Shown here in pieces: positions 1 to 59,583 of a stretch of DNA of 59,583 nt. The stretch is taken from contig CALMKE010000073.1 of NCBI GenBank assembly GCA_937867645.1, positions 1-59,583 on the forward strand, read 5' to 3'. Position 1 is the stretch's first letter. Each line of letters starts with the position of its first letter. The stretch comes from an uncultured Gemmatimonadota bacterium (GTDB taxonomy: Bacteria; Gemmatimonadota; Gemmatimonadetes; Gemmatimonadales; Gemmatimonadaceae). Made by a program: the position numbers and the translations under genes. A model generated the notes under the pieces. The model was not told where the DNA came from, did not search any database, and was given only the letters and a program-made list of their open reading frames with translations.

Positions 1-1
1 T

Positions 2-75
2 CGGGGCGTAGCGTAGCCCGGTAGCGCGCCTGCTTCGGGAGCAGGAGGTCGCTGGTTCAAATCCAGTCGCCCCGA
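2..75 (+). tRNA. tRNA-Pro (anticodon CGG)
   Basis: The cloverleaf is readable by eye. Acceptor cggggcg (2-8) pairs with cgccccg (68-74). The anticodon stem is cctgc/gcagg with loop ttCGGga (CGG at 36-38). The T-arm is gctgg-ttcaaat-ccagt and the discriminator is A75. CCA is not encoded. Confidence 0.93.
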
Positions 76-90
76 CTCCAGCTAATTGAG

Positions 91-124
91 CCTCTGCAAC
101 GACGGTCGTTGCAGAGGTTTTTTT
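91..124 (+). terminator. Rho-independent terminator after tRNA-Pro (its hairpin also abuts the 3' end of the convergent minus-strand gene)
   Basis: A 12-bp perfect stem cctctgcaacga/tcgttgcagagg (91-117) is followed by seven T (118-124). Confidence 0.8.
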
Positions 125-125
125 C

Positions 126-2327
126 TTAGAACCCCTGCCCGATCCGCCCCGTGAACCTCCACGGGCCCTGCCGGTCGATCGGACGCGTGACGCCGACCGC
201 GACCGCGCCGCTGAAAAAAGTGACGAGAAACTCGGCCGAGGCGCGCACGCCGTCGGTCGGCCTGGAGAGAGGCACGAGCATTCCGGTCACGGTATCGGGA
301 GTCGCTCCGAGCTCCAGCAGCGCGGCCTCCGCTTCCGGGCTCGATACTTCCGTCCACCCGGCATGAATCCCCGCCGCGATTCCGGGCGCGAGACCCGGAA
401 GGATCAACCGTCCCGGCAGCCGGATGGGCGCGCGCAGGAACGGGAACGTGTAGCCGAGCACGGCACGGCCGAGCGCGGCGCGATCGCCGGCGAACTCCTT
501 GTAGCCGTACGAGCGAAGCCCTTCACTCCGGCCAAGCTCGAACATCGCCTGCGGCACGGGATCGCCGATGAGCATGCCGGCATCAGCGCGCGCGTACAGC
601 TGAAACGGGCCGATTTCCCGCCGCGCCGCGCCACGCGCCTCGACCCGCTGCCAGCGCAGGTCGCCATCGGCGCGGTCGTAGCTCAGGCGCGCTCCGACGC
701 CGCGATCGACGAACAGGCCGCTCACGTCGGGGTTCAGCTCGAGCGACGCGACGGTCCGGACGTAATTCCCTTCCCTTATCCCGCGGTTCGGGCGGAACCC
801 CTCGCCATCGGCGACGAACAGTCCGCGCGAGATGTTCTGTTGCACCGCCCGGTCGGATCCCGGGCCCGCCTCGAGCCGGATGACGGATCGTTGCTTGAGG
901 CCGAGCGTCCGGCTGACGGCCAGCGTCGCGCTCCGGCGATCGAGATAGTCGTAGTCGTCGGTGCTTCCGAGCAGCGCGGCCATCGTCGCGCCCCACGACA
1001 GCGGCGGCTGAAAGTCGTTGGTGTGCGCGAGCGCGCGCTCGAGGCGGAGTCCGACCGTCGTGCCGCCGCGCGTGCGCTGCGCGCCGAGCATGCCGCGCGC
1101 GGTCTGCTCGGACCAGGCCCAGCCCGCGGAGCCGCGGACGGTCACTCCGGAACCGGCTTCGCCGAAGTCCTTCGCGAGCGCGATGCCGGTGAACAGCCCT
1201 TCGACGCGATTGAAACGAAACACTTCGCCAAGGGAGCGCGGAGCAAACCGGAGTCCGGCTGCCCGTCCGCGAGTCGCCCACTCGACCGGCGCGACGTCGT
1301 CGAATTCCGAGAAATACACGTCGGTGCTCGCGGCGCCGATCGGCTGCGTCCAGCCGTTGTAGCGCTGCTGCGCCACGGATGACGCGAAGGTCAGGTTGTG
1401 GCGCACTCCCGGCGGCGCCTCCGGGCCGCTCCACGTGGAATCGTTCGGCCGGTAATCGTGAAAGCGCGAGACGATGCGAACGATCGTGCGCAGTCCGCCG
1501 AACGGCCCGATCCGCGCCTGCAGCTCGGTGCGCTGATACGCCGGCAGCCAGTACGCGCCTTCGACTTCGACGTTCACCAGCTCGACAAAGGACGCGCCGC
1601 TTACGCCCGGGATCCGGCTGCCGGACTTGATGGTTGCCCGTCCGTCACGCACTTCGACCAGCCGGCCGCGCAGCCGTACGACCTGCTTCCGCACCACGTC
1701 TATGTACATCTCGCCGGAGAGCAGGATCGCGTCTCCCGGCGCGTCCGGCCGCGGCGTGACTTTGACGCGCGCTATCGGGATCTGCTGCCCGCCGGAGAAG
1801 AACGTCACGGCGGTGTCGCCGCCTTCGAACACGTAGTACGCGTTCCGGTTGGACGCGAGCGGGTGCACGGCCAGAGTGGCCGCGCTCTCGTTGAACGTGC
1901 GGTTGGACGATGCGGCCGAAGTGACGCCGAGCCGCAGGCGGTTGCCGTACAGCGTCGGCGTGGTCCAGCCGCCGAAGATGCTCATCAGCGAGAACGTCGG
2001 ACCGATGGACTGGTTGCGGTACCCGATCACGCGCTGGTCGTACCGGTCGGGCGCGCGCCAGCGGACGTCGCTCGCCACCTGCTCGAGCTGGGCCGTGCGC
2101 TCGCGCCCGCCGGAGTCCACGATGACCAGGGACATCTCCGTCTCGAGCCGCGCGCGATAGGCGTGCAGGCGCTCGGGGACGCGGGCGTTCACCAGCGCGG
2201 CGTCCGCGATGAGCCGGGCGAGACTTGCCGTGGAATCGGGCGGAGCGGACGGGACGGCCTGCGCCGCCCCGTCCGATGGAGCCCCAAGCAGAAGGGCGAC
2301 GAAAACAGCGGACTTGAATGGGGTCAC
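126..2327 (-). CDS. Outer-membrane beta-barrel protein, Omp85/surface-antigen-like, no obvious POTRA
   Basis: 733-aa ORF. It has an N-terminal signal peptide (MTPFKSAVFVALLLGAPSDGAAQA) and alternating beta-strand patterns. The C-terminus ends ...GRIGQGF (terminal Phe). It shares an NRVEGL motif with the ORF at 40918-42354. Confidence 0.7.
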   Translation of the reverse strand: MTPFKSAVFVALLLGAPSDGAAQAVPSAPPDSTASLARLIADAALVNARVPERLHAYRARLETEMSLVIVDSGGRERTAQLEQVASDVRWRAPDRYDQRVIGYRNQSIGPTFSLMSIFGGWTTPTLYGNRLRLGVTSAASSNRTFNESAATLAVHPLASNRNAYYVFEGGDTAVTFFSGGQQIPIARVKVTPRPDAPGDAILLSGEMYIDVVRKQVVRLRGRLVEVRDGRATIKSGSRIPGVSGASFVELVNVEVEGAYWLPAYQRTELQARIGPFGGLRTIVRIVSRFHDYRPNDSTWSGPEAPPGVRHNLTFASSVAQQRYNGWTQPIGAASTDVYFSEFDDVAPVEWATRGRAAGLRFAPRSLGEVFRFNRVEGLFTGIALAKDFGEAGSGVTVRGSAGWAWSEQTARGMLGAQRTRGGTTVGLRLERALAHTNDFQPPLSWGATMAALLGSTDDYDYLDRRSATLAVSRTLGLKQRSVIRLEAGPGSDRAVQQNISRGLFVADGEGFRPNRGIREGNYVRTVASLELNPDVSGLFVDRGVGARLSYDRADGDLRWQRVEARGAARREIGPFQLYARADAGMLIGDPVPQAMFELGRSEGLRSYGYKEFAGDRAALGRAVLGYTFPFLRAPIRLPGRLILPGLAPGIAAGIHAGWTEVSSPEAEAALLELGATPDTVTGMLVPLSRPTDGVRASAEFLVTFFSGAVAVGVTRPIDRQGPWRFTGRIGQGF

Positions 2328-2359
2328 GCCCCGCTACCCTTCAACAGTTGTGCCCGAAG

Positions 2360-2638
2360 CTATTTCACGAACACCGCGCTCAGTCCTTCATCGTTGAATG
2401 TGAGGGTGCGGCCGGAGATAGTGCCGGCGTAGACCTCGCCGTCGGAGTCCGTGAACGTCACGGTCGAGGCGCGAATCGACGGGAAGGTTGCGGTAGCGGC
2501 CGCGTGAATCCGATACGCACGATGCCGTAGCAATCGCCCGCAATCGTGCCGGCTCGCCGAGTACGTAATGGCCACGCTCCTCATACGTAGCTCGGCGCAT
2601 TCACCGGGCACTTTCGCGCGGCAATACTCCCGCGTCAT
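2360..2638 (-). CDS. Small hypothetical protein (possible lipocalin-like C-terminal half)
   Basis: 92-aa ORF 32 nt upstream of the barrel gene on the same strand. The C-terminal TVTFTDSDGEVYAGTISGRTLTFNDEGLSAVFVK looks like a beta-rich small domain. The start is uncertain. Confidence 0.3.
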   Translation of the reverse strand: MTREYCRAKVPGECAELRMRSVAITYSASRHDCGRLLRHRAYRIHAAATATFPSIRASTVTFTDSDGEVYAGTISGRTLTFNDEGLSAVFVK

Positions 2639-2658
2639 CAGCGACGGAGGATGGCACC

Positions 2659-3219
2659 ATGGACAACCCGGCTGGCATGGACGGCAGATGGGGAGGCGGC
2701 TGGTCCCTGGCGACGGAGATCGATTGGGGCGCGATCGACATCGCCGCGGCCCGGACGGACCCCGAGCTGCTGATGCTGGTGAGGCGGGCGGCGCTGCGAG
2801 CTGCCCGGCGCACCGTCGGCCTCAGCCACCTGCTCGCCGCGCTCGCCGCGGACTCGGTCGCTTCGGCGCTGCTAGCGCGCGAGCTGCACGACAGCTGGAA
2901 ACACTTTCACGCGCTGCGCTCATATCTCGAGGTCGCCGAGTACTCCCCCGCGATCGCGGAGGCGGAGCTGGAGCAGCACCGGCGGGCGTCGCCGGAAGGC
3001 GTGCTCAAACGCGCGGAAGATGCCGCGGCCCGAATCGCCCAGCTGCTCGACGACGCGGCGCGCGACGGCGCGCTTTTCGGCCTGGTGAGCTCCCGCGCTA
3101 CGGACCCCGCGCTGGCGAGGCTGGCGGACCGGATAGCGCGCGACCGCCAGCAGCATTCACTGGCGCTGGCGAAGTTCCTGGCGGTGAACGTGGATCTGTC
3201 CGGGGAGAAGACCGCCTGA
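2659..3219 (+). CDS. Hypothetical helical protein
   Basis: 186-aa ORF with high third-position GC and a GGAGGA Shine-Dalgarno about 8 nt upstream of the ATG. I recognise no family motif. Confidence 0.55.
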   Translation: MDNPAGMDGRWGGGWSLATEIDWGAIDIAAARTDPELLMLVRRAALRAARRTVGLSHLLAALAADSVASALLARELHDSWKHFHALRSYLEVAEYSPAIAEAELEQHRRASPEGVLKRAEDAAARIAQLLDDAARDGALFGLVSSRATDPALARLADRIARDRQQHSLALAKFLAVNVDLSGEKTA

Positions 3220-3226
3220 AGCCGGC

Positions 3227-6200
3227 CTAGAGGAGTCCCTTCTCCCGGACGTAGTCCGCGAGCTCGCCGCGGGATTCGACGCTCAGCTTCGAAAAAATAT
3301 TGGAGAGGTGCGTGCTCACCGTGCGCGCGGAGATCTTCAGTGCCGCGCCGATCTCCTTGTTCGCCTTGCGGGCGGCGACCATCCGCGCGATCTCGATCTC
3401 ACGCGCGGTGAGTCCCGCCGCGCCCTCACCCACTGTCTTCGCCGGCGGTCGAAGTCCCAGAGTGCGCAGCTGCTCGCGGGTCGCGTCGAGCTCGGCCGCC
3501 GCGCCCAGCCGGGCGAACAGGTCGTGCGCCCGCCGAAGCTCGCGCGCAGCGCGCTCGCGATCGCCGGCTTCGACCAGCGCTCGCGCGAGCTGCCTGCGCA
3601 TCCGCGCGCCGAAGTGCGGATACTGTAGCTTCTCGAGCTCTTCCGCCGCGCGCTGCAGAGATTTCGCCGCTGCTGCGGGATCGCGATCCCGCAGCAGCGT
3701 CAGCAGACCTTCGCTCGCGAGCGCGCATGCCGCGGCCAGCCGATGCTCGAGGCGCTTCGACTCGCTGCGGAGGCGCGCGGTGTGCCGTTCAGCCGTTTCG
3801 AAATCGGCCTTGTACAGCGCCGCTTCGGTGATCAGCGGAAGCAGCCACTGCACCGCCCACACCACATGGCCCGCGCGATCCGCGAGCGCGAGTCCGGCCT
3901 CGCCGACCTTCACCGCCTCCGCGTAGTTGCGGGTCGCGAGGTGGTAAGCGGCCATGCCGAGATGCGCCGGAACGACGGAGGGGATGTCCACCGGCCGGTC
4001 CGCGCCGCGCGCGGCGCCGGACAGCCGCCACGCTTCCTCGAACATCTCGAGAGCGCGCGCGTGATCGCCACGCCACAGGTGAATGGTTCCGGTCCACACC
4101 AGCAGTCGCGGCAGCAGCGCCTTCTGCGCGAGAGCGCGCGCGGCCGCGATTGCCCGCTCTCCCGTCGCGATCCCGGTCTCCCAGTTGCCTACGCCCGACG
4201 CGTATTGCACGGACAGCTCCGCCGTCCACAACGGGAGCAGCGGCGAGCGAAGCTCGTCCGCGAGACGGGACGCGGCCGAGATGTGCTCCACGACTCCGGG
4301 GGCGTCGCTGTCGAGGCCGGCCAGCATCGCCATCCCCCAGTGAGCCGACCACGCCAGCACTTTCTGGCCGCTCTCCTCGGCGAGCGAGACCGCCTTGCGC
4401 CCGTGCTCCTTCGCGCGCGCGATCTCGCCGCGCCACGCGTGCAGCAGCAGGAGCGCGCGGTGCACCCGCGCGGTTAGCGCGGGGTTTCCGACTTTTTCCG
4501 CTTCCTGCAGCGCGGCGTTGACATCAGCCGCGGCGTCGTCGAACCGGCCCACATCCTGCGCGCAGATGCTCCGGCCGAGACGGATGCGAACGATCATTGC
4601 CGGGTCCGTGGCATCAGTCGCCGCCTCGAGCGCCGGGGCATAATGCTCGATCGCTTCCTGCGAGCGTCCCGCCCAGTAGCAGGCAAGACCCATCCGGTGG
4701 CGCACCGACGCCACGAGCGCGCGATCTCCCCGGCGTTCCGCGTCGGACAGCGCGCGCGACCAGAGCTCCATCGCCACATCGAACTGTCCCAGCCGCTGCC
4801 GGGCGCGCGCGAGCGTCGTCACCAGCTGCCCGCCGGCGTCTTCCTTGCCCTGCCGGTCCAGCTCCTCCAGCGCGGCGGTGAGATAGTCAGCCGCTTCGCG
4901 ATTGGCGTATTTCTCCATGGCCGTGAGACCAGCCGCGGTCAGGTACCGGACCGCCTTCGGAGCGAGGTCGCCGGACATCGCCCGCGAGTAATGAAACGCG
5001 AGCTCGTCGGCGTGCAGCGCCGCCGTCGCTCCGTACAGCGTCTCGAGCGACTGCGCGACCTGCGCGTGCAGCAGCCGCGCGCGCGCTCCGCCCAAGCCGG
5101 TGTACAACACTTCGCGGAACAGCGGGTGGGCGAAGTCGTACGCGAGACCTTCATCCCGCCCCGTCTCGATCAGCACGCGCGCGGAGCGCAGCTCGTCCAG
5201 GGCGTTGACCAGATCCTGGTCAGCCATTCCGCTGACGGCTCGCAACACGTCGTAGCCTGCGCGTGTCCCGATGACCGCGGCCAGATGGGCAATCGTCTTC
5301 GCGTCGGGCGTGAGGCGATCGAGCCGCTCGCTGAGCACCTCGCGCACGGTGACCGGAATGTCGAGCGAGTCGGTATCCCACCCCGTCCAGCGACCATCCC
5401 GCTCGACGAGCCGGCCGCTGTCCATCAGCGACTTGAGAGTCTCCTCGATGAAGAACGGGTTGCCGCGCGTCCAGTCGTACAGGAGCGCCGCGAAATGCGC
5501 CGTGTGCGCCGGCGCCGCGCCGAATTTCTGCTGCAGGAGCTCGTCCACCTGCGGCTGCGTCAGCGCCTCGACGCGCCGCACCGTGATCGCGCCCAGGCGC
5601 AGGAGCGACTGCTCGGTGGTCCGCAACACTTCATTCGCGTCGCGCTGCGATTCGTTGTACGTGCCGATCAGCGCGACGCGCGAGCTCGCGCGCGGCTGCC
5701 GCGCGAGGAAGTGCAGCAGCTCGAGCGAGGAGGCATCGGCCCACTGGAGGTTCTCGAGCACGAGCAGAACCGGCTGCTTCGCGGCGAACCGCGTCAGGAA
5801 CTGGCTGAAGTTCCAGAGCAATCTCGCCTTGAGCTCCGACGGGTCGGCTCCGGAGGAAGCCCGCCGATCGTCGCCGTCCGGGCCAAGGCTGGGGAAAATG
5901 TGCCGGAGCTCCGCCGTTCCCCCGCGCGAAAGAAGCGTGAGCTGGGCCGGCTCGAGCGAGCGAAGCATGGGAACCAGGGCGTCGGCAAAGGCGGCATAGG
6001 GCACGCCTGTTTCCACCGGATACGCCCGCCCGACCGCGACCGCGAAGCCCATCTTGCCGGCGCGAGCCGCAACCGCTTCGACCAGTCGAGTTTTGCCAAC
6101 GCCGCCCTCACCCGCGAGCAAAACGGTGCTGGCCGTGCCCGCCGCGGCCGCGGTGAGAACCGCTCCCAGCTCGGCAAGCTCGGCGGCCCGGCCGATCAGG

Positions 6201-6232
6201 GGTAACGCGTCACCGCCGGGACGTTCAGGCAT
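3227..6232 (-). CDS. Large ATP-dependent LuxR-family transcriptional regulator (AAA ATPase + TPR-like repeats + C-terminal LuxR HTH; MalT/LAL-like)
   Basis: 1001 aa. It has a Walker A motif GEGGVGKTRL near the N-terminus and a long helical-repeat middle region. The C-terminal LTAREIEIARMV...EIGAALKISARTVSTHLSNIFSKL is a LuxR-type HTH. Confidence 0.88.
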   Translation of the reverse strand: MPERPGGDALPLIGRAAELAELGAVLTAAAAGTASTVLLAGEGGVGKTRLVEAVAARAGKMGFAVAVGRAYPVETGVPYAAFADALVPMLRSLEPAQLTLLSRGGTAELRHIFPSLGPDGDDRRASSGADPSELKARLLWNFSQFLTRFAAKQPVLLVLENLQWADASSLELLHFLARQPRASSRVALIGTYNESQRDANEVLRTTEQSLLRLGAITVRRVEALTQPQVDELLQQKFGAAPAHTAHFAALLYDWTRGNPFFIEETLKSLMDSGRLVERDGRWTGWDTDSLDIPVTVREVLSERLDRLTPDAKTIAHLAAVIGTRAGYDVLRAVSGMADQDLVNALDELRSARVLIETGRDEGLAYDFAHPLFREVLYTGLGGARARLLHAQVAQSLETLYGATAALHADELAFHYSRAMSGDLAPKAVRYLTAAGLTAMEKYANREAADYLTAALEELDRQGKEDAGGQLVTTLARARQRLGQFDVAMELWSRALSDAERRGDRALVASVRHRMGLACYWAGRSQEAIEHYAPALEAATDATDPAMIVRIRLGRSICAQDVGRFDDAAADVNAALQEAEKVGNPALTARVHRALLLLHAWRGEIARAKEHGRKAVSLAEESGQKVLAWSAHWGMAMLAGLDSDAPGVVEHISAASRLADELRSPLLPLWTAELSVQYASGVGNWETGIATGERAIAAARALAQKALLPRLLVWTGTIHLWRGDHARALEMFEEAWRLSGAARGADRPVDIPSVVPAHLGMAAYHLATRNYAEAVKVGEAGLALADRAGHVVWAVQWLLPLITEAALYKADFETAERHTARLRSESKRLEHRLAAACALASEGLLTLLRDRDPAAAAKSLQRAAEELEKLQYPHFGARMRRQLARALVEAGDRERAARELRRAHDLFARLGAAAELDATREQLRTLGLRPPAKTVGEGAAGLTAREIEIARMVAARKANKEIGAALKISARTVSTHLSNIFSKLSVESRGELADYVREKGLL

Positions 6233-6321
6233 GGCCGTAAACGGAAGCTTCCGAACAGTGGAAGGTCAAGCGGGATGGCCGGTTACGATTCGCGAACCCT
6301 TGCCCGACCGGCTCTGGCGCG

Positions 6322-7734
6322 GTGCATTTTATGCTTCTTCGAACCCCTATGCCGATGACGCATACCGCGGATTCAGGAGTCGGCGCGGCGCGTGATGTAG
6401 TGCGCGCCCTTTTCGGCTCGCCTCCCGAGCGCGGATTCGACGTTCGCTACTGGGACGGAACCGAGGAAAAGGCCGGCGGCCCGCCGCGCGTGCCGTTCAC
6501 GCTGGTCGTGGCGCGTCGCGGCGCACTCAGGCGAATGCTCCTTCCGCCGAACGAGCTGTCTATCGTGGACGCGTACATCTCCGGCGATCTCGACGTCGAG
6601 GGCAGCCTCGAAGCCGCGGTCGCGCTCGGAGACGCAGTCGCCCGGCGAATCCGGGATCCGCGGGCGCTGCGCCGGCTGGCCCGGCTGATCCTGGCGCTCC
6701 CGGTGGACGACGACCCGGCGATCCATCGCACCAGGTTCCAGCGCGTCTCGGACTCGCTCACGCGCAAGCGCCGGCGCGGCGACGCCGAAGCGATCGAATT
6801 CCATTACGGCGTGAGCAACGAGTTCTACGAGCTCTGGCTCGACCCGATGATGCTGTACACCTGCGCGTATTTCCGGACCGGCGACGAGAGCATCGAGCAG
6901 GCGCAGCTGAACAAGCTCGAGCACATCTGCCGGAAGCTGCGGCTCAAGCGCGGCGACCGCTTGCTCGACATCGGCTGTGGCTGGGGCGGGTTGGTCCGGT
7001 ACGCGGCGAGGAACTACGGCGTGGAGGCGCTGGGAATCACGTTGAGCGAGTCCCAGGCGTCGTGGGGCCGCGAGCGCATCCGCATGGACGGACTGAGCGG
7101 TCGCTGCCGGGTGGAGGTCCGCGATTATCGCGATCTGCCGGCGGGTGAGCAGTTCGACAAGATCACGTCGGTCGGAGTGACGGAGCACGTACCCGCGGAC
7201 GAGCAGCCGGCGTATTTCGCGCGCGCGCATTCCCTGTTGCGGCCCGGTGGAGTTTTCCTGAATCACTGCGAAGTCAGCTTCGACCAGGCGAAAGGCGAGA
7301 GCCTCACGTCCAGGCTCGCGGCCAGGGTGTGGAAGCGCGGCGAGTTCATCCAGCGGTACGTGTTTCCAGACGCCCGGCTCGTGCCCGCGGCGCACGTCAT
7401 CGCCAGCGCGGAGCGGAGCGGGCTGGAGGTGCGCGACGTGGAGAGCCTGCGCGAGCACTACACGCTCACGCTCCGCCACTGGATCCGCGAGCTGGAGAGA
7501 AATCGGGAAGCGGCCATCGATCTCGTGGGCGAGCCGACATACCGTGTCTGGCGGCTGTACATGTCGGCCGGAGCGCACCGCTTCCACGCGGCGAAGTTGA
7601 ACATCATTCAGACGCTCCTGTCCAAGCCGCACCAGGACGGCCGGTCGGAGCTGCCGTGGACGCGCGAGGACATCTACGAGCGGCCCTACCCGAGCGAGCT
7701 GAAGGACAAGCTGGAGCTGCGGACGTCGGCCTAG
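6322..7734 (+). CDS. cfa: Cyclopropane-fatty-acyl-phospholipid synthase family SAM-dependent methyltransferase
   Basis: 470 aa. Family-typical strings are HYGVSNEFYELWLDPMMLYTCAYF, the SAM motif LLDIGCGWGGL, and YVFPDARLVP near the C-terminal part. The exact start is uncertain (several in-frame Met). Confidence 0.85.
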   Translation: MHFMLLRTPMPMTHTADSGVGAARDVVRALFGSPPERGFDVRYWDGTEEKAGGPPRVPFTLVVARRGALRRMLLPPNELSIVDAYISGDLDVEGSLEAAVALGDAVARRIRDPRALRRLARLILALPVDDDPAIHRTRFQRVSDSLTRKRRRGDAEAIEFHYGVSNEFYELWLDPMMLYTCAYFRTGDESIEQAQLNKLEHICRKLRLKRGDRLLDIGCGWGGLVRYAARNYGVEALGITLSESQASWGRERIRMDGLSGRCRVEVRDYRDLPAGEQFDKITSVGVTEHVPADEQPAYFARAHSLLRPGGVFLNHCEVSFDQAKGESLTSRLAARVWKRGEFIQRYVFPDARLVPAAHVIASAERSGLEVRDVESLREHYTLTLRHWIRELERNREAAIDLVGEPTYRVWRLYMSAGAHRFHAAKLNIIQTLLSKPHQDGRSELPWTREDIYERPYPSELKDKLELRTSA

Positions 7735-7746
7735 CGGCCGGCTGAA

Positions 7747-8940
7747 TCAGGTCGCCGCGAGGGTCTTCGTGGTGCGGCGCTTGGCGCGCAGCCGCTCCAG
7801 GGCGCGCCTGGCCTGATCCCGCCACTGCTCGCCGCTGACCAGGTTCGAGAAGCGTTCGTACAGCAGCGGTCCGCGGTGTGGCGGCTTCGTAAACGTGTAC
7901 CGCGGCGCCGGACGAAATTTCTCGCGCTCCACCGGGAAGGCGCTCAGGCAGTCCTTCTGCGAGACGAAGCAATCGTACATCTCCCGCTTGAGCATCTGCA
8001 GCTCGGGGGGCAGGTCCGCCTGCTTCGCGTCCACGCCGAAGAACGGGATGAACTCACCTACGGTGCGCTCGCCATCCTTGAAGTTGTACGAGGTGAATTC
8101 CAGCACGAGCGGCGCGGGCACTCCCTCGCGCCGCAGCATGCCGCACGCCAGGTGCACGGCGAACGCCGTCGCGTCGTGGTCGGTGTGCCCGCCTTCATAA
8201 GGATGGGTGAGCACCACTTCGGGGCGGAACTCGTCCAGCAGGTCCGCCATTGCGTAGGCGAGCTCGACCAGCCGGTCCGTGGCCTCGCCGTCCACGACGT
8301 TGAGGCAGCGCGTGCGCTCCGGTCCGACGCCCACCAGGCTCAGGGCCGCGGCCAATTCCTCCTGCCGCGCGCGCGCGTATTCCTCGCGCGTCGCGAACCC
8401 TTTCTTCTGCGCGTACACCGGATCGCGCGGCGCGCCGTCCGTGACGTGCACGATCAACGCGTTCGGCAAGCTCTTGAGTCGCGCGCCGACCCCGATTGCT
8501 TCGTCGTCGGGATGCGCCACGACCACGACGGTCCGCGGCGGTCTTTCCGCTTCGGTCCCGTCGATCAGCCTGTCGATGATCTGCTCGAGGCGCCGGCGCG
8601 ATGCGCGGAAGCGCGACTCGCGCTGCGTCGGGATCCACATGTGCGGCACATTCGCCGGCATCTGCAGAACCGGGCTCACCCATCCGCCGCCCGCGGTGTG
8701 CGGGACCGACGGCGATGCGGCGAGGCTGAACGTCAACGGAGGCGGAGGCGCCGATTCCGCTCGCTGCGAATGCCACTCGCCGGTCGCGGTCGTGATCATC
8801 TCCAACCTGGGGGGCGAGGAGACCGCTCCAGCCTGAATTCCCTCGGCGGGATTCTCGCCCGGCAGAACGAGCTTCGGACCCTGCACCGCCGGCTCCCGCC
8901 GGTCGCGGATGTTGTTGAAGTTCGGGTCCGCCGATGACAT
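7747..8940 (-). CDS. PIG-L/LmbE-family N-acetylglucosaminyl deacetylase with about 150-aa low-complexity N-terminal extension
   Basis: It carries the PIG-L signature VVVVAHPDDEAIGVG and a downstream HPYEGGHTDH metal-site-like motif. I prefer the ATG at 8940 because GAGGAG lies 10 nt upstream. The longer track ORF start (9039) would swallow the sigma-54-type promoter. Confidence 0.8.
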   Translation of the reverse strand: MSSADPNFNNIRDRREPAVQGPKLVLPGENPAEGIQAGAVSSPPRLEMITTATGEWHSQRAESAPPPPLTFSLAASPSVPHTAGGGWVSPVLQMPANVPHMWIPTQRESRFRASRRRLEQIIDRLIDGTEAERPPRTVVVVAHPDDEAIGVGARLKSLPNALIVHVTDGAPRDPVYAQKKGFATREEYARARQEELAAALSLVGVGPERTRCLNVVDGEATDRLVELAYAMADLLDEFRPEVVLTHPYEGGHTDHDATAFAVHLACGMLRREGVPAPLVLEFTSYNFKDGERTVGEFIPFFGVDAKQADLPPELQMLKREMYDCFVSQKDCLSAFPVEREKFRPAPRYTFTKPPHRGPLLYERFSNLVSGEQWRDQARRALERLRAKRRTTKTLAAT

Positions 8941-9013
8941 AAAAGCCTGCTCCTCAGCGCGGCGGCCGGCGAAACCGGCCAGGAGAAGTAACTCGTTTGC
9001 AAAACTCTGTTTA

Positions 9014-9028
9014 TGCAAAGTGCATGCC
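9014..9028 (-). promoter_or_regulatory. Sigma-54 (-24/-12) type promoter upstream of the PIG-L gene
   Basis: The minus strand reads GGCATG-CACT-TTGCA against the consensus GGCACG-N4-TTGCW. GG and GC are at exact consensus spacing. The site is about 75 nt upstream of the ATG at 8940. Confidence 0.55.
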
Positions 9029-9167
9029 CCCTCAGGCATTTCCTGACGGGTGTGACATCACAAATGTGGTGGACGATCGGCCAAGGTCCCGACGCGAATG
9101 GGTCGCCCGCCAATCCTCCGCGAGCGGCCGTGTCGAGAGCCGGCTTACCCCCGCGCCGGGAAGGACG

Positions 9168-9887
9168 TTACCTCGCTAGAGGGATCACCGTTTCCAGGCG
9201 GAAGAAGGTCGCGTCATCGCCGTCCGCGATGAGCTTCCGTCCGACACCGAACCCGAGGATGAACCCGGTTCCGTTGTGCCACTCGGCCACCAGCCCCGGC
9301 TGAGTCATGCTGAAATCTCCCGAGTTGGCGTAAGCTACCTCGCCGCCGACGCGGAACTGACCGCCGCCGGCCAGCTGACTGACCCGCGTCGTCACGCGCC
9401 CGCGGCCCCAGAAGGATTCGCCGCCGAAGTTGTAGCTGGCGAGCAGTTGATAGCCGAGCGGTCCACCCGTGCCCCAATGGTCCAGCGCGCCGCTTATCAC
9501 CACTCCGTCGCGGCTGTCTGTCACCGCGGTCCCGACGGGCGATACCCGGTCGTCATCGCTGACGAACGCGTAGCCGGCCGTGAACGCGAGCGATCCGCCG
9601 GGAAAGTTGTTCCTCAGCCCCGCGTACGGTCGCACCGAAAAAACGTTCTGCGTTTCCGTCGGAAGCTTGTAGGTCAGGTAATAAGACTGCACGCCGACCA
9701 GCGGCGACCAGCCCGGCCCACCGGGACCGGCGCTCACGCCGCCGAGGAGCAGCAGCGTTTCTTCCGTATCGTATTCGGCCACGCCGATCGCCGTGGCCTG
9801 CCATTGCGCCGCGGCCGGCTGTGCCAGCGCGAAAAGCGAGAACGCAATGCTTCCGAGTATTGCAGCCCGCTTCATTGTCGTTTTCAT
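9168..9887 (-). CDS. Secreted small beta-barrel-like protein (putative outer-membrane protein)
   Basis: It has a signal peptide MKTTMKRAAILGSIAFSLFALAQPAAAQ, and the body is Gly/aromatic-rich with alternating residues. GGAG lies 6 nt upstream of the ATG at 9887 (the track ORF starts at 9899). Confidence 0.6.
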   Translation of the reverse strand: MKTTMKRAAILGSIAFSLFALAQPAAAQWQATAIGVAEYDTEETLLLLGGVSAGPGGPGWSPLVGVQSYYLTYKLPTETQNVFSVRPYAGLRNNFPGGSLAFTAGYAFVSDDDRVSPVGTAVTDSRDGVVISGALDHWGTGGPLGYQLLASYNFGGESFWGRGRVTTRVSQLAGGGQFRVGGEVAYANSGDFSMTQPGLVAEWHNGTGFILGFGVGRKLIADGDDATFFRLETVIPLAR

Positions 9888-9987
9888 CGTCCACTCCATT
9901 CCGTTTCGTGTTCGAGCGGCCGTTCGCCGGCCGCTCGGTTTTCAGCAATCCCCCGCGAATTGCAAGTGCCGGTCCAATGGGGCCTCG

Positions 9988-11637
9988 TCAGGTCCGCCAG
10001 AATATCCGATTCCGCGTGAAATACTGAGCGATCACGACGACGACCACCGTCGAGACCAGGCTTCGCAGGATGGATTCGCCGGGGGATGCCCGCAATGCCC
10101 CGCGCATGGCCGGGATCATCTCCAGCAGCGAGTTCAGGAAGACGGTGTACAGCACGTACACCAGCATCGGGTTGTGACCGACGTCTATCAAAGGCCGGAC
10201 GACTCTTCTCAGTCCGAGCACGTCCACGATGGCCACCAGCGCGACCATCACCATCATCGTGATTCCGGTGACCGTGAAGAAATAGGACAGCGTATCGGGG
10301 ACCTTCTTGATGCCGCCCTCGAAGGGGTCGAGCACCAGGCCGAGCAGAAGCCAGAGCGCGCCCCACGAAAAGAGCCGCTGGAGCAGCAGCTCGGTGGAAG
10401 ACGTCGGCCGCCACGTGAGCACCGCGCCGAGCGCGCAGAGCGCGATCGCGATCTGGGTCGTTTCCTGCACCCAGCGGTTGTACAACCCGACGACCACGAG
10501 CGGTGCCATCGCCAGGCTGAGCATGGCGAGCAGAGTGATTCGCGAGGTGCCCCATCCCGGGCCAGCGGTGCCGCCCGGCGGCGGCGCAGGGGATCTCATC
10601 CACTGGAGCAGGACGTCGCCCGCAATCGTACCGGGTATCACGACCGCGAGCAGCGTCAGCTGGCTCGGCTGCAACAGCCACGGCGCAGGAGAGCTCCACC
10701 AGAATGACTGGATCCACCCCTCACCACGCGCGCCCAGATACAGGGCCAGCGTCGCGGCCAGCACGACCAGCCGCGCGTTGAGGTTCTCCCGGGTGAAATA
10801 CCACACGATCGAGCCGGCCAGCGCCGCGAACGCGAGGCCGGCGATGATGTCGTCGCGTCGCGTTGGCGTGAACGTGCCGTCGTACACCAGCGGCGACAGC
10901 GCCAGGAACAGTATCGCGGCAATCCAGCCGGCCCTGTTCACCAGCGCGAACTTGCGCTCGTCCCAGTCCTTCCGGCGCCGGGTGAATATCAGGAACATGA
11001 TGAAGAAACCAACTATCGCGAGCGCGCGCCCCTCCTGGGTGTAGCCGACGAAGAACGTGTTCGAGTGTCCGATCAGGAGGGCGAACACGAACAGCATGAA
11101 GAAGCGCCGAATGGCGGCGAGTACGATCGCGACCTCGGTTTCTCCGCGCTCGATGCGGCGCGAGAGCGTTATCGGGAGCGCGGCCGCCATCGTGAACAGG
11201 AATGCCGCGTACGCGAGATCCCGCCACGTGATGCCCGCGATGTCCACGAGATTTCCCGGCGGTGGAAACTGCCGGTGATACATCCAGCCCGGGAAATAGC
11301 TGCCGTGAATGGTGAAGCCGAGCGTCATGCTGATCAGGAACAGGCCGCGCAACGCGTCGAGGCTGTGCGCGCGGCGCGGCGCGGCGACGGGATCTCCCGG
11401 CGGCGCGATTCCGACATCGGCGGGAGACGCGCCGACGTCCGGAACGGCCGAGCCGGCTGCGTCTCCGAGCAGACTTCGCGCGGCGACGGCGGTCTGCGGC
11501 GGGGGAAGCAGACCCGGCTCGAATCCGCTGGGCTCGCCGGGTCCGCCGCCGTGCACCGGACCGTGGACCACGATCGGTCGCTCTTCCAGGGACCGATCGG
11601 CGCTCACGATCGAGGTGGCCGACTTATCGTGCCGCAC
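9988..11637 (-). CDS. Multi-pass membrane protein resembling the HGSNAT / DUF5009-DUF1624 transmembrane acyltransferase family
   Basis: The motif RRAHSLDALRGLFLISMTLGF is followed by about 10 hydrophobic segments. The GTG at 11637 is preceded by AAGGAGAAAGGAG with 5-nt spacing. It overlaps the upstream synthase stop by 14 nt. An N-terminal stretch of about 100 aa is disordered. Confidence 0.7.
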   Translation of the reverse strand: MRHDKSATSIVSADRSLEERPIVVHGPVHGGGPGEPSGFEPGLLPPPQTAVAARSLLGDAAGSAVPDVGASPADVGIAPPGDPVAAPRRAHSLDALRGLFLISMTLGFTIHGSYFPGWMYHRQFPPPGNLVDIAGITWRDLAYAAFLFTMAAALPITLSRRIERGETEVAIVLAAIRRFFMLFVFALLIGHSNTFFVGYTQEGRALAIVGFFIMFLIFTRRRKDWDERKFALVNRAGWIAAILFLALSPLVYDGTFTPTRRDDIIAGLAFAALAGSIVWYFTRENLNARLVVLAATLALYLGARGEGWIQSFWWSSPAPWLLQPSQLTLLAVVIPGTIAGDVLLQWMRSPAPPPGGTAGPGWGTSRITLLAMLSLAMAPLVVVGLYNRWVQETTQIAIALCALGAVLTWRPTSSTELLLQRLFSWGALWLLLGLVLDPFEGGIKKVPDTLSYFFTVTGITMMVMVALVAIVDVLGLRRVVRPLIDVGHNPMLVYVLYTVFLNSLLEMIPAMRGALRASPGESILRSLVSTVVVVVIAQYFTRNRIFWRT

Positions 11638-13999
11638 TGTCGCTCCTTTCTCCTTGCAGCAGCAGCACCTCTCCGCTCGCCTCCAACCGGGTTTGATTCG
11701 ACTCGGGGCCGGCACGCGACGCGCCGTTGGTGAGCCGCGGATCCGGCACACGCTGGACGCTGAGCTCTATCCCCATGCTGAACAGCACCTGGATCGGCGT
11801 CTCCAGCACGCGTACGTGTCGCACGATGCCGGCGAGAGTGATCGGCGCGCCGGTCACGTCGACCGCGATGGCCGAGCCCGGCGGAATCGGCGCGTCGCCG
11901 ACGACTCTCGCCCCCTTCGCGCTCATCTCCTCGAGGATCACCATCTGTGGCAGCTCGAGCATCTCGCCGGCAGGCTCGTTCATGACCGAGACCGTCGCCG
12001 GCAGCCCGATGATCCGCCTGCGGTCGCCGCGCAGGTTGCGAACAACCTCGTGGGTCCGCGTGATGATGTCGATGGACTGGCGATACTTGAGCCGCCACAT
12101 CGGCATCGCGTGCTGCGTGCAGTGCAGCTCGATCGCGTCGCGCACCTCGATCGGGAGATCGCCGAACTCGACGCCGTGCATGTACACGTCGCCGAAGCGC
12201 GAGGGCTCCTGGTGGACGAATCGAACCTCTCCGAACGTCCACACGCGCTCGGTCGCGAGCGGAAGCTGCATGGCCACGGCGGTGCCCGATTCGACTTTAT
12301 GGGTGGCGCGGAAGCCGAGGCCCGTGGGGTTCAGATCCACCGTGATCGCGGGAAACACCGTCGCGTCGGTGGCGCCCTCGGTACGCACCTGGATCGGAAG
12401 CTGCTCCAAGAACCGGTGGTCCTGTCGCTGCTGGCGCATCCGCAGGGTGTGCCGCACGACGTACGCGGCAAAGCTCACGTTCCACAAGACCCAAACGAGA
12501 TTGACCCAAAACGCCAGCGCGCCCCACCCCGGCGCGGTGTAGTTGATCCAGCCGTTGTAGTACGCGATCGAGGCCCAGATCGGAGCGGCGATCGAGAGCA
12601 GCAGCAGCACGAGCTGCGGCGCGTACGCGCTCTTCGGGACCGCAGTCTTCCCCTTCGGAGTCACGTTGAACTTGAGCGGGCGCCTGGTGAAGATGGCCAG
12701 CGCCGCCATCATGTACGTCCAGACGCGGATCATCGTAAAGCGCTCGGTCATGAGCAGGTAGCCCGTGCCGCGCGACATCAGCTCGAACGTGAGGATAGAC
12801 AGAATGAGGTAGGGGACGAGCCTGATGAGGAACTCGCGCTCGCTCCCCGCGACGGGAAGGATGCCGGTAAAGAAGAAGAACAGCGGCATCAGATAGAAGA
12901 TTGCCTTCTGCCAGCCTTCGAAATACGTCGCGGTCCCCGCGAAGTAGTTCAGCCGCTGCGGAAACGTGAGGCCGCGCTTCGTGAGCGGCTTGATCTTGCG
13001 CAGGACCTGCATCGCGCCCTGGCCCCAGCGCAGGCGCTGGACGTGATACGCCGCGGCCGCTCCCGGCGCGAGGCCGTATGCCAGCGTCTCGTTGTGGTAG
13101 GCCGACTTCCACCCCTTCGCCTGCAGCTCGATGGTCGTCTCCATGTCCTCGATGATCGTCCTGGAGGCGAAGCCGCCGATGTCTTCCAGCGCGGACCTGC
13201 GGAGAATTCCACAGCTGCCGCAGAAGAACGACGCGTTCCAGTTGTCGCGGCCGGGCTGAATGAGCGAATAAAAGATCCGGTTTTCCTCCCACAGCCTGCG
13301 GCCCTCGTCGTTCACGATGTGGGTGAAGGAATCGACGTTGTAGAAATCCTGAGGAGACTGCACGACCGCCATCTTCGGGTCGCGGAAGTGGCCGAGCATG
13401 CGGTCGAGTATGCTCGGCAACGGCACATGGTCCGCGTCGAGCTGCAGGATGAACTCTCCCTCCGTCACGCTCAGCGCGAAGTTGAGGTTGCCGGCCTTCG
13501 CGTTCGCGTTACCGACGCGGCGGATGTACCCGATGCCCAGTTCGGCCGCCATCGCGCGCACTTCCTCGCGCTTTCCGTCGTCCAGCATGTAGGTCCGGTG
13601 CGGATACCGGATCGCGCGCGCGCCCATCGCGGTTCTGCGCAGAACCTCGAGCGGCTCGTCGTAGCACGTGATGAAGACGTCTACCTTCTTGCCGGCCGGC
13701 GCGGGCCCGGGATCGCGCTGGCGAAGCCGCCATACGAGAAAGACGAACAGGCACATGTTGATGTAGGCCCACGTCTCGGCCAGCATCAAAAGGAGCGACG
13801 GGACGATCGCCCGCGGCTCCGTGTTGATCGTGTTCGTCCAGCGCCATCCGATCCAGTAGGTGGCGTACACGACGGCGATAACTGCGACCGTCCGGATCAT
13901 CCTCTCCCGCCACTCCGGGAGCACCGGCGTGGCGATGCGAACCCTCTCGGCGGAAGGAGTCGTGGGACTGGAGTCCGGAGGGCTCAATTCGTGCTGCAT
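11624..13999 (-). CDS. Cellulose-synthase-like (BcsA-like) family-2 glycosyltransferase with two C-terminal PilZ-like modules
   Basis: 791 aa. GT2 processive-synthase motifs are present: YMLDDG, LQLDADH, IIEDME and QRLRWGQG (QxxRW), flanked by TM helices. The C-terminus has RQDHR...DLNPTG and RGDRR...EMSAKG, i.e. RxxxR plus D/NxSxxG-like pairs. Confidence 0.88.
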   Translation of the reverse strand: MQHELSPPDSSPTTPSAERVRIATPVLPEWRERMIRTVAVIAVVYATYWIGWRWTNTINTEPRAIVPSLLLMLAETWAYINMCLFVFLVWRLRQRDPGPAPAGKKVDVFITCYDEPLEVLRRTAMGARAIRYPHRTYMLDDGKREEVRAMAAELGIGYIRRVGNANAKAGNLNFALSVTEGEFILQLDADHVPLPSILDRMLGHFRDPKMAVVQSPQDFYNVDSFTHIVNDEGRRLWEENRIFYSLIQPGRDNWNASFFCGSCGILRRSALEDIGGFASRTIIEDMETTIELQAKGWKSAYHNETLAYGLAPGAAAAYHVQRLRWGQGAMQVLRKIKPLTKRGLTFPQRLNYFAGTATYFEGWQKAIFYLMPLFFFFTGILPVAGSEREFLIRLVPYLILSILTFELMSRGTGYLLMTERFTMIRVWTYMMAALAIFTRRPLKFNVTPKGKTAVPKSAYAPQLVLLLLSIAAPIWASIAYYNGWINYTAPGWGALAFWVNLVWVLWNVSFAAYVVRHTLRMRQQRQDHRFLEQLPIQVRTEGATDATVFPAITVDLNPTGLGFRATHKVESGTAVAMQLPLATERVWTFGEVRFVHQEPSRFGDVYMHGVEFGDLPIEVRDAIELHCTQHAMPMWRLKYRQSIDIITRTHEVVRNLRGDRRRIIGLPATVSVMNEPAGEMLELPQMVILEEMSAKGARVVGDAPIPPGSAIAVDVTGAPITLAGIVRHVRVLETPIQVLFSMGIELSVQRVPDPRLTNGASRAGPESNQTRLEASGEVLLLQGERSDSAAR

Positions 14000-14170
14000 G
14001 CGCTTATGGAGTCACTTGTGTGTGTCGCCCAGGACGGCTTGCTGACCCGACCCGCAAACCCTCAGGTATCGACGTCGTGACCTGCCGCAGAATGCCAGTT
14101 GTGTGCCCGGCCACATCCCGAGCGCTTGTCTAAGGCGATGCAGCGCAGCGATAAACGAATGAATCGGCGC

Positions 14171-14185
14171 GGCCTGCTCTTTGCA
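14171..14185 (+). promoter_or_regulatory. Candidate sigma-54-type promoter upstream of the DUF3131-like gene
   Basis: GGCCTG-CTCT-TTGCA, with GG and TTGC at consensus spacing, lies 31 nt upstream of the ATG at 14216. It would be inside the gene if an earlier in-frame start (14099 or 14159) were used. Confidence 0.3.
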
Positions 14186-14215
14186 TTTCGGTCCCCAAAT
14201 GCCGAACGCTCAGCC

Positions 14216-15538
14216 ATGAGCAGGAGCCTGGTGGAAAAGATGCGAGTTGGAAGTCTGATACTTGTCGTCAGCGCGCTGACGGTGAGCGCGCATGCGTGCG
14301 GGGAGGCCCAGGAGAGCAACGCCGCCGAGCCGGTGGTCGAGCTCCAGAGCGGCGCTACGCCGCCGATGGTGGCGCGCGCCGAGCTCACGGCAGAGGACCG
14401 GGCCTTTTACCAGGAAGCGGCACGCCTCGCCTTGCGGTACATGGAAACCAACTACCAGCCGAGTACAGGCTTCGTGAACGCCACGCCGGATTGGGCGTAC
14501 ACCACCATCTGGGACATCGGCGCCCAGCTTCTCGCCTTTCATGCCGCGAAGGAGCTCGGGCTCATCACGCAGGCACAATACGACCAGCGGACGAGCAAGA
14601 CGCTCAACACCCTTGAGCGCCTGCCGCTTTTTCGCGGGCTGGCCTACAACAAGGCGTACTCGACTCGCGACGGCTCGATGGGCAACGGAGCCAAGCAGGG
14701 CGGCATCGGCTGGTCCGCCACCGATCTTGGACGAATGCTTGTCGCGCTCAAGGTGATAGCGACGCGCGAGCCACAGTACGCCGAGCAGGCGGAGCGAATC
14801 GTCCGCCGCAACAAGTTCGGCGAGATCATCAAGAACGGCTATCTACACGGACAACTGATCGGCGCCAGCGGCCGGCCATGGACGTTCCAGGAAGGCCGCA
14901 TCGGATACGAGCAGTACGTGGCTGCCGGATTCGATCTCTGGGGCGGCGAGGTGGACAACGCCCTGAACCTCCGGCGGAACGGCCGGCCGGTGAAGGTGCT
15001 GGGAGTCGAGCTTCTGCTCGACACACGCTGGAACGACCGGCTGCTGAGCGAGCCGTTCTACCTGCTCGGCATGGAGCTCGGACTTACCGGCGACATGCGT
15101 AGCCTCGCCGTGAACGTGCTGAAGGCGCAGGAAGCGCGGTTCAACCAGACGGGCCAGGTCACCATCGCCACCGAGGACGCGGTCGGCGTCCCCCCGCACT
15201 ACTTCTACTACTACTGCGTCTACTGCAACCGGAAGCCGTTCGTCATCGACATCGCGATCCCGGGCCGGGAGATGGATTCACCGCGCTGGGTGAGCACCAA
15301 GGGCGCCTTTGGCTGGAACGCGATCCTGCCGAGCGCGTACACGCAACGCGCGCAGGACCTCGTGGCCGGAGCGCGCGACGCGGAGCGCGGCTGGGCGTCG
15401 GGAGTGTACGAGAAGACTTCGGCCTCGACGCGCACTTATGACATCAACACGGCGGCCGTCATTCTCGAAGCCGCGGCGTACCAGCTCCGCGGCGGAAAGC
15501 CGCACATACAGGCGGCTACGGCCAGCGCGGCTAACTAG
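14216..15538 (+). CDS. Lipoprotein-like secreted protein, DUF3131-like (possible alpha/alpha-barrel glycan-binding or hydrolase fold)
   Basis: The signal/lipobox-like N-terminus is MSRSLVEKMRVGSLILVVSALTVSAHAC. From memory, the body (…TPDWAYTTIWDIGAQLLAFHAAKELGLI…) resembles DUF3131-family proteins. An alternative start at 14237 has GGTGGA 5 nt upstream. Confidence 0.6.
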   Translation: MSRSLVEKMRVGSLILVVSALTVSAHACGEAQESNAAEPVVELQSGATPPMVARAELTAEDRAFYQEAARLALRYMETNYQPSTGFVNATPDWAYTTIWDIGAQLLAFHAAKELGLITQAQYDQRTSKTLNTLERLPLFRGLAYNKAYSTRDGSMGNGAKQGGIGWSATDLGRMLVALKVIATREPQYAEQAERIVRRNKFGEIIKNGYLHGQLIGASGRPWTFQEGRIGYEQYVAAGFDLWGGEVDNALNLRRNGRPVKVLGVELLLDTRWNDRLLSEPFYLLGMELGLTGDMRSLAVNVLKAQEARFNQTGQVTIATEDAVGVPPHYFYYYCVYCNRKPFVIDIAIPGREMDSPRWVSTKGAFGWNAILPSAYTQRAQDLVAGARDAERGWASGVYEKTSASTRTYDINTAAVILEAAAYQLRGGKPHIQAATASAAN

Positions 15539-16516
15539 CTAGCCGCGTCGCGCGAGACCGATCGCGTACTCCGTCCACCACTGACCCGCGCGCGGGTTGC
15601 CGCGGCCGCATTCGCCATCGGACTCACCCGGTAGCTTCACCCAGAGAAAGGCGTCCACGAGCTGGTGGCCGGTCTGCGTCGTGGGCGCGCGGCCCAGCGC
15701 GCCCTGCGCGTTGCACCACTCCCCGTTGGCGCTCCCGATTCCGTTGCGGCTCGTGTCGATGATGAAGTGCTTTCCGCCCACGCGCCGCGACACCTGCTCG
15801 CCGTAGGCGATGTTGGCCGGATTGGTGATGTAGTTCGAGATGTTGAGCGCGAAGCCGTCAGCCATGTCGATGGCGGATTCCGACAGCCGCGACGCGATGA
15901 CTTCCGGCCGCTGCCACCTGGCGTGCCCCGCGTCGAGATACACGACGGCGTTCTTCGCCTTGAGCACCTGCACCGCGTCCCGCATCAGCGCGAACCGCTC
16001 CGCGCGTTGCGCGGGCTTGAGGCAATCCGCGCCGGCCAGCGCGTCCGGCTCGAGGATGACTACCGCTTTGCGGCCGGACAGCCCCTCGGCGAATTCGCGG
16101 ATCCAGCGCTTGTAGCCGCTCGCGCTGCGCTGTCCGCCCGCGGAGTAAGAGCCGCAATCCCGGTTGGGAATGTTGTACGCGACGAATACCGGCAGCGCGC
16201 CGGCGCGCGACACGGCCGCGACCGCGGCCTGCACGTCGCGGCGGATGTTCGAGTTCCAGTCGCCCATCCACTTCGCGGTCGGCTGTGAGGCGATCCGCTC
16301 CAGCGCGGCGGCGTCCGCCGGCCGCGTGCGGCGAAGCTGCTCGGCGCTCCGGCGTGCCGGCGAGTTCGGATCGACGTACAGCCGCGACCCGCCCAGGGGA
16401 TTCGTGGCCGTGGAGCGCTGCGCCTGAGATGCGACAGGGACGAGCGCCAGCGCCGACGCAACCGCCAGAACGGCGCGCCCGAGCACACGAATCTGTTTGG
16501 CGTTCAGTGTCACCAT
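15539..16516 (-). CDS. Glycoside hydrolase family 6 (beta-1,4-glucanase type), catalytic domain only, secreted
   Basis: GH6 strings are present: VAYNIPNRDCGSYSAGG, ILEPDALAG, YLDAGHARW, ALNISNY, IIDTSRNG and WVKLPGESDG. The ATG at 16516 is preceded by GGAGG at 5-nt spacing, and the signal peptide is MVTLNAKQIRVLGRAVLAVASALALVPVASQAQ. Confidence 0.88.
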   Translation of the reverse strand: MVTLNAKQIRVLGRAVLAVASALALVPVASQAQRSTATNPLGGSRLYVDPNSPARRSAEQLRRTRPADAAALERIASQPTAKWMGDWNSNIRRDVQAAVAAVSRAGALPVFVAYNIPNRDCGSYSAGGQRSASGYKRWIREFAEGLSGRKAVVILEPDALAGADCLKPAQRAERFALMRDAVQVLKAKNAVVYLDAGHARWQRPEVIASRLSESAIDMADGFALNISNYITNPANIAYGEQVSRRVGGKHFIIDTSRNGIGSANGEWCNAQGALGRAPTTQTGHQLVDAFLWVKLPGESDGECGRGNPRAGQWWTEYAIGLARRG

Positions 16517-16598
16517 GCCGGCCTCCTCAACCGCATCTCGCTTGCCACACTTCGTTTGACGGACGCCCAACCGGAACGTTTACCGGTCGCGCGCAGCG

Positions 16599-17672
16599 CT
16601 ACGGCGTTCGCTTGGCGAGCTCCAGGGCATACTCCGGCCACCATTTTCCGGCGGCGGGCGCGCCGTCGCAGGCGCCGTCCGATTCACCCGGCGGCTTGAT
16701 CCACAGGTACGCGTCCACCAGCGGGTTCGCCGTGACGGCGGAAGGGGGCGCGCCCAGCGCGCGACCCGGAGGATTGCACCACTGGTAATCCACGGTCGCG
16801 CCCAGTCCGTTCCGCCCGGTGTCGATGATGAAGTGCTTGCCGCCAACGAGCGCGGATATCTGCTCGCCGTAGGCGGTATTGAGCGAAGTCGCGATGAAGT
16901 TCGACACGTTGAGGGCGAACCCGTCGGCGGTCGAGATGCCGGCGAGGTTCAGGCGACGCGCCATTTCGCTCGCGGAGTGCCAGGCCGGATGCCCCGCGTC
17001 GAGGTACACGTGCGCGCCTTTGCCCTTCAGCGCCTGGATCGCGTACCTGATGAGGTCCATGCGACTCGCCTGATCGGCGGCCGAGAGGCAGCCCATGTTG
17101 GCCAGCGCGTCCGGCTCGAGGATGACCGCGGCCTTCCGCCCGGCGATGGCGTTCGCGAACGAGGTGATCCACGTCCGGTAGCTCGCAGCCGTCGCGCCGC
17201 CCCCGCCCGAGAGTCCGCCACAATCGCGATCCGGGATGTTGTACGCGACCAGAACCGGAAGCGCGCCCTGCGATTCAGCCGCGCTCATCGCGCCGGTTAC
17301 CGCGCTGTAGACGTCACCGACCCACTCGTTGAACCAGCGGGCCTGGGACCGCACCGCGATCTTCTCCAGCTGATCGGCGTCGGCGGGACGCGCAGCACGC
17401 CATTCGTCCGCGGTTCTGCGCGCGTTCGAATTGGGATTGACGTAGAGCTTCTGACCCGCGAACGGATTCGCCGAGCTCGACGGCGCCGGGCTCGATCCGC
17501 CCGCGGTCGTCGTGCCGGTACCGGGTCCGACCAGCCCTGCTCCGTCGCCGCCGCAGGCTGCGAGCGCCGTCACGCCCATCGCGCCGATGAGGAACGATCG
17601 CGCGCGCGCGGAAATGTCGCGTCGTACCGGCGCGAATTTTCTGGCCCGCTGAAAGCGCAGCGACTTGTCCAT
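16599..17672 (-). CDS. Glycoside hydrolase family 6 paralog, lipoprotein-like, catalytic domain only
   Basis: It has the same GH6 strings: VAYNIPDRDCGGLSGGG, ILEPDALAN, YLDAGHPAW, ALNVSNF, IIDTGRNG and WIKPPGESDG. The N-terminus ...GVTALAACGG is lipobox-like, followed by a Gly/Thr/Ser/Pro linker. Confidence 0.88.
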   Translation of the reverse strand: MDKSLRFQRARKFAPVRRDISARARSFLIGAMGVTALAACGGDGAGLVGPGTGTTTAGGSSPAPSSSANPFAGQKLYVNPNSNARRTADEWRAARPADADQLEKIAVRSQARWFNEWVGDVYSAVTGAMSAAESQGALPVLVAYNIPDRDCGGLSGGGGATAASYRTWITSFANAIAGRKAAVILEPDALANMGCLSAADQASRMDLIRYAIQALKGKGAHVYLDAGHPAWHSASEMARRLNLAGISTADGFALNVSNFIATSLNTAYGEQISALVGGKHFIIDTGRNGLGATVDYQWCNPPGRALGAPPSAVTANPLVDAYLWIKPPGESDGACDGAPAAGKWWPEYALELAKRTP

Positions 17673-17874
17673 TCAGACCTCTTCGGTGGCCCGACCGGCA
17701 TGGCGATTTCCATCGCTTTAGCCTCGAGGCTTTGCGTCCTCGTCTTTCAACGAGTATGCCGTTTGTCGAAGGTCCGGCCCATGGTGCATGGCCGGAAGGA
17801 ACACGCTTGTTTGTACCCCATAAACATAAGTGGTTCCGGCCCCTAAAACAAGCTGCCACAAGCGGTTAGTTCAC

Positions 17875-19608
17875 TTAGGTGCCCCAAATGGCAGAAGGGC
17901 GCTGAAGATGGAAAGCAGTGGCTCGCTGGTAGGCGCCAGCCACCGCCATCAGCGGCCCTTCTCCGAACAAAGCGCCGAGGAAAGTCAGCGAAACGGGTGT
18001 GCCGTCGGGCCGGAACCCGTGCGGCAGAATCACCGCCGGGTGGCCGGTGAGGTTGGTCGCGACGAGCTGCGGAAATCCGGCCACCGACGTCGGCGTCACG
18101 ATCACGTCCACGGTGTCGAACAGCTTCGCCCATTCGCTGATCGCGCGTGACCGCAGCCGGTTCGCGTTGATGTAGTCCACGGCGGGAATGAAACGGGCGG
18201 TGCGAAAGGTGTTCGCCCAGTCGTTCCGCGTCTGCTGCACGAGCTCGTCGTCCCGGTTCGAGCGCGTGAGCGAATCGAATGCCGCCGCGGCTTCGGCGGT
18301 GAGGATGATCCGCATCGAGTCGTAGGCGAGCTGGGGCATCTCGACCGGGGTCAGATTGACGCCCAGGCCGCGCAGCACGTCCAGCGCCGCGTCATCGAAC
18401 GTCTTGGTGCCGTGCAGAGTCCGCTCGCGATTCGCCGCGTCGATCTCCGGCACGTCGAACGCGCTCTTGAAATAGCCCACGCGCACGCTCGCCGCGCGCA
18501 GCCGCGGATCCGCGACGAACGGCGGCGCGATCGCGCTCGCGTCCATTCCGTCCGCGCCGCTGATCGCTTCGAGAACCAGAGCGCAGTCCTCCACGCTGCG
18601 GCAGATCGGTCCGAGCTTGTCCATGCTCCACGACAGGGCCATCGCTCCGGTCTTGGGAACCCGGCCGTACGTGGGACGCAGCCCGGTGACTCCGCAGCGC
18701 GTGGAAGGCGAAGAGATCGAGCCGAGCGTCTCGCTGCCGATGGCGAACGCCACGAGCCCGGCGGCTGTCGCGGCGGCGGGGCCGGCGGACGATCCGCTCG
18801 ATCCCTGATCCAGCTTCCATGGATTGCGCGTCATCCCGCCGAACCACACGTCGCCCTGCGCGAGCTCGCCGAGGGAAAGCTTGGCGAGCAGGACCGCGCC
18901 CGCCGCGTCCAGCCGCCGTACCACCGTGGCGTCTTCGTCTATGACCTGATCGCGGTACGGACCCGCGCCCCAGGTCGTCTTGTAGCCGCGCACGGCGAGC
19001 AGGTCCTTCGCTCCCCACGGGATTCCGTGCAGCGGGCCGCGATAGCGTCCGCGCGCCAGCTCCGCGTCGGCCGCGCGCGCCTGCGCGAGCGCGCGTTCTT
19101 CAGTGAGCGTGATCACGGAGTGCAACGACGGATCGATCCGCCTGATCCGCGCGAGATACATCTGCGTGAGCTGCGTGGAGGTGATCCGCCGCGCGCGCAG
19201 AAGCGCGCCCAGATCCGCGAGAGACGCGAACGCGAGCTCTTCCAGGTTGCGCGGCACCGCGGGAATCCGTGTTCGGGCTGGTGGCGTGCGCCGGGGCTCG
19301 GGCGGGACCGCTTTCCCCGGCGGGAGCGGATTGAACGTGAGCACGGGCGATTCGCCGTTCGCGAGCTCGATCGCGTGCAGCGCGCGGATCCGCGCCTCGT
19401 TCGTGCGAAGGTTCGACACCATCATCTCGCGCTCGTCGTCGTCGAAGCTGAGTCCGGCGATCTCCTCCGCGCACTTTACCGTTGCCGCCGTGATCTCGGC
19501 GCCGGCCGCCACCTGCGCCCACAGCACGCCGGGAAGCAGCGTCGAGCCCAGCCCCGCGGCGGCGAAGTACTCCATGAACGCGCGCCGGTCGTACGTCTGC
19601 TCAGTCAC
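17875..19608 (-). CDS. Amidase-signature family amidase with Tat signal peptide
   Basis: 577 aa. The twin-arginine motif is DRRAFMEYFAAAGLG. The amidase-signature region is GGMTRNPW...DQGSSGSSAGPAAATAAG. GGAGG lies 5 nt upstream of the GTG start. Confidence 0.85.
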   Translation of the reverse strand: MTEQTYDRRAFMEYFAAAGLGSTLLPGVLWAQVAAGAEITAATVKCAEEIAGLSFDDDEREMMVSNLRTNEARIRALHAIELANGESPVLTFNPLPPGKAVPPEPRRTPPARTRIPAVPRNLEELAFASLADLGALLRARRITSTQLTQMYLARIRRIDPSLHSVITLTEERALAQARAADAELARGRYRGPLHGIPWGAKDLLAVRGYKTTWGAGPYRDQVIDEDATVVRRLDAAGAVLLAKLSLGELAQGDVWFGGMTRNPWKLDQGSSGSSAGPAAATAAGLVAFAIGSETLGSISSPSTRCGVTGLRPTYGRVPKTGAMALSWSMDKLGPICRSVEDCALVLEAISGADGMDASAIAPPFVADPRLRAASVRVGYFKSAFDVPEIDAANRERTLHGTKTFDDAALDVLRGLGVNLTPVEMPQLAYDSMRIILTAEAAAAFDSLTRSNRDDELVQQTRNDWANTFRTARFIPAVDYINANRLRSRAISEWAKLFDTVDVIVTPTSVAGFPQLVATNLTGHPAVILPHGFRPDGTPVSLTFLGALFGEGPLMAVAGAYQRATAFHLQRPSAIWGT

Positions 19609-19626
19609 TTTATCCTCCGATGAGGA

Positions 19627-20073
19627 CTACGGGTGAAGCATCTCCACGTGCGGAATGTCGTCTTCGATGAACTCGTGGCCGACTGATTCGAATCCGAGCG
19701 AGCGATAGAAGCGCTCGGCCCATTTCTGCGCGCCGATGCGAACTCCGGCCCCCGGGTAGTACTGCGCCGCGCCGCGCAGCCCCTCGGCCATGAGCTCTCG
19801 CCCGAGACCGGTGCGGCGCACGCTGGGATGCGTGATCACGCGGCCGATCGAAGGCTCGGCGTACTTCACTCCCGGCTCGACGAGCCGCAGATAGGCGACC
19901 ATCAGGCCGGTGTCGTCCCGCTTGTAAAGGTGCCGCGACCGCCGGTCCACGCCGTCGGCGTCGAGGTACGCGCAGTTCTGCTCGACGACGAATACCGTCT
20001 GGCGCAGCACGAAGATGTTGTACAGCTCATCCGCGCTGAGCTCGTGGAACGAGCGCCAGACCCAGCCCGGCAT
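19627..20073 (-). CDS. GNAT-family N-acetyltransferase (ElaA-like)
   Basis: 148 aa. The N-terminal F.ELS..ELY.I..LR..VFVVEQNC.Y.D.DG.D pattern is typical of ElaA-type GNATs. An acetyl-CoA motif RRTGLGRELM is present. Confidence 0.8.
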   Translation of the reverse strand: MPGWVWRSFHELSADELYNIFVLRQTVFVVEQNCAYLDADGVDRRSRHLYKRDDTGLMVAYLRLVEPGVKYAEPSIGRVITHPSVRRTGLGRELMAEGLRGAAQYYPGAGVRIGAQKWAERFYRSLGFESVGHEFIEDDIPHVEMLHP

Positions 20074-20078
20074 CGCCG

Positions 20079-21530
20079 CTAGGCCTGGCCGGCGGACTTG
20101 CTGAACGCTTCCTCGCCGTCGAACTCCTGCAGCTTCTCGACGTGCATCCAGCGCAGCTCCGTGGTCAGCCGCTGCAGCAGGTCCAGCAGCTGCGCGTCAT
20201 CCACGTCCTTGCCTCCGGCGCGCGACACGAAACGGCAGCGATAGTGATCCACGAGGCCGACCTTGGCTTCGACCTCGGGATACACCGCCGTTCCGCGGTT
20301 CGCGATCCCCGCGAGCTTCAGCGAAGAATCCGCCACGAGTCCCTCGACTTTGCGGCCGAGCTCGCCCGGCATGAGGAGCGACTCCACGAACACGTCCGCG
20401 CCCACGACGCGGCGCGACTTCGGCTCCACGCGCTCCACGGATTCGACGAGCGGCGGGACCTTGAAGTGGCCGTGCTCGCGCTCGGCGACGTGGATACAGC
20501 GCTTGCCGAGGTTCGCGATCACTTCGTCCGCGAAGCCCGTCGTGCTCGTGGGCGTTCCGGTCCCCAGCATGTCGCGCGTGTGCACGCCCTGCTCGAAGGT
20601 GCAGACCACCGCGTGCTCGATGGCGCTCGCCGCCTGTGGCTCGCCGATGTGGCGCAGCATCATCGCCGCGCTGAAGATGATCGCGGTCGGATTCGCGATG
20701 TTCTGCCCGGCGATGTCCGGCGCGGAGCCGTGGACCGCCTCGAAGATGGCCACGCGGCTGCCGATGTTCGCCGACGGCGCGAAGCCGAGCCCGCCGGTGA
20801 GCCCCGAGGTGAGATCGCTGAGGATGTCGCCGTTCATGTTCGTCGTGACGATCACGTCGAACTGCTCGGGCCGCATCGCGAGCTGATGGGCGCAGTTGTC
20901 CACGAGAATGTGCTTCGCCTGAATCTTCGGGTACTCCGGGGCGATGTCCTCGAACGCGTGCTGCAGCATTCCCTCGGTGAGCTTCATGATGTTCGCCTTG
21001 GTGGCGCAGTGCACGACGCCCCTCCCCTCGGCGACCGCGAATTCGAACGCGAGCCGTACGATCTTCTCGCAGCCGTTGCGCGAGATGAGCTTGAGACACT
21101 GCGCCACGCCGGGCGTCTGCATGTGCTCGACGCCGGAATACAGGTCTTCGACGTTCTCCCGCACGATGACGATGTCGAGGTTGCGATCGCTGTAGGGCGT
21201 CTTCACGCCCGGGAGCGTGCGCACCGGCCGGATGTTGCCGAAGGTCTCGAACAGCTTGCGGAGCGTGACGTTGGCGCTCTTGGCGCCGTACCCGATCGGC
21301 GTCTCGAGCGGTCCCTTGAGGAGCACGCCGGTGCGGGTCACGGAGTCGATCGTTTCCTGGGGGACGCCGGTGGCGTTGCCTTTCGCGAAAACCCTGGCGC
21401 CGGCCTCGCACTCATCTATTTGAAGCTTGATCCCGGCGGCCTCGACCACCCGGAGAGCCGCCTTGACGACCTCGGGGCCGATCCCGTCGCCGGGTATCAC
21501 GGTGACATGTTTGCCAGTTGATGCGCTCAT
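20079..21530 (-). CDS. icd: Isocitrate dehydrogenase (isocitrate/isopropylmalate dehydrogenase family, long form with C-terminal extension)
   Basis: 483 aa. Family strings include VTVIPGDGIGPEV, NIRPV, DIVIVRENVEDLYSG and GSAPDIAGQNIANP. The C-terminal extension of about 140 aa resembles long-form bacterial IDHs. Confidence 0.85.
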   Translation of the reverse strand: MSASTGKHVTVIPGDGIGPEVVKAALRVVEAAGIKLQIDECEAGARVFAKGNATGVPQETIDSVTRTGVLLKGPLETPIGYGAKSANVTLRKLFETFGNIRPVRTLPGVKTPYSDRNLDIVIVRENVEDLYSGVEHMQTPGVAQCLKLISRNGCEKIVRLAFEFAVAEGRGVVHCATKANIMKLTEGMLQHAFEDIAPEYPKIQAKHILVDNCAHQLAMRPEQFDVIVTTNMNGDILSDLTSGLTGGLGFAPSANIGSRVAIFEAVHGSAPDIAGQNIANPTAIIFSAAMMLRHIGEPQAASAIEHAVVCTFEQGVHTRDMLGTGTPTSTTGFADEVIANLGKRCIHVAEREHGHFKVPPLVESVERVEPKSRRVVGADVFVESLLMPGELGRKVEGLVADSSLKLAGIANRGTAVYPEVEAKVGLVDHYRCRFVSRAGGKDVDDAQLLDLLQRLTTELRWMHVEKLQEFDGEEAFSKSAGQA

Positions 21531-21557
21531 GGGGCAAACTTAATCGTCCCGCGCGCG

Positions 21558-21586
21558 TTGATTCCACGCCCCCTAACCGCTACTAT
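21558..21586 (+). promoter_or_regulatory. Sigma-70-type promoter for tRNA-Arg
   Basis: TTGATT (21558-21563), a 17-nt spacer and TACTAT (21581-21586) lie about 25 nt upstream of the tRNA 5' end. Confidence 0.5.
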
Positions 21587-21611
21587 GAGAGTCCCTTCCC
21601 GTCCGATCCTC

Positions 21612-21685
21612 GCGCGCGTAGCTCAGTTGGATAGAGCGTCTGCCTCCGGAGCAGAAGGTCGTGGGTTCGAGTCCCGCCGCGCGCA
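21612..21685 (+). tRNA. tRNA-Arg (anticodon CCG)
   Basis: The acceptor is gcgcgcg/cgcgcgc and the D-arm is gctc-agttggata-gagc. The anticodon stem tctgc/gcaga has loop ctCCGga. The T-arm is gtggg-ttcgagt-cccgc and the discriminator is A. Total length is 74 nt. Confidence 0.95.
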
Positions 21686-21737
21686 CTTGGAAACCCCAGC
21701 CAGCAGCAATCAGCCAGCGGCTAGCGGCAGGCGCATA

Positions 21738-22628
21738 TTGCGCGCCCTGCTCCTCGTCGCTGCCTTCGGCGCACCGGCTGCATCCGCGTCGCAGGCCGCA
21801 CCGGATACTTTCCGGCCCGACACCGCCCGCCTGCGCCGCACTCTGGACTCTCTCGTCCAGGCGCACCACGGCACGGTCGGCTACAGCGTGGTGGACCTCG
21901 AGACCGGCGACAGGCTGAGCGCGCGCGGCGACGAGACGTTCCCCACCGCGAGCCTGATCAAGGTTCCCATTCTCGTCACCGTTTACGATCTCTACGCGAA
22001 AGGGCAGCTGTCGCCGGACGATCCGCTCACTGTGCTGCGGATAGACAAGGTCCCCGGAACCGGGATTCTCCAGCACCTGCACGACGGAATGGCGATCACT
22101 GTCGGCGACGCGGCGTGGCTGATGGCCACCATCAGCGACAACACCGCCACGAATCTGCTGCTCGACCGCATCATCATCCGGCGCGTGTGGGACAAGATGG
22201 AATCGCTCGGGCTTCGCAACACCAAGGTTCACGCGAAATCGTTCCTCCGAAGCTCCAGCGTCGCGATGGACAGCTCGGTCAAGTACGGGCTCGGCGTCAC
22301 CACGCCGAACGAGATGGCGCGCCTCTTCGAGCTGCTTGCCGCGGGGAAGGCCGTGAGCCCGGCCGCGGATTCCGCCATGCTGCACACCCTCGAGAACGGG
22401 GATGACTACCGCTTCCTGCAGCGGTTCGCCGGCAACGCGCGCTCGGCCCGCAAGACGGGACTCGGCGACGCGGTGCGCACGGAGTGCTCGCTGTTCTACC
22501 TGCGGCACCGCGTGGTCGCGTGCGTCCTCACCAAGAACAACGTGGACAGAAGGTGGATCCTCGACAACGAGCCCAACCTGACGATGGCGCGGATGGGTGA
22601 GGCGATAGTGGCGGCGTGGCCGAAGTAA
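21738..22628 (+). CDS. Class A beta-lactamase-related serine hydrolase, secreted
   Basis: It carries the SxxK motif (ASLIK), the SDN motif (ISDNTATN) and a KTG motif (RKTGLGD). The track ORF start (21558) runs through tRNA-Arg. I place the start at TTG 21738, which gives the signal peptide (M)RALLLVAAFGAPAASASQA. The start remains uncertain. Confidence 0.75.
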   Translation: MRALLLVAAFGAPAASASQAAPDTFRPDTARLRRTLDSLVQAHHGTVGYSVVDLETGDRLSARGDETFPTASLIKVPILVTVYDLYAKGQLSPDDPLTVLRIDKVPGTGILQHLHDGMAITVGDAAWLMATISDNTATNLLLDRIIIRRVWDKMESLGLRNTKVHAKSFLRSSSVAMDSSVKYGLGVTTPNEMARLFELLAAGKAVSPAADSAMLHTLENGDDYRFLQRFAGNARSARKTGLGDAVRTECSLFYLRHRVVACVLTKNNVDRRWILDNEPNLTMARMGEAIVAAWPK

Positions 22629-23569
22629 CGCGCTGGCGCGAGCTGACCGTAGGACTGGTCGGCCTCGCGGCGATAGCCCTGATCATCCTCGCGGTCATGC
22701 TGTTCGCGCAGGTCGGCGGCATCCGCGGGAAGAAGGTCACGCTGTACGTCGCGGCGGACGAGACCGGAGGCCTGCTCGAGGGCGGCGACGTCTATCTCTC
22801 GGGCAAGAAGGTAGGAAAGATCAAGAGCGTTTCCTTCCGCCCGCCGTCCACGGACACGACCGAGCGGCTGCTGATCGAGACCGCGGTGCTGGAGCGCGCT
22901 CTGCCGCTGATCAGGAAAGACTCGCCCGTTCGCATCGGTCCGCTCGGCACTTTCCTCGGCACACCGGTGCTGGGTATCGCGGCGGGCTCTGCTTCGGCCC
23001 CGCCGGCCGAGCCGGGCGACACTCTGTACGCGGACCCGTTTCGAGCGTCCGAAGGAGCGATGGCGCAGCTGGCCGTAGTGGGACGCGACTTCGGCGCCCT
23101 CAAGGAAGAGTTCGCCGCGGTGATGGAGGACATGAAGACCGCCCGCGGGACGTTCGGCGCGATGGCGATCCAGGGACCGCGCGACATCGGACGCGTGGGC
23201 GCGGACTTCTCGCGGTTCAACGCGCGGCTCAGTCGCGGCGGCGGCACCGTCGCGTTGACGATGAACGATCCGAATTTCGGCGCGCGCTTCGCGTCGGTTC
23301 GAGCCAACGCCGACTCGATCGGCCTGCTGCTGGCGTCGGACCGCGGGAGCGTGGGCAAGTTCCGCCGGGACAAGACGCTCGGCGCCGCGGTTCAGGGCGT
23401 GCGCGACGAGGTCGCTGCGCTGCAACGAGCGCTGGAGGAAGCGCGCGGCACGGCCGGTCGCGCGATGAACGACAGCGCCGTGCAGGAGGAGCTGGCGGCG
23501 CTGCGCCGGCAACTGGACGAGCTCATGGCCGACATCAAGAAGAATCCCTTCCGGTACATCCGGCTCTAG
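22616..23569 (+). CDS. MlaD/MCE-domain protein with C-terminal coiled coil
   Basis: It has an N-terminal TM anchor (LTVGLVGLAAIALIILAVMLF) and an MCE-type core (LEGGDVYLSGKKVGKIKSVSF). The tail is helical. No MlaE or MlaF gene lies adjacent. Confidence 0.75.
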   Translation: MAEVTRWRELTVGLVGLAAIALIILAVMLFAQVGGIRGKKVTLYVAADETGGLLEGGDVYLSGKKVGKIKSVSFRPPSTDTTERLLIETAVLERALPLIRKDSPVRIGPLGTFLGTPVLGIAAGSASAPPAEPGDTLYADPFRASEGAMAQLAVVGRDFGALKEEFAAVMEDMKTARGTFGAMAIQGPRDIGRVGADFSRFNARLSRGGGTVALTMNDPNFGARFASVRANADSIGLLLASDRGSVGKFRRDKTLGAAVQGVRDEVAALQRALEEARGTAGRAMNDSAVQEELAALRRQLDELMADIKKNPFRYIRL

Positions 23570-23570
23570 C

Positions 23571-23599
23571 TTGACCCCGGCGCCGGGCCGACGTAGGTT
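23571..23599 (+). promoter_or_regulatory. Sigma-70-type promoter for rho
   Basis: TTGACC, a 17-nt spacer and TAGGTT follow immediately after the mlaD-like stop codon, about 108 nt upstream of the rho ATG. Confidence 0.45.
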
Positions 23600-23626
23600 C
23601 GGCGCTTCGGAGGCACTGAACGTGCT

Positions 23627-23688
23627 TCCTCCCCATTGTACCCCGCAGGACACTCCCCTCCGCACCGACTCTTCCCTCCCGATCTCCT
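23627..23688 (+). promoter_or_regulatory. C-rich, G-poor rho leader segment (rut-like)
   Basis: My hand count over these 62 nt gives 33 C and 7 G, in a genome where C and G are otherwise about equal. The segment is preceded by an 8-bp hairpin ggaggcac-tgaac-gtgcttcc. Confidence 0.5.
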
Positions 23689-23706
23689 GAGCGCCACGCG
23701 CTCGTC

Positions 23707-24984
23707 ATGACGACAATTCCCCCGCAGGTTGACATCTCCGACCTGAAGCGCAAGTCGGTCACCGAGCTGCAGCAGATGGCCGACGGGCTCGCGATCCCGA
23801 ACGTCGGCACGCTGCGCAAGCAGGAGCTCATCTTCCGTATCGAGCAGAGCCTGCTCGATACGCGGATCACGCTGCGAGGAGACGGCGTCATCGAGCTGCT
23901 GCCCGAAGGGTACGGCTTCCTGCGCAGCCAGAACTGGAATTACCTGGCCGGTCCCGACGACATCTACGTGTCGCCGTCCCAGATCAAGCGGTTCAACCTG
24001 CGCACCGGCGACAGCGTGTACGGCCAGGTGCGCCCGCCGAAGCCGTGGGAGAAGTACCTCGCGCTGCTGAAAGTCGAGCAGATCAACGGCAACGACCCGG
24101 AGCGCGCGAAGGACCGCGTGGCGTTCGACAACCTGCGCCCGAAGTACCCCGACGAGCGGCTGCGCCTGGAGACCAGGGACGGCGATCTCAGCATGCGGGT
24201 AGTGGACATCATCGCCCCGATCGGGAAGGGGCAGCGCGGGCTGATCGTGGCGCCGCCGCGCGCCGGCAAGACGATTCTCATAGAGAAGATCGCCAACGCG
24301 ATCGCCGAGAATCACCCCGAGGTCACCATAATCGTCCTGTTGATAGACGAGCGGCCCGAGGAAGTGACGGAGATGATCCAGACCGCGATCCGAGCGGAGG
24401 TGATCAGCTCCACTTTCGACGAGCCGGCGGACAGGCACGTGCAGGTCGCGGACATGGTGCTGGAGAAAGCGAAGCGGCTCGTGGAGCACGGCCGCGACGT
24501 GGTAGTGCTGCTCGATTCCATCACGCGGCTGGCGCGCGCGCACAACACAGTGGCGCCGCACTCCGGAAAGATCCTTTCCGGCGGAGTGGAAGCCACCGCG
24601 CTGCACAAGCCGAAGCGCTTTTTCGGCATGGCGCGCAACATCGAGGGCGGCGGGTCGCTCACGATTATAGCGAGCGCGCTCGTCGAGACGGGCTCGCGGA
24701 TGGACGACGTGATCTTCGAGGAGTTCAAGGGAACGGGCAACATGGAGCTGGTGCTCGACAGGAAGATCGCCGACCGGAGGATCTTTCCGGCGGTGGACAT
24801 CCTGAAATCGGGAACGCGAAAGGAGGAGCTGCTGCTGACGCAGGCGGAGATCAACCGCGTGTTTCTGCTCCGCAACTTCCTGTCGGACATGCCGGAAGCG
24901 GAGCAGATCGAGTTCCTGCTCAAGCAGATGAAGCGCACCAAGGACAACAAGGAGTTCTTCGTGCAGATGGCGCAGGGTGGCTGA
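23707..24984 (+). CDS. rho: Transcription termination factor Rho
   Basis: 425 aa. The N-terminal [15 protein letters not shown] helix and the RNA-binding region (RFNLRTGD) are present. Walker A is [15 protein letters not shown]. The C-terminal ...[10 protein letters not shown] is typical of Rho. Confidence 0.97.
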
Positions 24985-25003
24985 TACGCCGGAGGAAAAG
25001 CGC

Positions 25004-25426
25004 GTGATGGGCATAGACTACGGCGAGCGGAGGATCGGAATCGCGGTCAGCGATCCCTCCGCGATGATCGCGGCGCCCGCCGGGTTCATCGCGCGGCGGA
25101 GAGGAAAGCGCGTTCCCGTGAACGAGATCGTCGTGCGCGCGCGCGAGCTGGACGTGCGGGAGTTCGTGCTCGGGCTGCCGCTCGACGGTGACGGGAACGA
25201 GACCGGGCGCACCGCCGAAGTTCGCGCCCTCGCGCAGGAGCTGGAGAAGAGGACCGGACTGCCGACGCGCCTCGTGGACGAGCGGTTCACGACCGCGGCC
25301 GCGCTGCGAACGGTGCGCGAACTGGGCGGAAGCACCCGCGGCCGCAAAGGCGACGTGGACTCGCTGTCCGCGGCGATTCTCCTGCAGTACGCGCTCGACT
25401 CCGCGCCGCGGAGCGCCGACCCGTGA
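25004..25426 (+). CDS. ruvX: Holliday-junction resolvase-like nuclease RuvX (YqgF)
   Basis: (V)MGIDYGERRIGIAVSD is a YqgF-family N-terminus. GGAGG lies 8 nt upstream of GTG 25004 (an ATG follows at 25007). The track ORF start at 24977 overlaps the rho stop. Confidence 0.88.
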   Translation: MMGIDYGERRIGIAVSDPSAMIAAPAGFIARRRGKRVPVNEIVVRARELDVREFVLGLPLDGDGNETGRTAEVRALAQELEKRTGLPTRLVDERFTTAAALRTVRELGGSTRGRKGDVDSLSAAILLQYALDSAPRSADP

Positions 25427-26439
25427 TCCGGCTTCTGCTCCTGCTCGTGGCCGCGGCCGGCTGTTCCCGCCCGGAAGGGCCGCCGATTCGCGTGGTGATT
25501 CCGGAAGGATCCTCCATGCGCGTCGCCGCGGAATCGCTCGCCGCCGCGCGGCTGATCTCGACCGCGACCGGCTTCCGCCTGTACGGACGGATCGCCGGCA
25601 ACGACCGCGCGCTCAAGCCGGGGACGTACCTCATGAAGCGCGGGACACCCTGGCCGGAGATCATGAAAGCGCTGGTCGGCGGTCGTGGTCTCGTCCGGAG
25701 CGTCACGATCCCCGAGGGTCTCGCGGTGACCCAGATCGCCGAGCTCGTGGGCAAAGCGCTCGACGTGCCGCCGGAGGAGGTAATCGAGGCCGCGAAGGAC
25801 ACCGCGCTTCGTCGCCGGCTCGACGTTCCGACGCCGCTGCTCGAAGGCTATCTCTTCCCCGCGACCTACGCCTTTCCAGAGGGAACCGCGCCAGCCGTAG
25901 CCGTGAGCGAGATGGTGCGGCGCTTCGAGCAGGAGTGGGACCCGAAGTGGAACGCAAGGCTGACGGAGCTCGGGATGAGCAGGCACGACATCGTCACGCT
26001 CGCGTCCATCATCGAGGAAGAAGCAAAGCTGCCGCAGGAGCGTCCGGTCATCTCCGCGGTGTACCACAACAGGCTCAGGATCGGCATGGCGCTCCAGGCA
26101 GATCCCACCGTGCAGTACGCGCGCGGCGTGCACGCCGAACGCGTGACATTCAGGGACCTCGAGATAGACTCGCCTTACAACACGTACAAGTACCCCGGTC
26201 TTCCGCCGGGACCGATCTCATCCCCGGGCGGCGAGAGTCTGCGCGCCGCCTTGTTCCCGGCCAAAGCGGATTACCTGTACTTCGTCGCCTACCCCGACGG
26301 CCACCATGAATTCCGGCGCACGCTCGACGAGCACAACGCCGTCAGGGCGAGACTCCGCGCCGACAGTAATCGCCGCGCCGCAGCGCGGGCCGTTCCCGCG
26401 CCAACCGGCGCGCAGCCGCCTGCCCCGCGTAAGCGCTGA
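25423..26439 (+). CDS. mltG: Endolytic murein transglycosylase MltG (YceG family)
   Basis: It has an N-terminal membrane anchor. YceG strings are present: ASIIEEEAKLPQERPVISAVYHNRL and DSPYNTYKYPGLPPGPISSPG. A GTGA overlap joins it to the ruvX stop. Confidence 0.92.
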   Translation: MIRLLLLLVAAAGCSRPEGPPIRVVIPEGSSMRVAAESLAAARLISTATGFRLYGRIAGNDRALKPGTYLMKRGTPWPEIMKALVGGRGLVRSVTIPEGLAVTQIAELVGKALDVPPEEVIEAAKDTALRRRLDVPTPLLEGYLFPATYAFPEGTAPAVAVSEMVRRFEQEWDPKWNARLTELGMSRHDIVTLASIIEEEAKLPQERPVISAVYHNRLRIGMALQADPTVQYARGVHAERVTFRDLEIDSPYNTYKYPGLPPGPISSPGGESLRAALFPAKADYLYFVAYPDGHHEFRRTLDEHNAVRARLRADSNRRAAARAVPAPTGAQPPAPRKR

Positions 26440-27046
26440 AACGCTGCGGCTCGTCGCCGTAACGGCCGAGCCCGGCAAGGACCTGTCGCGTTGGGCGGGA
26501 CAGGTCGCGGCCGCGGTTCGCGGCGGCGCCACGATGGTGCAAGTGAGGGCGAAGGAAACGCCGGCGCGCGATCTGATCGAGATCGTCCGGCAGTTGGTGT
26601 CGTCGCTGCCAGTGCCCGTGATCGTTAACGACCGCGCGGACATCGCCATCATCGCCGGCGCGGCGGGCGTGCACCTCGGCGCGGACGATCTCCCGGTTGA
26701 CGCGGTCCGCGCTTTCGCCGTGCCGTCGTTCATCATCGGCGCCTCGCTCGGATCGAGCGCGGAGCTGGAGTCGGCGCGCGAAGCCGATTACGTGGGAATC
26801 GGGCCCGCGTTCGTCACGGCTTCCAAGTCGGACGCGGGCCGCCCGCTCTCCTTCGAGGAGATAGCGGCGTTGGAGCGAATGGCCGGCGCGCCGGCCGTTG
26901 CCATCGGAGGAATTTCCGCCGCGAACGCCGGGGAGTTGCTGGCGCGCTGTCCGAGACTCGCGGGAGTGGCCGCGCTCAGCTCGCTGTTCGGCGCCGACGA
27001 CGTGGAGAGCGCCGCGCGGGCTTTGCGGGCCGCCAGCGGAAGATGA
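26306..27046 (+). CDS. thiE: Thiamine-phosphate synthase
   Basis: ThiE strings are present: GGATMVQVRAKE, VIVNDRADIAIIAGAAGVHLGADDL, YVGIGPAFVTASK and AIGGI. The only canonical start in frame is the ATG at 26306, 134 nt inside mltG. The conserved domain begins near 26444, so the true start is unresolved. Confidence 0.8.
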   Translation: MNSGARSTSTTPSGRDSAPTVIAAPQRGPFPRQPARSRLPRVSAETLRLVAVTAEPGKDLSRWAGQVAAAVRGGATMVQVRAKETPARDLIEIVRQLVSSLPVPVIVNDRADIAIIAGAAGVHLGADDLPVDAVRAFAVPSFIIGASLGSSAELESAREADYVGIGPAFVTASKSDAGRPLSFEEIAALERMAGAPAVAIGGISAANAGELLARCPRLAGVAALSSLFGADDVESAARALRAASGR

Positions 27047-27776
27047 GGTCGGGCGCGGACTGGACGCGCTCGCCGCGGCGATTGTGCCGCTTCCCGCGGT
27101 CGCCTGGCTCGACTCTGATTTTGGCGATACTCTCCTGAACGACGGGTGAGAGGAACAGATCCACGAGATCGGGATCGAACTGGGTGCCGCGCCCCGCCAG
27201 TAGCGCTTCGCGCGCTTCGCGCAGGCTGCGCGCGCGGCTGTACCGTCGCCGGTGCGTGATCGCGTCGAACGCGTCCACGATCGCGACGATTCGCGCGGCC
27301 TGCGGGATGTGGCGTCCCTTCCGCCCCCGCGGATAACCCCTACCGTCCCACCGCTCATGGTGCGCCAGCACACCCGCGGATAGATCGGGATAGAAGGCGC
27401 ACAGCGGCTCGAGGACTTCCGCGCCGCGAAGGGGGTGGGTCATGATCGCCCGCTTCGCGTCCGGCGAGAGCTTGCTCGGATCGTGCAGGATGTCGAACAG
27501 CGCCTCGTGGATCTTGCCGATGTCGTGGAAGAGCGCGACACGCTCCACGCTGCGCTTCTCGTGCTCGGAGAGTCCCGCGGCATCCGCCAGCTCCAACGCG
27601 TACTGCGCCACGCGCCGCACGTGCTGGCCCGTGTCCTCGTCGTTCGCGTCGATCGCGTTCAGCAGGGTCTCGAGCGTGGCCGAGCCGAGCCGGAGGGCCT
27701 GTTGGTAGATGCGCCGCTGGCGCATAGCTAGCAGAGCCGCGGCGGCGCCGACGGCAAACTGGAAGATCGCAAGCAT
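26976..27776 (-). CDS. HD-GYP domain protein (c-di-GMP phosphodiesterase family), single N-terminal TM
   Basis: The HD motif (ALFHDIGK) and HHERWDGRGYPRG (GYP) are present. I use the start at ATG 27776 (MLAIFQFAVGAAAALLA). The 3' end overlaps the thiE 3' end convergently by 71 nt. Confidence 0.85.
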   Translation of the reverse strand: MLAIFQFAVGAAAALLAMRQRRIYQQALRLGSATLETLLNAIDANDEDTGQHVRRVAQYALELADAAGLSEHEKRSVERVALFHDIGKIHEALFDILHDPSKLSPDAKRAIMTHPLRGAEVLEPLCAFYPDLSAGVLAHHERWDGRGYPRGRKGRHIPQAARIVAIVDAFDAITHRRRYSRARSLREAREALLAGRGTQFDPDLVDLFLSPVVQESIAKIRVEPGDRGKRHNRRGERVQSAPDLIFRWRPAKPARRSPRRRRRTAS

Positions 27777-27839
27777 TCGGCAGCCCCCAATGCAAGAACC
27801 GGCGCATCTGCCTGCCGGCGGTCGCGCTAACTTCAGGTC

Positions 27840-29003
27840 GTGGATTCGGTAATCGTCAACCGCAAGGCCGAAAAGCGCTGGGAGACGGGGCACCCGTGGA
27901 TCTTTCGCAGCGACGTGCTCGAGCGCGCGCAATCACCGGCGGGCGCCGTGCGAGTGACGGCCGCCAACGGACGGCCGCTCGGCGTCGCGCTGTGGAGCCC
28001 CCAATCCGAGATCTCGCTGCGGATGATAGACGTCGACCCGCGCGCGACGATCGACGCCGAATGGTGGCGGCGACGGCTGGAAAGAGCCGTGCAACGGCGC
28101 ACGCACGTGACCTCGCAGGCCACCGCCTACCGGCTCGTGCATGGCGAGGCGGACGCCTGCCCGTCGCTGATCTGCGACCGCTACGGCGAATATCTCGTGG
28201 TGCAGCTGCTGAGCGCGGGTGTGGAGAGCTTCCGCGCCGAGATAGTGGACGCGCTCGTTCAGCTGCTGCGCCCGACGGGAATCCTCGCGCGAAACGACGT
28301 GCCGGTCCGCACGCGCGAAGGGCTACCGCGCTCGGTGGAAGCGCTGCACGGCGAGGTTCCACGCGAGATAGAGGTGGAGGAAAGCGGCGTCCGCTATCTG
28401 GCCGCGCCATGGGACGGGCAAAAGACCGGCGCGTTTCTGGATCAGCGCGAGAACCGCGCCCTGATCGGCGGCGTCTCGCGCGGGCGCGCGCTCGACTGCT
28501 TCAGCTATCACGGCTCGTTCGCGCTGCATCTGGCGCGCGCCGCCCAGACCGTCACGGCGCTGGACTCGTCCGCCTCCGCGCTGGAGCGGGCGCGCGCGAA
28601 CGCGGCGCTCAACGACTTCGGCAACATCGAGTTCGTCGAAGCCGACGCGTTCGACTTTCTGCGGGCGGCCGACGCGCGCAGGGAGCGGTACGACACCATC
28701 GTGCTCGACCCGCCCGCTTTCGCGAAAACCAGACAGTCACTCGCCGGAGCGCTGCGCGGATACAAGGAGATCAACCTTCGGGGGATGAAGCTCCTCGCCC
28801 GGGACGGCCACCTCTTCACGGCGAGCTGCAGCTTTCACGTTGGTCGCGACCTGTTCTTCGAGATGCTGCAGGAAGCGGCGGCGGATTCCGGGCGCGCGCT
28901 CGCAATCCGGGCGCTGACCGGCCAGCCAAGCGATCATCCGGAGATCCTCACGATTCCCGAGACCGGCTACATCAAGGGCGCTCTGCTGCAGGCGCTCGAT
29001 TGA
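27840..29003 (+). CDS. Class I SAM-dependent rRNA methyltransferase, RlmI-like (PUA + MTase)
   Basis: 387 aa. The N-terminal KAEKRWETGHPWIFRSDV is PUA-like. The MTase motifs are ALDCFSYHGSFALHLA and IVLDPPAFAK. Confidence 0.82.
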   Translation: MDSVIVNRKAEKRWETGHPWIFRSDVLERAQSPAGAVRVTAANGRPLGVALWSPQSEISLRMIDVDPRATIDAEWWRRRLERAVQRRTHVTSQATAYRLVHGEADACPSLICDRYGEYLVVQLLSAGVESFRAEIVDALVQLLRPTGILARNDVPVRTREGLPRSVEALHGEVPREIEVEESGVRYLAAPWDGQKTGAFLDQRENRALIGGVSRGRALDCFSYHGSFALHLARAAQTVTALDSSASALERARANAALNDFGNIEFVEADAFDFLRAADARRERYDTIVLDPPAFAKTRQSLAGALRGYKEINLRGMKLLARDGHLFTASCSFHVGRDLFFEMLQEAAADSGRALAIRALTGQPSDHPEILTIPETGYIKGALLQALD

Positions 29004-29070
29004 CACGGACGATTTATTTTACTTGCGTCGTCCACCGACTGTCCTACCTTTGGATTTTTCGGAAGTGCTG

Positions 29071-29841
29071 ATGCCGCAACATGTGCTCCGGTCGTTAAAG
29101 CACGAGTACCAGGTCTTCGTCGAGTCCGAGATCGAGCGCTACAAGGACTCGGTGTCGCGGCATTCGCTGCTGGGGATCGCCGACGAAGCGGTCGCCGCGC
29201 TGCGCTCGCAGGCGCAATACGAGCCGGAAGAGCTCTCGCTCTGCGCCGAGGTGGACCGGCTGATCGCGCGCCGCATCAAGCTCCCCAAGTACACCACGTG
29301 GCAGCGCAAGCGGCTCAAACGCCTCGCCGAGTATCGCAAGCCGGAGACGTGGGGGATCGCGCCGGACGGTCCGCTGGTTCGCGAGATCAAGCCCGGGTCC
29401 GACACGCACGTGCTCGTCACCGGCGCCGAGTGCGAGCGCGCCGCGATCTATCTGGCCGCGCACGGCTGCGCGGTCACGGCGATCAACGAAGAAGAGGACT
29501 GCGTGGACCGCGTGGTCGCGGCGGCGGCCGCGGCCGGCCTCAACTCACGCATCGACGCCTGCGTCGCCGACCTGGGAACGTGGTCGCCCAAGCCGTTGAC
29601 CGCGGTCGTCTGTCCCGGCGACACGCTCGCCTCATTGGCTCCGCACGACCGGCAGCGAGTCATCGAGCTGTTGCAGGGCGCGACGAAAGCCGGCGGCGTG
29701 CACCTCTTCGAGACGATCCTCAACGGTGGCGACTCGGTGACCGTGGACGAGCTGAAAGCGCGCTATTCCGGTTGGACTGTGGCCGTCGAGCGCGAGAGCG
29801 GGACCGCGCGGAGCTTCCTCGCGAAAAAGGCCGCGGCGTAA
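29071..29841 (+). CDS. Hypothetical protein with degenerate Rossmann/methyltransferase-like C-terminal half
   Basis: 256 aa from the ATG at 29071. The C-terminal half (VLVTGAECERAAIYLAAHGCAVTAINEEE...VCPGDTLASL...GGVHLFETI) has the layout of a TehB-like class I MTase. The glycine-rich motif I is not conserved. Confidence 0.6.
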   Translation: MPQHVLRSLKHEYQVFVESEIERYKDSVSRHSLLGIADEAVAALRSQAQYEPEELSLCAEVDRLIARRIKLPKYTTWQRKRLKRLAEYRKPETWGIAPDGPLVREIKPGSDTHVLVTGAECERAAIYLAAHGCAVTAINEEEDCVDRVVAAAAAAGLNSRIDACVADLGTWSPKPLTAVVCPGDTLASLAPHDRQRVIELLQGATKAGGVHLFETILNGGDSVTVDELKARYSGWTVAVERESGTARSFLAKKAAA

Positions 29842-29959
29842 CGTTTTGACACAGCGGCTTCGCAGAAACGTGTCGTTTTGCGACATTTCTGGATACTGAA
29901 ATCGTGGCTTCCCCTCGGTAACCCCTTACCAATCAACGCTTTACCATTAACAGAGATTG

Positions 29960-29975
29960 TGGCCCCGCCCGTGCT
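29960..29975 (+). promoter_or_regulatory. Candidate sigma-54-type promoter upstream of the 50-codon ORF
   Basis: TGGCCC-CGCCC-GTGCT, with GG (29961-62) and GC (29973-74) at consensus -24/-12 spacing. It lies 34 nt upstream of the ATG at 30009, in a locally AT-richer stretch. Confidence 0.35.
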
Positions 29976-30008
29976 TTTAAGAGTGCGCACACAGCACCCC
30001 GAGGCCAC

Positions 30009-30161
30009 ATGAAAAAGAATAGTCCGTCGAAGGAAGCATTCGAGCCGATCGGCATCGTTATCTCCCGTGGCGAGCGAACCGAGCCCGTGCCTGTGGTCCT
30101 GGAGTACGTCTGGGGACCGGCGCCGGTGGAGAGCGCGCCCCCGAAAATCCGCGCCGCCTGA
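30009..30161 (+). CDS. Small protein, 50 aa (not in supplied ORF track)
   Basis: The ATG at 30009 is preceded by GAGG. The ORF reads MKKNSPSKEAFEPIGIVISRGERTEPVPVVLEYVWGPAPVESAPPKIRAA with TGA at 30159-30161. Third-position GC rises after the first codons. Two hairpins follow, the second with a T-run. Confidence 0.5.
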   Translation: MKKNSPSKEAFEPIGIVISRGERTEPVPVVLEYVWGPAPVESAPPKIRAA

Positions 30162-30212
30162 GGCCCACTACTATAGGATAGGACCGCAATCCGGTCCTCT
30201 TCGAAGCATCAG

Positions 30213-30243
30213 AAACCCCGTCGCGCGCAGCGGCGGGGTTTTC
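30213..30243 (+). terminator. Rho-independent terminator/attenuator after the 50-codon ORF
   Basis: A 9-bp stem ccccgtcgc/gcggcgggg (one G-U pair) with loop gcgca is followed by TTTT. It is preceded by a second 7-bp hairpin aggaccg-caatc-cggtcct (30180-30198). Confidence 0.6.
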
Positions 30244-30266
30244 TGCATCCTTGGGCGGTATGACCA

Positions 30267-31307
30267 TTGCCCTTAGGCCCCATCGTGACCTCTGACAGCG
30301 ACTGGGAAGTCGAGCGCGAGCGGCTCCTCTCGCAGCGAATATCGGACATCGGCCTTTCCCTGGAAGGGACGGTGCTCGAGCAGCTCGTCACTCAACTGTA
30401 CGTCGAGCTCGATGGGCGTGGACTCGTGTTCCGTCCGCGCGTGTATCTCAGCGACCAATGGGGATGCCCGGACGGGACGCCGCTGATTGGGGTGCCGTTC
30501 TATCTCGCCGACCCGCGGCTCGCCCGCATCGAGGAAGATTTCGCGCTCGAGGTCGAGAGCGAGGTGGACGTGATGCGGTTCCTGCGGCACGAAGCGGGGC
30601 ATGCGTTCAACTACGCGTACCGGCTGCACGACCGCGCCGACTGGCATGAGGTGTTCGGCCCCTACTCCCGTCCGTACCGCGACCGCTACCGCTCGGATCC
30701 GTTCACGCACCAGTACGTCCGCCACATCCTCGGCTGGTACGCGCAGAAGCACCCGGACGAGGATTTCGCCGAGACGTTCGCGGTGTGGCTTACGCCCGAT
30801 CTCGACTGGCGCGCCGAATACGCGGGGTGGGGCGCGCTCAAAAAGCTCGAGTACATCGACACCGTGATGCGCGAAGTCGGGCAGGTGCAGCCCGAGACTC
30901 CGGAGCTGACAGACGATGACCTGCCGGTGACCGCCATGCAGTACACGCTCGCCGAGCATTACCGGGACATGGACGACGCCCTTCCGGTGAGCGATCCGCG
31001 TATCTTCGACGGCGACCTGCGCACGCTGTTCGGCAAGGCGGGGGAGATTCCCGACAATGAGCGGGCGGCGGATTTTATCCGCCGTCACCGGCGTGAGATC
31101 GCGGGACGAATCGCGTACTGGACCGGCGAGCCGCCGGCGGTGGTCCGCAAGTTCGTGGACCTGATCGCCGAGCGGGCGGACGCGCTGGAGCTCGCGGTGC
31201 GCGGGCGGGAGGCGTCCACGCTCATCGAGCTCACCGCGTTCGGGACCGCCGTGGTGATGAACTACCGCTACACCGACGATTTTGCCGGAGACAGGCCGGG
31301 CGAATGA
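30267..31307 (+). CDS. Putative zinc metallopeptidase (HExxH; Peptidase_Mx-like family)
   Basis: 346 aa with the motif FLRHEAGHAFNY (HExxH) and downstream ...HPDEDFAETFAVW. The start (TTG 30267 or GTG 30285) is uncertain. The stop overlaps the next ATG (ATGA at 31304-31307). Confidence 0.7.
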   Translation: MPLGPIVTSDSDWEVERERLLSQRISDIGLSLEGTVLEQLVTQLYVELDGRGLVFRPRVYLSDQWGCPDGTPLIGVPFYLADPRLARIEEDFALEVESEVDVMRFLRHEAGHAFNYAYRLHDRADWHEVFGPYSRPYRDRYRSDPFTHQYVRHILGWYAQKHPDEDFAETFAVWLTPDLDWRAEYAGWGALKKLEYIDTVMREVGQVQPETPELTDDDLPVTAMQYTLAEHYRDMDDALPVSDPRIFDGDLRTLFGKAGEIPDNERAADFIRRHRREIAGRIAYWTGEPPAVVRKFVDLIAERADALELAVRGREASTLIELTAFGTAVVMNYRYTDDFAGDRPGE

Positions 31308-32287
31308 AGATCACTCTGCTGCACACGCAGGACGCGCTGGATGATCCACTCGATCCCGTGCTCGCGCAGATCGAGGACGCGCTCGCGCGGCTGGGCCACG
31401 AGCCCGCGCGGATCGTCGTGGACGACAAGGTTCAGCCGGTCGTCACCGCGCTGGCGCAACAGCCGCCCGACCTCGTCTTCAACCTGTGCGAGTCGTTCGG
31501 CGGGCGGAGCGCGCTCGAGTCCAACGTCGCCGCGCTGCTCAACCTGCTCGACTTGCGCTACACCGGCTCGAGTCCGGCCGGGCTCATCGTCGCCGGCGAC
31601 AAGACTCTGACGAAGAAGGTGCTCACGTTCCACGGGATTCTCACGCCGAAATTCGCCACCATGTTTCGCGGCACGGTGGACTGGGCGGGTGACATCGAGT
31701 TCCCGCTCATCGTGAAGCCGCCGCAGGAGGACGCTTCCCTCGGCATTACCGGCAAGTCGGTGGTGCGCGACGTGAAGGAGCTGCTCGAGACCATGAGCTC
31801 GCTGCAGACCGAGTACAAGTCGGCGGTGCTGGCGGAGCAGTTCATCGACGGGCGCGAGTTCTACGTCGGCGTGCTCGGCAACTCCGCTCCCGAAGCGCTG
31901 CCGGTGATCGAGCTGGATTTCACGGGCTTCCCCGCCGACAAGCCGCGGATCGCGAGCTGGGCCGCGAAGTGGGGGGACGAAGGCGACGAATCCGGCGCCG
32001 AGTTCGCGGGCACCAAGTCGGTGTTCCCCACGGGGCTGAGCGAGGAGCTGGTCGAGAGGATGCAGCAGGTCGCGATCGATTCGTTCAACGCGCTGCGGCT
32101 GCGCGACTATGCGCGCGTGGACCTGCGCGTCACGGACGCGGGCGAGATCTACGTGATCGAGGTGAACCCGAACTGTTACCTGGAAGCGGGGAGCGAGTTC
32201 GCGCGCGCGGCGGCCGAGGCCGGGATACAGTACGACCAGCTCATCGAGAAGATCATCGAGCTGGCGACCGCCAGATATTCCCGCTAA
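31304..32287 (+). CDS. ATP-grasp ligase, D-alanine--D-alanine ligase-like family
   Basis: 327 aa. ATP-grasp strings are present: DKTLTKKVLTFHGILTPKF, FPLIVKPPQEDASLGI, VLAEQFIDGREFYVGVLG and ARVDLRVTDAGEIYVIEVNPN. Confidence 0.85.
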   Translation: MKITLLHTQDALDDPLDPVLAQIEDALARLGHEPARIVVDDKVQPVVTALAQQPPDLVFNLCESFGGRSALESNVAALLNLLDLRYTGSSPAGLIVAGDKTLTKKVLTFHGILTPKFATMFRGTVDWAGDIEFPLIVKPPQEDASLGITGKSVVRDVKELLETMSSLQTEYKSAVLAEQFIDGREFYVGVLGNSAPEALPVIELDFTGFPADKPRIASWAAKWGDEGDESGAEFAGTKSVFPTGLSEELVERMQQVAIDSFNALRLRDYARVDLRVTDAGEIYVIEVNPNCYLEAGSEFARAAAEAGIQYDQLIEKIIELATARYSR

Positions 32288-32289
32288 TG

Positions 32290-32320
32290 AAAAAAGCCGG
32301 CGACAGGCCGGCTTTCTTCT
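32290..32320. terminator. Bidirectional rho-independent terminator
   Basis: AAAAA-agccggc-gacag-gccggct-TTTCTT. The stem is flanked by an A-run and a T-run. It lies between the convergent ATP-grasp gene and the small basic-protein gene. Confidence 0.75.
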
Positions 32321-32355
32321 TCATCTATTCCGCCGACGAGTCGGCGGCAGCGCCT

Positions 32356-32490
32356 CTAGCGCTTGCGCTTCTTGGCCGAGCTCTTCCGCGCGCTCTTGCG
32401 GGCGGTCTTGCGGCCCGTGCTCTTGCGGGCGCTCTTGCGGGCCGTCTTGCGACCAGTCGCCTTTTTCCGTGCCTTCTTTCTGGCTGCCAT
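32356..32490 (-). CDS. 44-aa lysine/arginine-repeat basic protein (histone H1/HC2-like composition)
   Basis: The ORF reads MAARKKARKKATGRKTARKSARKSTGRKTARKSARKSSAKKRKR. By my count 23 of 44 residues are K/R, and there is an exact 12-aa repeat GRKTARKSARKS x2. GGAG lies about 7 nt upstream of the ATG at 32490. The longer track ORF N-terminus (to 32589) looks non-coding. Confidence 0.6.
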   Translation of the reverse strand: MAARKKARKKATGRKTARKSARKSTGRKTARKSARKSSAKKRKR

Positions 32491-32757
32491 CGTCTCGCTC
32501 CATTCAGGAGTGGATTTCTCACCTGTCCACCGGTGGACCGGCGAGCACAGCGAATGCAACTTCGAACGTTGCACGATCACGACGCTCACACCAACAGCAT
32601 GTTTGCAATCGCAATCGACGCGAATATATGAATTGACGTGTCAATCACGCAATAGGAAATGTGCGCGGCGTCATTGTCAGTTCCGCGTCGCAATGCTTTC
32701 TTCATGCAGTGATCACGGACTCGCAACCGTCAAACACGAACGAAACATCGCTCTAAA

Positions 32758-33783
32758 GTGAAAGCTCTCGTGAAGGAAACCGCGGCGCCCGGTTTCGTGC
32801 TGCGCGACGTGCCGGTTCCGAAAATACGCGACGACGAAGTGCTCATCCGCGTTCGGCGCGCCGGCGTCTGCGGCACAGACGTTCACATTTACGAGTGGGA
32901 CCGTTGGGCGAGCAGCAGGTGCAAGCCGCCGTTCGTCGTCGGTCACGAGTTCGCCGGCGAAGTCACGCGGGTCGGGAAGCTCGTGACCGACGTGCACGAG
33001 GGAGATCGCGTCACCGCCGAGGGACACATCGTGGACGGCCGCTGCCTGTTGTGCCGCACCGGCAACGCGCACGTGTGCCCGCATACCAAGATCATCGGCG
33101 TGGATCGAGACGGTTGTTTCGCCGAGTACATCGCCATGCCTGCGAGCAACGTCTGGCACCTCGACGACGCCATCTCGATGGACGTCGGCGGCATACACGA
33201 TCCGATCGGCAACGCGGTCCACACCGCGCTCACCGCCGCCATTCCGGGCGCGATCGTGCTCGTCACGGGGTGCGGTCCGATCGGTCTGTTCGCGATCGGA
33301 GTGTGCCGCGCAGCGGGCGCCGCCCGCGTCATCGCGTCGGACGTAAACGAGCGGCGGCTCGACCTCGCGCGCGCGATGGGAGCGCACGCGGCGGTTCATC
33401 CGGCTGATCTGAAGGCGGCAGTCATGAGCGCTACCGACGGTCTTGGCGCGGACGTCGTGCTGGAGATGTCGGGAGTGGATCCGGCCGTGCACCAGGCGCT
33501 GGCGCTCGTGCGGGTTGGCGGCCGCGTGCAGATGCTCGGAATACCCTCCGCCCCGATCGCGATCGATTTCGCCTCCGAGGTGATCTTCAAGGGCCTCACC
33601 ATCTACGGCGTAGTGGGGCGGCGGATGTACGACACCTGGCACCAGGTCACGCGCCTGCTTCGCTCGGGCCGGTTCGACCCGACGCCGGTGATAACCCACC
33701 GGTTTCCCCTGGAACAGGCCGAGGCCGCGATCGCCGTCATCAAGTCCGGCGACGCGGGCAAGGTCATCTTCGAGATAGCGTGA
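32758..33783 (+). CDS. tdh: L-threonine 3-dehydrogenase
   Basis: 341 aa with a GTG start. Strings include MKALVKE...VLIRVRRAGVCGTDVHIYEWDRWA and GHEFAGEV. It has zinc-ADH family architecture and is followed by kbl. Confidence 0.93.
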   Translation: MKALVKETAAPGFVLRDVPVPKIRDDEVLIRVRRAGVCGTDVHIYEWDRWASSRCKPPFVVGHEFAGEVTRVGKLVTDVHEGDRVTAEGHIVDGRCLLCRTGNAHVCPHTKIIGVDRDGCFAEYIAMPASNVWHLDDAISMDVGGIHDPIGNAVHTALTAAIPGAIVLVTGCGPIGLFAIGVCRAAGAARVIASDVNERRLDLARAMGAHAAVHPADLKAAVMSATDGLGADVVLEMSGVDPAVHQALALVRVGGRVQMLGIPSAPIAIDFASEVIFKGLTIYGVVGRRMYDTWHQVTRLLRSGRFDPTPVITHRFPLEQAEAAIAVIKSGDAGKVIFEIA

Positions 33784-33793
33784 GAGACAGCAA

Positions 33794-35002
33794 ATGACGC
33801 TCAACGCGAAGTTCACCGCGCAGCTCCAGGAGCGCCTCGATCAGCTCCGCGCGGAAGGAGTGTACAAGCGCCTCAACCACCTCGATTCGCCGCAGGACGC
33901 GCGCGTCGTCATGGAAGGCCGCGGCGAGGTGCTCATCCTGTCGTCCAACAACTATCTGGGCCTCGCCGCGCAGCGCGAGGTCGTGGACGCGGGCAAGCTC
34001 GCGCTCGACAGGTTCGGCGCCGGCACCGGGAGCGTGCGGTTCATCTGCGGCACCTTCACGATCCACCGCGACCTCGAGGCGGCGCTCGCGAAGCTCGTCG
34101 GCACGGAGGCCTCACTCTCGTACGTGTCCGCGTGGAACGCCAACGAGGGATTGACGGCGACCATCGTAGAGCAGGGCGACTACGTCGTATCCGACTCGCT
34201 CAATCACGCGTCGATCATAGACTCGATGCGTCTGGCCAAGGCGATCGGCAAGTGCGAGACCGGCGTGTACAAGCACTCAGACATGGACGACCTGCGGTCC
34301 AGGCTCGCGGCCGCGAAGAGCGCGCGCCGCCGCGTGATCTGGACGGACGGGGTGTTCTCCATGGAAGGCAGCATCGCCCGTCTGCCCGAGATCCTCGAGA
34401 TCGCGCGGGAGCACGACGCCATCGTAGCCGTGGACGATTCGCACGCGACCGGCGTGCTGGGCGCGACCGGCCGCGGAACCGCGGAGCACTTCGGCGTGCT
34501 CGGCGAGATCGACGTAATCACTTCGACTCTCGGCAAGGCGCTGGGCGGAGCCGCGGGCGGCTTCGTCGCGGGCTCGGCGGCGCTGTGCGACATGCTGACC
34601 CAGCGGTCGCGCCCCCAGCTGTTCTCCAACGCTTTGCCGCCGACGGTCGCGGCCAGCGCGCTCGCGTCCGTCAAGTACCTCAGCGCCAATCCGGGAAGGG
34701 TGACGCTGCTGCGGCAGAACGCCGACTACTTCCGGGCGGCCATCACCGAGGCGGGCTTCGCGCCCCTCCCCGGCGAGACCCCGATAGTGCCGATAATCAT
34801 CGGCGAGACCGCCATGGCGATGCGAATGAGTGACATGTTGCTGGAGGAGGGCGTCTTTGTGACGGGCTTCGGCTATCCGGTCGTGCCCCAGGGGGAGGCG
34901 CGCATCCGCTGTCAGGTCAGCGCGGCCCACACCCGCGCAGACCTGGACGAGGCGATCGCCGCGTTCAAGGTTGTAGGCAAGAAGGTCGGACTTCTCAAAT
35001 GA
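33794..35002 (+). CDS. kbl: Glycine C-acetyltransferase (2-amino-3-ketobutyrate CoA ligase)
   Basis: 402 aa in the PLP-dependent alpha-oxoamine synthase family. Strings include SNNYLGL, DDSHATGVLG and the PLP-lysine context TSTLGKALGG. It lies directly downstream of tdh. Confidence 0.93.
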   Translation: MTLNAKFTAQLQERLDQLRAEGVYKRLNHLDSPQDARVVMEGRGEVLILSSNNYLGLAAQREVVDAGKLALDRFGAGTGSVRFICGTFTIHRDLEAALAKLVGTEASLSYVSAWNANEGLTATIVEQGDYVVSDSLNHASIIDSMRLAKAIGKCETGVYKHSDMDDLRSRLAAAKSARRRVIWTDGVFSMEGSIARLPEILEIAREHDAIVAVDDSHATGVLGATGRGTAEHFGVLGEIDVITSTLGKALGGAAGGFVAGSAALCDMLTQRSRPQLFSNALPPTVAASALASVKYLSANPGRVTLLRQNADYFRAAITEAGFAPLPGETPIVPIIIGETAMAMRMSDMLLEEGVFVTGFGYPVVPQGEARIRCQVSAAHTRADLDEAIAAFKVVGKKVGLLK

Positions 35003-35655
35003 GGAACGTCATGCCTCTGGGCTCGATAATCCGCGCGTTGAGCATCACCGCATTGCTCGCGACCGCAGCGCAAGCGCAGGAGTCGCGGCCGTTCCGGAAC
35101 TCCTGGTTCTGGGGCGCGAAAGTCGGGACGATGTCGGTTGGAACCACCGAGACGGGCCGCACATGGGCGCCGAGCATCGGCGCGGAGTGGCTGATCACGC
35201 GCAGCGCCGGCGGGCTGTGGGCGTTCGCGGATCACACCAGCTTCGACATCACAACCGGGGTGAGCGATCCGTCCGTCAGCGGCGGCGTCCGCGCCGTCGA
35301 GCTGCGGAACCTTCGCCGCTTCGGCTTCGCCGCGGTCGTTTCGCCCCGCGCCTTCGGCATCTTGCGGCCGTACGCCGGGCTGGGAATGTCGCTGAACGTC
35401 ATCGGCCGGGCGAGAGCCGTACCCGACAGCGCCGGAAACCCGGCGGGCAGCTCGGTACAAACGGCGATCGAAGACAGGCGCAGTCGGGCCTCGGCTCTGG
35501 GGCTGCTAGGCGTGCAGGCGCAATTCTCCCGCGCCGCGCTGTTCACTCAGCTCACGGCGACTCCGGCGAGCACGCGGTTCCTGCTGAATGACGGGCCGCA
35601 GGTGGGCTGGGATGTTGGGCTGAGATACAACTTCGGGAGCTCGGTGGCCAGGTAG
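34999..35655 (+). CDS. Small outer-membrane beta-barrel-like protein
   Basis: An ATGA overlap joins it to the kbl stop. The signal peptide is MRNVMPLGSIIRALSITALLATAAQAQ. It has an alternating beta pattern and a ...GLRYNFGSSVAR C-terminus. Confidence 0.6.
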   Translation: MRNVMPLGSIIRALSITALLATAAQAQESRPFRNSWFWGAKVGTMSVGTTETGRTWAPSIGAEWLITRSAGGLWAFADHTSFDITTGVSDPSVSGGVRAVELRNLRRFGFAAVVSPRAFGILRPYAGLGMSLNVIGRARAVPDSAGNPAGSSVQTAIEDRRSRASALGLLGVQAQFSRAALFTQLTATPASTRFLLNDGPQVGWDVGLRYNFGSSVAR

Positions 35656-35670
35656 AAAAACGGCTCCGGA

Positions 35671-35849
35671 GTATTCGCAGCGGAATCCGGGCTGTTGGCT
35701 GTGGGCTGTCGGCTCACGGCTGACGGACAACCGACATTGGGACGGTTCGTAGTTTTTCCCGGCCAAATTCCAGGACCGTCCCGTCGCAGTTGTCTGATTG
35801 CCGAAAGCCGACAGCCCACAGCCAACAGCCCGGATTCCGCCTGCAATAC
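35671..35849. repeat. Long intergenic inverted-repeat hairpin element E1
   Basis: Two perfect 34-bp arms, 35681-35714 (cggaatccgggctgttggctgtgggctgtcggct) and 35806-35839, are extended by 9 more pairs with two 1-nt bulges. An inner 8-bp IR is gggacggt/accgtccc. The arm contains a 7-nt periodic word GCTGTNG x3. Confidence 0.9.
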
Positions 35850-35857
35850 ACCAGGAA

Positions 35858-36499
35858 TCAGCCTCTCGTAAGGAGCTCCCGTCTCGACACAAACTCGTTG
35901 TTCCTCACGTACCACCTGAGCGGCCAGTCGGCCGCTTTTTTTATTCCGATCCGCGAGCCAACCACGACATCGGCGTCCGCGACCCGCTCCCCTTCCCGGA
36001 TGACCAGCGGCCCGCGCTGCAGGCTGGCCCCGTTGTGCTCCCGGCCGATCCCCAATGCGATGCACAGCTTTCCCGGCCCATTGGTGAGCTCGCGGTCCGT
36101 GCGCCCCGCTCCCCGCCGCTCGCGCATCAGATCGATCCCGACAACCGGCTCGAGCGCGCGTATAAGCACCGCGCTCGGCAATCCTTCGGCGCGCGTCACC
36201 GCGTTGACGCACCAGTACATGCCGTAGATGAAATAGACGTACGCGGTGCCGGGTCGCCCGTACAACGGATCGGTTCGCTTGGTCCGGCCGGCCGCCGCAT
36301 GGCACGCGGGATCATGCTCGCCGACGTACGCCTCGGTCTCGACGATTATGCCCGAGGCTTTTCCCTCCTTCGTCGTGCACTCGAGCACGCAGCCGAGCAG
36401 GTCGCGCGAGACGTGCTCCGTGTCGCGGTCGTAGAAGGCGGCGGGAAGGATCCTGCAGATATGAGAACGCCGCGCGGAGGGCGCGGCGTTCGTGTTCAA
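35858..36499 (-). CDS. mpg: DNA-3-methyladenine glycosylase (MPG/AAG family)
   Basis: 213 aa. Family strings include FYDRDTEHVSRDLLGCVL, GIIVETEAYVGEHDPACHA and GTAYVYFIYGMYWCVNAV. The TTG start overlaps the upstream stop (TTGA). Confidence 0.88.
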   Translation of the reverse strand: MNTNAAPSARRSHICRILPAAFYDRDTEHVSRDLLGCVLECTTKEGKASGIIVETEAYVGEHDPACHAAAGRTKRTDPLYGRPGTAYVYFIYGMYWCVNAVTRAEGLPSAVLIRALEPVVGIDLMRERRGAGRTDRELTNGPGKLCIALGIGREHNGASLQRGPLVIREGERVADADVVVGSRIGIKKAADWPLRWYVRNNEFVSRRELLTRG

Positions 36500-37908
36500 C
36501 CTTCGCTCTCCGCGCCCGCGGGCGCCGGAGGACCTGCTTCCTTCTTCTTCCGCCGGGGCGCCCTGGCTTTCTTGGCGGCGCTCGGCCGCGGGGCCTGCGA
36601 CTCGGGTTCGGACGACTTCTCCGCCGTCTTCTTCGCCGCGCCGCCGCGCGTGCGACCGCGTCTTCGCGGCCGCGGTGACTTCGCGCCATCAGCGGCGACC
36701 GGCACCTCGCCATTCTCCGCGGGTCGGCCGGCGGGTGAAGCGTCGTTCAGCTCGACAACGCCCACGGACAGGAGATCAGCTGGCGGAGATCCGCCGCGCC
36801 GTCCGCGCACGGGGGCGCGACCGCGCGCGATTCCGCGTGCAGGCAGCGCGCTCTCGGACGGAGTGGTACGCGCGGCGGCCGCGAGGCCGAGCTGGTCGCC
36901 GACGGTGAACTCCTGCGGCGCGCTGGTGGCGGCCGCTGGCGGAGCTTCGCTCGCCGCGGCGGCGCCCTGACCACGCCCGCGTCCGCCGCGTGACCGGCTT
37001 CCTCTGCCTCCCCGCTCCCGCGCGGGCTCACCGGGGCGGGCTGGCTGCGCCGCCGGCGCCGCGCCGGCCTTGGCGTGAATTCCCGCGCTCGGCGCGTCGA
37101 TCTCGATCTGGCCGTTCTCCATCTTCTTGAGCGTCAGCAGCTTTCGCTGCGCCGCTTCGGTAACGAAGCGGGAGAACTTGGACATGCCGAGATTCTTCTC
37201 GTCGAACGAGCTGTCCATCTGTTGCATGACCTGCTTGAGCCGGTCGGCGCGCATGACGTCGCCGTTCTTCTTCATGTGCGCGACCGCCGCGCTCACCAGC
37301 TCCCACGGATCCCGCGGGACCACTTCTTCATCGCCGCTCTTCACCAGCCCCGCGAGCGCGTTGTAGCTGTAGTACTCGTCACAGTTCTGGACGAGCAGAT
37401 CGCTCGAAGACTCCCGGATGCCGACTCCGATGACGTACTTCCCGTACTCCTTGAGCTTGATGACCAGGCTCGAAAAGTCGGAGTCGCCGGAGAGGAGGAT
37501 GAAGGTCCCGATTTCGGGACGGGTGAACACCAGCTCGAGCGCGTCGATCGCCAGGCGGATGTCGGTCGCGTTCTTCTTCGACGACCCGTATGCCGGGGCG
37601 AAGATGAGGTCGATCGACGCCTCGGCGAGCGGCACGATGTACTGCGGATACCGGCGCCAATCGGCGTACGCGCGCTGAACGGAGACCTTTCCCTTGACTA
37701 TCTCGGAAGAGAGAAGGTTCTTCAGCTCGCTCTGGAGGTCGGAGCGGATGCCCATCGTGACGTTGTCGAAATCGATGAGCAGCGCCGCGTTCGGAGCGTG
37801 ATGAACGGGCGAACCGACGGGGTGGGACAGGGCCTGGGGCCCGCGATAAACAGGTTTTACCGGAGGACGCGATGGATTCGCGCTCGTCCGAATGGAGCTT
37901 GGACTCAT
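36496..37908 (-). CDS. NYN (LabA-like) + OST-HTH/LOTUS domain protein with long Arg/Gly/Lys-rich disordered tail
   Basis: The NYN core is ALLIDFDNV...FILLSGDSDFSSLVIKLKEYGKYVIGVG. The LOTUS-like segment is ...MRADRLKQVMQQMDSSFDEKNLGMSKFSRFV... The C-terminal ~200 aa are low complexity, including RERGGRGSRSRGGRGRGQG and ...RPRRRGRTRGG...RRKKKE. Confidence 0.82.
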   Translation of the reverse strand: MSPSSIRTSANPSRPPVKPVYRGPQALSHPVGSPVHHAPNAALLIDFDNVTMGIRSDLQSELKNLLSSEIVKGKVSVQRAYADWRRYPQYIVPLAEASIDLIFAPAYGSSKKNATDIRLAIDALELVFTRPEIGTFILLSGDSDFSSLVIKLKEYGKYVIGVGIRESSSDLLVQNCDEYYSYNALAGLVKSGDEEVVPRDPWELVSAAVAHMKKNGDVMRADRLKQVMQQMDSSFDEKNLGMSKFSRFVTEAAQRKLLTLKKMENGQIEIDAPSAGIHAKAGAAPAAQPARPGEPARERGGRGSRSRGGRGRGQGAAAASEAPPAAATSAPQEFTVGDQLGLAAAARTTPSESALPARGIARGRAPVRGRRGGSPPADLLSVGVVELNDASPAGRPAENGEVPVAADGAKSPRPRRRGRTRGGAAKKTAEKSSEPESQAPRPSAAKKARAPRRKKKEAGPPAPAGAESEG

Positions 37909-37979
37909 ACCTTCCTGAGGAGAAATACGTCGTGCCGCAAACTTCTATAACTTAGCCAAGTCACTGTGAATAGGTAACT

Positions 37980-39215
37980 TTGGCGCCCAAATTGGCTTCC
38001 CGCCCCCTCCGCTTCCGCACGCGGCTCCTGGTCATTCTCCTGGCCTTCGCGCTCGCGCCGGCCGTTCTGCTCACGCTGGTATGGAGCGGAACGGTCAATA
38101 CGGCCCTTCCGCTCATCACCGGCCCGGGCGGCTGGGAAGACGTCACGACGAGCGGCCGCGCGGTCGTGGAGGTTGCCCGGAGCAAGCCGCTCACGGCAGC
38201 CGAGCGCCGGATCGTCGAGCGGCACGAGCAGGAGCTCGGCGCGTCGCTCGAGCAATCCAGTCGGTACCGCTACGTCGCCGGGCGCGCGGCGCAGGTCGTC
38301 GGGATCATCGCGCTCATCACGCTGATCGTGTTCACTCTGATAGCCTCGAAAGTAGCGGGGCATCTGAGTCGCCAGCTGAGCCGGCCGCTGCACGAGCTCG
38401 TGCGGTGGGCCGAATCCATCTCACGCGGCGAGCCGCTGCCGGAGACGGCAAGCAGCAAAGGCGCGCCCGAGTTCGAGATTCTGCGACAGCGGATGCGGCG
38501 CATGGCCGTAGAGATCGCCGAGGGCCGGCAGCGCGCGGTCGAGCAGGAGCGGCTGCAGGTGTTGCGCGAGAGCGCGCGCCAGTTCGCGCACGAGCTCAAG
38601 AACCCGCTGACGCCCATCCGTTTCGCCGTGGACCGGATCGCGGCGGCCGCGCCGGCCGAGATGGCGGAGAGCATCGACGTGCTCAAGACGGAGACGCGCC
38701 GCCTGGAGCGAATGGCGCGGAGCTTCGCGGATTTTGGCCGGCTACCGGCGGGCGCGATGGCGGAGATAGACGTCGGCGAGCTCGTACGGTATTCCGCGGG
38801 CGCGAGCGTCCCGCGCGGGTTCGCGCTCGAAGTGGACATCGCGCCGGAGCTCCCGCGCGTGCGCGGTCATCACGACTCGCTCGCCGCCGCCCTGTCGAAC
38901 GTGCTCATCAACGCGGTGGAAGCCTGCGGCGCGGCCGGCCGGATCGCGCTGCGGGTGAGCGAGGACCGCGTGAATGGCGACCGGGCGATTCGAATTTCCG
39001 TCGCCGACAACGGCTGCGGAATTCCGCCCGAGAAACTCGCCACCATCTGGGAGCCGTATATTACGAACAAGCCCGGTGGAACCGGACTTGGACTCGCCAT
39101 CGCGCGGCAGACCGTTCTCGCACACGGCGGGCGCGTCTCGGGCTCCAGCGCGCCAGGCGAGGGAACCACGATCGACATCGTTCTTCCGATCGCACATCCA
39201 CCGGCAGCCGGCTGA
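37980..39215 (+). CDS. Sensor histidine kinase (two N-terminal TM segments, NtrY-like layout)
   Basis: 411 aa. The H-box is FAHELKNPLTPIRF, the N-box NVLINAVEA, G1 DNGCGI and G2 GGTGLGLAIA. The start is TTG as in the track. Confidence 0.88.
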   Translation: MAPKLASRPLRFRTRLLVILLAFALAPAVLLTLVWSGTVNTALPLITGPGGWEDVTTSGRAVVEVARSKPLTAAERRIVERHEQELGASLEQSSRYRYVAGRAAQVVGIIALITLIVFTLIASKVAGHLSRQLSRPLHELVRWAESISRGEPLPETASSKGAPEFEILRQRMRRMAVEIAEGRQRAVEQERLQVLRESARQFAHELKNPLTPIRFAVDRIAAAAPAEMAESIDVLKTETRRLERMARSFADFGRLPAGAMAEIDVGELVRYSAGASVPRGFALEVDIAPELPRVRGHHDSLAAALSNVLINAVEACGAAGRIALRVSEDRVNGDRAIRISVADNGCGIPPEKLATIWEPYITNKPGGTGLGLAIARQTVLAHGGRVSGSSAPGEGTTIDIVLPIAHPPAAG

Positions 39216-39244
39216 CCGGCCGCATCACACAGGACGGATTCAGC

Positions 39245-39544
39245 ATGAACATCCCCGGCGAGTTGATCCCGATAACTCTGTTCATCGTCATGGGGTTCGT
39301 CGCCGTGTTTCTTCCGATCTCCAGGGCGCTGGCGCGCCGGGCCGACAGGCAGTCGCTGCAGCCGAAGGTGCCGCCGGAGATTTTCGGACGCCTAGAGCGC
39401 ATAGAGCAGGCGGTTGACGCGATCGCGATCGAAGTCGAGCGCATCTCCGAGGGCCAGCGGTTCACGACCCAGCTTCTCTCCGAAGGAAGGCAGAAAGCGG
39501 GCGCTCTCCCGGCCGCCGACAGCTCCTCCGCTCCCCGCGGCTGA
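39245..39544 (+). CDS. 99-aa single-pass membrane protein between kinase and regulator
   Basis: This ORF is hidden as the last 99 codons of a 487-aa shadow ORF (38081-39544). It reads MNIPGELIPITLFIVMGFVAVFLPISRALARR (TM) followed by a helical segment ...FGRLERIEQAVDAIAIEVERISEGQRF... It starts 30 nt after the kinase stop and ends 13 nt before the regulator start. Confidence 0.6.
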   Translation: MNIPGELIPITLFIVMGFVAVFLPISRALARRADRQSLQPKVPPEIFGRLERIEQAVDAIAIEVERISEGQRFTTQLLSEGRQKAGALPAADSSSAPRG

Positions 39545-39557
39545 CCCTTCGGCCCGC

Positions 39558-40917
<1,360 letters not shown>

Positions 40918-40925
<8 letters not shown>

Positions 40926-42354
40926 GCCGCTCATGCGCAACGTCATTTTCGCGGTTCTCGGAGCTGTCGCGTTCCCGATCGCGGCCGCACCGGTCCGCGC
41001 CCAGATTCCCGACACGGTCGCCGCCGATTCCATTCCCGACGCGCCCGCGCCGGCGCGCACGACGCGCAACTCGGGGACTTTTACGATCACGTCGGGTGGC
41101 GGCTACAACCGGGTCGAGGGTCTTCCCGTCCTTTTCGGGCCCGTGGTCGAGACGGCGTTCGGCTCGGCTCGCCTGCGCGCGTCGGCGCTCGGCATCATCC
41201 GGAGCGCCGGAACGTTCCGCGTAGACGGCGACAACCTCGGGCACGACCTGAAGCTCGGCGTGCTGTTCGACCCGGCGGAACGGACTTCGCTCACCGTGCG
41301 CGCTTACGACGTCGTGGACGCGGTCGAGGACTGGCAGATTCCGCGCGACGAGGCCGGTCTCGCGGCGTTTTTCTTCCGCAGCGATTTCCGCGATCACTAC
41401 AACAGACACGGCGCGTCGCTGTCGGGGACCTACGCCGCGTCCAGGCGCGCGACCCTCTCGGCGTCCTTCGCGCGGGAGCGGTGGCAGTCCCGCGAGGTTC
41501 GCGACGTGCTCACCGTGTTCCGCAACGGTAAGGCGTGGCGGCCGAACCCGGCGATGGACGAAGGTCTGTTTCACATCGCGACGGCGGGGCTCACGTACGA
41601 CAATCGGAACGATCCGCGCAGACCCACTACTGGTTGGCTCGTCCGCGCCGAGTACGAGGTGGGCTCAGGCAGCGTGGACGCTTTCGGGCCGACGTCGCTC
41701 TCCGCGCGCGGCGCGACGACGTCCGAGCCTCGATATGGCCGCTTGTTCGTGGACGCGCGCCGCTACGTCCGCCTCTCTCCGACGAACCACCTGGCCGGAC
41801 GCGTGGCGACCGGCGGCTGGATTCACGGGGACGAGCTGCCGCTGCAGCGCCGTCTTTCCGTCTCGGGTGTCGGCGCCGTGCCCGGCATCGATTTCCGGGA
41901 GCCGTCGCTTGGCTCCGATGTCGGCCAGTGCAGCAGTGCTCCCGCGCCGGCGGGAGACCCCGCGCAGTGCGAGCGGATGCTGCTCGCGCAGCTGGAGTAC
42001 CGCGTGAGCCTGCGCTCGCGTCCGGGCAGCATCATCGGCCGCACCGTTCGCATTCGCAGCCGCGCGTTCACGCTGAACCCGTCGCTGGTGCTCTTCGCGG
42101 ACGCGGGCCGCGGATGGCTGGTCAAACCGCGCGATGGCGGCGCGATCGATCCCCTTCCCCCCGGCCCGACGCCGCCGCCTGATCCCTCGCGCGATCTCGT
42201 TTACTCCGCGGCGAGTATCCCGCCGTTCGGCACCTTCCGTACCGACATCGGGGCGGGCGTGGACCTCGGACTCTTCGGCATATATGTCGCGAAGTCCCTG
42301 TCCGAGTCGGGCGAGCCCATGAACATCTTCCTGCGCGCGCGCCGCAGGTTCTGA
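40918..42354 (+). CDS. Outer-membrane beta-barrel, Omp85/surface-antigen-like without POTRA
   Basis: The signal peptide is ...MRNVIFAVLGAVAFPIAAAPVRAQ. A YNRVEGL motif is present (compare FNRVEGL in 126-2327). The C-terminus is ...FLRARRRF with terminal Phe. It overlaps the regulator stop, and the start may be the ATG at 40933. Confidence 0.7.
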
Positions 42355-42359
42355 CGACC

Positions 42360-43001
42360 GTGAACCTCCTGTCGCGGGTGGCGCTCACTCTCGCGATCGC
42401 GGCCGCGCCGGAACTCGCGCGCGCCCAGGAGCCGGACATCGAGGTACGGCTCCCCGCGCCTGCCGCGCGCGCCACGGAGTCGCCGTTCATCAGGTCGTCG
42501 GGGCTGCTGCGCGCGCCGATGACCGACTTGCTGCGCAGCGGCTTTCCCGCGCGCATCCGCTACAAGATCGAGCGGTGGGCCATCGGCGGGTGGGCGGACG
42601 ATCTGAAGGCGACGCGCGAGTGGAACGTCATCGTCCGCTACGACCAGTTGGCCCGCGTGTACCGGGTGATGCGCGTGTTCCGGGGAACCGCGACGCCGCT
42701 CGGCGAGTCCGCCACGGTCGCGGGGGCGGATTCCATCGTCGCGCGCCTGACCCGCACGCCGATGCCGCCTCCGCGCAGGGGCGAGCGGTCGTACTACACC
42801 CTGATCATCGAGCTGGAGATGCTGTCGCTCGGCGATCTCGACGAGCTGGAGCTCTGGCTCCGCGGCGAGTTCCGGCCGGCCGTGCGGGGCGAGCGCAATC
42901 CCGGCACAGCGCTCACGCGCGGCATTCGCACGGTGCTGGTCCGGCTGCTTGGAGGAGAGAAGCGGCGCTACGAGGCGCGCTCGGTAACGTTTACGCCCTA
43001 G
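42360..43001 (+). CDS. Secreted protein, possibly DUF4390-like
   Basis: 213 aa with signal peptide MNLLSRVALTLAIAAAPELARAQ, starting 5 nt after the barrel gene. My recollection is that DUF4390 proteins accompany NtrY/NtrX loci in other phyla. The assignment is from memory and has not been searched. Confidence 0.55.
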   Translation: MNLLSRVALTLAIAAAPELARAQEPDIEVRLPAPAARATESPFIRSSGLLRAPMTDLLRSGFPARIRYKIERWAIGGWADDLKATREWNVIVRYDQLARVYRVMRVFRGTATPLGESATVAGADSIVARLTRTPMPPPRRGERSYYTLIIELEMLSLGDLDELELWLRGEFRPAVRGERNPGTALTRGIRTVLVRLLGGEKRRYEARSVTFTP

Positions 43002-43052
43002 TCTGCGGCAGGTAGTTACCAGTCACCAATCACTGGTCACCAGTCACTACTT

Positions 43053-43655
43053 TCAGCTCAGCAGCGTTACCGGCTCGTGGCGCGGGTGACGGTGCTCGAG
43101 GTCCTCGAGATGGTGCAGCGTCTCCTCGCCGTAGAACAGCTTGATGTAGCGCGCCTGCGTCGGCGTGAGGCGGCGGACAGCCCAGCTCAGGTGCACGAAG
43201 TGCGGCTCGACGGGGGCGTGCAGCGGGTGCATGCCGATCTCGCTCGGCAGATGATCCGCCTTTCTGGTATTGCAGGGGCTGCAGGCGGTGACGACGTTGG
43301 TCCAGTCGTTCGAGCCGCCCCGCGAGATCGGAACCAGGTGGTCGCGCGTCAGCGATTCACGCGGCTTCAGCTCCATCTGCATCTTGCCGCAATACTGGCA
43401 GCGGTACCGGTCGCGCGCGAAAAGGAAAGTGTTGGTCACCTGGCGCCGGAACTTCCGCGGAACGTGCACGAATTTCCGGAGGCGGATCACGACCGGTCGC
43501 GGAAGGCTGAGCCGCTCGGAGCGGACGTGGCGGTCCCCATCGGCCTCGACGATTTCCGCCTTGCCGTCAATGACGAGCCGCAGCGCGCGCCTGAGCGGCA
43601 CCATGGTCAACGGCTCGAACGACGCGTTAAGTGCCAGACAACCCAGCACCAACAT
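43053..43655 (-). CDS. HNH endonuclease family protein
   Basis: 200 aa. The HNH core is CQYCG...LTRDHLVPISRGGSNDWTNVVTACSPCNTRK. Confidence 0.85.
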   Translation of the reverse strand: MLVLGCLALNASFEPLTMVPLRRALRLVIDGKAEIVEADGDRHVRSERLSLPRPVVIRLRKFVHVPRKFRRQVTNTFLFARDRYRCQYCGKMQMELKPRESLTRDHLVPISRGGSNDWTNVVTACSPCNTRKADHLPSEIGMHPLHAPVEPHFVHLSWAVRRLTPTQARYIKLFYGEETLHHLEDLEHRHPRHEPVTLLS

Positions 43656-43686
43656 CTCCTCCGGGAATTCGTGAGGTCAATATAAG

Positions 43687-44667
43687 CTACGCGTAACTCT
43701 TCACAGTAGACGTTTCTGCACCTCTCGAGGGCACGGATCCCCTGCCCGGCACCGCCGTGCGCCAGCCGTACCGGTCCGGCAGCCTGCCCGTCGCCAGCCC
43801 CATGTACTGCTCCTGAATCGCGAGACTGATCGGACCCGGCTTCCCCGTTCCGATCGGGACGCGATCCACCGACCGGATCGGGGTGATCTCCGCCGCCGTG
43901 CCGGTGAAGAACAGCTCGTCCGCGATGTACAGCAGCTCTCGCGGCATGACCTGCTCCACGACTTCATACCCCAGATCGCGCGCGATGGTCAGGACGGAAT
44001 CACGGGTGATGCCGTTGAGGATTCCCGCGCTGATCGGACTCGTCATCACTTTCCCGTCGCGTACGACGAACAGGTTCTCCCCGCTCCCCTCCGACACGAA
44101 TCCGAACGAGTCGAGCATGATGCCTTCCACGTAGCCGTCGATGCGCGCCTCCATTTTGGAAAGCTGCGAGCCGAGGTAGTTGCCGCCGGCCTTCGCGAGC
44201 GTTGGCGTCGTGCCCGGTGATGGCCGGCGCCAGCTCGAGATGCACACGTCCACGCCGCTCGCGAGCGCGTCCTTTCCGAGGTACGCGCCCCATTGCCACG
44301 GAATGATGAACGTCTCCACGGGTACCTCGAGCGGAAGCACGCCCATCTGCATCCCCGTCCGCATCGCGACCGGCCGCAGGTAACAGTGCGGCAGGCCGTT
44401 CTCGGCGACCGTGGCGACACACGCTTCCACCAGATCATCCACCGAATGCGCCATCGGCATCCGGTAGATACGGCACGAGTCCACGAACCGCTCCATGTGG
44501 TCGCGCAGACGGAAGATCGCGGGACCGTCGGGCGTCTCGTAGCAGCGAATGCCCTCGAAGACGCTCGATCCGTAATGGACGACGTGACTGAGGACGTGGA
44601 TCGTGGCGTCCTGCCACGAAATCATCTTGCCGTCGCGCCAGATCCTGTGGTCTGGAGCAGGGGTCAC
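43687..44667 (-). CDS. ilvE: Branched-chain-amino-acid aminotransferase
   Basis: 326 aa. Strings include IWRDGKMISWQDATIHVLSHVVHYGSSVFEGIRCY and ...EGSGENLFVV...GITRDSV (fold-type IV PLP enzyme). Confidence 0.92.
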   Translation of the reverse strand: MTPAPDHRIWRDGKMISWQDATIHVLSHVVHYGSSVFEGIRCYETPDGPAIFRLRDHMERFVDSCRIYRMPMAHSVDDLVEACVATVAENGLPHCYLRPVAMRTGMQMGVLPLEVPVETFIIPWQWGAYLGKDALASGVDVCISSWRRPSPGTTPTLAKAGGNYLGSQLSKMEARIDGYVEGIMLDSFGFVSEGSGENLFVVRDGKVMTSPISAGILNGITRDSVLTIARDLGYEVVEQVMPRELLYIADELFFTGTAAEITPIRSVDRVPIGTGKPGPISLAIQEQYMGLATGRLPDRYGWRTAVPGRGSVPSRGAETSTVKSYA

Positions 44668-44687
44668 GTGTGCCTCCCGAGCCTCGG

Positions 44688-46034
44688 TCAGTTAGTCGTC
44701 GCCGCGTCGTGCCACATGCGGAGCGCGCGTCCGGCAGCCGCAACCCTGCCGGCGACTTCATCGTTCGCGGCCAGCAGCCGTCCATCGCGAACGAGCGGCT
44801 TGCCCGCTACGGCCACGAACTTCGCCGCCGCGCCGCCCAGCGAGAATATAGCCGCCGCGACCGGATCGCCGACAGGAAGCGCGGCTGCTCCCACATCGAA
44901 AACCGCGAAGTCCGCGTCCTTGCCCGGCTCCAGGGTGCCGATTTGACCGTCGAGACGTAGCGCCTTCGCTCCGCCGATCGTCGCGAGCTCGAGCGCCTGC
45001 GCGGCGGGCACCGCGTCGTGCGACCGCAGTCGCGCGCGCTGCTGCAGGACGGCGGTGCGCGCTTCCTCCAGCATGTGCATCCGGTTGTTGCTCGCGACCG
45101 AGTCCGATCCCAGGCCGACCGGGAGCCCCGCGCTCAGCATCTCCGTCAGCGGCGCGACGCCATGGCCGAGCTTGGCGTTGGACACGGGACAGTGGGCCAC
45201 GGCGCAGCCGCGAGCGGTCATGAGCGCCAGGTCGGCCTCGTCCACGTGCACGCAGTGGATCAGCAGCGTGCCGGGTCCCAGCGCGCCCAGGGAGTCGAGC
45301 AGTCCGATGGGTGATCGGCCGCGCACCGGCGTCGCGATCCCGCGCGCGGATAACCGGGAGGCGAGCGTGCCCGCGCCGCGGTTCACCAGATCGCACTCTT
45401 CCGCGCTCTCCGCGACGTGCACCGCCACCGGCAGCGCCGCTTCGCGCGCGTACCGCGCAACGTCTTCGTACAGCTCGTCCGAAACGGTGTAGGGAGCGTG
45501 CGGGGAAACCCCCACGCGCACCAGCGAGGAATCCGCCGAAGGACGAGCCGCGTCGAGGCGTGATCGCAGCTCCTGCATCGCCCCGATCCGCCGCTCCGGC
45601 GCCGGACCGAAGACCTCCTGATACATGATCCCGCGCACACCCATCTCGAGCATCGCGGACAGCACGACGCCGCTGGCGCACGTGTCCGCGTACGTCGTGA
45701 TGCCGGCCAGAAGCCCTTCGGCTATCCCGTGTCGCGCGGAGTCGAGCAGCATCGTGTCCGACAGTATCTCGTTGCGGCTCGCGCGCAGCTTGTCTATCCA
45801 CTCGGCAAACGCGAGCTCTTCCAGCGAGCCGCGCATCGCGGTGAGCTCGAGATGCGTGTGCGCGTTGACCAGGCCGGGCAGAAGGATCGCGTCGCCGAAA
45901 TCCACCTCCTGTCCGGCGGGCGCTCCGGCCACGGAGCCCACGTACTCGATCCGCTCGCCGACTACACCCAGCACTCCGTCCTCGATGGGCGGGCCGCTGA
46001 CCGGGATCAGCCAGCGCGCTCGGTACCGGATCAC
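44688..46034 (-). CDS. Amidohydrolase-family deaminase (MtaD/SsnA/chlorohydrolase-like)
   Basis: The GTG at 46034 overlaps the PBP1A stop (GTGA). Strings include LLPGLVNAHTHLEL, ...VAVHVAES..., ...LIHCVHV... and ...GLGSDSVASNN (metal-ligand pattern of the amidohydrolase superfamily). The 932-aa track ORF is a chimera with an out-of-frame overlap of PBP1A. Confidence 0.82.
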   Translation of the reverse strand: MIRYRARWLIPVSGPPIEDGVLGVVGERIEYVGSVAGAPAGQEVDFGDAILLPGLVNAHTHLELTAMRGSLEELAFAEWIDKLRASRNEILSDTMLLDSARHGIAEGLLAGITTYADTCASGVVLSAMLEMGVRGIMYQEVFGPAPERRIGAMQELRSRLDAARPSADSSLVRVGVSPHAPYTVSDELYEDVARYAREAALPVAVHVAESAEECDLVNRGAGTLASRLSARGIATPVRGRSPIGLLDSLGALGPGTLLIHCVHVDEADLALMTARGCAVAHCPVSNAKLGHGVAPLTEMLSAGLPVGLGSDSVASNNRMHMLEEARTAVLQQRARLRSHDAVPAAQALELATIGGAKALRLDGQIGTLEPGKDADFAVFDVGAAALPVGDPVAAAIFSLGGAAAKFVAVAGKPLVRDGRLLAANDEVAGRVAAAGRALRMWHDAATTN

Positions 46035-48385
46035 GGCGCTGGTGGAACCGTATCCCGAACCGGCCGACGGCTTGGCGAGACCGTATCGCGGGACTGGCCC
46101 GCCCGCGGCAGCGGCGCGGCGCCCGACTGTATCCGCGTCTGGGGATCCGGCTGCCTCACGGGCGGCAGCGGCGGCGGCTGATACTGCGGCTGGGGCTGGG
46201 GCTGCGGCTCCATCGGGACGCCACCCGTCGTGTCGTAGTACGGCGGGTAGATCGCAGGCATGCACTCGCGCGTGGGCTCTGTCCCCGAAATGAAGAACTC
46301 GGTCACGACCGGACCGCCGCCGCAGTACGGTGAGGCCAGAAGACCCGTGCGCAGGTCCACCTCCCGCACGACGATCCCGGGAGGACGCGGCCAGTCGGGC
46401 GGCGCCGGCTTGCGGCGATACACTTCCAGCATGAATGTCGCCCACGCCGGCGCGGCGAGAATGCCGCCCTGCGCGTTCGCCTTGATCTTGCGCGGCCGGT
46501 CGTACCCCATCCACACGCCCGCCACGAGATCGGCGGTGTAGCCGACGAACCACACATCGGTGCCATCGTTGGTGGTGCCGGTCTTTCCGCCCGCAGGGCG
46601 CCGGAAACCCGCGCCCCACACCGCCGTTCCGGTTCCGCGCCGGATGACGTCCTTCATCATGTCCACCATCAGCCACGCTTCCTCGGCAGTCATCACCTGC
46701 GAGTGCGTCGGCGTGGGCTGCCAGAGAATCTCCCCGCGCGCGTTCTCCACGCGCACGATCGCGTGCGGCGTGGCGCGAATCCCGAGATTGGCGAACGCCG
46801 AGTACGCGGAGATTATCTCCAGCGGAAATACTTCGGCCGCGCCGATGTGGATGGAGGGGAACGGGGGGATTGGCGTCGTGAGACCGAAGTTGCGCGCCTC
46901 GCCAATCACCCGCTCCTCGCCGAGCTCCATGCCGAGGTTGATGGTCGCGAGGTTGCGCGACATGTACAGCCCGCGCCGCATCGGGATCGGGCCCTCGAAG
47001 CGGCCGTCGAAGTTGCGCGGGGACCAGTCGCTGCCGCCCATGTTCGCCAGGTTGATGGACGTGTCCATGATGACGTACGAGGGCGGGCGGCCGTTCTTGA
47101 TCGCGGTCGCGTACACGAACGGCTTGAACGTCGAGCCCGGCTGGCGCATCGCCTGCACCGCGCGGTTGAACTTGGAGTCGTCGAAGTCGCGCCCGCCCAC
47201 CATCGCGCGGACCGCGCCGCTCTGCGGCTCGAGCGCCAGGAAGGCGCCCTGCAGGTACGGCGAGTTGCCCGGCGTGGTCTCGTCGCCGGAGATTTTCCGC
47301 GCGATGTACCGCTCGTAGCTCTCCTTGCCGAACGCGCCGTACCTGCCGCTCTCGATGGCGCGCAGCTGCTGCTCCAGCGCGCGCTCCGCCGCGGACTGCA
47401 TGTCGAGGTCGAGCGTGGTGTAGACCTTGAGTCCCTGCTCGTACAGCTGGCGGCCGAACTGGTCGTCGAGCTGCTGGCGCACCCACTCCACGTAGTACGG
47501 CGCGATGTCGCCTGATTCAGTCCGCTCCGCCAGCCGCAGGGGATAAGCCTTGGCGAGGCTGGCGTCCGCGTCGCTGATGACTTCCTCGCGCCGCATCAGC
47601 TCGATGACGGTGTTTCTCCGCTGGATCGCGCGCTCGGGATACCGGCGGGGATTGTACCTTGACGGGGCCTTCGGAAGCGCGGCCAGCATGGCCGCCTCGG
47701 CGAGGTTGAGATCGCGCACCGACTTGCCGAAGTACCGCTGGGACGCGGTCTCCACGCCGTAGGAGCCGCTGCCGAGGTCGATCTGATTGAGATACAGCTC
47801 GAGGATCTTTTCCTTGGTAAAGCGATTCTCGATCCCGCGCGCGACTTTGCCCTCCTTGATCTTCCGGACGAGCGTCTTCTCGCGCGAGATGGATTCCGGG
47901 AAGATGTTGCGGGCGAGCTGCATCGTGATCGTGGAGAATCCTTCGCGCCATCCGCCGGCGAGGACGTTGTGCAGGGCGGCGCCGAACACCCGCTGCCAGT
48001 CGATTCCCGCGTGCGAGTAAAAGCGCTTGTCCTCCGTGACGACGAACGCGTCCTTCACCACCTGCGGTATCTCGTCGAGCTTCACGAGCGTGCGCCGCTC
48101 GAGCCCGATCTCGGCGATGAACCGCCCGTCCACCGCGTACAGCTTGGACGTCTGGTTGGGCGTGTACTCGTCCAGCTCCTCGATGGCGGGGCACTGCCCG
48201 CCGCGGCACACCAGCGCCCAGGAGGCGTACAGCAGCCCGGCGGCGAAAGAGACCATCAGCGTCGCGCCCAGCGCGATCGCGCGCAGCAGGACCGGATGGT
48301 TCTTCCTGAACGCCGCAAACCGGCCGCGCGACTTTCCCCGCGACGGACGGCGGGGGGCGGGAGGTGACATGATCGAAATGTACAA
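46031..48385 (-). CDS. mrcA: Penicillin-binding protein 1A (bifunctional glycosyltransferase/transpeptidase)
   Basis: 784 aa. The GT51 motifs are EDKRFYSHAGIDW and RKIKE. The transpeptidase motifs are SxxK (STFKPFVYA), SRN and KTGTTND. The C-terminal tail is Pro-rich. Confidence 0.93.
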   Translation of the reverse strand: MYISIMSPPAPRRPSRGKSRGRFAAFRKNHPVLLRAIALGATLMVSFAAGLLYASWALVCRGGQCPAIEELDEYTPNQTSKLYAVDGRFIAEIGLERRTLVKLDEIPQVVKDAFVVTEDKRFYSHAGIDWQRVFGAALHNVLAGGWREGFSTITMQLARNIFPESISREKTLVRKIKEGKVARGIENRFTKEKILELYLNQIDLGSGSYGVETASQRYFGKSVRDLNLAEAAMLAALPKAPSRYNPRRYPERAIQRRNTVIELMRREEVISDADASLAKAYPLRLAERTESGDIAPYYVEWVRQQLDDQFGRQLYEQGLKVYTTLDLDMQSAAERALEQQLRAIESGRYGAFGKESYERYIARKISGDETTPGNSPYLQGAFLALEPQSGAVRAMVGGRDFDDSKFNRAVQAMRQPGSTFKPFVYATAIKNGRPPSYVIMDTSINLANMGGSDWSPRNFDGRFEGPIPMRRGLYMSRNLATINLGMELGEERVIGEARNFGLTTPIPPFPSIHIGAAEVFPLEIISAYSAFANLGIRATPHAIVRVENARGEILWQPTPTHSQVMTAEEAWLMVDMMKDVIRRGTGTAVWGAGFRRPAGGKTGTTNDGTDVWFVGYTADLVAGVWMGYDRPRKIKANAQGGILAAPAWATFMLEVYRRKPAPPDWPRPPGIVVREVDLRTGLLASPYCGGGPVVTEFFISGTEPTRECMPAIYPPYYDTTGGVPMEPQPQPQPQYQPPPLPPVRQPDPQTRIQSGAAPLPRAGQSRDTVSPSRRPVRDTVPPAP

Positions 48386-48412
48386 GTGGGGCGGAGCGCG
48401 TACCTTTGTCGC

Positions 48413-49678
48413 ATGGTGAAACGCGCGGATCTGGTCGAAGAGCTGACGTGGCGGGGATTGCTATACCAGCAGACGGAGGGAGCGGCTAAGGCGCTCGCCG
48501 CCGGCAGCCTGTCAGGCTACGCGGGATTCGACCCCACCGCGCCGAGCCTGCACGTCGGCAGCCTCGTGCCGATCATGGGGCTGGTGCACCTCCAGCGCGC
48601 GGGACACACGCCTGTCGCACTCGTCGGCGGCGGGACCGCGCTGATCGGCGACCCCAGCGGCAAGGCGAGCGAGCGGCAGCTGCTCGACGAGGAGACCGTG
48701 CGCGCGAACGGCTCCGCGATCCTCGCGCAGCTCGAGCACTTTCTCGATTTCTCCGGGCCGTACGCCGCCGTCTCCGCCGACAATTCGGAGTGGCTGCGCG
48801 GGCTCGACCTGCTCGAATTCCTCCGCGATACCGGCAAGTATTTCACCGTCAACTACATGCTCGCCAAGGAATCGGTGAAAGCGCGCATCGAGACGGGGAT
48901 CTCGTTCACCGAGTTCGCCTACATGCTGCTGCAGGCGTACGATTTCCTGGAGCTGCACCGGCGGCGCGGCGTGACGCTGCAGCTCGGGGGCAGCGATCAG
49001 TGGGGGAACATCACCGCGGGCATCGAGCTGATCCGGCGCGCCGGCGGCGCGGAAGCGCACGGCATCACGCTGCCGCTCGTGAGCACCGCCGAGGGCACGA
49101 AGTTCGGAAAGACCGAGGCGGGGACTGTCTGGCTCGATCCCGTCCGCACGAGTCCGTACCAGTTCTATCAGTTCTGGATCAACGCGGAGGATCGTGACGC
49201 CGGGTCATACCTCAGGATGTTCACGCTGCTCTCGCGGGCGGAAATCGAGGAGCTCGATTCGCTGCTTCAGTCACAACCGGAGAAGCGCGAGGCTCAGCGC
49301 GCGCTGGCGGCGGACGTGACCACCCGCGTGCATGGAGTGGACGCCGCTCGCATCGCGGAGGAAGTCTCGTCGGTTCTCTTCGGCAAGCGGGACGCCGCCG
49401 AGTTATCCCTCCCGGTGATCGAGGCGTTGTCCCGGGAGATTCCATTCGCCGAGGTGGAGCGAAGCGCGCCGACATCCGTCGCCGATCTGGTGGTCACCGC
49501 GGGCCTGGCGCCGTCGAAGGGCGCGGCGCGGCGGCTGCTCGACCAGGGCGGGGTGTACGTCAACGGCGCGCGAGCCGCCGCGGACCTCGACCTCGGCTCG
49601 GTTGCCCCGTTACCCGGGAATCACCTGCTGCTGCGGAAAGGGGCGAGGCAGTACGGCCTGATCAGGCTGCGCGGATAA
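48413..49678 (+). CDS. tyrS: Tyrosine--tRNA ligase
   Basis: The ATG at 48413 gives MVKRADLVEELTWRGLLYQQT. The HIGH-type motif is PSLHVGSL and the KMSKS-type motif is KFGKT. A C-terminal S4-like domain is present. Confidence 0.93.
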   Translation: MVKRADLVEELTWRGLLYQQTEGAAKALAAGSLSGYAGFDPTAPSLHVGSLVPIMGLVHLQRAGHTPVALVGGGTALIGDPSGKASERQLLDEETVRANGSAILAQLEHFLDFSGPYAAVSADNSEWLRGLDLLEFLRDTGKYFTVNYMLAKESVKARIETGISFTEFAYMLLQAYDFLELHRRRGVTLQLGGSDQWGNITAGIELIRRAGGAEAHGITLPLVSTAEGTKFGKTEAGTVWLDPVRTSPYQFYQFWINAEDRDAGSYLRMFTLLSRAEIEELDSLLQSQPEKREAQRALAADVTTRVHGVDAARIAEEVSSVLFGKRDAAELSLPVIEALSREIPFAEVERSAPTSVADLVVTAGLAPSKGAARRLLDQGGVYVNGARAAADLDLGSVAPLPGNHLLLRKGARQYGLIRLRG

Positions 49679-49681
49679 CCC

Positions 49682-50173
49682 TCAGGATTTCGCGCTCGAA
49701 GCGACCCGCTGGAGCGAATCCCCGCTCAGCCGGTAAGTAAGCCAGCCGCTCAGCGGCTCCGCGCCGATAGCGTCGTACACGCGGATCGCCGATTCATTCC
49801 AGCGCAACACGGCCCACTCCATTCGCCCGTAGCCGCGCTCGAGCGCGATGGACGCGAGCTTCGCGAGCAGCAGCTTCCCCACGCCGCGACCGCGCAGATG
49901 CTCCCGCACGTACAGGTCCTCGAGATGCATCCCGCGGCGGCTCAGGTGCGTGGAGTAATTCTCGAAGTACAAAGCGAATCCGGCCGGCTCCTCGCCGATG
50001 AAGGCGAGCACTACCTCGGCCGCCGGCCGCTCGCCGAACAGATTCTCCGCGACCGATTCGTCGTCGGCGACGCACGTGTGCGCCAGCTTCTCGTACTCGG
50101 CCAGCTCCTGTATGAGCTGCGTGATGAGCGGGACGTCGGCCCGCGTGGCAGGTCGCAGCGTCGGGGCGCTCAC
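49682..50173 (-). CDS. GNAT-family N-acetyltransferase (diamine/SSAT-like)
   Basis: The GTG at 50173 overlaps the upstream stop (GTGA). The 163-aa product has LRPATRADVPLITQLIQELAEYE... and the acetyl-CoA motif LRGRGVGKLLL. Confidence 0.8.
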   Translation of the reverse strand: MSAPTLRPATRADVPLITQLIQELAEYEKLAHTCVADDESVAENLFGERPAAEVVLAFIGEEPAGFALYFENYSTHLSRRGMHLEDLYVREHLRGRGVGKLLLAKLASIALERGYGRMEWAVLRWNESAIRVYDAIGAEPLSGWLTYRLSGDSLQRVASSAKS

Positions 50174-51345
50174 GGCGCCTTGACGAGCTTGCCGACGCTC
50201 CCGCCGTGGGAGATGACGTACAGCTCGCCGTCCCGATCCTCGCCGAACGACGTGATCGTCCCGCCGACCCCCGCGTTCCACTCCCGCACGTCCGTCGCCG
50301 CGCCGTTCACGAGCCGGAAGCTTCGCAACCCGCCCTTGCAGTAGTCGGAGAAGAAATACAGACCAGCGACCTCCGGGATCGCGCTTCCCCGGTACACGAA
50401 GCCTCCGGTCACGGCGCAGTTTCCATTGGCGGTGTCATACTCGTGCACGGGGAGCGTCAAATTCGTCTGGTCGCAGATGCCGAGCAGCCCGGTGCAGCGA
50501 GTGCCCTCCATGATCTTCCAGCCATAGTTGACCCCGGCCGTCGTACGCGCGACAGCGTCGATTTCCTCCCTGGCGTTTTGCCCCACGTCGCCGATGTAAA
50601 GCATGTTGCCGGTGCGATCGAACGAAAACCGCCACGGGTTGCGCAGTCCGTACGCCCATATCTCCCCGCGCATCCCGGCCTGATTCACGAAGGGGTTGTC
50701 GGACGGAATCGAGTATGGCGCCTGATTCGAAGGATTCACGTCCAGCCGCAGAAGCTTCCCGAGCAGCACGTTGCGGTTCTGCGCGTTGTTCGGCGGATCG
50801 TTGCCGGCTCCCCCATCCCCGGTGCCGATGTACAGGAAGCCATCCTGCCCGAACGCGAGCTGCCCGCCGTTGTGATTGGTGTTGCTCGGGTGCGGAATGC
50901 CGATGATCGTCCTCGCCGTCGCCGGGTCGGCGGTGTTCGAGGTGGCGCTCGGCGCGGTGTAGCGCTCGATCAGGAGGTCGCCGTTCTTGTCGGTGTAGTA
51001 GACGTAGAAGTGCCTGTTGGTGGCGTACTGAGGATGGAACGCGACGCTCAGCAGCCCCTGCTCGCCGCCGTCCATCACCTTCCCGGTGATGTCGAGAAAC
51101 GGTATTGCCAGCAGCTGTCCGTTCTGAAAAACCCGGATCTTTCCGGGCTGCTCGACAATGAACAGCCGGGCGTCGTTGGGAGGTGACGCGAGATGCACCG
51201 GCGACGTCAGCCCCGTCGTGACGACGGGCTGCAAGGCGAGATTCACGCCCGGTGGCGTAATGACGCCGGGTTCGCCGGGACCGCCGTTTCCGGAACAGCT
51301 CAGCACGAGCAGCGCCGCGGCCATCTTCATCGATTCATTCCTCAT
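50170..51345 (-). CDS. PQQ-dependent sugar dehydrogenase (soluble glucose/sorbosone dehydrogenase family), lipoprotein-like
   Basis: The signal/lipobox is MKMAAALLVLSCSG. Family strings are GLLSVAFHPQY, HNGGQLAFGQDGFLYIGTGDGG, IWAYGLRNPWRFSFD and YIGDVGQN. Confidence 0.85.
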   Translation of the reverse strand: MRNESMKMAAALLVLSCSGNGGPGEPGVITPPGVNLALQPVVTTGLTSPVHLASPPNDARLFIVEQPGKIRVFQNGQLLAIPFLDITGKVMDGGEQGLLSVAFHPQYATNRHFYVYYTDKNGDLLIERYTAPSATSNTADPATARTIIGIPHPSNTNHNGGQLAFGQDGFLYIGTGDGGAGNDPPNNAQNRNVLLGKLLRLDVNPSNQAPYSIPSDNPFVNQAGMRGEIWAYGLRNPWRFSFDRTGNMLYIGDVGQNAREEIDAVARTTAGVNYGWKIMEGTRCTGLLGICDQTNLTLPVHEYDTANGNCAVTGGFVYRGSAIPEVAGLYFFSDYCKGGLRSFRLVNGAATDVREWNAGVGGTITSFGEDRDGELYVISHGGSVGKLVKAP

Positions 51346-52283
51346 GGGATCGTCCCGGGCTGAGTCGGGGCCGACGTCGCCAGCTCGGCTTCGCTCGGCA
51401 CCTCCGCCTCGGTCAGGTTCTCGTTCGCGTTCGGCATCTTCGTCTCGACGAACCGCGGGTCGAGAGCGTCACGCAGCGCGTCACCCAGCAGGTTGAACCC
51501 CAGGACCGACGCGCCGATCGCGACGCCGGGAAACACCGAAGTCCACGGCGCGTTCCGGAGCTGATCCAGGTCGCGCCCGTCGGCGATCATCGAGCCCCAG
51601 CTCGGCGTCGGTGGCTGCACGCCCAGGCCGAGAAATGACAACGCGGCCTCCGCCATGATCGCGCCCGCAACTCCGAGCGTCGCGGCGATCACCACGGGAG
51701 CGATGACGTTCGGCAGAACGTGCTTCACGATGATGGTCCTGTCCCTGGCGCCCAGAGCCCGGATTGCCTGCACGTACTCGAGCTGCCGAACCACCAGCAC
51801 CTGACCGCGAACGAGCCGCGCCATCCCCGCCCATCCCACGACTCCGATTGTCGCGAACACCACGACCATGGAAGGTTGCAGCGCCGCGACCATGGCGATC
51901 AGCAGCAACAGCGTGGGGAACGCCAGCGTAACGTCCGCGAGCCGCATCACCAGCTCGTCTATCCACCCGCCGTAATACCCCGCGACGAGGCCGAGCAGCA
52001 CTCCGAGGAAGAGCGCGATTCCCTGGGAGATCACGCCGACCGCGATGGACACCCGCGCGCCGTACACGAGTCGGGCCCACACGTCGCGTCCCTGGATGTC
52101 GGTGCCCATCCAGTGATCGCCGGACGGCTGCTCGAGCATGCCGGCAAGATCGATCCCGATCGGATCGTGCACGGCGAGGAGCGGCGCGAAGATAGCCGCG
52201 CCGATGATCAGCGCGACTATCACCAGCCCGATCTGCGCGCGCCGATCGCGCAGGAGTCGGCGCCGCTGCTTGGGATCTAGCAT
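51342..52283 (-). CDS. ABC transporter permease, DppC/OppC type
   Basis: 313 aa with six hydrophobic segments. The EAA-loop region is YVQAIRALGARDRTIIVKHVLPNV. No partner permease, ATPase or binding-protein gene lies adjacent. Confidence 0.85.
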   Translation of the reverse strand: MLDPKQRRRLLRDRRAQIGLVIVALIIGAAIFAPLLAVHDPIGIDLAGMLEQPSGDHWMGTDIQGRDVWARLVYGARVSIAVGVISQGIALFLGVLLGLVAGYYGGWIDELVMRLADVTLAFPTLLLLIAMVAALQPSMVVVFATIGVVGWAGMARLVRGQVLVVRQLEYVQAIRALGARDRTIIVKHVLPNVIAPVVIAATLGVAGAIMAEAALSFLGLGVQPPTPSWGSMIADGRDLDQLRNAPWTSVFPGVAIGASVLGFNLLGDALRDALDPRFVETKMPNANENLTEAEVPSEAELATSAPTQPGTIP

Positions 52284-52287
52284 GGCA

Positions 52288-53217
52288 TCATGTCGGTTCC
52301 GCCGCGGGATCGCGCAGCTCCGGCGGAGTGTCCGGCGGCTGCCTGCGCCATCTGCGGTGTTGCCAGAAATATTGCTCCGGCGCGCGTCGAACCCACTTCT
52401 CGAGAACGCGCGTGAAGCGTAGCACCAGGGCGTCCACGTCGCTTTCGCGGTTCCCCGTATCGATCACCGGGATGTCCTCGAACCCCACCAGATACGTTCC
52501 GTCGGGCTTGCGCAATGCCGTGGCGAACACGACAGGCGAACCGAACCGGAGCGCGAACACCGCGGCGCCGCGCGGCGTCTTGGCGGGACGGCCGAAAAAC
52601 GGCACGAACGTGGACGCGAGGCCGCGGACACCCTGATCCGCGACGAAGCCCACCGCTCGCCCTTCGCGCAGAGCTCGCGGCGTGTGTCTAACAGCCTGCG
52701 CGTCATAGACGACCTTCACCCCGAGCTGCTCCCGCGTCTGGTTCAGATACGCATCGAACAATGGGTTCCCCATCCTTCGGACGATCACGTCGAGCGGGAT
52801 TCCGCGCGCCGCCATGTACGCGGCCGCCAGCTCCCAGTTGCCCAGGTGCCCGGCGACAACGACGATGCCCTTCCCGCCGGCTTGCGCGCGCTCGACAGCT
52901 TCCCAGTTCTCGACCTCGCTGACCAGTCGCAAAACACCTGCCTGCCCGAGTCCAGGCAGCAGGGCCGTCTCGATGGCCGACTGGCCCAGGTGGCGGTAGG
53001 AGGCGCGCGCCATCTCCGCCACTTGTTCCTCGCTAAGCTCCGGGAACGCGGCCGCGATCTGCCGCTCGACTACCCGCCGGCGGACGCCGAGAGGCCTGAA
53101 CCCGAGAGCACCGACCGAAGCTCCCACGCGCCCCGCGCTGCCCCAGGGAACTACGCCGAGCGCGCGCACGAGTCCCCGCAGAGCGCCGTACTCGGCGCGG
53201 TGTCGCAGGGATTTCAT
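52288..53217 (-). CDS. Lipid A biosynthesis (LpxL/HtrB-like) lysophospholipid acyltransferase family protein
   Basis: The ATG at 53217 (ATGA overlap with the upstream stop) gives MKSLRHRAEYGALR... The catalytic-type motif is AGHLGNWELAA. The overall length and layout match late acyltransferases. Confidence 0.75.
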   Translation of the reverse strand: MKSLRHRAEYGALRGLVRALGVVPWGSAGRVGASVGALGFRPLGVRRRVVERQIAAAFPELSEEQVAEMARASYRHLGQSAIETALLPGLGQAGVLRLVSEVENWEAVERAQAGGKGIVVVAGHLGNWELAAAYMAARGIPLDVIVRRMGNPLFDAYLNQTREQLGVKVVYDAQAVRHTPRALREGRAVGFVADQGVRGLASTFVPFFGRPAKTPRGAAVFALRFGSPVVFATALRKPDGTYLVGFEDIPVIDTGNRESDVDALVLRFTRVLEKWVRRAPEQYFWQHRRWRRQPPDTPPELRDPAAEPT

Positions 53218-54377
53218 CGCCGGGTAACGTCCCGCGCGAGCTGGCGGGTGTCCCGCGCCACGCGTTCCCAGTTGTAGTGCGTCTCGACCGCGGCCCGGCC
53301 GGCTCTTCCCATCGAAGTGCGCATTGCGTCGTCCCGTAACAACAGCTCGATAGCGCCGGCTATCGCGCCGACGTCCGTAGGTGAAACCAGCAAGCCGGTC
53401 TCGCCGTCGCGGACGGCCGAGCGCACGCCGCCCGAATCTCCGGCGACCGTTGGAAGCCCGCACGCCGCCGCCTCGATGAACGAGATACCGAAGCCCTCGA
53501 CGTCTATATCACGGTCCACCCGCGACGCCCCGAGGTACACGGTCGCGGTCGCATAAGCCTCCGGCAGCTCTGCGTCCTTCAGTACTCCGGCAAACACCAC
53601 CCGATCGGCCACGCCCAAACTGTCCGCCAGAGACCGCAGTCTCTCCTCTTCCGGACCTTCGCCCACCAGCACGTAGCGGAGCTCCGGAAATTCCGGCCGG
53701 AGTCTCGCCAGCGCCTGGATCCCGACGTCCTGGCCTTTGTGCGTCACCAGCCGCGCGACCGTAATAACGAGCGGTCCGCTGCCCACGTTCCAGCGCCGGC
53801 GCAGCGCGCCCGTGTCGGCCGCCGGGTGAAACCACTCGGGATCGGTACCAAGATCGAACGCGTGCACCGGCGGCGGACCGCGCACTCCCACCAGATCCAT
53901 CACCTCGGCGGAAAGATCCGCGACCCAGCGTGACGTCGCGACGACGCCCGTCGCGGAGGAGAAGATGCGGCGGGCCGACAGCCGCCCGGCCAGACCCCTC
54001 GCCTTGCGCTTCTCGCGGAGCAGGTCGCCGCCGTTCACGTATAAGAGATAGGGGATCCGCGCTCGGCGCGACGCCCACCACGCGGCGTAGCCCGACGCCC
54101 GAATGTTGCCGGCGTGAATGATGTCGAAGCCCGGCGCGATCGCTGACACGTCGCGCATCCAGCGGACGCGGTTCCGCGTGCGATTCGCCCGCGGAAAGCC
54201 GAACTTCTGGCGGAGTATCGGATACGACTCACCCTTGTCGAACGCGCCGCCGTCCGTCGCGGCCACGGTGGAGACCGTCACGACGTCCGGCGCGAGCCGC
54301 CGGCATATCTCGACGTGGCGTCTCGCCATGCCGCCGAGGTCAGGTCCGTAGTCCTGTGTGACGAAGAGATGCCTCAC
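53214..54377 (-). CDS. Glycosyltransferase family 4 (GT-B)
   Basis: The GTG at 54377 gives VRHLFVTQDYGPDLGGMARRH (a typical GT4 N-terminus). The C-terminal E-x7-E region is EGFGISFIEAAACGLPTVAGDSGG. The longer track ORF (to 54446) runs into the arm of repeat E2. Confidence 0.85.
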   Translation of the reverse strand: MRHLFVTQDYGPDLGGMARRHVEICRRLAPDVVTVSTVAATDGGAFDKGESYPILRQKFGFPRANRTRNRVRWMRDVSAIAPGFDIIHAGNIRASGYAAWWASRRARIPYLLYVNGGDLLREKRKARGLAGRLSARRIFSSATGVVATSRWVADLSAEVMDLVGVRGPPPVHAFDLGTDPEWFHPAADTGALRRRWNVGSGPLVITVARLVTHKGQDVGIQALARLRPEFPELRYVLVGEGPEEERLRSLADSLGVADRVVFAGVLKDAELPEAYATATVYLGASRVDRDIDVEGFGISFIEAAACGLPTVAGDSGGVRSAVRDGETGLLVSPTDVGAIAGAIELLLRDDAMRTSMGRAGRAAVETHYNWERVARDTRQLARDVTRR

Positions 54378-54408
54378 GGCGCTCCGGCAATGGCTAGATG
54401 AGGAAGGA

Positions 54409-54579
54409 GGATTGCGGACGGAGGACCCATGCGGCCTCAGGACCAAAAAGCAACCGAGGATCTACGATTGAGTGAGGACTGAGGATGAGCGGAACCAAGG
54501 GTCTCCTCAGTCCTCACTTAATCGCCGATCCTCAGTTGTAGTTGGTCCTGAGGCCGCATGGGTCCTCCGTCCGCAATCC
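54409..54579. repeat. Long intergenic inverted-repeat hairpin element E2
   Basis: There are three nested perfect stems. The outer is 36 bp (54409-54444 ggattgcggacggaggacccatgcggcctcaggacc with 54544-54579). The middle is 7 bp gaggatc/gatcctc (54456-62 / 54527-33). The inner is 15 bp agtgaggactgagga/tcctcagtcctcact (54471-85 / 54504-18). The apical loop is 18 nt. Confidence 0.9.
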
Positions 54580-54603
54580 CGAAGTCGATGCCTTCCTTCA
54601 CGG

Positions 54604-55728
54604 TCAATCGGCCTGACGCGGCGAGCTTGCCCGCTTGCTCCCGCGCGCGAGCGTTGCCGCGCGATCGAAGCCGTCGAGCATCTCGCGCTCGCCGAAATCC
54701 CGCGCCACTCTCGCGCGCGCGGCGTCGCCCATCGCGGCGATTCTCTCCGGGCTCGCCAGCAGACCCGCGACCATTCCCGCCGCCAGCGCCGCGTCGCCCC
54801 AGGGAACCACGAGACCGCTGATACCGTCGGCGACGTACCGCCGCGCGATCGCGTCCTCGGCGGTTACGACTGGAACCCCGAGCGCCATCATGTCGAGCAT
54901 GGCGAAGGCCGCCTCGTCACCCTCGCACGCGACCCAGCCGAGGTCGGCGGCCGCGATCAGCGCCGCGACGTCGTCCCGCTCGCCAAGCAAACTGACGCGC
55001 GACAGCAGGTCCACAGCGGCGATGTGCATTCGCACATCCTCGTAGTCCGACCCGGGCCCGACGACGAAGAGATGCACGTCGGGATGGCGCGGAGCGAGCA
55101 TCGCCAGCGTCCGGATCGCCATGGCCGCGCGGCCGCGCGCGTGCAGATCGTAGATGCAAAGGAAATGCGATCCCTTGTCGCGCTCCGCCGTGGCCGCGTC
55201 CGCCTGCGCCAGCTCCTCACCTTCGAGATCCACCGGATACCGCGACGGATCCACGCCCAGCTCGGCAGCCACGGTGGTCGCGCCCCGCGGGAGCACGGCC
55301 GCGCGGACGTCGGCTTCATGAGTGAACAGGTATACCGTGCGCCGCAACCAGGCGGCGAAGCGCGCGCCGGTCCCCATGTTGAGACGCGAGCCGGCGGGCG
55401 TGCGCCGCACGACGTTCGCCCGCCGCGCGAGCCAGCACGCCACGGCGGCGATGAGATGCTCCTTGTCGGTGTGCACGAACACGACGTCCGGATTCTTCGC
55501 CCGCAGGATCTTCCGCAATCCGAGCGCGGCGTTCAGCCAGCCGCCGCCGGCGTCCAGCTCCGCGATTTCGAAGCCGGCCCCGGGGACGTGCTCCTTCACG
55601 TGCGCCTGCGGATCCACCACGAACGTCACCGGATCGCCGGCCTCCGCGAATGCGCGAGCGGCAACCGAGAATGCGCGGGCCGAGCCCGACCAGTCCACGC
55701 CCGTGTACAGGAAGACCGCCCGCATCAA
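54604..55728 (-). CDS. Glycosyltransferase family 4 (GT-B)
   Basis: 374 aa. The N-terminus is MMRAVFLYTGVDWSGSARAF and the C-terminal region is EAAFAMLDMMALGVPVVTAEDAIARRYVADGISGLVV. An ATGA overlap joins it to the msbA-like stop. Confidence 0.8.
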   Translation of the reverse strand: MMRAVFLYTGVDWSGSARAFSVAARAFAEAGDPVTFVVDPQAHVKEHVPGAGFEIAELDAGGGWLNAALGLRKILRAKNPDVVFVHTDKEHLIAAVACWLARRANVVRRTPAGSRLNMGTGARFAAWLRRTVYLFTHEADVRAAVLPRGATTVAAELGVDPSRYPVDLEGEELAQADAATAERDKGSHFLCIYDLHARGRAAMAIRTLAMLAPRHPDVHLFVVGPGSDYEDVRMHIAAVDLLSRVSLLGERDDVAALIAAADLGWVACEGDEAAFAMLDMMALGVPVVTAEDAIARRYVADGISGLVVPWGDAALAAGMVAGLLASPERIAAMGDAARARVARDFGEREMLDGFDRAATLARGSKRASSPRQAD

Positions 55729-57548
55729 ACCCCCGCCCCGACGCCGGCGACTTCGGGCTCGCGGAACTGCAGCGAGTAGAGTCTGTTGTACACGCCTTTC
55801 TTTGCCATGAGCTCGGTGTGGGTCCCCCGCTCGACGACTACGCCCCGGTCAAGGACAAGGATGATATCGGCGTGCACGATCGTGGATAACCTGTGGGCGA
55901 TCACGAACACAGTTCGGCCCGCAAGCAGGCGCTCTATCGCTTCCTGCACCAGCCGTTCCGACTCCGTGTCGAGCGCGGAGGTCGCTTCGTCGAGTATCAG
56001 GATCGGCGGGTCGTGCAGCAACGCGCGCGCGATTGCGATGCGCTGTCGCTGTCCGCCCGAGAGTCGCGTGCCGCGCTCGCCGAGCAGCGTCTCATAGCCC
56101 TCCGGCAGCTCGGCGATGAACTGGTGCGCGTTGGCCGCTCTCGCGGCCTCTTCGATTCGCTCAAGAGCAAACTTCCCGGCGGCGCCGTACGCGATGTTGT
56201 TGCGCACCGTGTCATTGAACAGAACCGTGTCCTGCCCGACGATGCCCATCAGGCTGCGCAGCGCGTCCAGCCTGATCTCCCGCGTGTCCACGCCGTCCAG
56301 CGTGATGCGGCCCCGGTCAGGCTCGTAGAACCGCGGAATGATATCCACCAGCGTGGTCTTGCCCGCCCCGCTCGGCCCCACGAGCGCGACGACCGAGCCC
56401 TTCGGCGCGGTGAAGCTCACGTTCTGCAGCACGGGCTCGCCATCGTAGGCGAATGACACCCTCTCGAACGCAACGCTCCGCTCGAAGGTCGCGGTCGCGA
56501 CGCGACCCTTGTCCAGCTGCGTCTCGGCGGGCGCGTCGAGCACGTCGAACAGCCGCTCGGCGGACGCGAGCGACGACTGGGCGAGGGTCGGGACCTGCGA
56601 CAGCTGCTTGAGCGGGGCCAGCAAGCGTAGTACGAACATGAGAAAGGCGATCAGGTCGGCGCCGGACATCGTCCGGTGCAGGAGAACTTCCTGGGCGCCG
56701 ATCCATAGCAGGAACAGCGCCATGATCGTTCCGATCGCCTCCGTGAGCGGCGGCGCCAGGTACGCCAGCCTCGTCAGCTTGACGGTGCTGTTGGCGTAGG
56801 TGCCGCTCGCCTCGAGGAACCGCCGCTCCTCGTATTGCTCCGCCCCGAAGGATTTCACGAGACGAATTCCGCCAACCGTCTCCTGCACGACGCTGGTCAT
56901 CTCGCCGTGGACGGCGCCGCGGCGCCGCGCTCCCTTCCGGAGCTTTCGCAGCATCGGCTGCATCGCGCCAACGATGACCGGCACGACGAACAGCGAGATC
57001 AGCGTCAGCTTCCACGAGATGCCGATGAGAAACGCCAGGTAGCTGATCACCAGCGCGACGCTCCGCAGAGAGTGCGTCATCAGGTGCGTCAGCACCACGC
57101 GGGTCTCGGCGGTGTCGTTGATGATGCGCGAGAGAATCTGCCCGCTCTTCATCCGGGTGAAGTAGCCGAGAGGCAGCTTCACCAGATGCCGGTACACAGC
57201 GTTGCGCAGGTCCCGGGTCACGTACTCCTGCAGCGTGGCGCCGAGCGATGAGCTGAGCCAGACGAGCAGGTTCTTGAGCAGCATCGTCAGGACGACGATG
57301 AAAATGACGCCTCGCAGCGATCCCATCTTGTCGGCGGGATCGAGCAGCGTGCCGACCGTGGCGTTGAGCAGGTCGCTCACCCACCCGGCCTTGAGCGAGA
57401 TGGCCGGCTGGTCGAACAGGATGTTGAGGAAAGGGATCAGCAGCGCCAGCGTGAAGGCGTCGAGCGCCGCCGCCCCGATGTTGCACAGCATGGTCGCGCC
57501 CATCCGCCAGGCATGCGGCCGCAGGTATGGCAGAAGCCGGCGGTACAC
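55725..57548 (-). CDS. msbA: ABC transporter ATP-binding/permease protein, MsbA-like lipid exporter
   Basis: 607 aa with six N-terminal TM segments. Walker A is GPSGAGKTT, the signature is LSGGQRQR and Walker B is ILILDEATSALD. Confidence 0.85.
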   Translation of the reverse strand: MYRRLLPYLRPHAWRMGATMLCNIGAAALDAFTLALLIPFLNILFDQPAISLKAGWVSDLLNATVGTLLDPADKMGSLRGVIFIVVLTMLLKNLLVWLSSSLGATLQEYVTRDLRNAVYRHLVKLPLGYFTRMKSGQILSRIINDTAETRVVLTHLMTHSLRSVALVISYLAFLIGISWKLTLISLFVVPVIVGAMQPMLRKLRKGARRRGAVHGEMTSVVQETVGGIRLVKSFGAEQYEERRFLEASGTYANSTVKLTRLAYLAPPLTEAIGTIMALFLLWIGAQEVLLHRTMSGADLIAFLMFVLRLLAPLKQLSQVPTLAQSSLASAERLFDVLDAPAETQLDKGRVATATFERSVAFERVSFAYDGEPVLQNVSFTAPKGSVVALVGPSGAGKTTLVDIIPRFYEPDRGRITLDGVDTREIRLDALRSLMGIVGQDTVLFNDTVRNNIAYGAAGKFALERIEEAARAANAHQFIAELPEGYETLLGERGTRLSGGQRQRIAIARALLHDPPILILDEATSALDTESERLVQEAIERLLAGRTVFVIAHRLSTIVHADIILVLDRGVVVERGTHTELMAKKGVYNRLYSLQFREPEVAGVGAGV

Positions 57549-57554
57549 TGAGCG

Positions 57555-59123
57555 TCAGCCTCGCGGTGTCAGCAGCGCCAGCGGCAGGATGACTTCTTCG
57601 GGCGTAACGCCTCCGTGCAGAAAAGAGCCGCGGTACCGGCTCTGGTATTCCCGCAGCTTCGTCGGATAAACGAAGAAGCAATCGCCCGTCGCCAGCAAGG
57701 TGTTGGCTCCGTGTCCCTTCTTGGGAAGCCTGATCGCTTCTTCACTGGGAAAGAGCAACGCCTGCTCGGGCCGCTCGGCGCGCAGGTCCTCGCCGAACTT
57801 GTAGCGCAGGTTGAGCGTCGCGTCGCGTTTGGCGAACACCGTCGCCGGCGTGTTGCAGTGGATGGAGCCGTGATCGGTGGTGAGCAGGACCGACACCTTC
57901 CGGCGCGAGGCTTCCTTGAGCAGACTGAACAAGGCCGAGCGCTGAAACCACTGGCGCGTGATCTGCCGCAGCGCGATCTCGTCCCGCGCCACCTCGTACA
58001 GAATCTGTGACTCGCTGCGCCCGTGAGTCAGCAGGTCCACGAAGTTGAACACGAACGCGCTGATTCCCGCCTGCGCGATGGCGGTTCCCATGTGCCGCTC
58101 CAGCTCGTCGGAGTTCGCCGCCGTGGAGATCTTGCTGTAGCGGACGCCGCCGCCCCCGCCGAGGTCCGCCAGGTGCTTCTCCAGCAGCTGCCGCTCGTGC
58201 GCGTTGAGGGACTCGTCCTCGCGGTCCGGCGTGCCCCACCAGTCCGGGTAGCGGCTCGCGATCTCCCCGGGAAAGAGTCCGCTGAACAGCGAGTTCCGCG
58301 AGTACGGAGTCGCCGTGGGAAGCACGGCGTAGTAGTGCGTCGTCTCGACGTCGAAGTGCGGCGCCAGCAACGGCTCGAGCACGCGCCACTGGTCGAGCCG
58401 CAGGCAGTCCACGACGATGAAAACCGCCGCCTTCTCCCGCTGAAGAATCGGAATGAGAAACTCGGAGACGATGTCCACCGACAGCGGCGGGCGGTTGCCG
58501 CCGAGGTCGGCGAGCCAGGCCGGATACGCTTCCTTCATGTACGCGGCGAACTCGCGGTGCATGTTGGGATAAAGCCCGCGCAGCGAATCGTACAATCCCA
58601 TCTCGCCGGCGGCGGCGAGGTCCACGTCCCAGCGCATGAACTCGTCGTACCGCTCGATCCACCCGCGCCAATCCAGATCGCGCTCGCGCTCCGCCTCCAG
58701 ATGCCGGAAGCGATCCACGAAGGAGCGGCTGACCGCCTGTTGCCTGATCTTCGGCCCGTCCAGGATGCGGGTAATGACCGACAGAACCTGGCGCGGATTG
58801 ATCGGCTTGATCAGGTAGTCGAGGATGTTGGCGCCCAGCGCTTCCCGCAGGGTCGAGTCTTCCTCGCTCTTCGTGACCATCACGACCGGGAGGTTCGGAG
58901 CCAGCTCGCGGACCTCGCGGTACGCCTCCAGGCCGCGCTTCCCCGGCATCTGCTCGTCGAGGAGCAGGATGTCGAACGGCCGGCGGCGGAGGAGCTCCAC
59001 GGCATCGTCCGCGTTACTCGCCCACTCGACCTCGTAGCCCTTGGAGCGCAGGAAGATGCGGTGCGATTCGAGCAGGTCGCTCTCGTCGTCGACCCACAGC
59101 ACCGATTTGGCGGGATGGGACAT
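57555..59123 (-). CDS. Response regulator with C-terminal PglZ (alkaline-phosphatase-like) domain, PorX-like
   Basis: The ATG at 59123 gives MSHPAKSVLWVDDESDLL...ILLLDEQMPG...VVMVTKSEE (REC). PglZ-type strings are VFIVVDCLRLDQW, ...ATPYSRNSLFSG... and ...LLTTDHGSIHC. The track ORF N-terminus (to 59303) reads through repeat E3. Confidence 0.85.
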   Translation of the reverse strand: MSHPAKSVLWVDDESDLLESHRIFLRSKGYEVEWASNADDAVELLRRRPFDILLLDEQMPGKRGLEAYREVRELAPNLPVVMVTKSEEDSTLREALGANILDYLIKPINPRQVLSVITRILDGPKIRQQAVSRSFVDRFRHLEAERERDLDWRGWIERYDEFMRWDVDLAAAGEMGLYDSLRGLYPNMHREFAAYMKEAYPAWLADLGGNRPPLSVDIVSEFLIPILQREKAAVFIVVDCLRLDQWRVLEPLLAPHFDVETTHYYAVLPTATPYSRNSLFSGLFPGEIASRYPDWWGTPDREDESLNAHERQLLEKHLADLGGGGGVRYSKISTAANSDELERHMGTAIAQAGISAFVFNFVDLLTHGRSESQILYEVARDEIALRQITRQWFQRSALFSLLKEASRRKVSVLLTTDHGSIHCNTPATVFAKRDATLNLRYKFGEDLRAERPEQALLFPSEEAIRLPKKGHGANTLLATGDCFFVYPTKLREYQSRYRGSFLHGGVTPEEVILPLALLTPRG

Positions 59124-59193
59124 CGTGAGAGTGAATGTAAGCCCCGATTGCGGGGTCCGGTGAGGAGAAAGCTGGTCCGGGCCGGGGGCTGGC

Positions 59194-59290
59194 GGGATCC
59201 AAGTGGGGAGTGTGGCAGTTCGGAGTGTGGCAGTGGGGAGTAACTCCCGACTACCAACTCCCCACTGCCACACTCCCCACTTGGATTCCC
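59194..59290. repeat. Intergenic inverted-repeat hairpin element E3
   Basis: The stem atccaagtggggagtgtggcag (59197-59218) pairs with ctgccacactccccacttggat (59265-59286). A further stem tggggag/ctcccca (59234-40 / 59258-64) follows. The left arm carries a 15-nt bulge that is a tandem copy of ggagtgtggcag. The outer terminus reads GGAATCC on the minus strand, as in E1. Confidence 0.85.
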
Positions 59291-59338
59291 CGTCAAACTC
59301 CACGTGCTATGAGCGCCCGGCGAATCTAGATTGCCCCT

Positions 59339-59583
59339 ATGCCCGCCAACCTGCCGTATGCCCTCGCCCCCACCCCTTTCCCCCTGCCCGCCCTCGCGGC
59401 GCACGCGGGAAAGGCCGCGCTCGGCGGCGACCGGGAAGTGGCGATCGCCTGCTTCGTCGTCGCGCGGTTGGCTGGCGCGCTGCTCCCCCCGAACGCGCTC
59501 CCAACGGAGCTGCGCGACAAGCGTGCGGCGGCGTGTCGCAGCTGGCTCGCCTCCCAGGCGATCCCCGCGGGGATCCGCGCCGA
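59339..59583 (+). CDS. Hypothetical protein, 5' fragment (runs off the window)
   Basis: The ATG at 59339 opens a frame that stays open to the window end. It reads MPANLPYALAPTPFPLPALAAHAGKAALGGDREVAIACFVVARLAG... and has strongly GC-rich third positions. No motif was recognised. Confidence 0.4.
   Translation, partial: MPANLPYALAPTPFPLPALAAHAGKAALGGDREVAIACFVVARLAGALLPPNALPTELRDKRAAACRSWLASQAIPAGIRA

Follow-up and report, generated by a model that had tools for sequence, protein, structure and literature searches.

What does a BcsA-type synthase make, and by what route would its product leave the cell, when the genes around it are not those of a Bcs operon? This question is raised by a locus from a member of the Gemmatimonadaceae (phylum Gemmatimonadota), described as a soil bacterium; the window, that is, the whole stretch of DNA analysed, is 59.6 kb long. 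An earlier sequence-only reading had listed GT2, PilZ, DUF5009, PIG-L, DUF3131 and two GH6 domains at this locus. Profile-HMM searches of the ORFs with Pfam confirmed all seven at their coordinates, the HGSNAT-like/DUF5009, PIG-L and GH6 assignments included. The explanation that we judge moderately probable is a Gemmatimonadota-type, Bcs-related β-glucan system, gated by c-di-GMP, lacking BcsB, BcsC and the GH8 enzyme BcsZ and equipped with an acyl-modification module. The set of helper proteins around this known cellulose-synthase-like machine is unusual and largely uncharacterised; no DUF3131, DUF5009 or BcsS protein is known to have been biochemically characterised (PMC12423673).

The synthase, a BcsA-like processive GT2 protein of 791 aa, is encoded at 11624-13999 on the minus strand (Pfam Glycos_transf_2, E = 7.9e-19; PilZ, E = 2.6e-12). 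The motifs DDG (residues 140-142), DAD (188-190), ED (284-285) and QRLRW (321-325), reported earlier as a processive-synthase set, can be read directly off the translation, along with FFCGS (258-262) and the gating-loop sequence FNVTPK (444-449); all of these are invariant in the alignment of synthase homologues. Among solved synthases, BcsA is by far the closest (E = 8e-82 for the E. coli and 1e-62 for the R. sphaeroides protein). The NCBIfam CelA model (TIGR03030) gives 404.8 bits, below its equivalog cut-off of 699; the PgaC model and those of NodC and other GlcNAc-polymerising enzymes give 65 and 25 bits (cut-offs 422 and 550). The C-terminal part carries two PilZ domains in tandem, the first with R525xxxR529 and D555xNxxG560, the second with R657xxxR661 and E691xSxxG696. 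The second domain, an addition to the earlier PilZ call, was found by hhalign comparison of residues 518-640 with 641-752 (probability 97.7%, E = 2e-12). Two features of this module count against the favoured explanation: the first domain has DxNxxG, not DxSxxG, and the second is not recognised by Pfam. The HMM matches and motifs uphold the proposal of a synthase-dependent system built on a PilZ-bearing BcsA-type GT2.

The proposal that BcsB, BcsC and GH8 BcsZ are missing, with GH6 enzymes encoded instead, holds in the window and in the 79 related loci found, nearly all of them labelled Gemmatimonadota. Among the 46 ORFs scanned in the window, BcsB, BcsC/TPR-porin and GGDEF had no match, and GH8 was not found in the window either; BcsB, BcsC and GH8 BcsZ were also absent from the related loci. 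The HD-GYP-type gene noted earlier beside the lack of GGDEF is present at 26976-27932 (minus strand; Pfam HD_5, E = 2.2e-28), 9 kb from the locus with housekeeping genes between, and is given as context only. Other Gemmatimonadota loci also have HD-GYP-like families (c10 and c17) in the neighbourhood of the synthase. A large LuxR-type regulator gene (3227-6232, minus strand; AAA_16-TPR-GerE by Pfam) adjoins the locus in L001, L004 and L006, and its counterparts are found directly downstream of the synthase in a GT2-PilZ clade of paralogues (L017-L031 and L077); by this association, it is possibly a transcriptional regulator of the synthase family.

The sequence-only reading had staked its case on the neighbours being co-conserved with the synthase in related genomes; such co-conservation was found, and on this point the reading therefore stands. 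In the window's own clade (n = 9), DUF3131 and DUF5009 are present in 9/9 loci, and the barrel, GH6 and PIG-L in 8/9 each. Outside it, DUF3131 occurs in 15/15 other non-paralog loci. Across the related loci, the barrel is common, and so is a glucanase of the GH6 or a GH26-like family. The barrel, GH6 and PIG-L genes are not always synthase-adjacent, which counts against the favoured explanation, and gene order differs among sub-clades. On one 443-kb contig, the minimal unit of DUF3131 beside GT2-DUF5009 is flanked by housekeeping genes. GT2 and DUF3131, accompanied by OpgC or PIG-L, recur in Salmonella and Paracoccus (both with OpgC), Mesorhizobium and Nostoc, where a PIG-L gene follows the glycosyltransferase; a Klebsiella locus with GT2, DUF3131 and an OpgC acyltransferase has been reported (PMC12974863).

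The protein encoded at 9168-9899 (minus strand) has an AlphaFold2 model (pLDDT 88.7) with a signal-peptide helix and 12 strands. Its Foldseek matches are exclusively membrane β-barrels, comprising OmpG, FapF, autotransporter and invasin β-domains, the COG4313 channel and KdgM among natural outer-membrane barrels and one designed transmembrane barrel; the model suggests a 12-stranded outer-membrane protein. It is probably a member of a divergent BcsS branch, as judged from Pfam CBP_BcsS, which matches 14 of the 40 proteins in its family (best E = 1.1e-8). The window barrel has no Pfam match of its own, falling below the CBP_BcsS threshold, a point against the favoured explanation. The earlier description as a small secreted barrel-like protein stands, and the barrel proves to be no orphan. 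BcsS is a named Bcs accessory, itself uncharacterised. In 12 Longimicrobium-type loci, barrel and synthase form a single in-frame fusion. The two secreted GH6 catalytic domains were borne out. GH6a (15539-16570, minus strand; Pfam E = 1.1e-62) is a secreted endoglucanase-like enzyme with the catalytic-Asp motifs RDCG and EPDAL in its translation; among solved proteins it comes closest to Cel6/CelA1 of M. tuberculosis (E = 3.5e-75) and endoglucanase E2 of T. fusca (E = 6.5e-55). Its paralogue GH6b (16599-17672, minus strand; E = 6.4e-64), about 54% identical to GH6a in cross-matches, has a lipoprotein-type signal with a good lipobox (LAAC). The nearest characterised relatives of the GH6 genes are endo-β-1,4-glucanases, and the tandem pair is kept in L001 and L007.

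Of all its partners, the synthase is most closely linked to the DUF3131 gene, treated earlier as a side feature; the two adjoin in every one (24/24) of the non-paralog loci that have 5 kb or more of flanking sequence on both sides. The gene is divergently transcribed (14099-15538, plus strand; Pfam DUF3131, E = 1.7e-98), its true start is likely the ATG at 14217 and its product is predicted to be exported or membrane-anchored. The earlier label of DUF3131-like lipoprotein is sound as to family; the lipoprotein part depends on one N-terminal hydrophobic segment followed by a Cys in an atypical lipobox (SAHAC), a Cys that the consensus of the aligned homologues also shows. The AlphaFold2 model (pLDDT 83.7) has an (α/α)6 fold, the top 18 Foldseek matches are all β-1,2-glucan enzymes (GH144, GH192, GH194, GH162 or GH189), and the family profile matches cyclic glucan synthases in their GH189 domain (E = 7e-7 and 1.4e-3). 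By fold and profile, the protein appears closest to the β-1,2-glucanase/cyclic-glucan-synthase (GH-S) clan. The characterised enzymes of this clan all act on β-1,2-glucan, not cellulose (PMC12102758), which counts against the favoured explanation. Instead of a matrix polymer of cellulose type, the product could be an OPG-like or cyclic/short-chain glucan, periplasmic or released; the GT2 would extrude a linear glucan, the TmAT acyltransferase would decorate it as OpgC does and the narrow 12-stranded barrel would pass oligosaccharides. Along with the kinship of DUF3131 to GH189 cyclisation domains and β-1,2-glucan enzymes, the OpgC acyltransferases of the Salmonella, Paracoccus and Klebsiella loci, the KdgM-type oligosaccharide porins among the barrel's matches and the absence of a large BcsC-like porin agree with such a product. 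We nevertheless consider it unlikely, since the GT2 is far nearer BcsA than other solved synthases and keeps FFCGS and the PilZ-gated loop, the co-conserved GH6 genes resemble those of endo-β-1,4-glucanases, the barrel comes from a cellulose-operon family, and OpgH and OpgG are absent here.

The DUF5009 protein (9988-11637, minus strand; Pfam DUF5009, E = 3.8e-44, full-length) is a transmembrane acyltransferase of the HGSNAT clade and TmAT superfamily with at least 11 hydrophobic segments; it matches human HGSNAT (E = 2e-8, RxxSxDxxRG region included) and, weakly, the NagX C-terminus. As described earlier, there is a 14-nt overlap on the minus strand, here between the GT2 stop and the GTG start of DUF5009, and a Shine-Dalgarno sequence, AGGAG, 5 nt ahead of this start; both point to translational coupling to the synthase. 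The PIG-L/LmbE-family deacetylase (7747-9039, minus strand; Pfam PIG-L, E = 1.9e-22) has its domain at aa 171-298 (about 8146-8529), after a variable N-terminal extension, with the motifs AHPDDE and HTDHD in the translation and the BshB and MshB models among its matches. Because the window protein has no hydrophobic segment at all, and its homologues have no signal peptide and variable, non-hydrophobic N-termini, it is predicted to be cytoplasmic, not extracytoplasmic. The idea that the acetylation state is edited outside the cytoplasm is thereby retained at most for DUF5009 and lost for PIG-L. The two genes are a pair travelling together in a subset of loci, present jointly in 11/13 well-flanked loci having either. 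HGSNAT-clade and PIG-L enzymes have GlcN/GlcNAc as classical substrates, which counts against the favoured explanation. A proposal that goes back to the sequence-only reading is a GlcN/GlcNAc polymer with edited N-acetylation; PIG-L would de-N-acetylate a GlcNAc substrate, necessarily cytoplasmic, and DUF5009 would re-N-acetylate glucosamine residues at the inner membrane's outer face. The HGSNAT and NagX matches, the de-N-acetylation of GlcNAc conjugates by the PIG-L family and the co-inheritance of the pair fit this proposal. It is improbable in our estimation, given a synthase far below the GlcNAc-polymerising models, partners from glucanase families (GH6 and GH26-like), PIG-L without DUF5009 in L037, L045 and Nostoc, and OpgC, of an O-succinyltransferase family, in DUF5009's place in proteobacterial GT2-DUF3131 loci. 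N-acetyl chemistry is a candidate activity of DUF5009, a family whose activities are predicted ones and which shares the TmAT superfamily with O-acyltransferases such as OpgC and AT3 (PMC12423673). That there is no integrated system and a lone BcsA paralogue lies beside catabolic or salvage genes (GH6 and DUF3131 glucanases; NagX-like and PIG-L amino-sugar salvage) is very improbable: GH6, GH-S clan, NagX-like and CE14 enzymes each have relatives that are catabolic and gene order varies, but DUF3131 linkage spans the phylum and is met again in four further lineages, GT2 and DUF5009 appear translationally coupled, the barrel fusions exist, and the Pfam scan found no sugar transporters or kinases within the locus.

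The analysis shows which genes are present, how they are ordered and conserved, the PilZ tandem and the folds assigned from AlphaFold2 models; from these we infer the polymer and mechanism of the c-di-GMP-gated β-glucan system as follows. Binding of c-di-GMP by the tandem PilZ module would release the conserved FxVTxK gating loop; the GT2 would then polymerise a UDP-sugar (the likeliest substrate being UDP-glucose and the likeliest product a β-1,4-linked, cellulose-like chain) and thread the chain through its own membrane channel. DUF3131, as an anchored (α/α)6 enzyme of the GH-S clan, may take BcsB's place in receiving the chain in the periplasm and may trim or transglycosylate it. DUF5009 would move an acyl group, probably acetyl, from cytoplasmic acyl-CoA to the emerging glycan. 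Passage across the outer membrane would be via the 12-stranded BcsS-like barrel, and the GH6 pair, one lipid-anchored and one soluble, may have a BcsZ-like role in trimming and release. The cytoplasmic PIG-L, co-inherited with DUF5009, could act on an acetylated cytoplasmic sugar (a precursor, primer or recycled fragment).

Compared with known systems, the locus resembles PgaABCD of PNAG synthesis in combining a synthase, a deacetylase and an outer-membrane barrel under c-di-GMP control; it differs in its GT2, far under the PgaC cut-off, in its cytoplasmic PIG-L-type rather than periplasmic CE4 deacetylase, and in its 12-stranded barrel without a TPR domain. Streptomyces CslA-GlxA-CslZ is described as joining a cellulose-synthase-like GT2, without BcsB, to a GH6 enzyme; PilZ domains and a diderm host with an outer-membrane barrel set the present locus apart, and Pfam scans found no GlxA-type copper oxidase in the window. 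OpgH-OpgG-OpgC and Cgs follow the same logic, in which a membrane GT2 works with a TmAT acyltransferase and an enzyme that processes the glucan in the periplasm, and the GH189 cyclisation domain of Cgs is remotely homologous to DUF3131; here, however, the synthase is of BcsA type, not OpgH (GT2) or Cgs (GT84), and is PilZ-gated, with GH6 partners and without GH186 OpgG/D. The uncharacterised GT2-DUF3131 loci (plasmids or accessory blocks of Salmonella, Klebsiella and Pantoea; Paracoccus, Mesorhizobium and Nostoc) have a BcsA-like glycosyltransferase adjoining one to three DUF3131 genes, a TmAT acyltransferase (OpgC) or PIG-L, and a secreted glycanase, at 27-37% identity for the window DUF3131 and 28-33% for GT2. 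Their glycosyltransferases lack PilZ and have partner-switching genes (STAS, anti-sigma and SpoIIE) as neighbours, the glycanases belong to GH16, GH2 or a GH26-like family, not to GH6, and BLAST found no BcsS-like barrel in them. With Bcs types I-III (BcsA-BcsB-BcsC/BcsK-BcsZ) the locus has in common a true homologue of BcsA (GT2 motifs, FFCGS, FxVTxK loop and C-terminal PilZ), a secreted glucanase encoded alongside and, through the barrel, the BcsS accessory family. Unlike them, the window and related loci lack BcsB, BcsC/BcsK and GH8 BcsZ, GH6 (or GH26-like) enzymes stand in for GH8, and PilZ is duplicated in tandem here; Bcs components as reviewed do not include DUF3131, DUF5009 or PIG-L (PMC8892547). 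The acylated-cellulose systems (Pseudomonas Wss, Komagataeibacter BcsX/BcsY and clostridial Ccs) also encode a membrane acyltransferase with the cellulose synthase, BcsY being described as polytopic and located in the inner membrane (PMC8892547); in Wss and Ccs the components are of MBOAT and SGNH type, whereas the DUF5009/HGSNAT clade and a cytoplasmic PIG-L are found here. The earlier statement that the gene mix fits no described cellulose, PNAG, Pel or CslA architecture is too strong, since the barrel falls in the BcsS family and transmembrane acyltransferases are already known from cellulose operons, in BcsY and the Wss/Ccs systems (PMC8892547).

The locus at 7747-17672 is read here, with moderate confidence, as a Bcs-related, c-di-GMP-gated system of synthase-dependent β-glucan production; the reading draws on sequence comparison, structure models and synteny in uncultured genomes. 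The window has a GC content of about 67%, and its placement in the Gemmatimonadaceae follows from the homologues of its proteins. Seven genes make up the locus, and all show coding-type GC3 except the barrel ORF, which was not listed by the GC3 filter. The reverse strand carries a PIG-L gene (7747-9039; Pfam E = 1.9e-22), a small protein predicted to form a barrel (9168-9899; no Pfam match of its own), a DUF5009 gene (PF16401; 9988-11637; E = 3.8e-44 over positions 1-259 of 260, full-length) and a 791-aa GT2 synthase with a PilZ domain (11624-13999; 7.9e-19 and 2.6e-12). On the other side lie a forward-strand DUF3131 gene (14099-15538; E = 1.7e-98) and two reverse-strand GH6 genes (15539-16570, GH6a, and 16599-17672, GH6b; E = 1e-62 and 6e-64). 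An earlier, sequence-only reading of the window had assigned the PIG-L, DUF5009, GT2 with PilZ, DUF3131 and two GH6 domains, and Pfam bears it out. The 14-nt overlap and Shine–Dalgarno sequence that it reported are also present: the GT2 stop overlaps the GTG start of the DUF5009 gene, and an AGGAG box lies 5 nt upstream of this start. Its statement that the window holds no GGDEF gene agrees with the 46 ORFs scanned, among which none matched; an HD-GYP-type gene (HD_5 in Pfam) is found at 26976-27932.

The remaining ORFs of the window are mostly housekeeping genes, including those of isocitrate dehydrogenase, Rho, RuvX, YceG, a PBP and TyrRS. At the right end (53214-59306) is a separate glycan-related block, which encodes two glycosyltransferases of family GT4, an ABC exporter in which TMD and NBD are fused, and a PglZ-domain response regulator. 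A cyclopropane-fatty-acyl-phospholipid-synthase-like methyltransferase (6322-7734) is located between the PIG-L gene and a large regulator gene and is syntenic with the locus in two related genomes (L004 and L006).

Residues 39-568 of the synthase align to E. coli BcsA (E = 8e-82), and R. sphaeroides BcsA matches with E = 1e-62; the NCBIfam CelA equivalog gives 404.8 bits, under its cut-off of 699. The DDG, DAD, ED and QRLRW motifs listed by the earlier reading are seen in the translation, together with the FFCGS acceptor and FNVTPK gating-loop motifs, and all are invariant in the synthase alignment (DDG140-142, DAD188-190, FFCGS258-262, ED284-285, QRLRW321-325, FNVTPK444-449). The protein thus has the D,D,D,QxxRW pattern, the FFCGS motif and the FxVTxK gating loop of BcsA-type GT2 enzymes. 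Its first PilZ domain (residues 523-627) retains R525xxxR529 and a D555-L-N-P-T-G560 motif with Asn in the usual Ser position. A second, C-terminal module has conserved R657xxxR661 and (D/E)691-x-S-x-x-G696 motifs; the isolated C-terminal 160 aa have no Pfam PilZ match at E ≤ 1. In a profile–profile comparison built from 116 family members, however, hhalign matched residues 518-640 to 641-752 with a probability of 97.7% (E = 2e-12) and both motifs in register, showing the synthase to have tandem PilZ domains. The C-terminal PilZ character of Bcs synthases is therefore present, as DxNxxG in the first domain and (D/E)xSxxG in the second, and we infer on good grounds that the synthase is gated by c-di-GMP.

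GH6a matches M. tuberculosis Cel6/CelA1 best (E = 3.5e-75) and T. fusca endoglucanase E2 next; GH6 membership is indicated by the HMM matches and by the RDCG and EPDAL catalytic Asp motifs, both retained in GH6a. The signal of GH6b is of the lipoprotein type (LAAC). Elsewhere, a GH26-like gene takes the place of GH6 in Longimicrobium and Nostoc loci, and GH16 is found in a Paracoccus locus; the glycanase slot is conserved and the family filling it is variable.

The AlphaFold2 model of the small protein, built on a 40-sequence alignment, is confident (pLDDT 88.7) and consists of a signal-peptide helix followed by 12 β-strands. A Foldseek search of the PDB returned membrane β-barrels exclusively: the natural outer-membrane matches were OmpG, FapF, autotransporter and invasin/intimin β-domains, a COG4313 channel and KdgM, and one designed transmembrane barrel was also among the matches. 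The window protein does not match CBP_BcsS (PF17036) even at E ≤ 10, nor any other Pfam family. This family is matched by 14 of the 40 aligned homologues (48-85% identical to the window protein; best E = 1.1e-8), and two checked homologues exceed its gathering score. On the strength of these homologues, the barrel is a candidate divergent member of the BcsS family, which is named as an accessory of type I bcs operons and is so far uncharacterised (PMC8892547). Twelve Longimicrobium-type loci have no stop codon between synthase and barrel, which form a single ORF (L048-L050, L054, L055, L057, L058, L066, L068, L070, L074 and L079; for example, L049:8819-12964). The two were grouped together in ORF clustering as real in-frame fusions, and the fused barrel part keeps its own Met, a hydrophobic signal-peptide-like helix and an AxA site. 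The fusion offers independent evidence that synthase and barrel cooperate; it implies a putative polyprotein of inner-membrane synthase and outer-membrane barrel, or else internal initiation. Taken together, the similarity to BcsA, the FFCGS motif, the GH6 partners and the BcsS relationship make a β-1,4-linked polymer the most likely product.

The affinities of DUF3131 leave some room for a different product. Its AlphaFold2 model (pLDDT 83.7, ordered from about residue 95) is α-helical, with an (α/α)6-like fold, and the top 18 Foldseek matches in the PDB are all β-1,2-glucan enzymes of the GH-S clan (E = 5e-9 to 2e-6, TM 0.5-0.65), generic six-hairpin enzymes ranking below them. The model thus shares the fold of this clan (GH144/162/189/192/193/194), whose defining residues (XcSGL E239, Y367 and F286) are set out in PMC12102758. 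The family profile also matches GH189 by sequence (8WY1, E = 7e-7; the Cgs entries 8RF9/8RF0, E = 1.4e-3), where homology could be detected across no more than 100-120 N-terminal positions of the profile (49-147 with 8WY1, 49-165 with Cgs); single-sequence phmmer against the PDB gave a marginal match (E = 0.003). No characterisation of DUF3131 was found in the literature searched that mentions it. The GH-S affinity would suit an OPG-like or cyclic glucan, which is considered unlikely.

The chemistry of the modification pair bears on another alternative. The DUF5009 protein has at least 11 hydrophobic segments, in keeping with the core of 10 or more TM helices that marks the HGSNAT/DUF5009 clade; with its full-length HMM match and the DxxR(G) motif in TM1, it belongs to this clade. 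Human HGSNAT matches it with E = 2e-8, and the match takes in the RxxSxDxxRG region of TM1 (HSLDALRG aligned to RSVDTFRG); the NagX equivalog gives 28 bits against a cut-off of 480. According to a 2025 structural survey, DUF5009, HGSNAT, AT3 and OpgC constitute one transmembrane acyltransferase (TmAT) superfamily, in which DUF5009 is intermixed with HGSNAT; none of the DUF5009 proteins has been tested (PMC12423673). The PIG-L protein carries the metal-site motifs VVAHPDDEAIG and GGHTDHD (AHPDDE/HTDHD), and these and the HMM match assign it to PIG-L/LmbE (CE14-type) enzymes, under every equivalog cut-off (BshB, MshB and Mca). A scan of its sequence found no hydrophobic segment, and the N-termini of its homologues vary, are not hydrophobic and lack signal peptides. 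The enzyme is predicted to be cytoplasmic, contradicting, as regards PIG-L, the sequence-only proposal that acetylation is edited outside the cytoplasm. HGSNAT and PIG-L chemistry would suit a polymer containing an amino sugar. As a member of the same superfamily, the OpgC encoded in proteobacterial loci is the counterpart of DUF5009, so that O-acylation and N-acetylation are equally plausible; the amino-sugar polymer is rated slightly less likely than the OPG-like or cyclic glucan.

Scanning one genome per species gave 79 loci, with synthases of 46-86% identity, from Gemmatimonadaceae, Longimicrobiales and Longimicrobium; all but two are labelled Gemmatimonadota, the exceptions being labelled only ‘bacterium’ and Gammaproteobacteria. 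Neighbours were counted by tblastn of the window proteins only where a locus had 5 kb or more of sequence on each side, as 33 loci did. In the window's own clade (at least 62% identity, n = 9), DUF3131 and DUF5009 are each found nine times, and barrel, GH6 and PIG-L eight times each. The other non-paralog loci (n = 15) all have DUF3131, with DUF5009 in three, the barrel in at least ten, GH6 in eight and PIG-L in four, and all five are missing from the nine loci of a paralogous synthase clade (55-57% identity). Of the 13 well-flanked loci that encode DUF5009 or PIG-L, 11 encode both. The sequence-only reading had staked its proposal on co-conservation of the neighbours with the synthase, which these counts uphold; coincidental clustering of the genes is highly improbable. 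On a 443-kb contig the unit is reduced to DUF3131 facing GT2-DUF5009, flanked by housekeeping genes, which indicates that synthase and DUF3131 form the core and that the other parts are frequent, separable additions.

In the paralogous clade (L017-L031 and L077), the gene after the synthase always encodes a homologue of the 1001-aa AAA-TPR-LuxR regulator found in the window at 3227-6232, and an HD-GYP protein and a HEAT-like protein of 720 aa are often encoded nearby. The window's copy lies 1.5 kb from the locus; as a cytoplasmic regulator, it was ruled out as a substitute for BcsB or BcsC. Three Gemmatimonadaceae loci (L009-L011) have two synthase paralogues back to back, with PIG-L, the second GT2 and DUF3131 on one strand, GT2, DUF5009 and barrel on the opposite strand, and a second DUF3131 gene further on. 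Membrane-anchored proteins of some 420 aa that carry a phosphatase-like CX5R motif (HCGLGRDR) and have no significant Pfam match form an ORF family (c9), which recurs beside barrel or synthase (L035, L038, L045, L052, L059-L061, L065, L069 and L074) and is absent from the window. Another (c17; L048, L049, L057, L073 and L079), with TPR, HD-GYP-like and receiver domains, is encoded directly upstream of the Longimicrobium synthase, a position that suggests local control of c-di-GMP turnover.

Outside Gemmatimonadota, a tblastn search of a plasmid collection found the GT-DUF3131 pairing in four lineages. The Nostoc locus has two DUF3131 genes, a GH26-like gene, a GT and PIG-L; Salmonella has OpgC, a GT and three DUF3131 genes; Paracoccus has the same set and two GH16 genes; and Mesorhizobium has a GT2 and one DUF3131 gene. 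These GTs are BcsA-like, 28-33% identical to the window GT2 and, unlike it, without PilZ; genes for STAS, anti-sigma and SpoIIE proteins adjoin them. Synthase and DUF3131 thus form an uncharacterised module that crosses phyla. Adjoining OpgC on the Salmonella plasmid (CP053577.1; L081, 6467-7366) is a gene for a 299-aa secreted protein, aromatic- and Gly-rich, with WFLPI at its end and no Pfam match; it could form a barrel in the outer membrane, as an analogue of the BcsS-like protein. In Klebsiella, a GT2-DUF3131-OpgC block ranks with the loci that show the strongest association with the ecocline of the species (PMC12974863), and such blocks on enterobacterial plasmids carry relevance beyond Gemmatimonadota.

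A broader proposal is tentative, well short of even probability: GT2 and DUF3131 might mark a class of BcsA-like synthases that spans phyla and is independent of BcsB, with DUF3131 as a new GH-S hydrolase/transglycosylase family and obligate periplasmic partner. The product would then be something other than plain cellulose, such as a β-glucan that is acylated, length-limited, branched or cyclic. To this machinery Gemmatimonadota would add tandem-PilZ gating and the BcsS barrel, the latter made in Longimicrobium as a polyprotein with the synthase. Synteny across the phylum, translational coupling and gene fusion tie three families with no tested function, DUF3131, DUF5009 and BcsS, to one well-understood c-di-GMP-gated BcsA-type engine. 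Testable roles follow for DUF3131 as periplasmic partner or processing enzyme, DUF5009 as transmembrane acyl donor and BcsS as outer-membrane conduit. Gemmatimonadota are a little-studied phylum, and their matrix or envelope glucan, once known, would inform its ecology.

Among known systems, PNAG, Pel and CslA-GlxA were ruled out by model scores and window scans. The synthase is far from PgaC, NodC and other NCBIfam models: PgaC_IcaA scores it at 65.3 bits against a cut-off of 422, and, whereas PNAG systems have a periplasmic CE4 de-N-acetylase, the deacetylase of the locus is of PIG-L type without a signal peptide. Streptomyces CslA-GlxA-CslZ employs a GlxA copper radical oxidase partner and a synthase without PilZ; the synthase of the locus has PilZ, and the window scans gave no oxidase-type match. 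Canonical Bcs requires BcsB, BcsC and GH8, none of which matched in the 46 window ORFs. The 79 related loci hold no conserved periplasmic family of BcsB size, the window has neither BcsC (TPR and a 16-stranded porin) nor BcsK, its sole outer-membrane component being the 12-stranded barrel, and two GH6 genes stand in place of the GH8 BcsZ. The locus would work like Bcs with a different accessory set: DUF3131 would take the periplasmic-partner position of BcsB, the BcsS-type barrel the outer-membrane position of BcsC and GH6 the role of BcsZ, and the TmAT acyltransferase and cytoplasmic deacetylase would form an added modification branch. The literature recognises cellulose systems that lack BcsB/BcsC and use other exporters, their outer-membrane export mechanisms still to be determined (PMC8892547), and acyltransferases of bcs operons are already known (BcsY, Wss and Ccs), so the locus is not categorically new. 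It bears on the function and export of cellulose-synthase-like enzymes that lack BcsB and BcsC, and its noteworthy features, as predicted, are the obligate DUF3131 partner, the tandem PilZ domains, the BcsS barrel with its synthase fusion and the coupling to an HGSNAT-clade enzyme.
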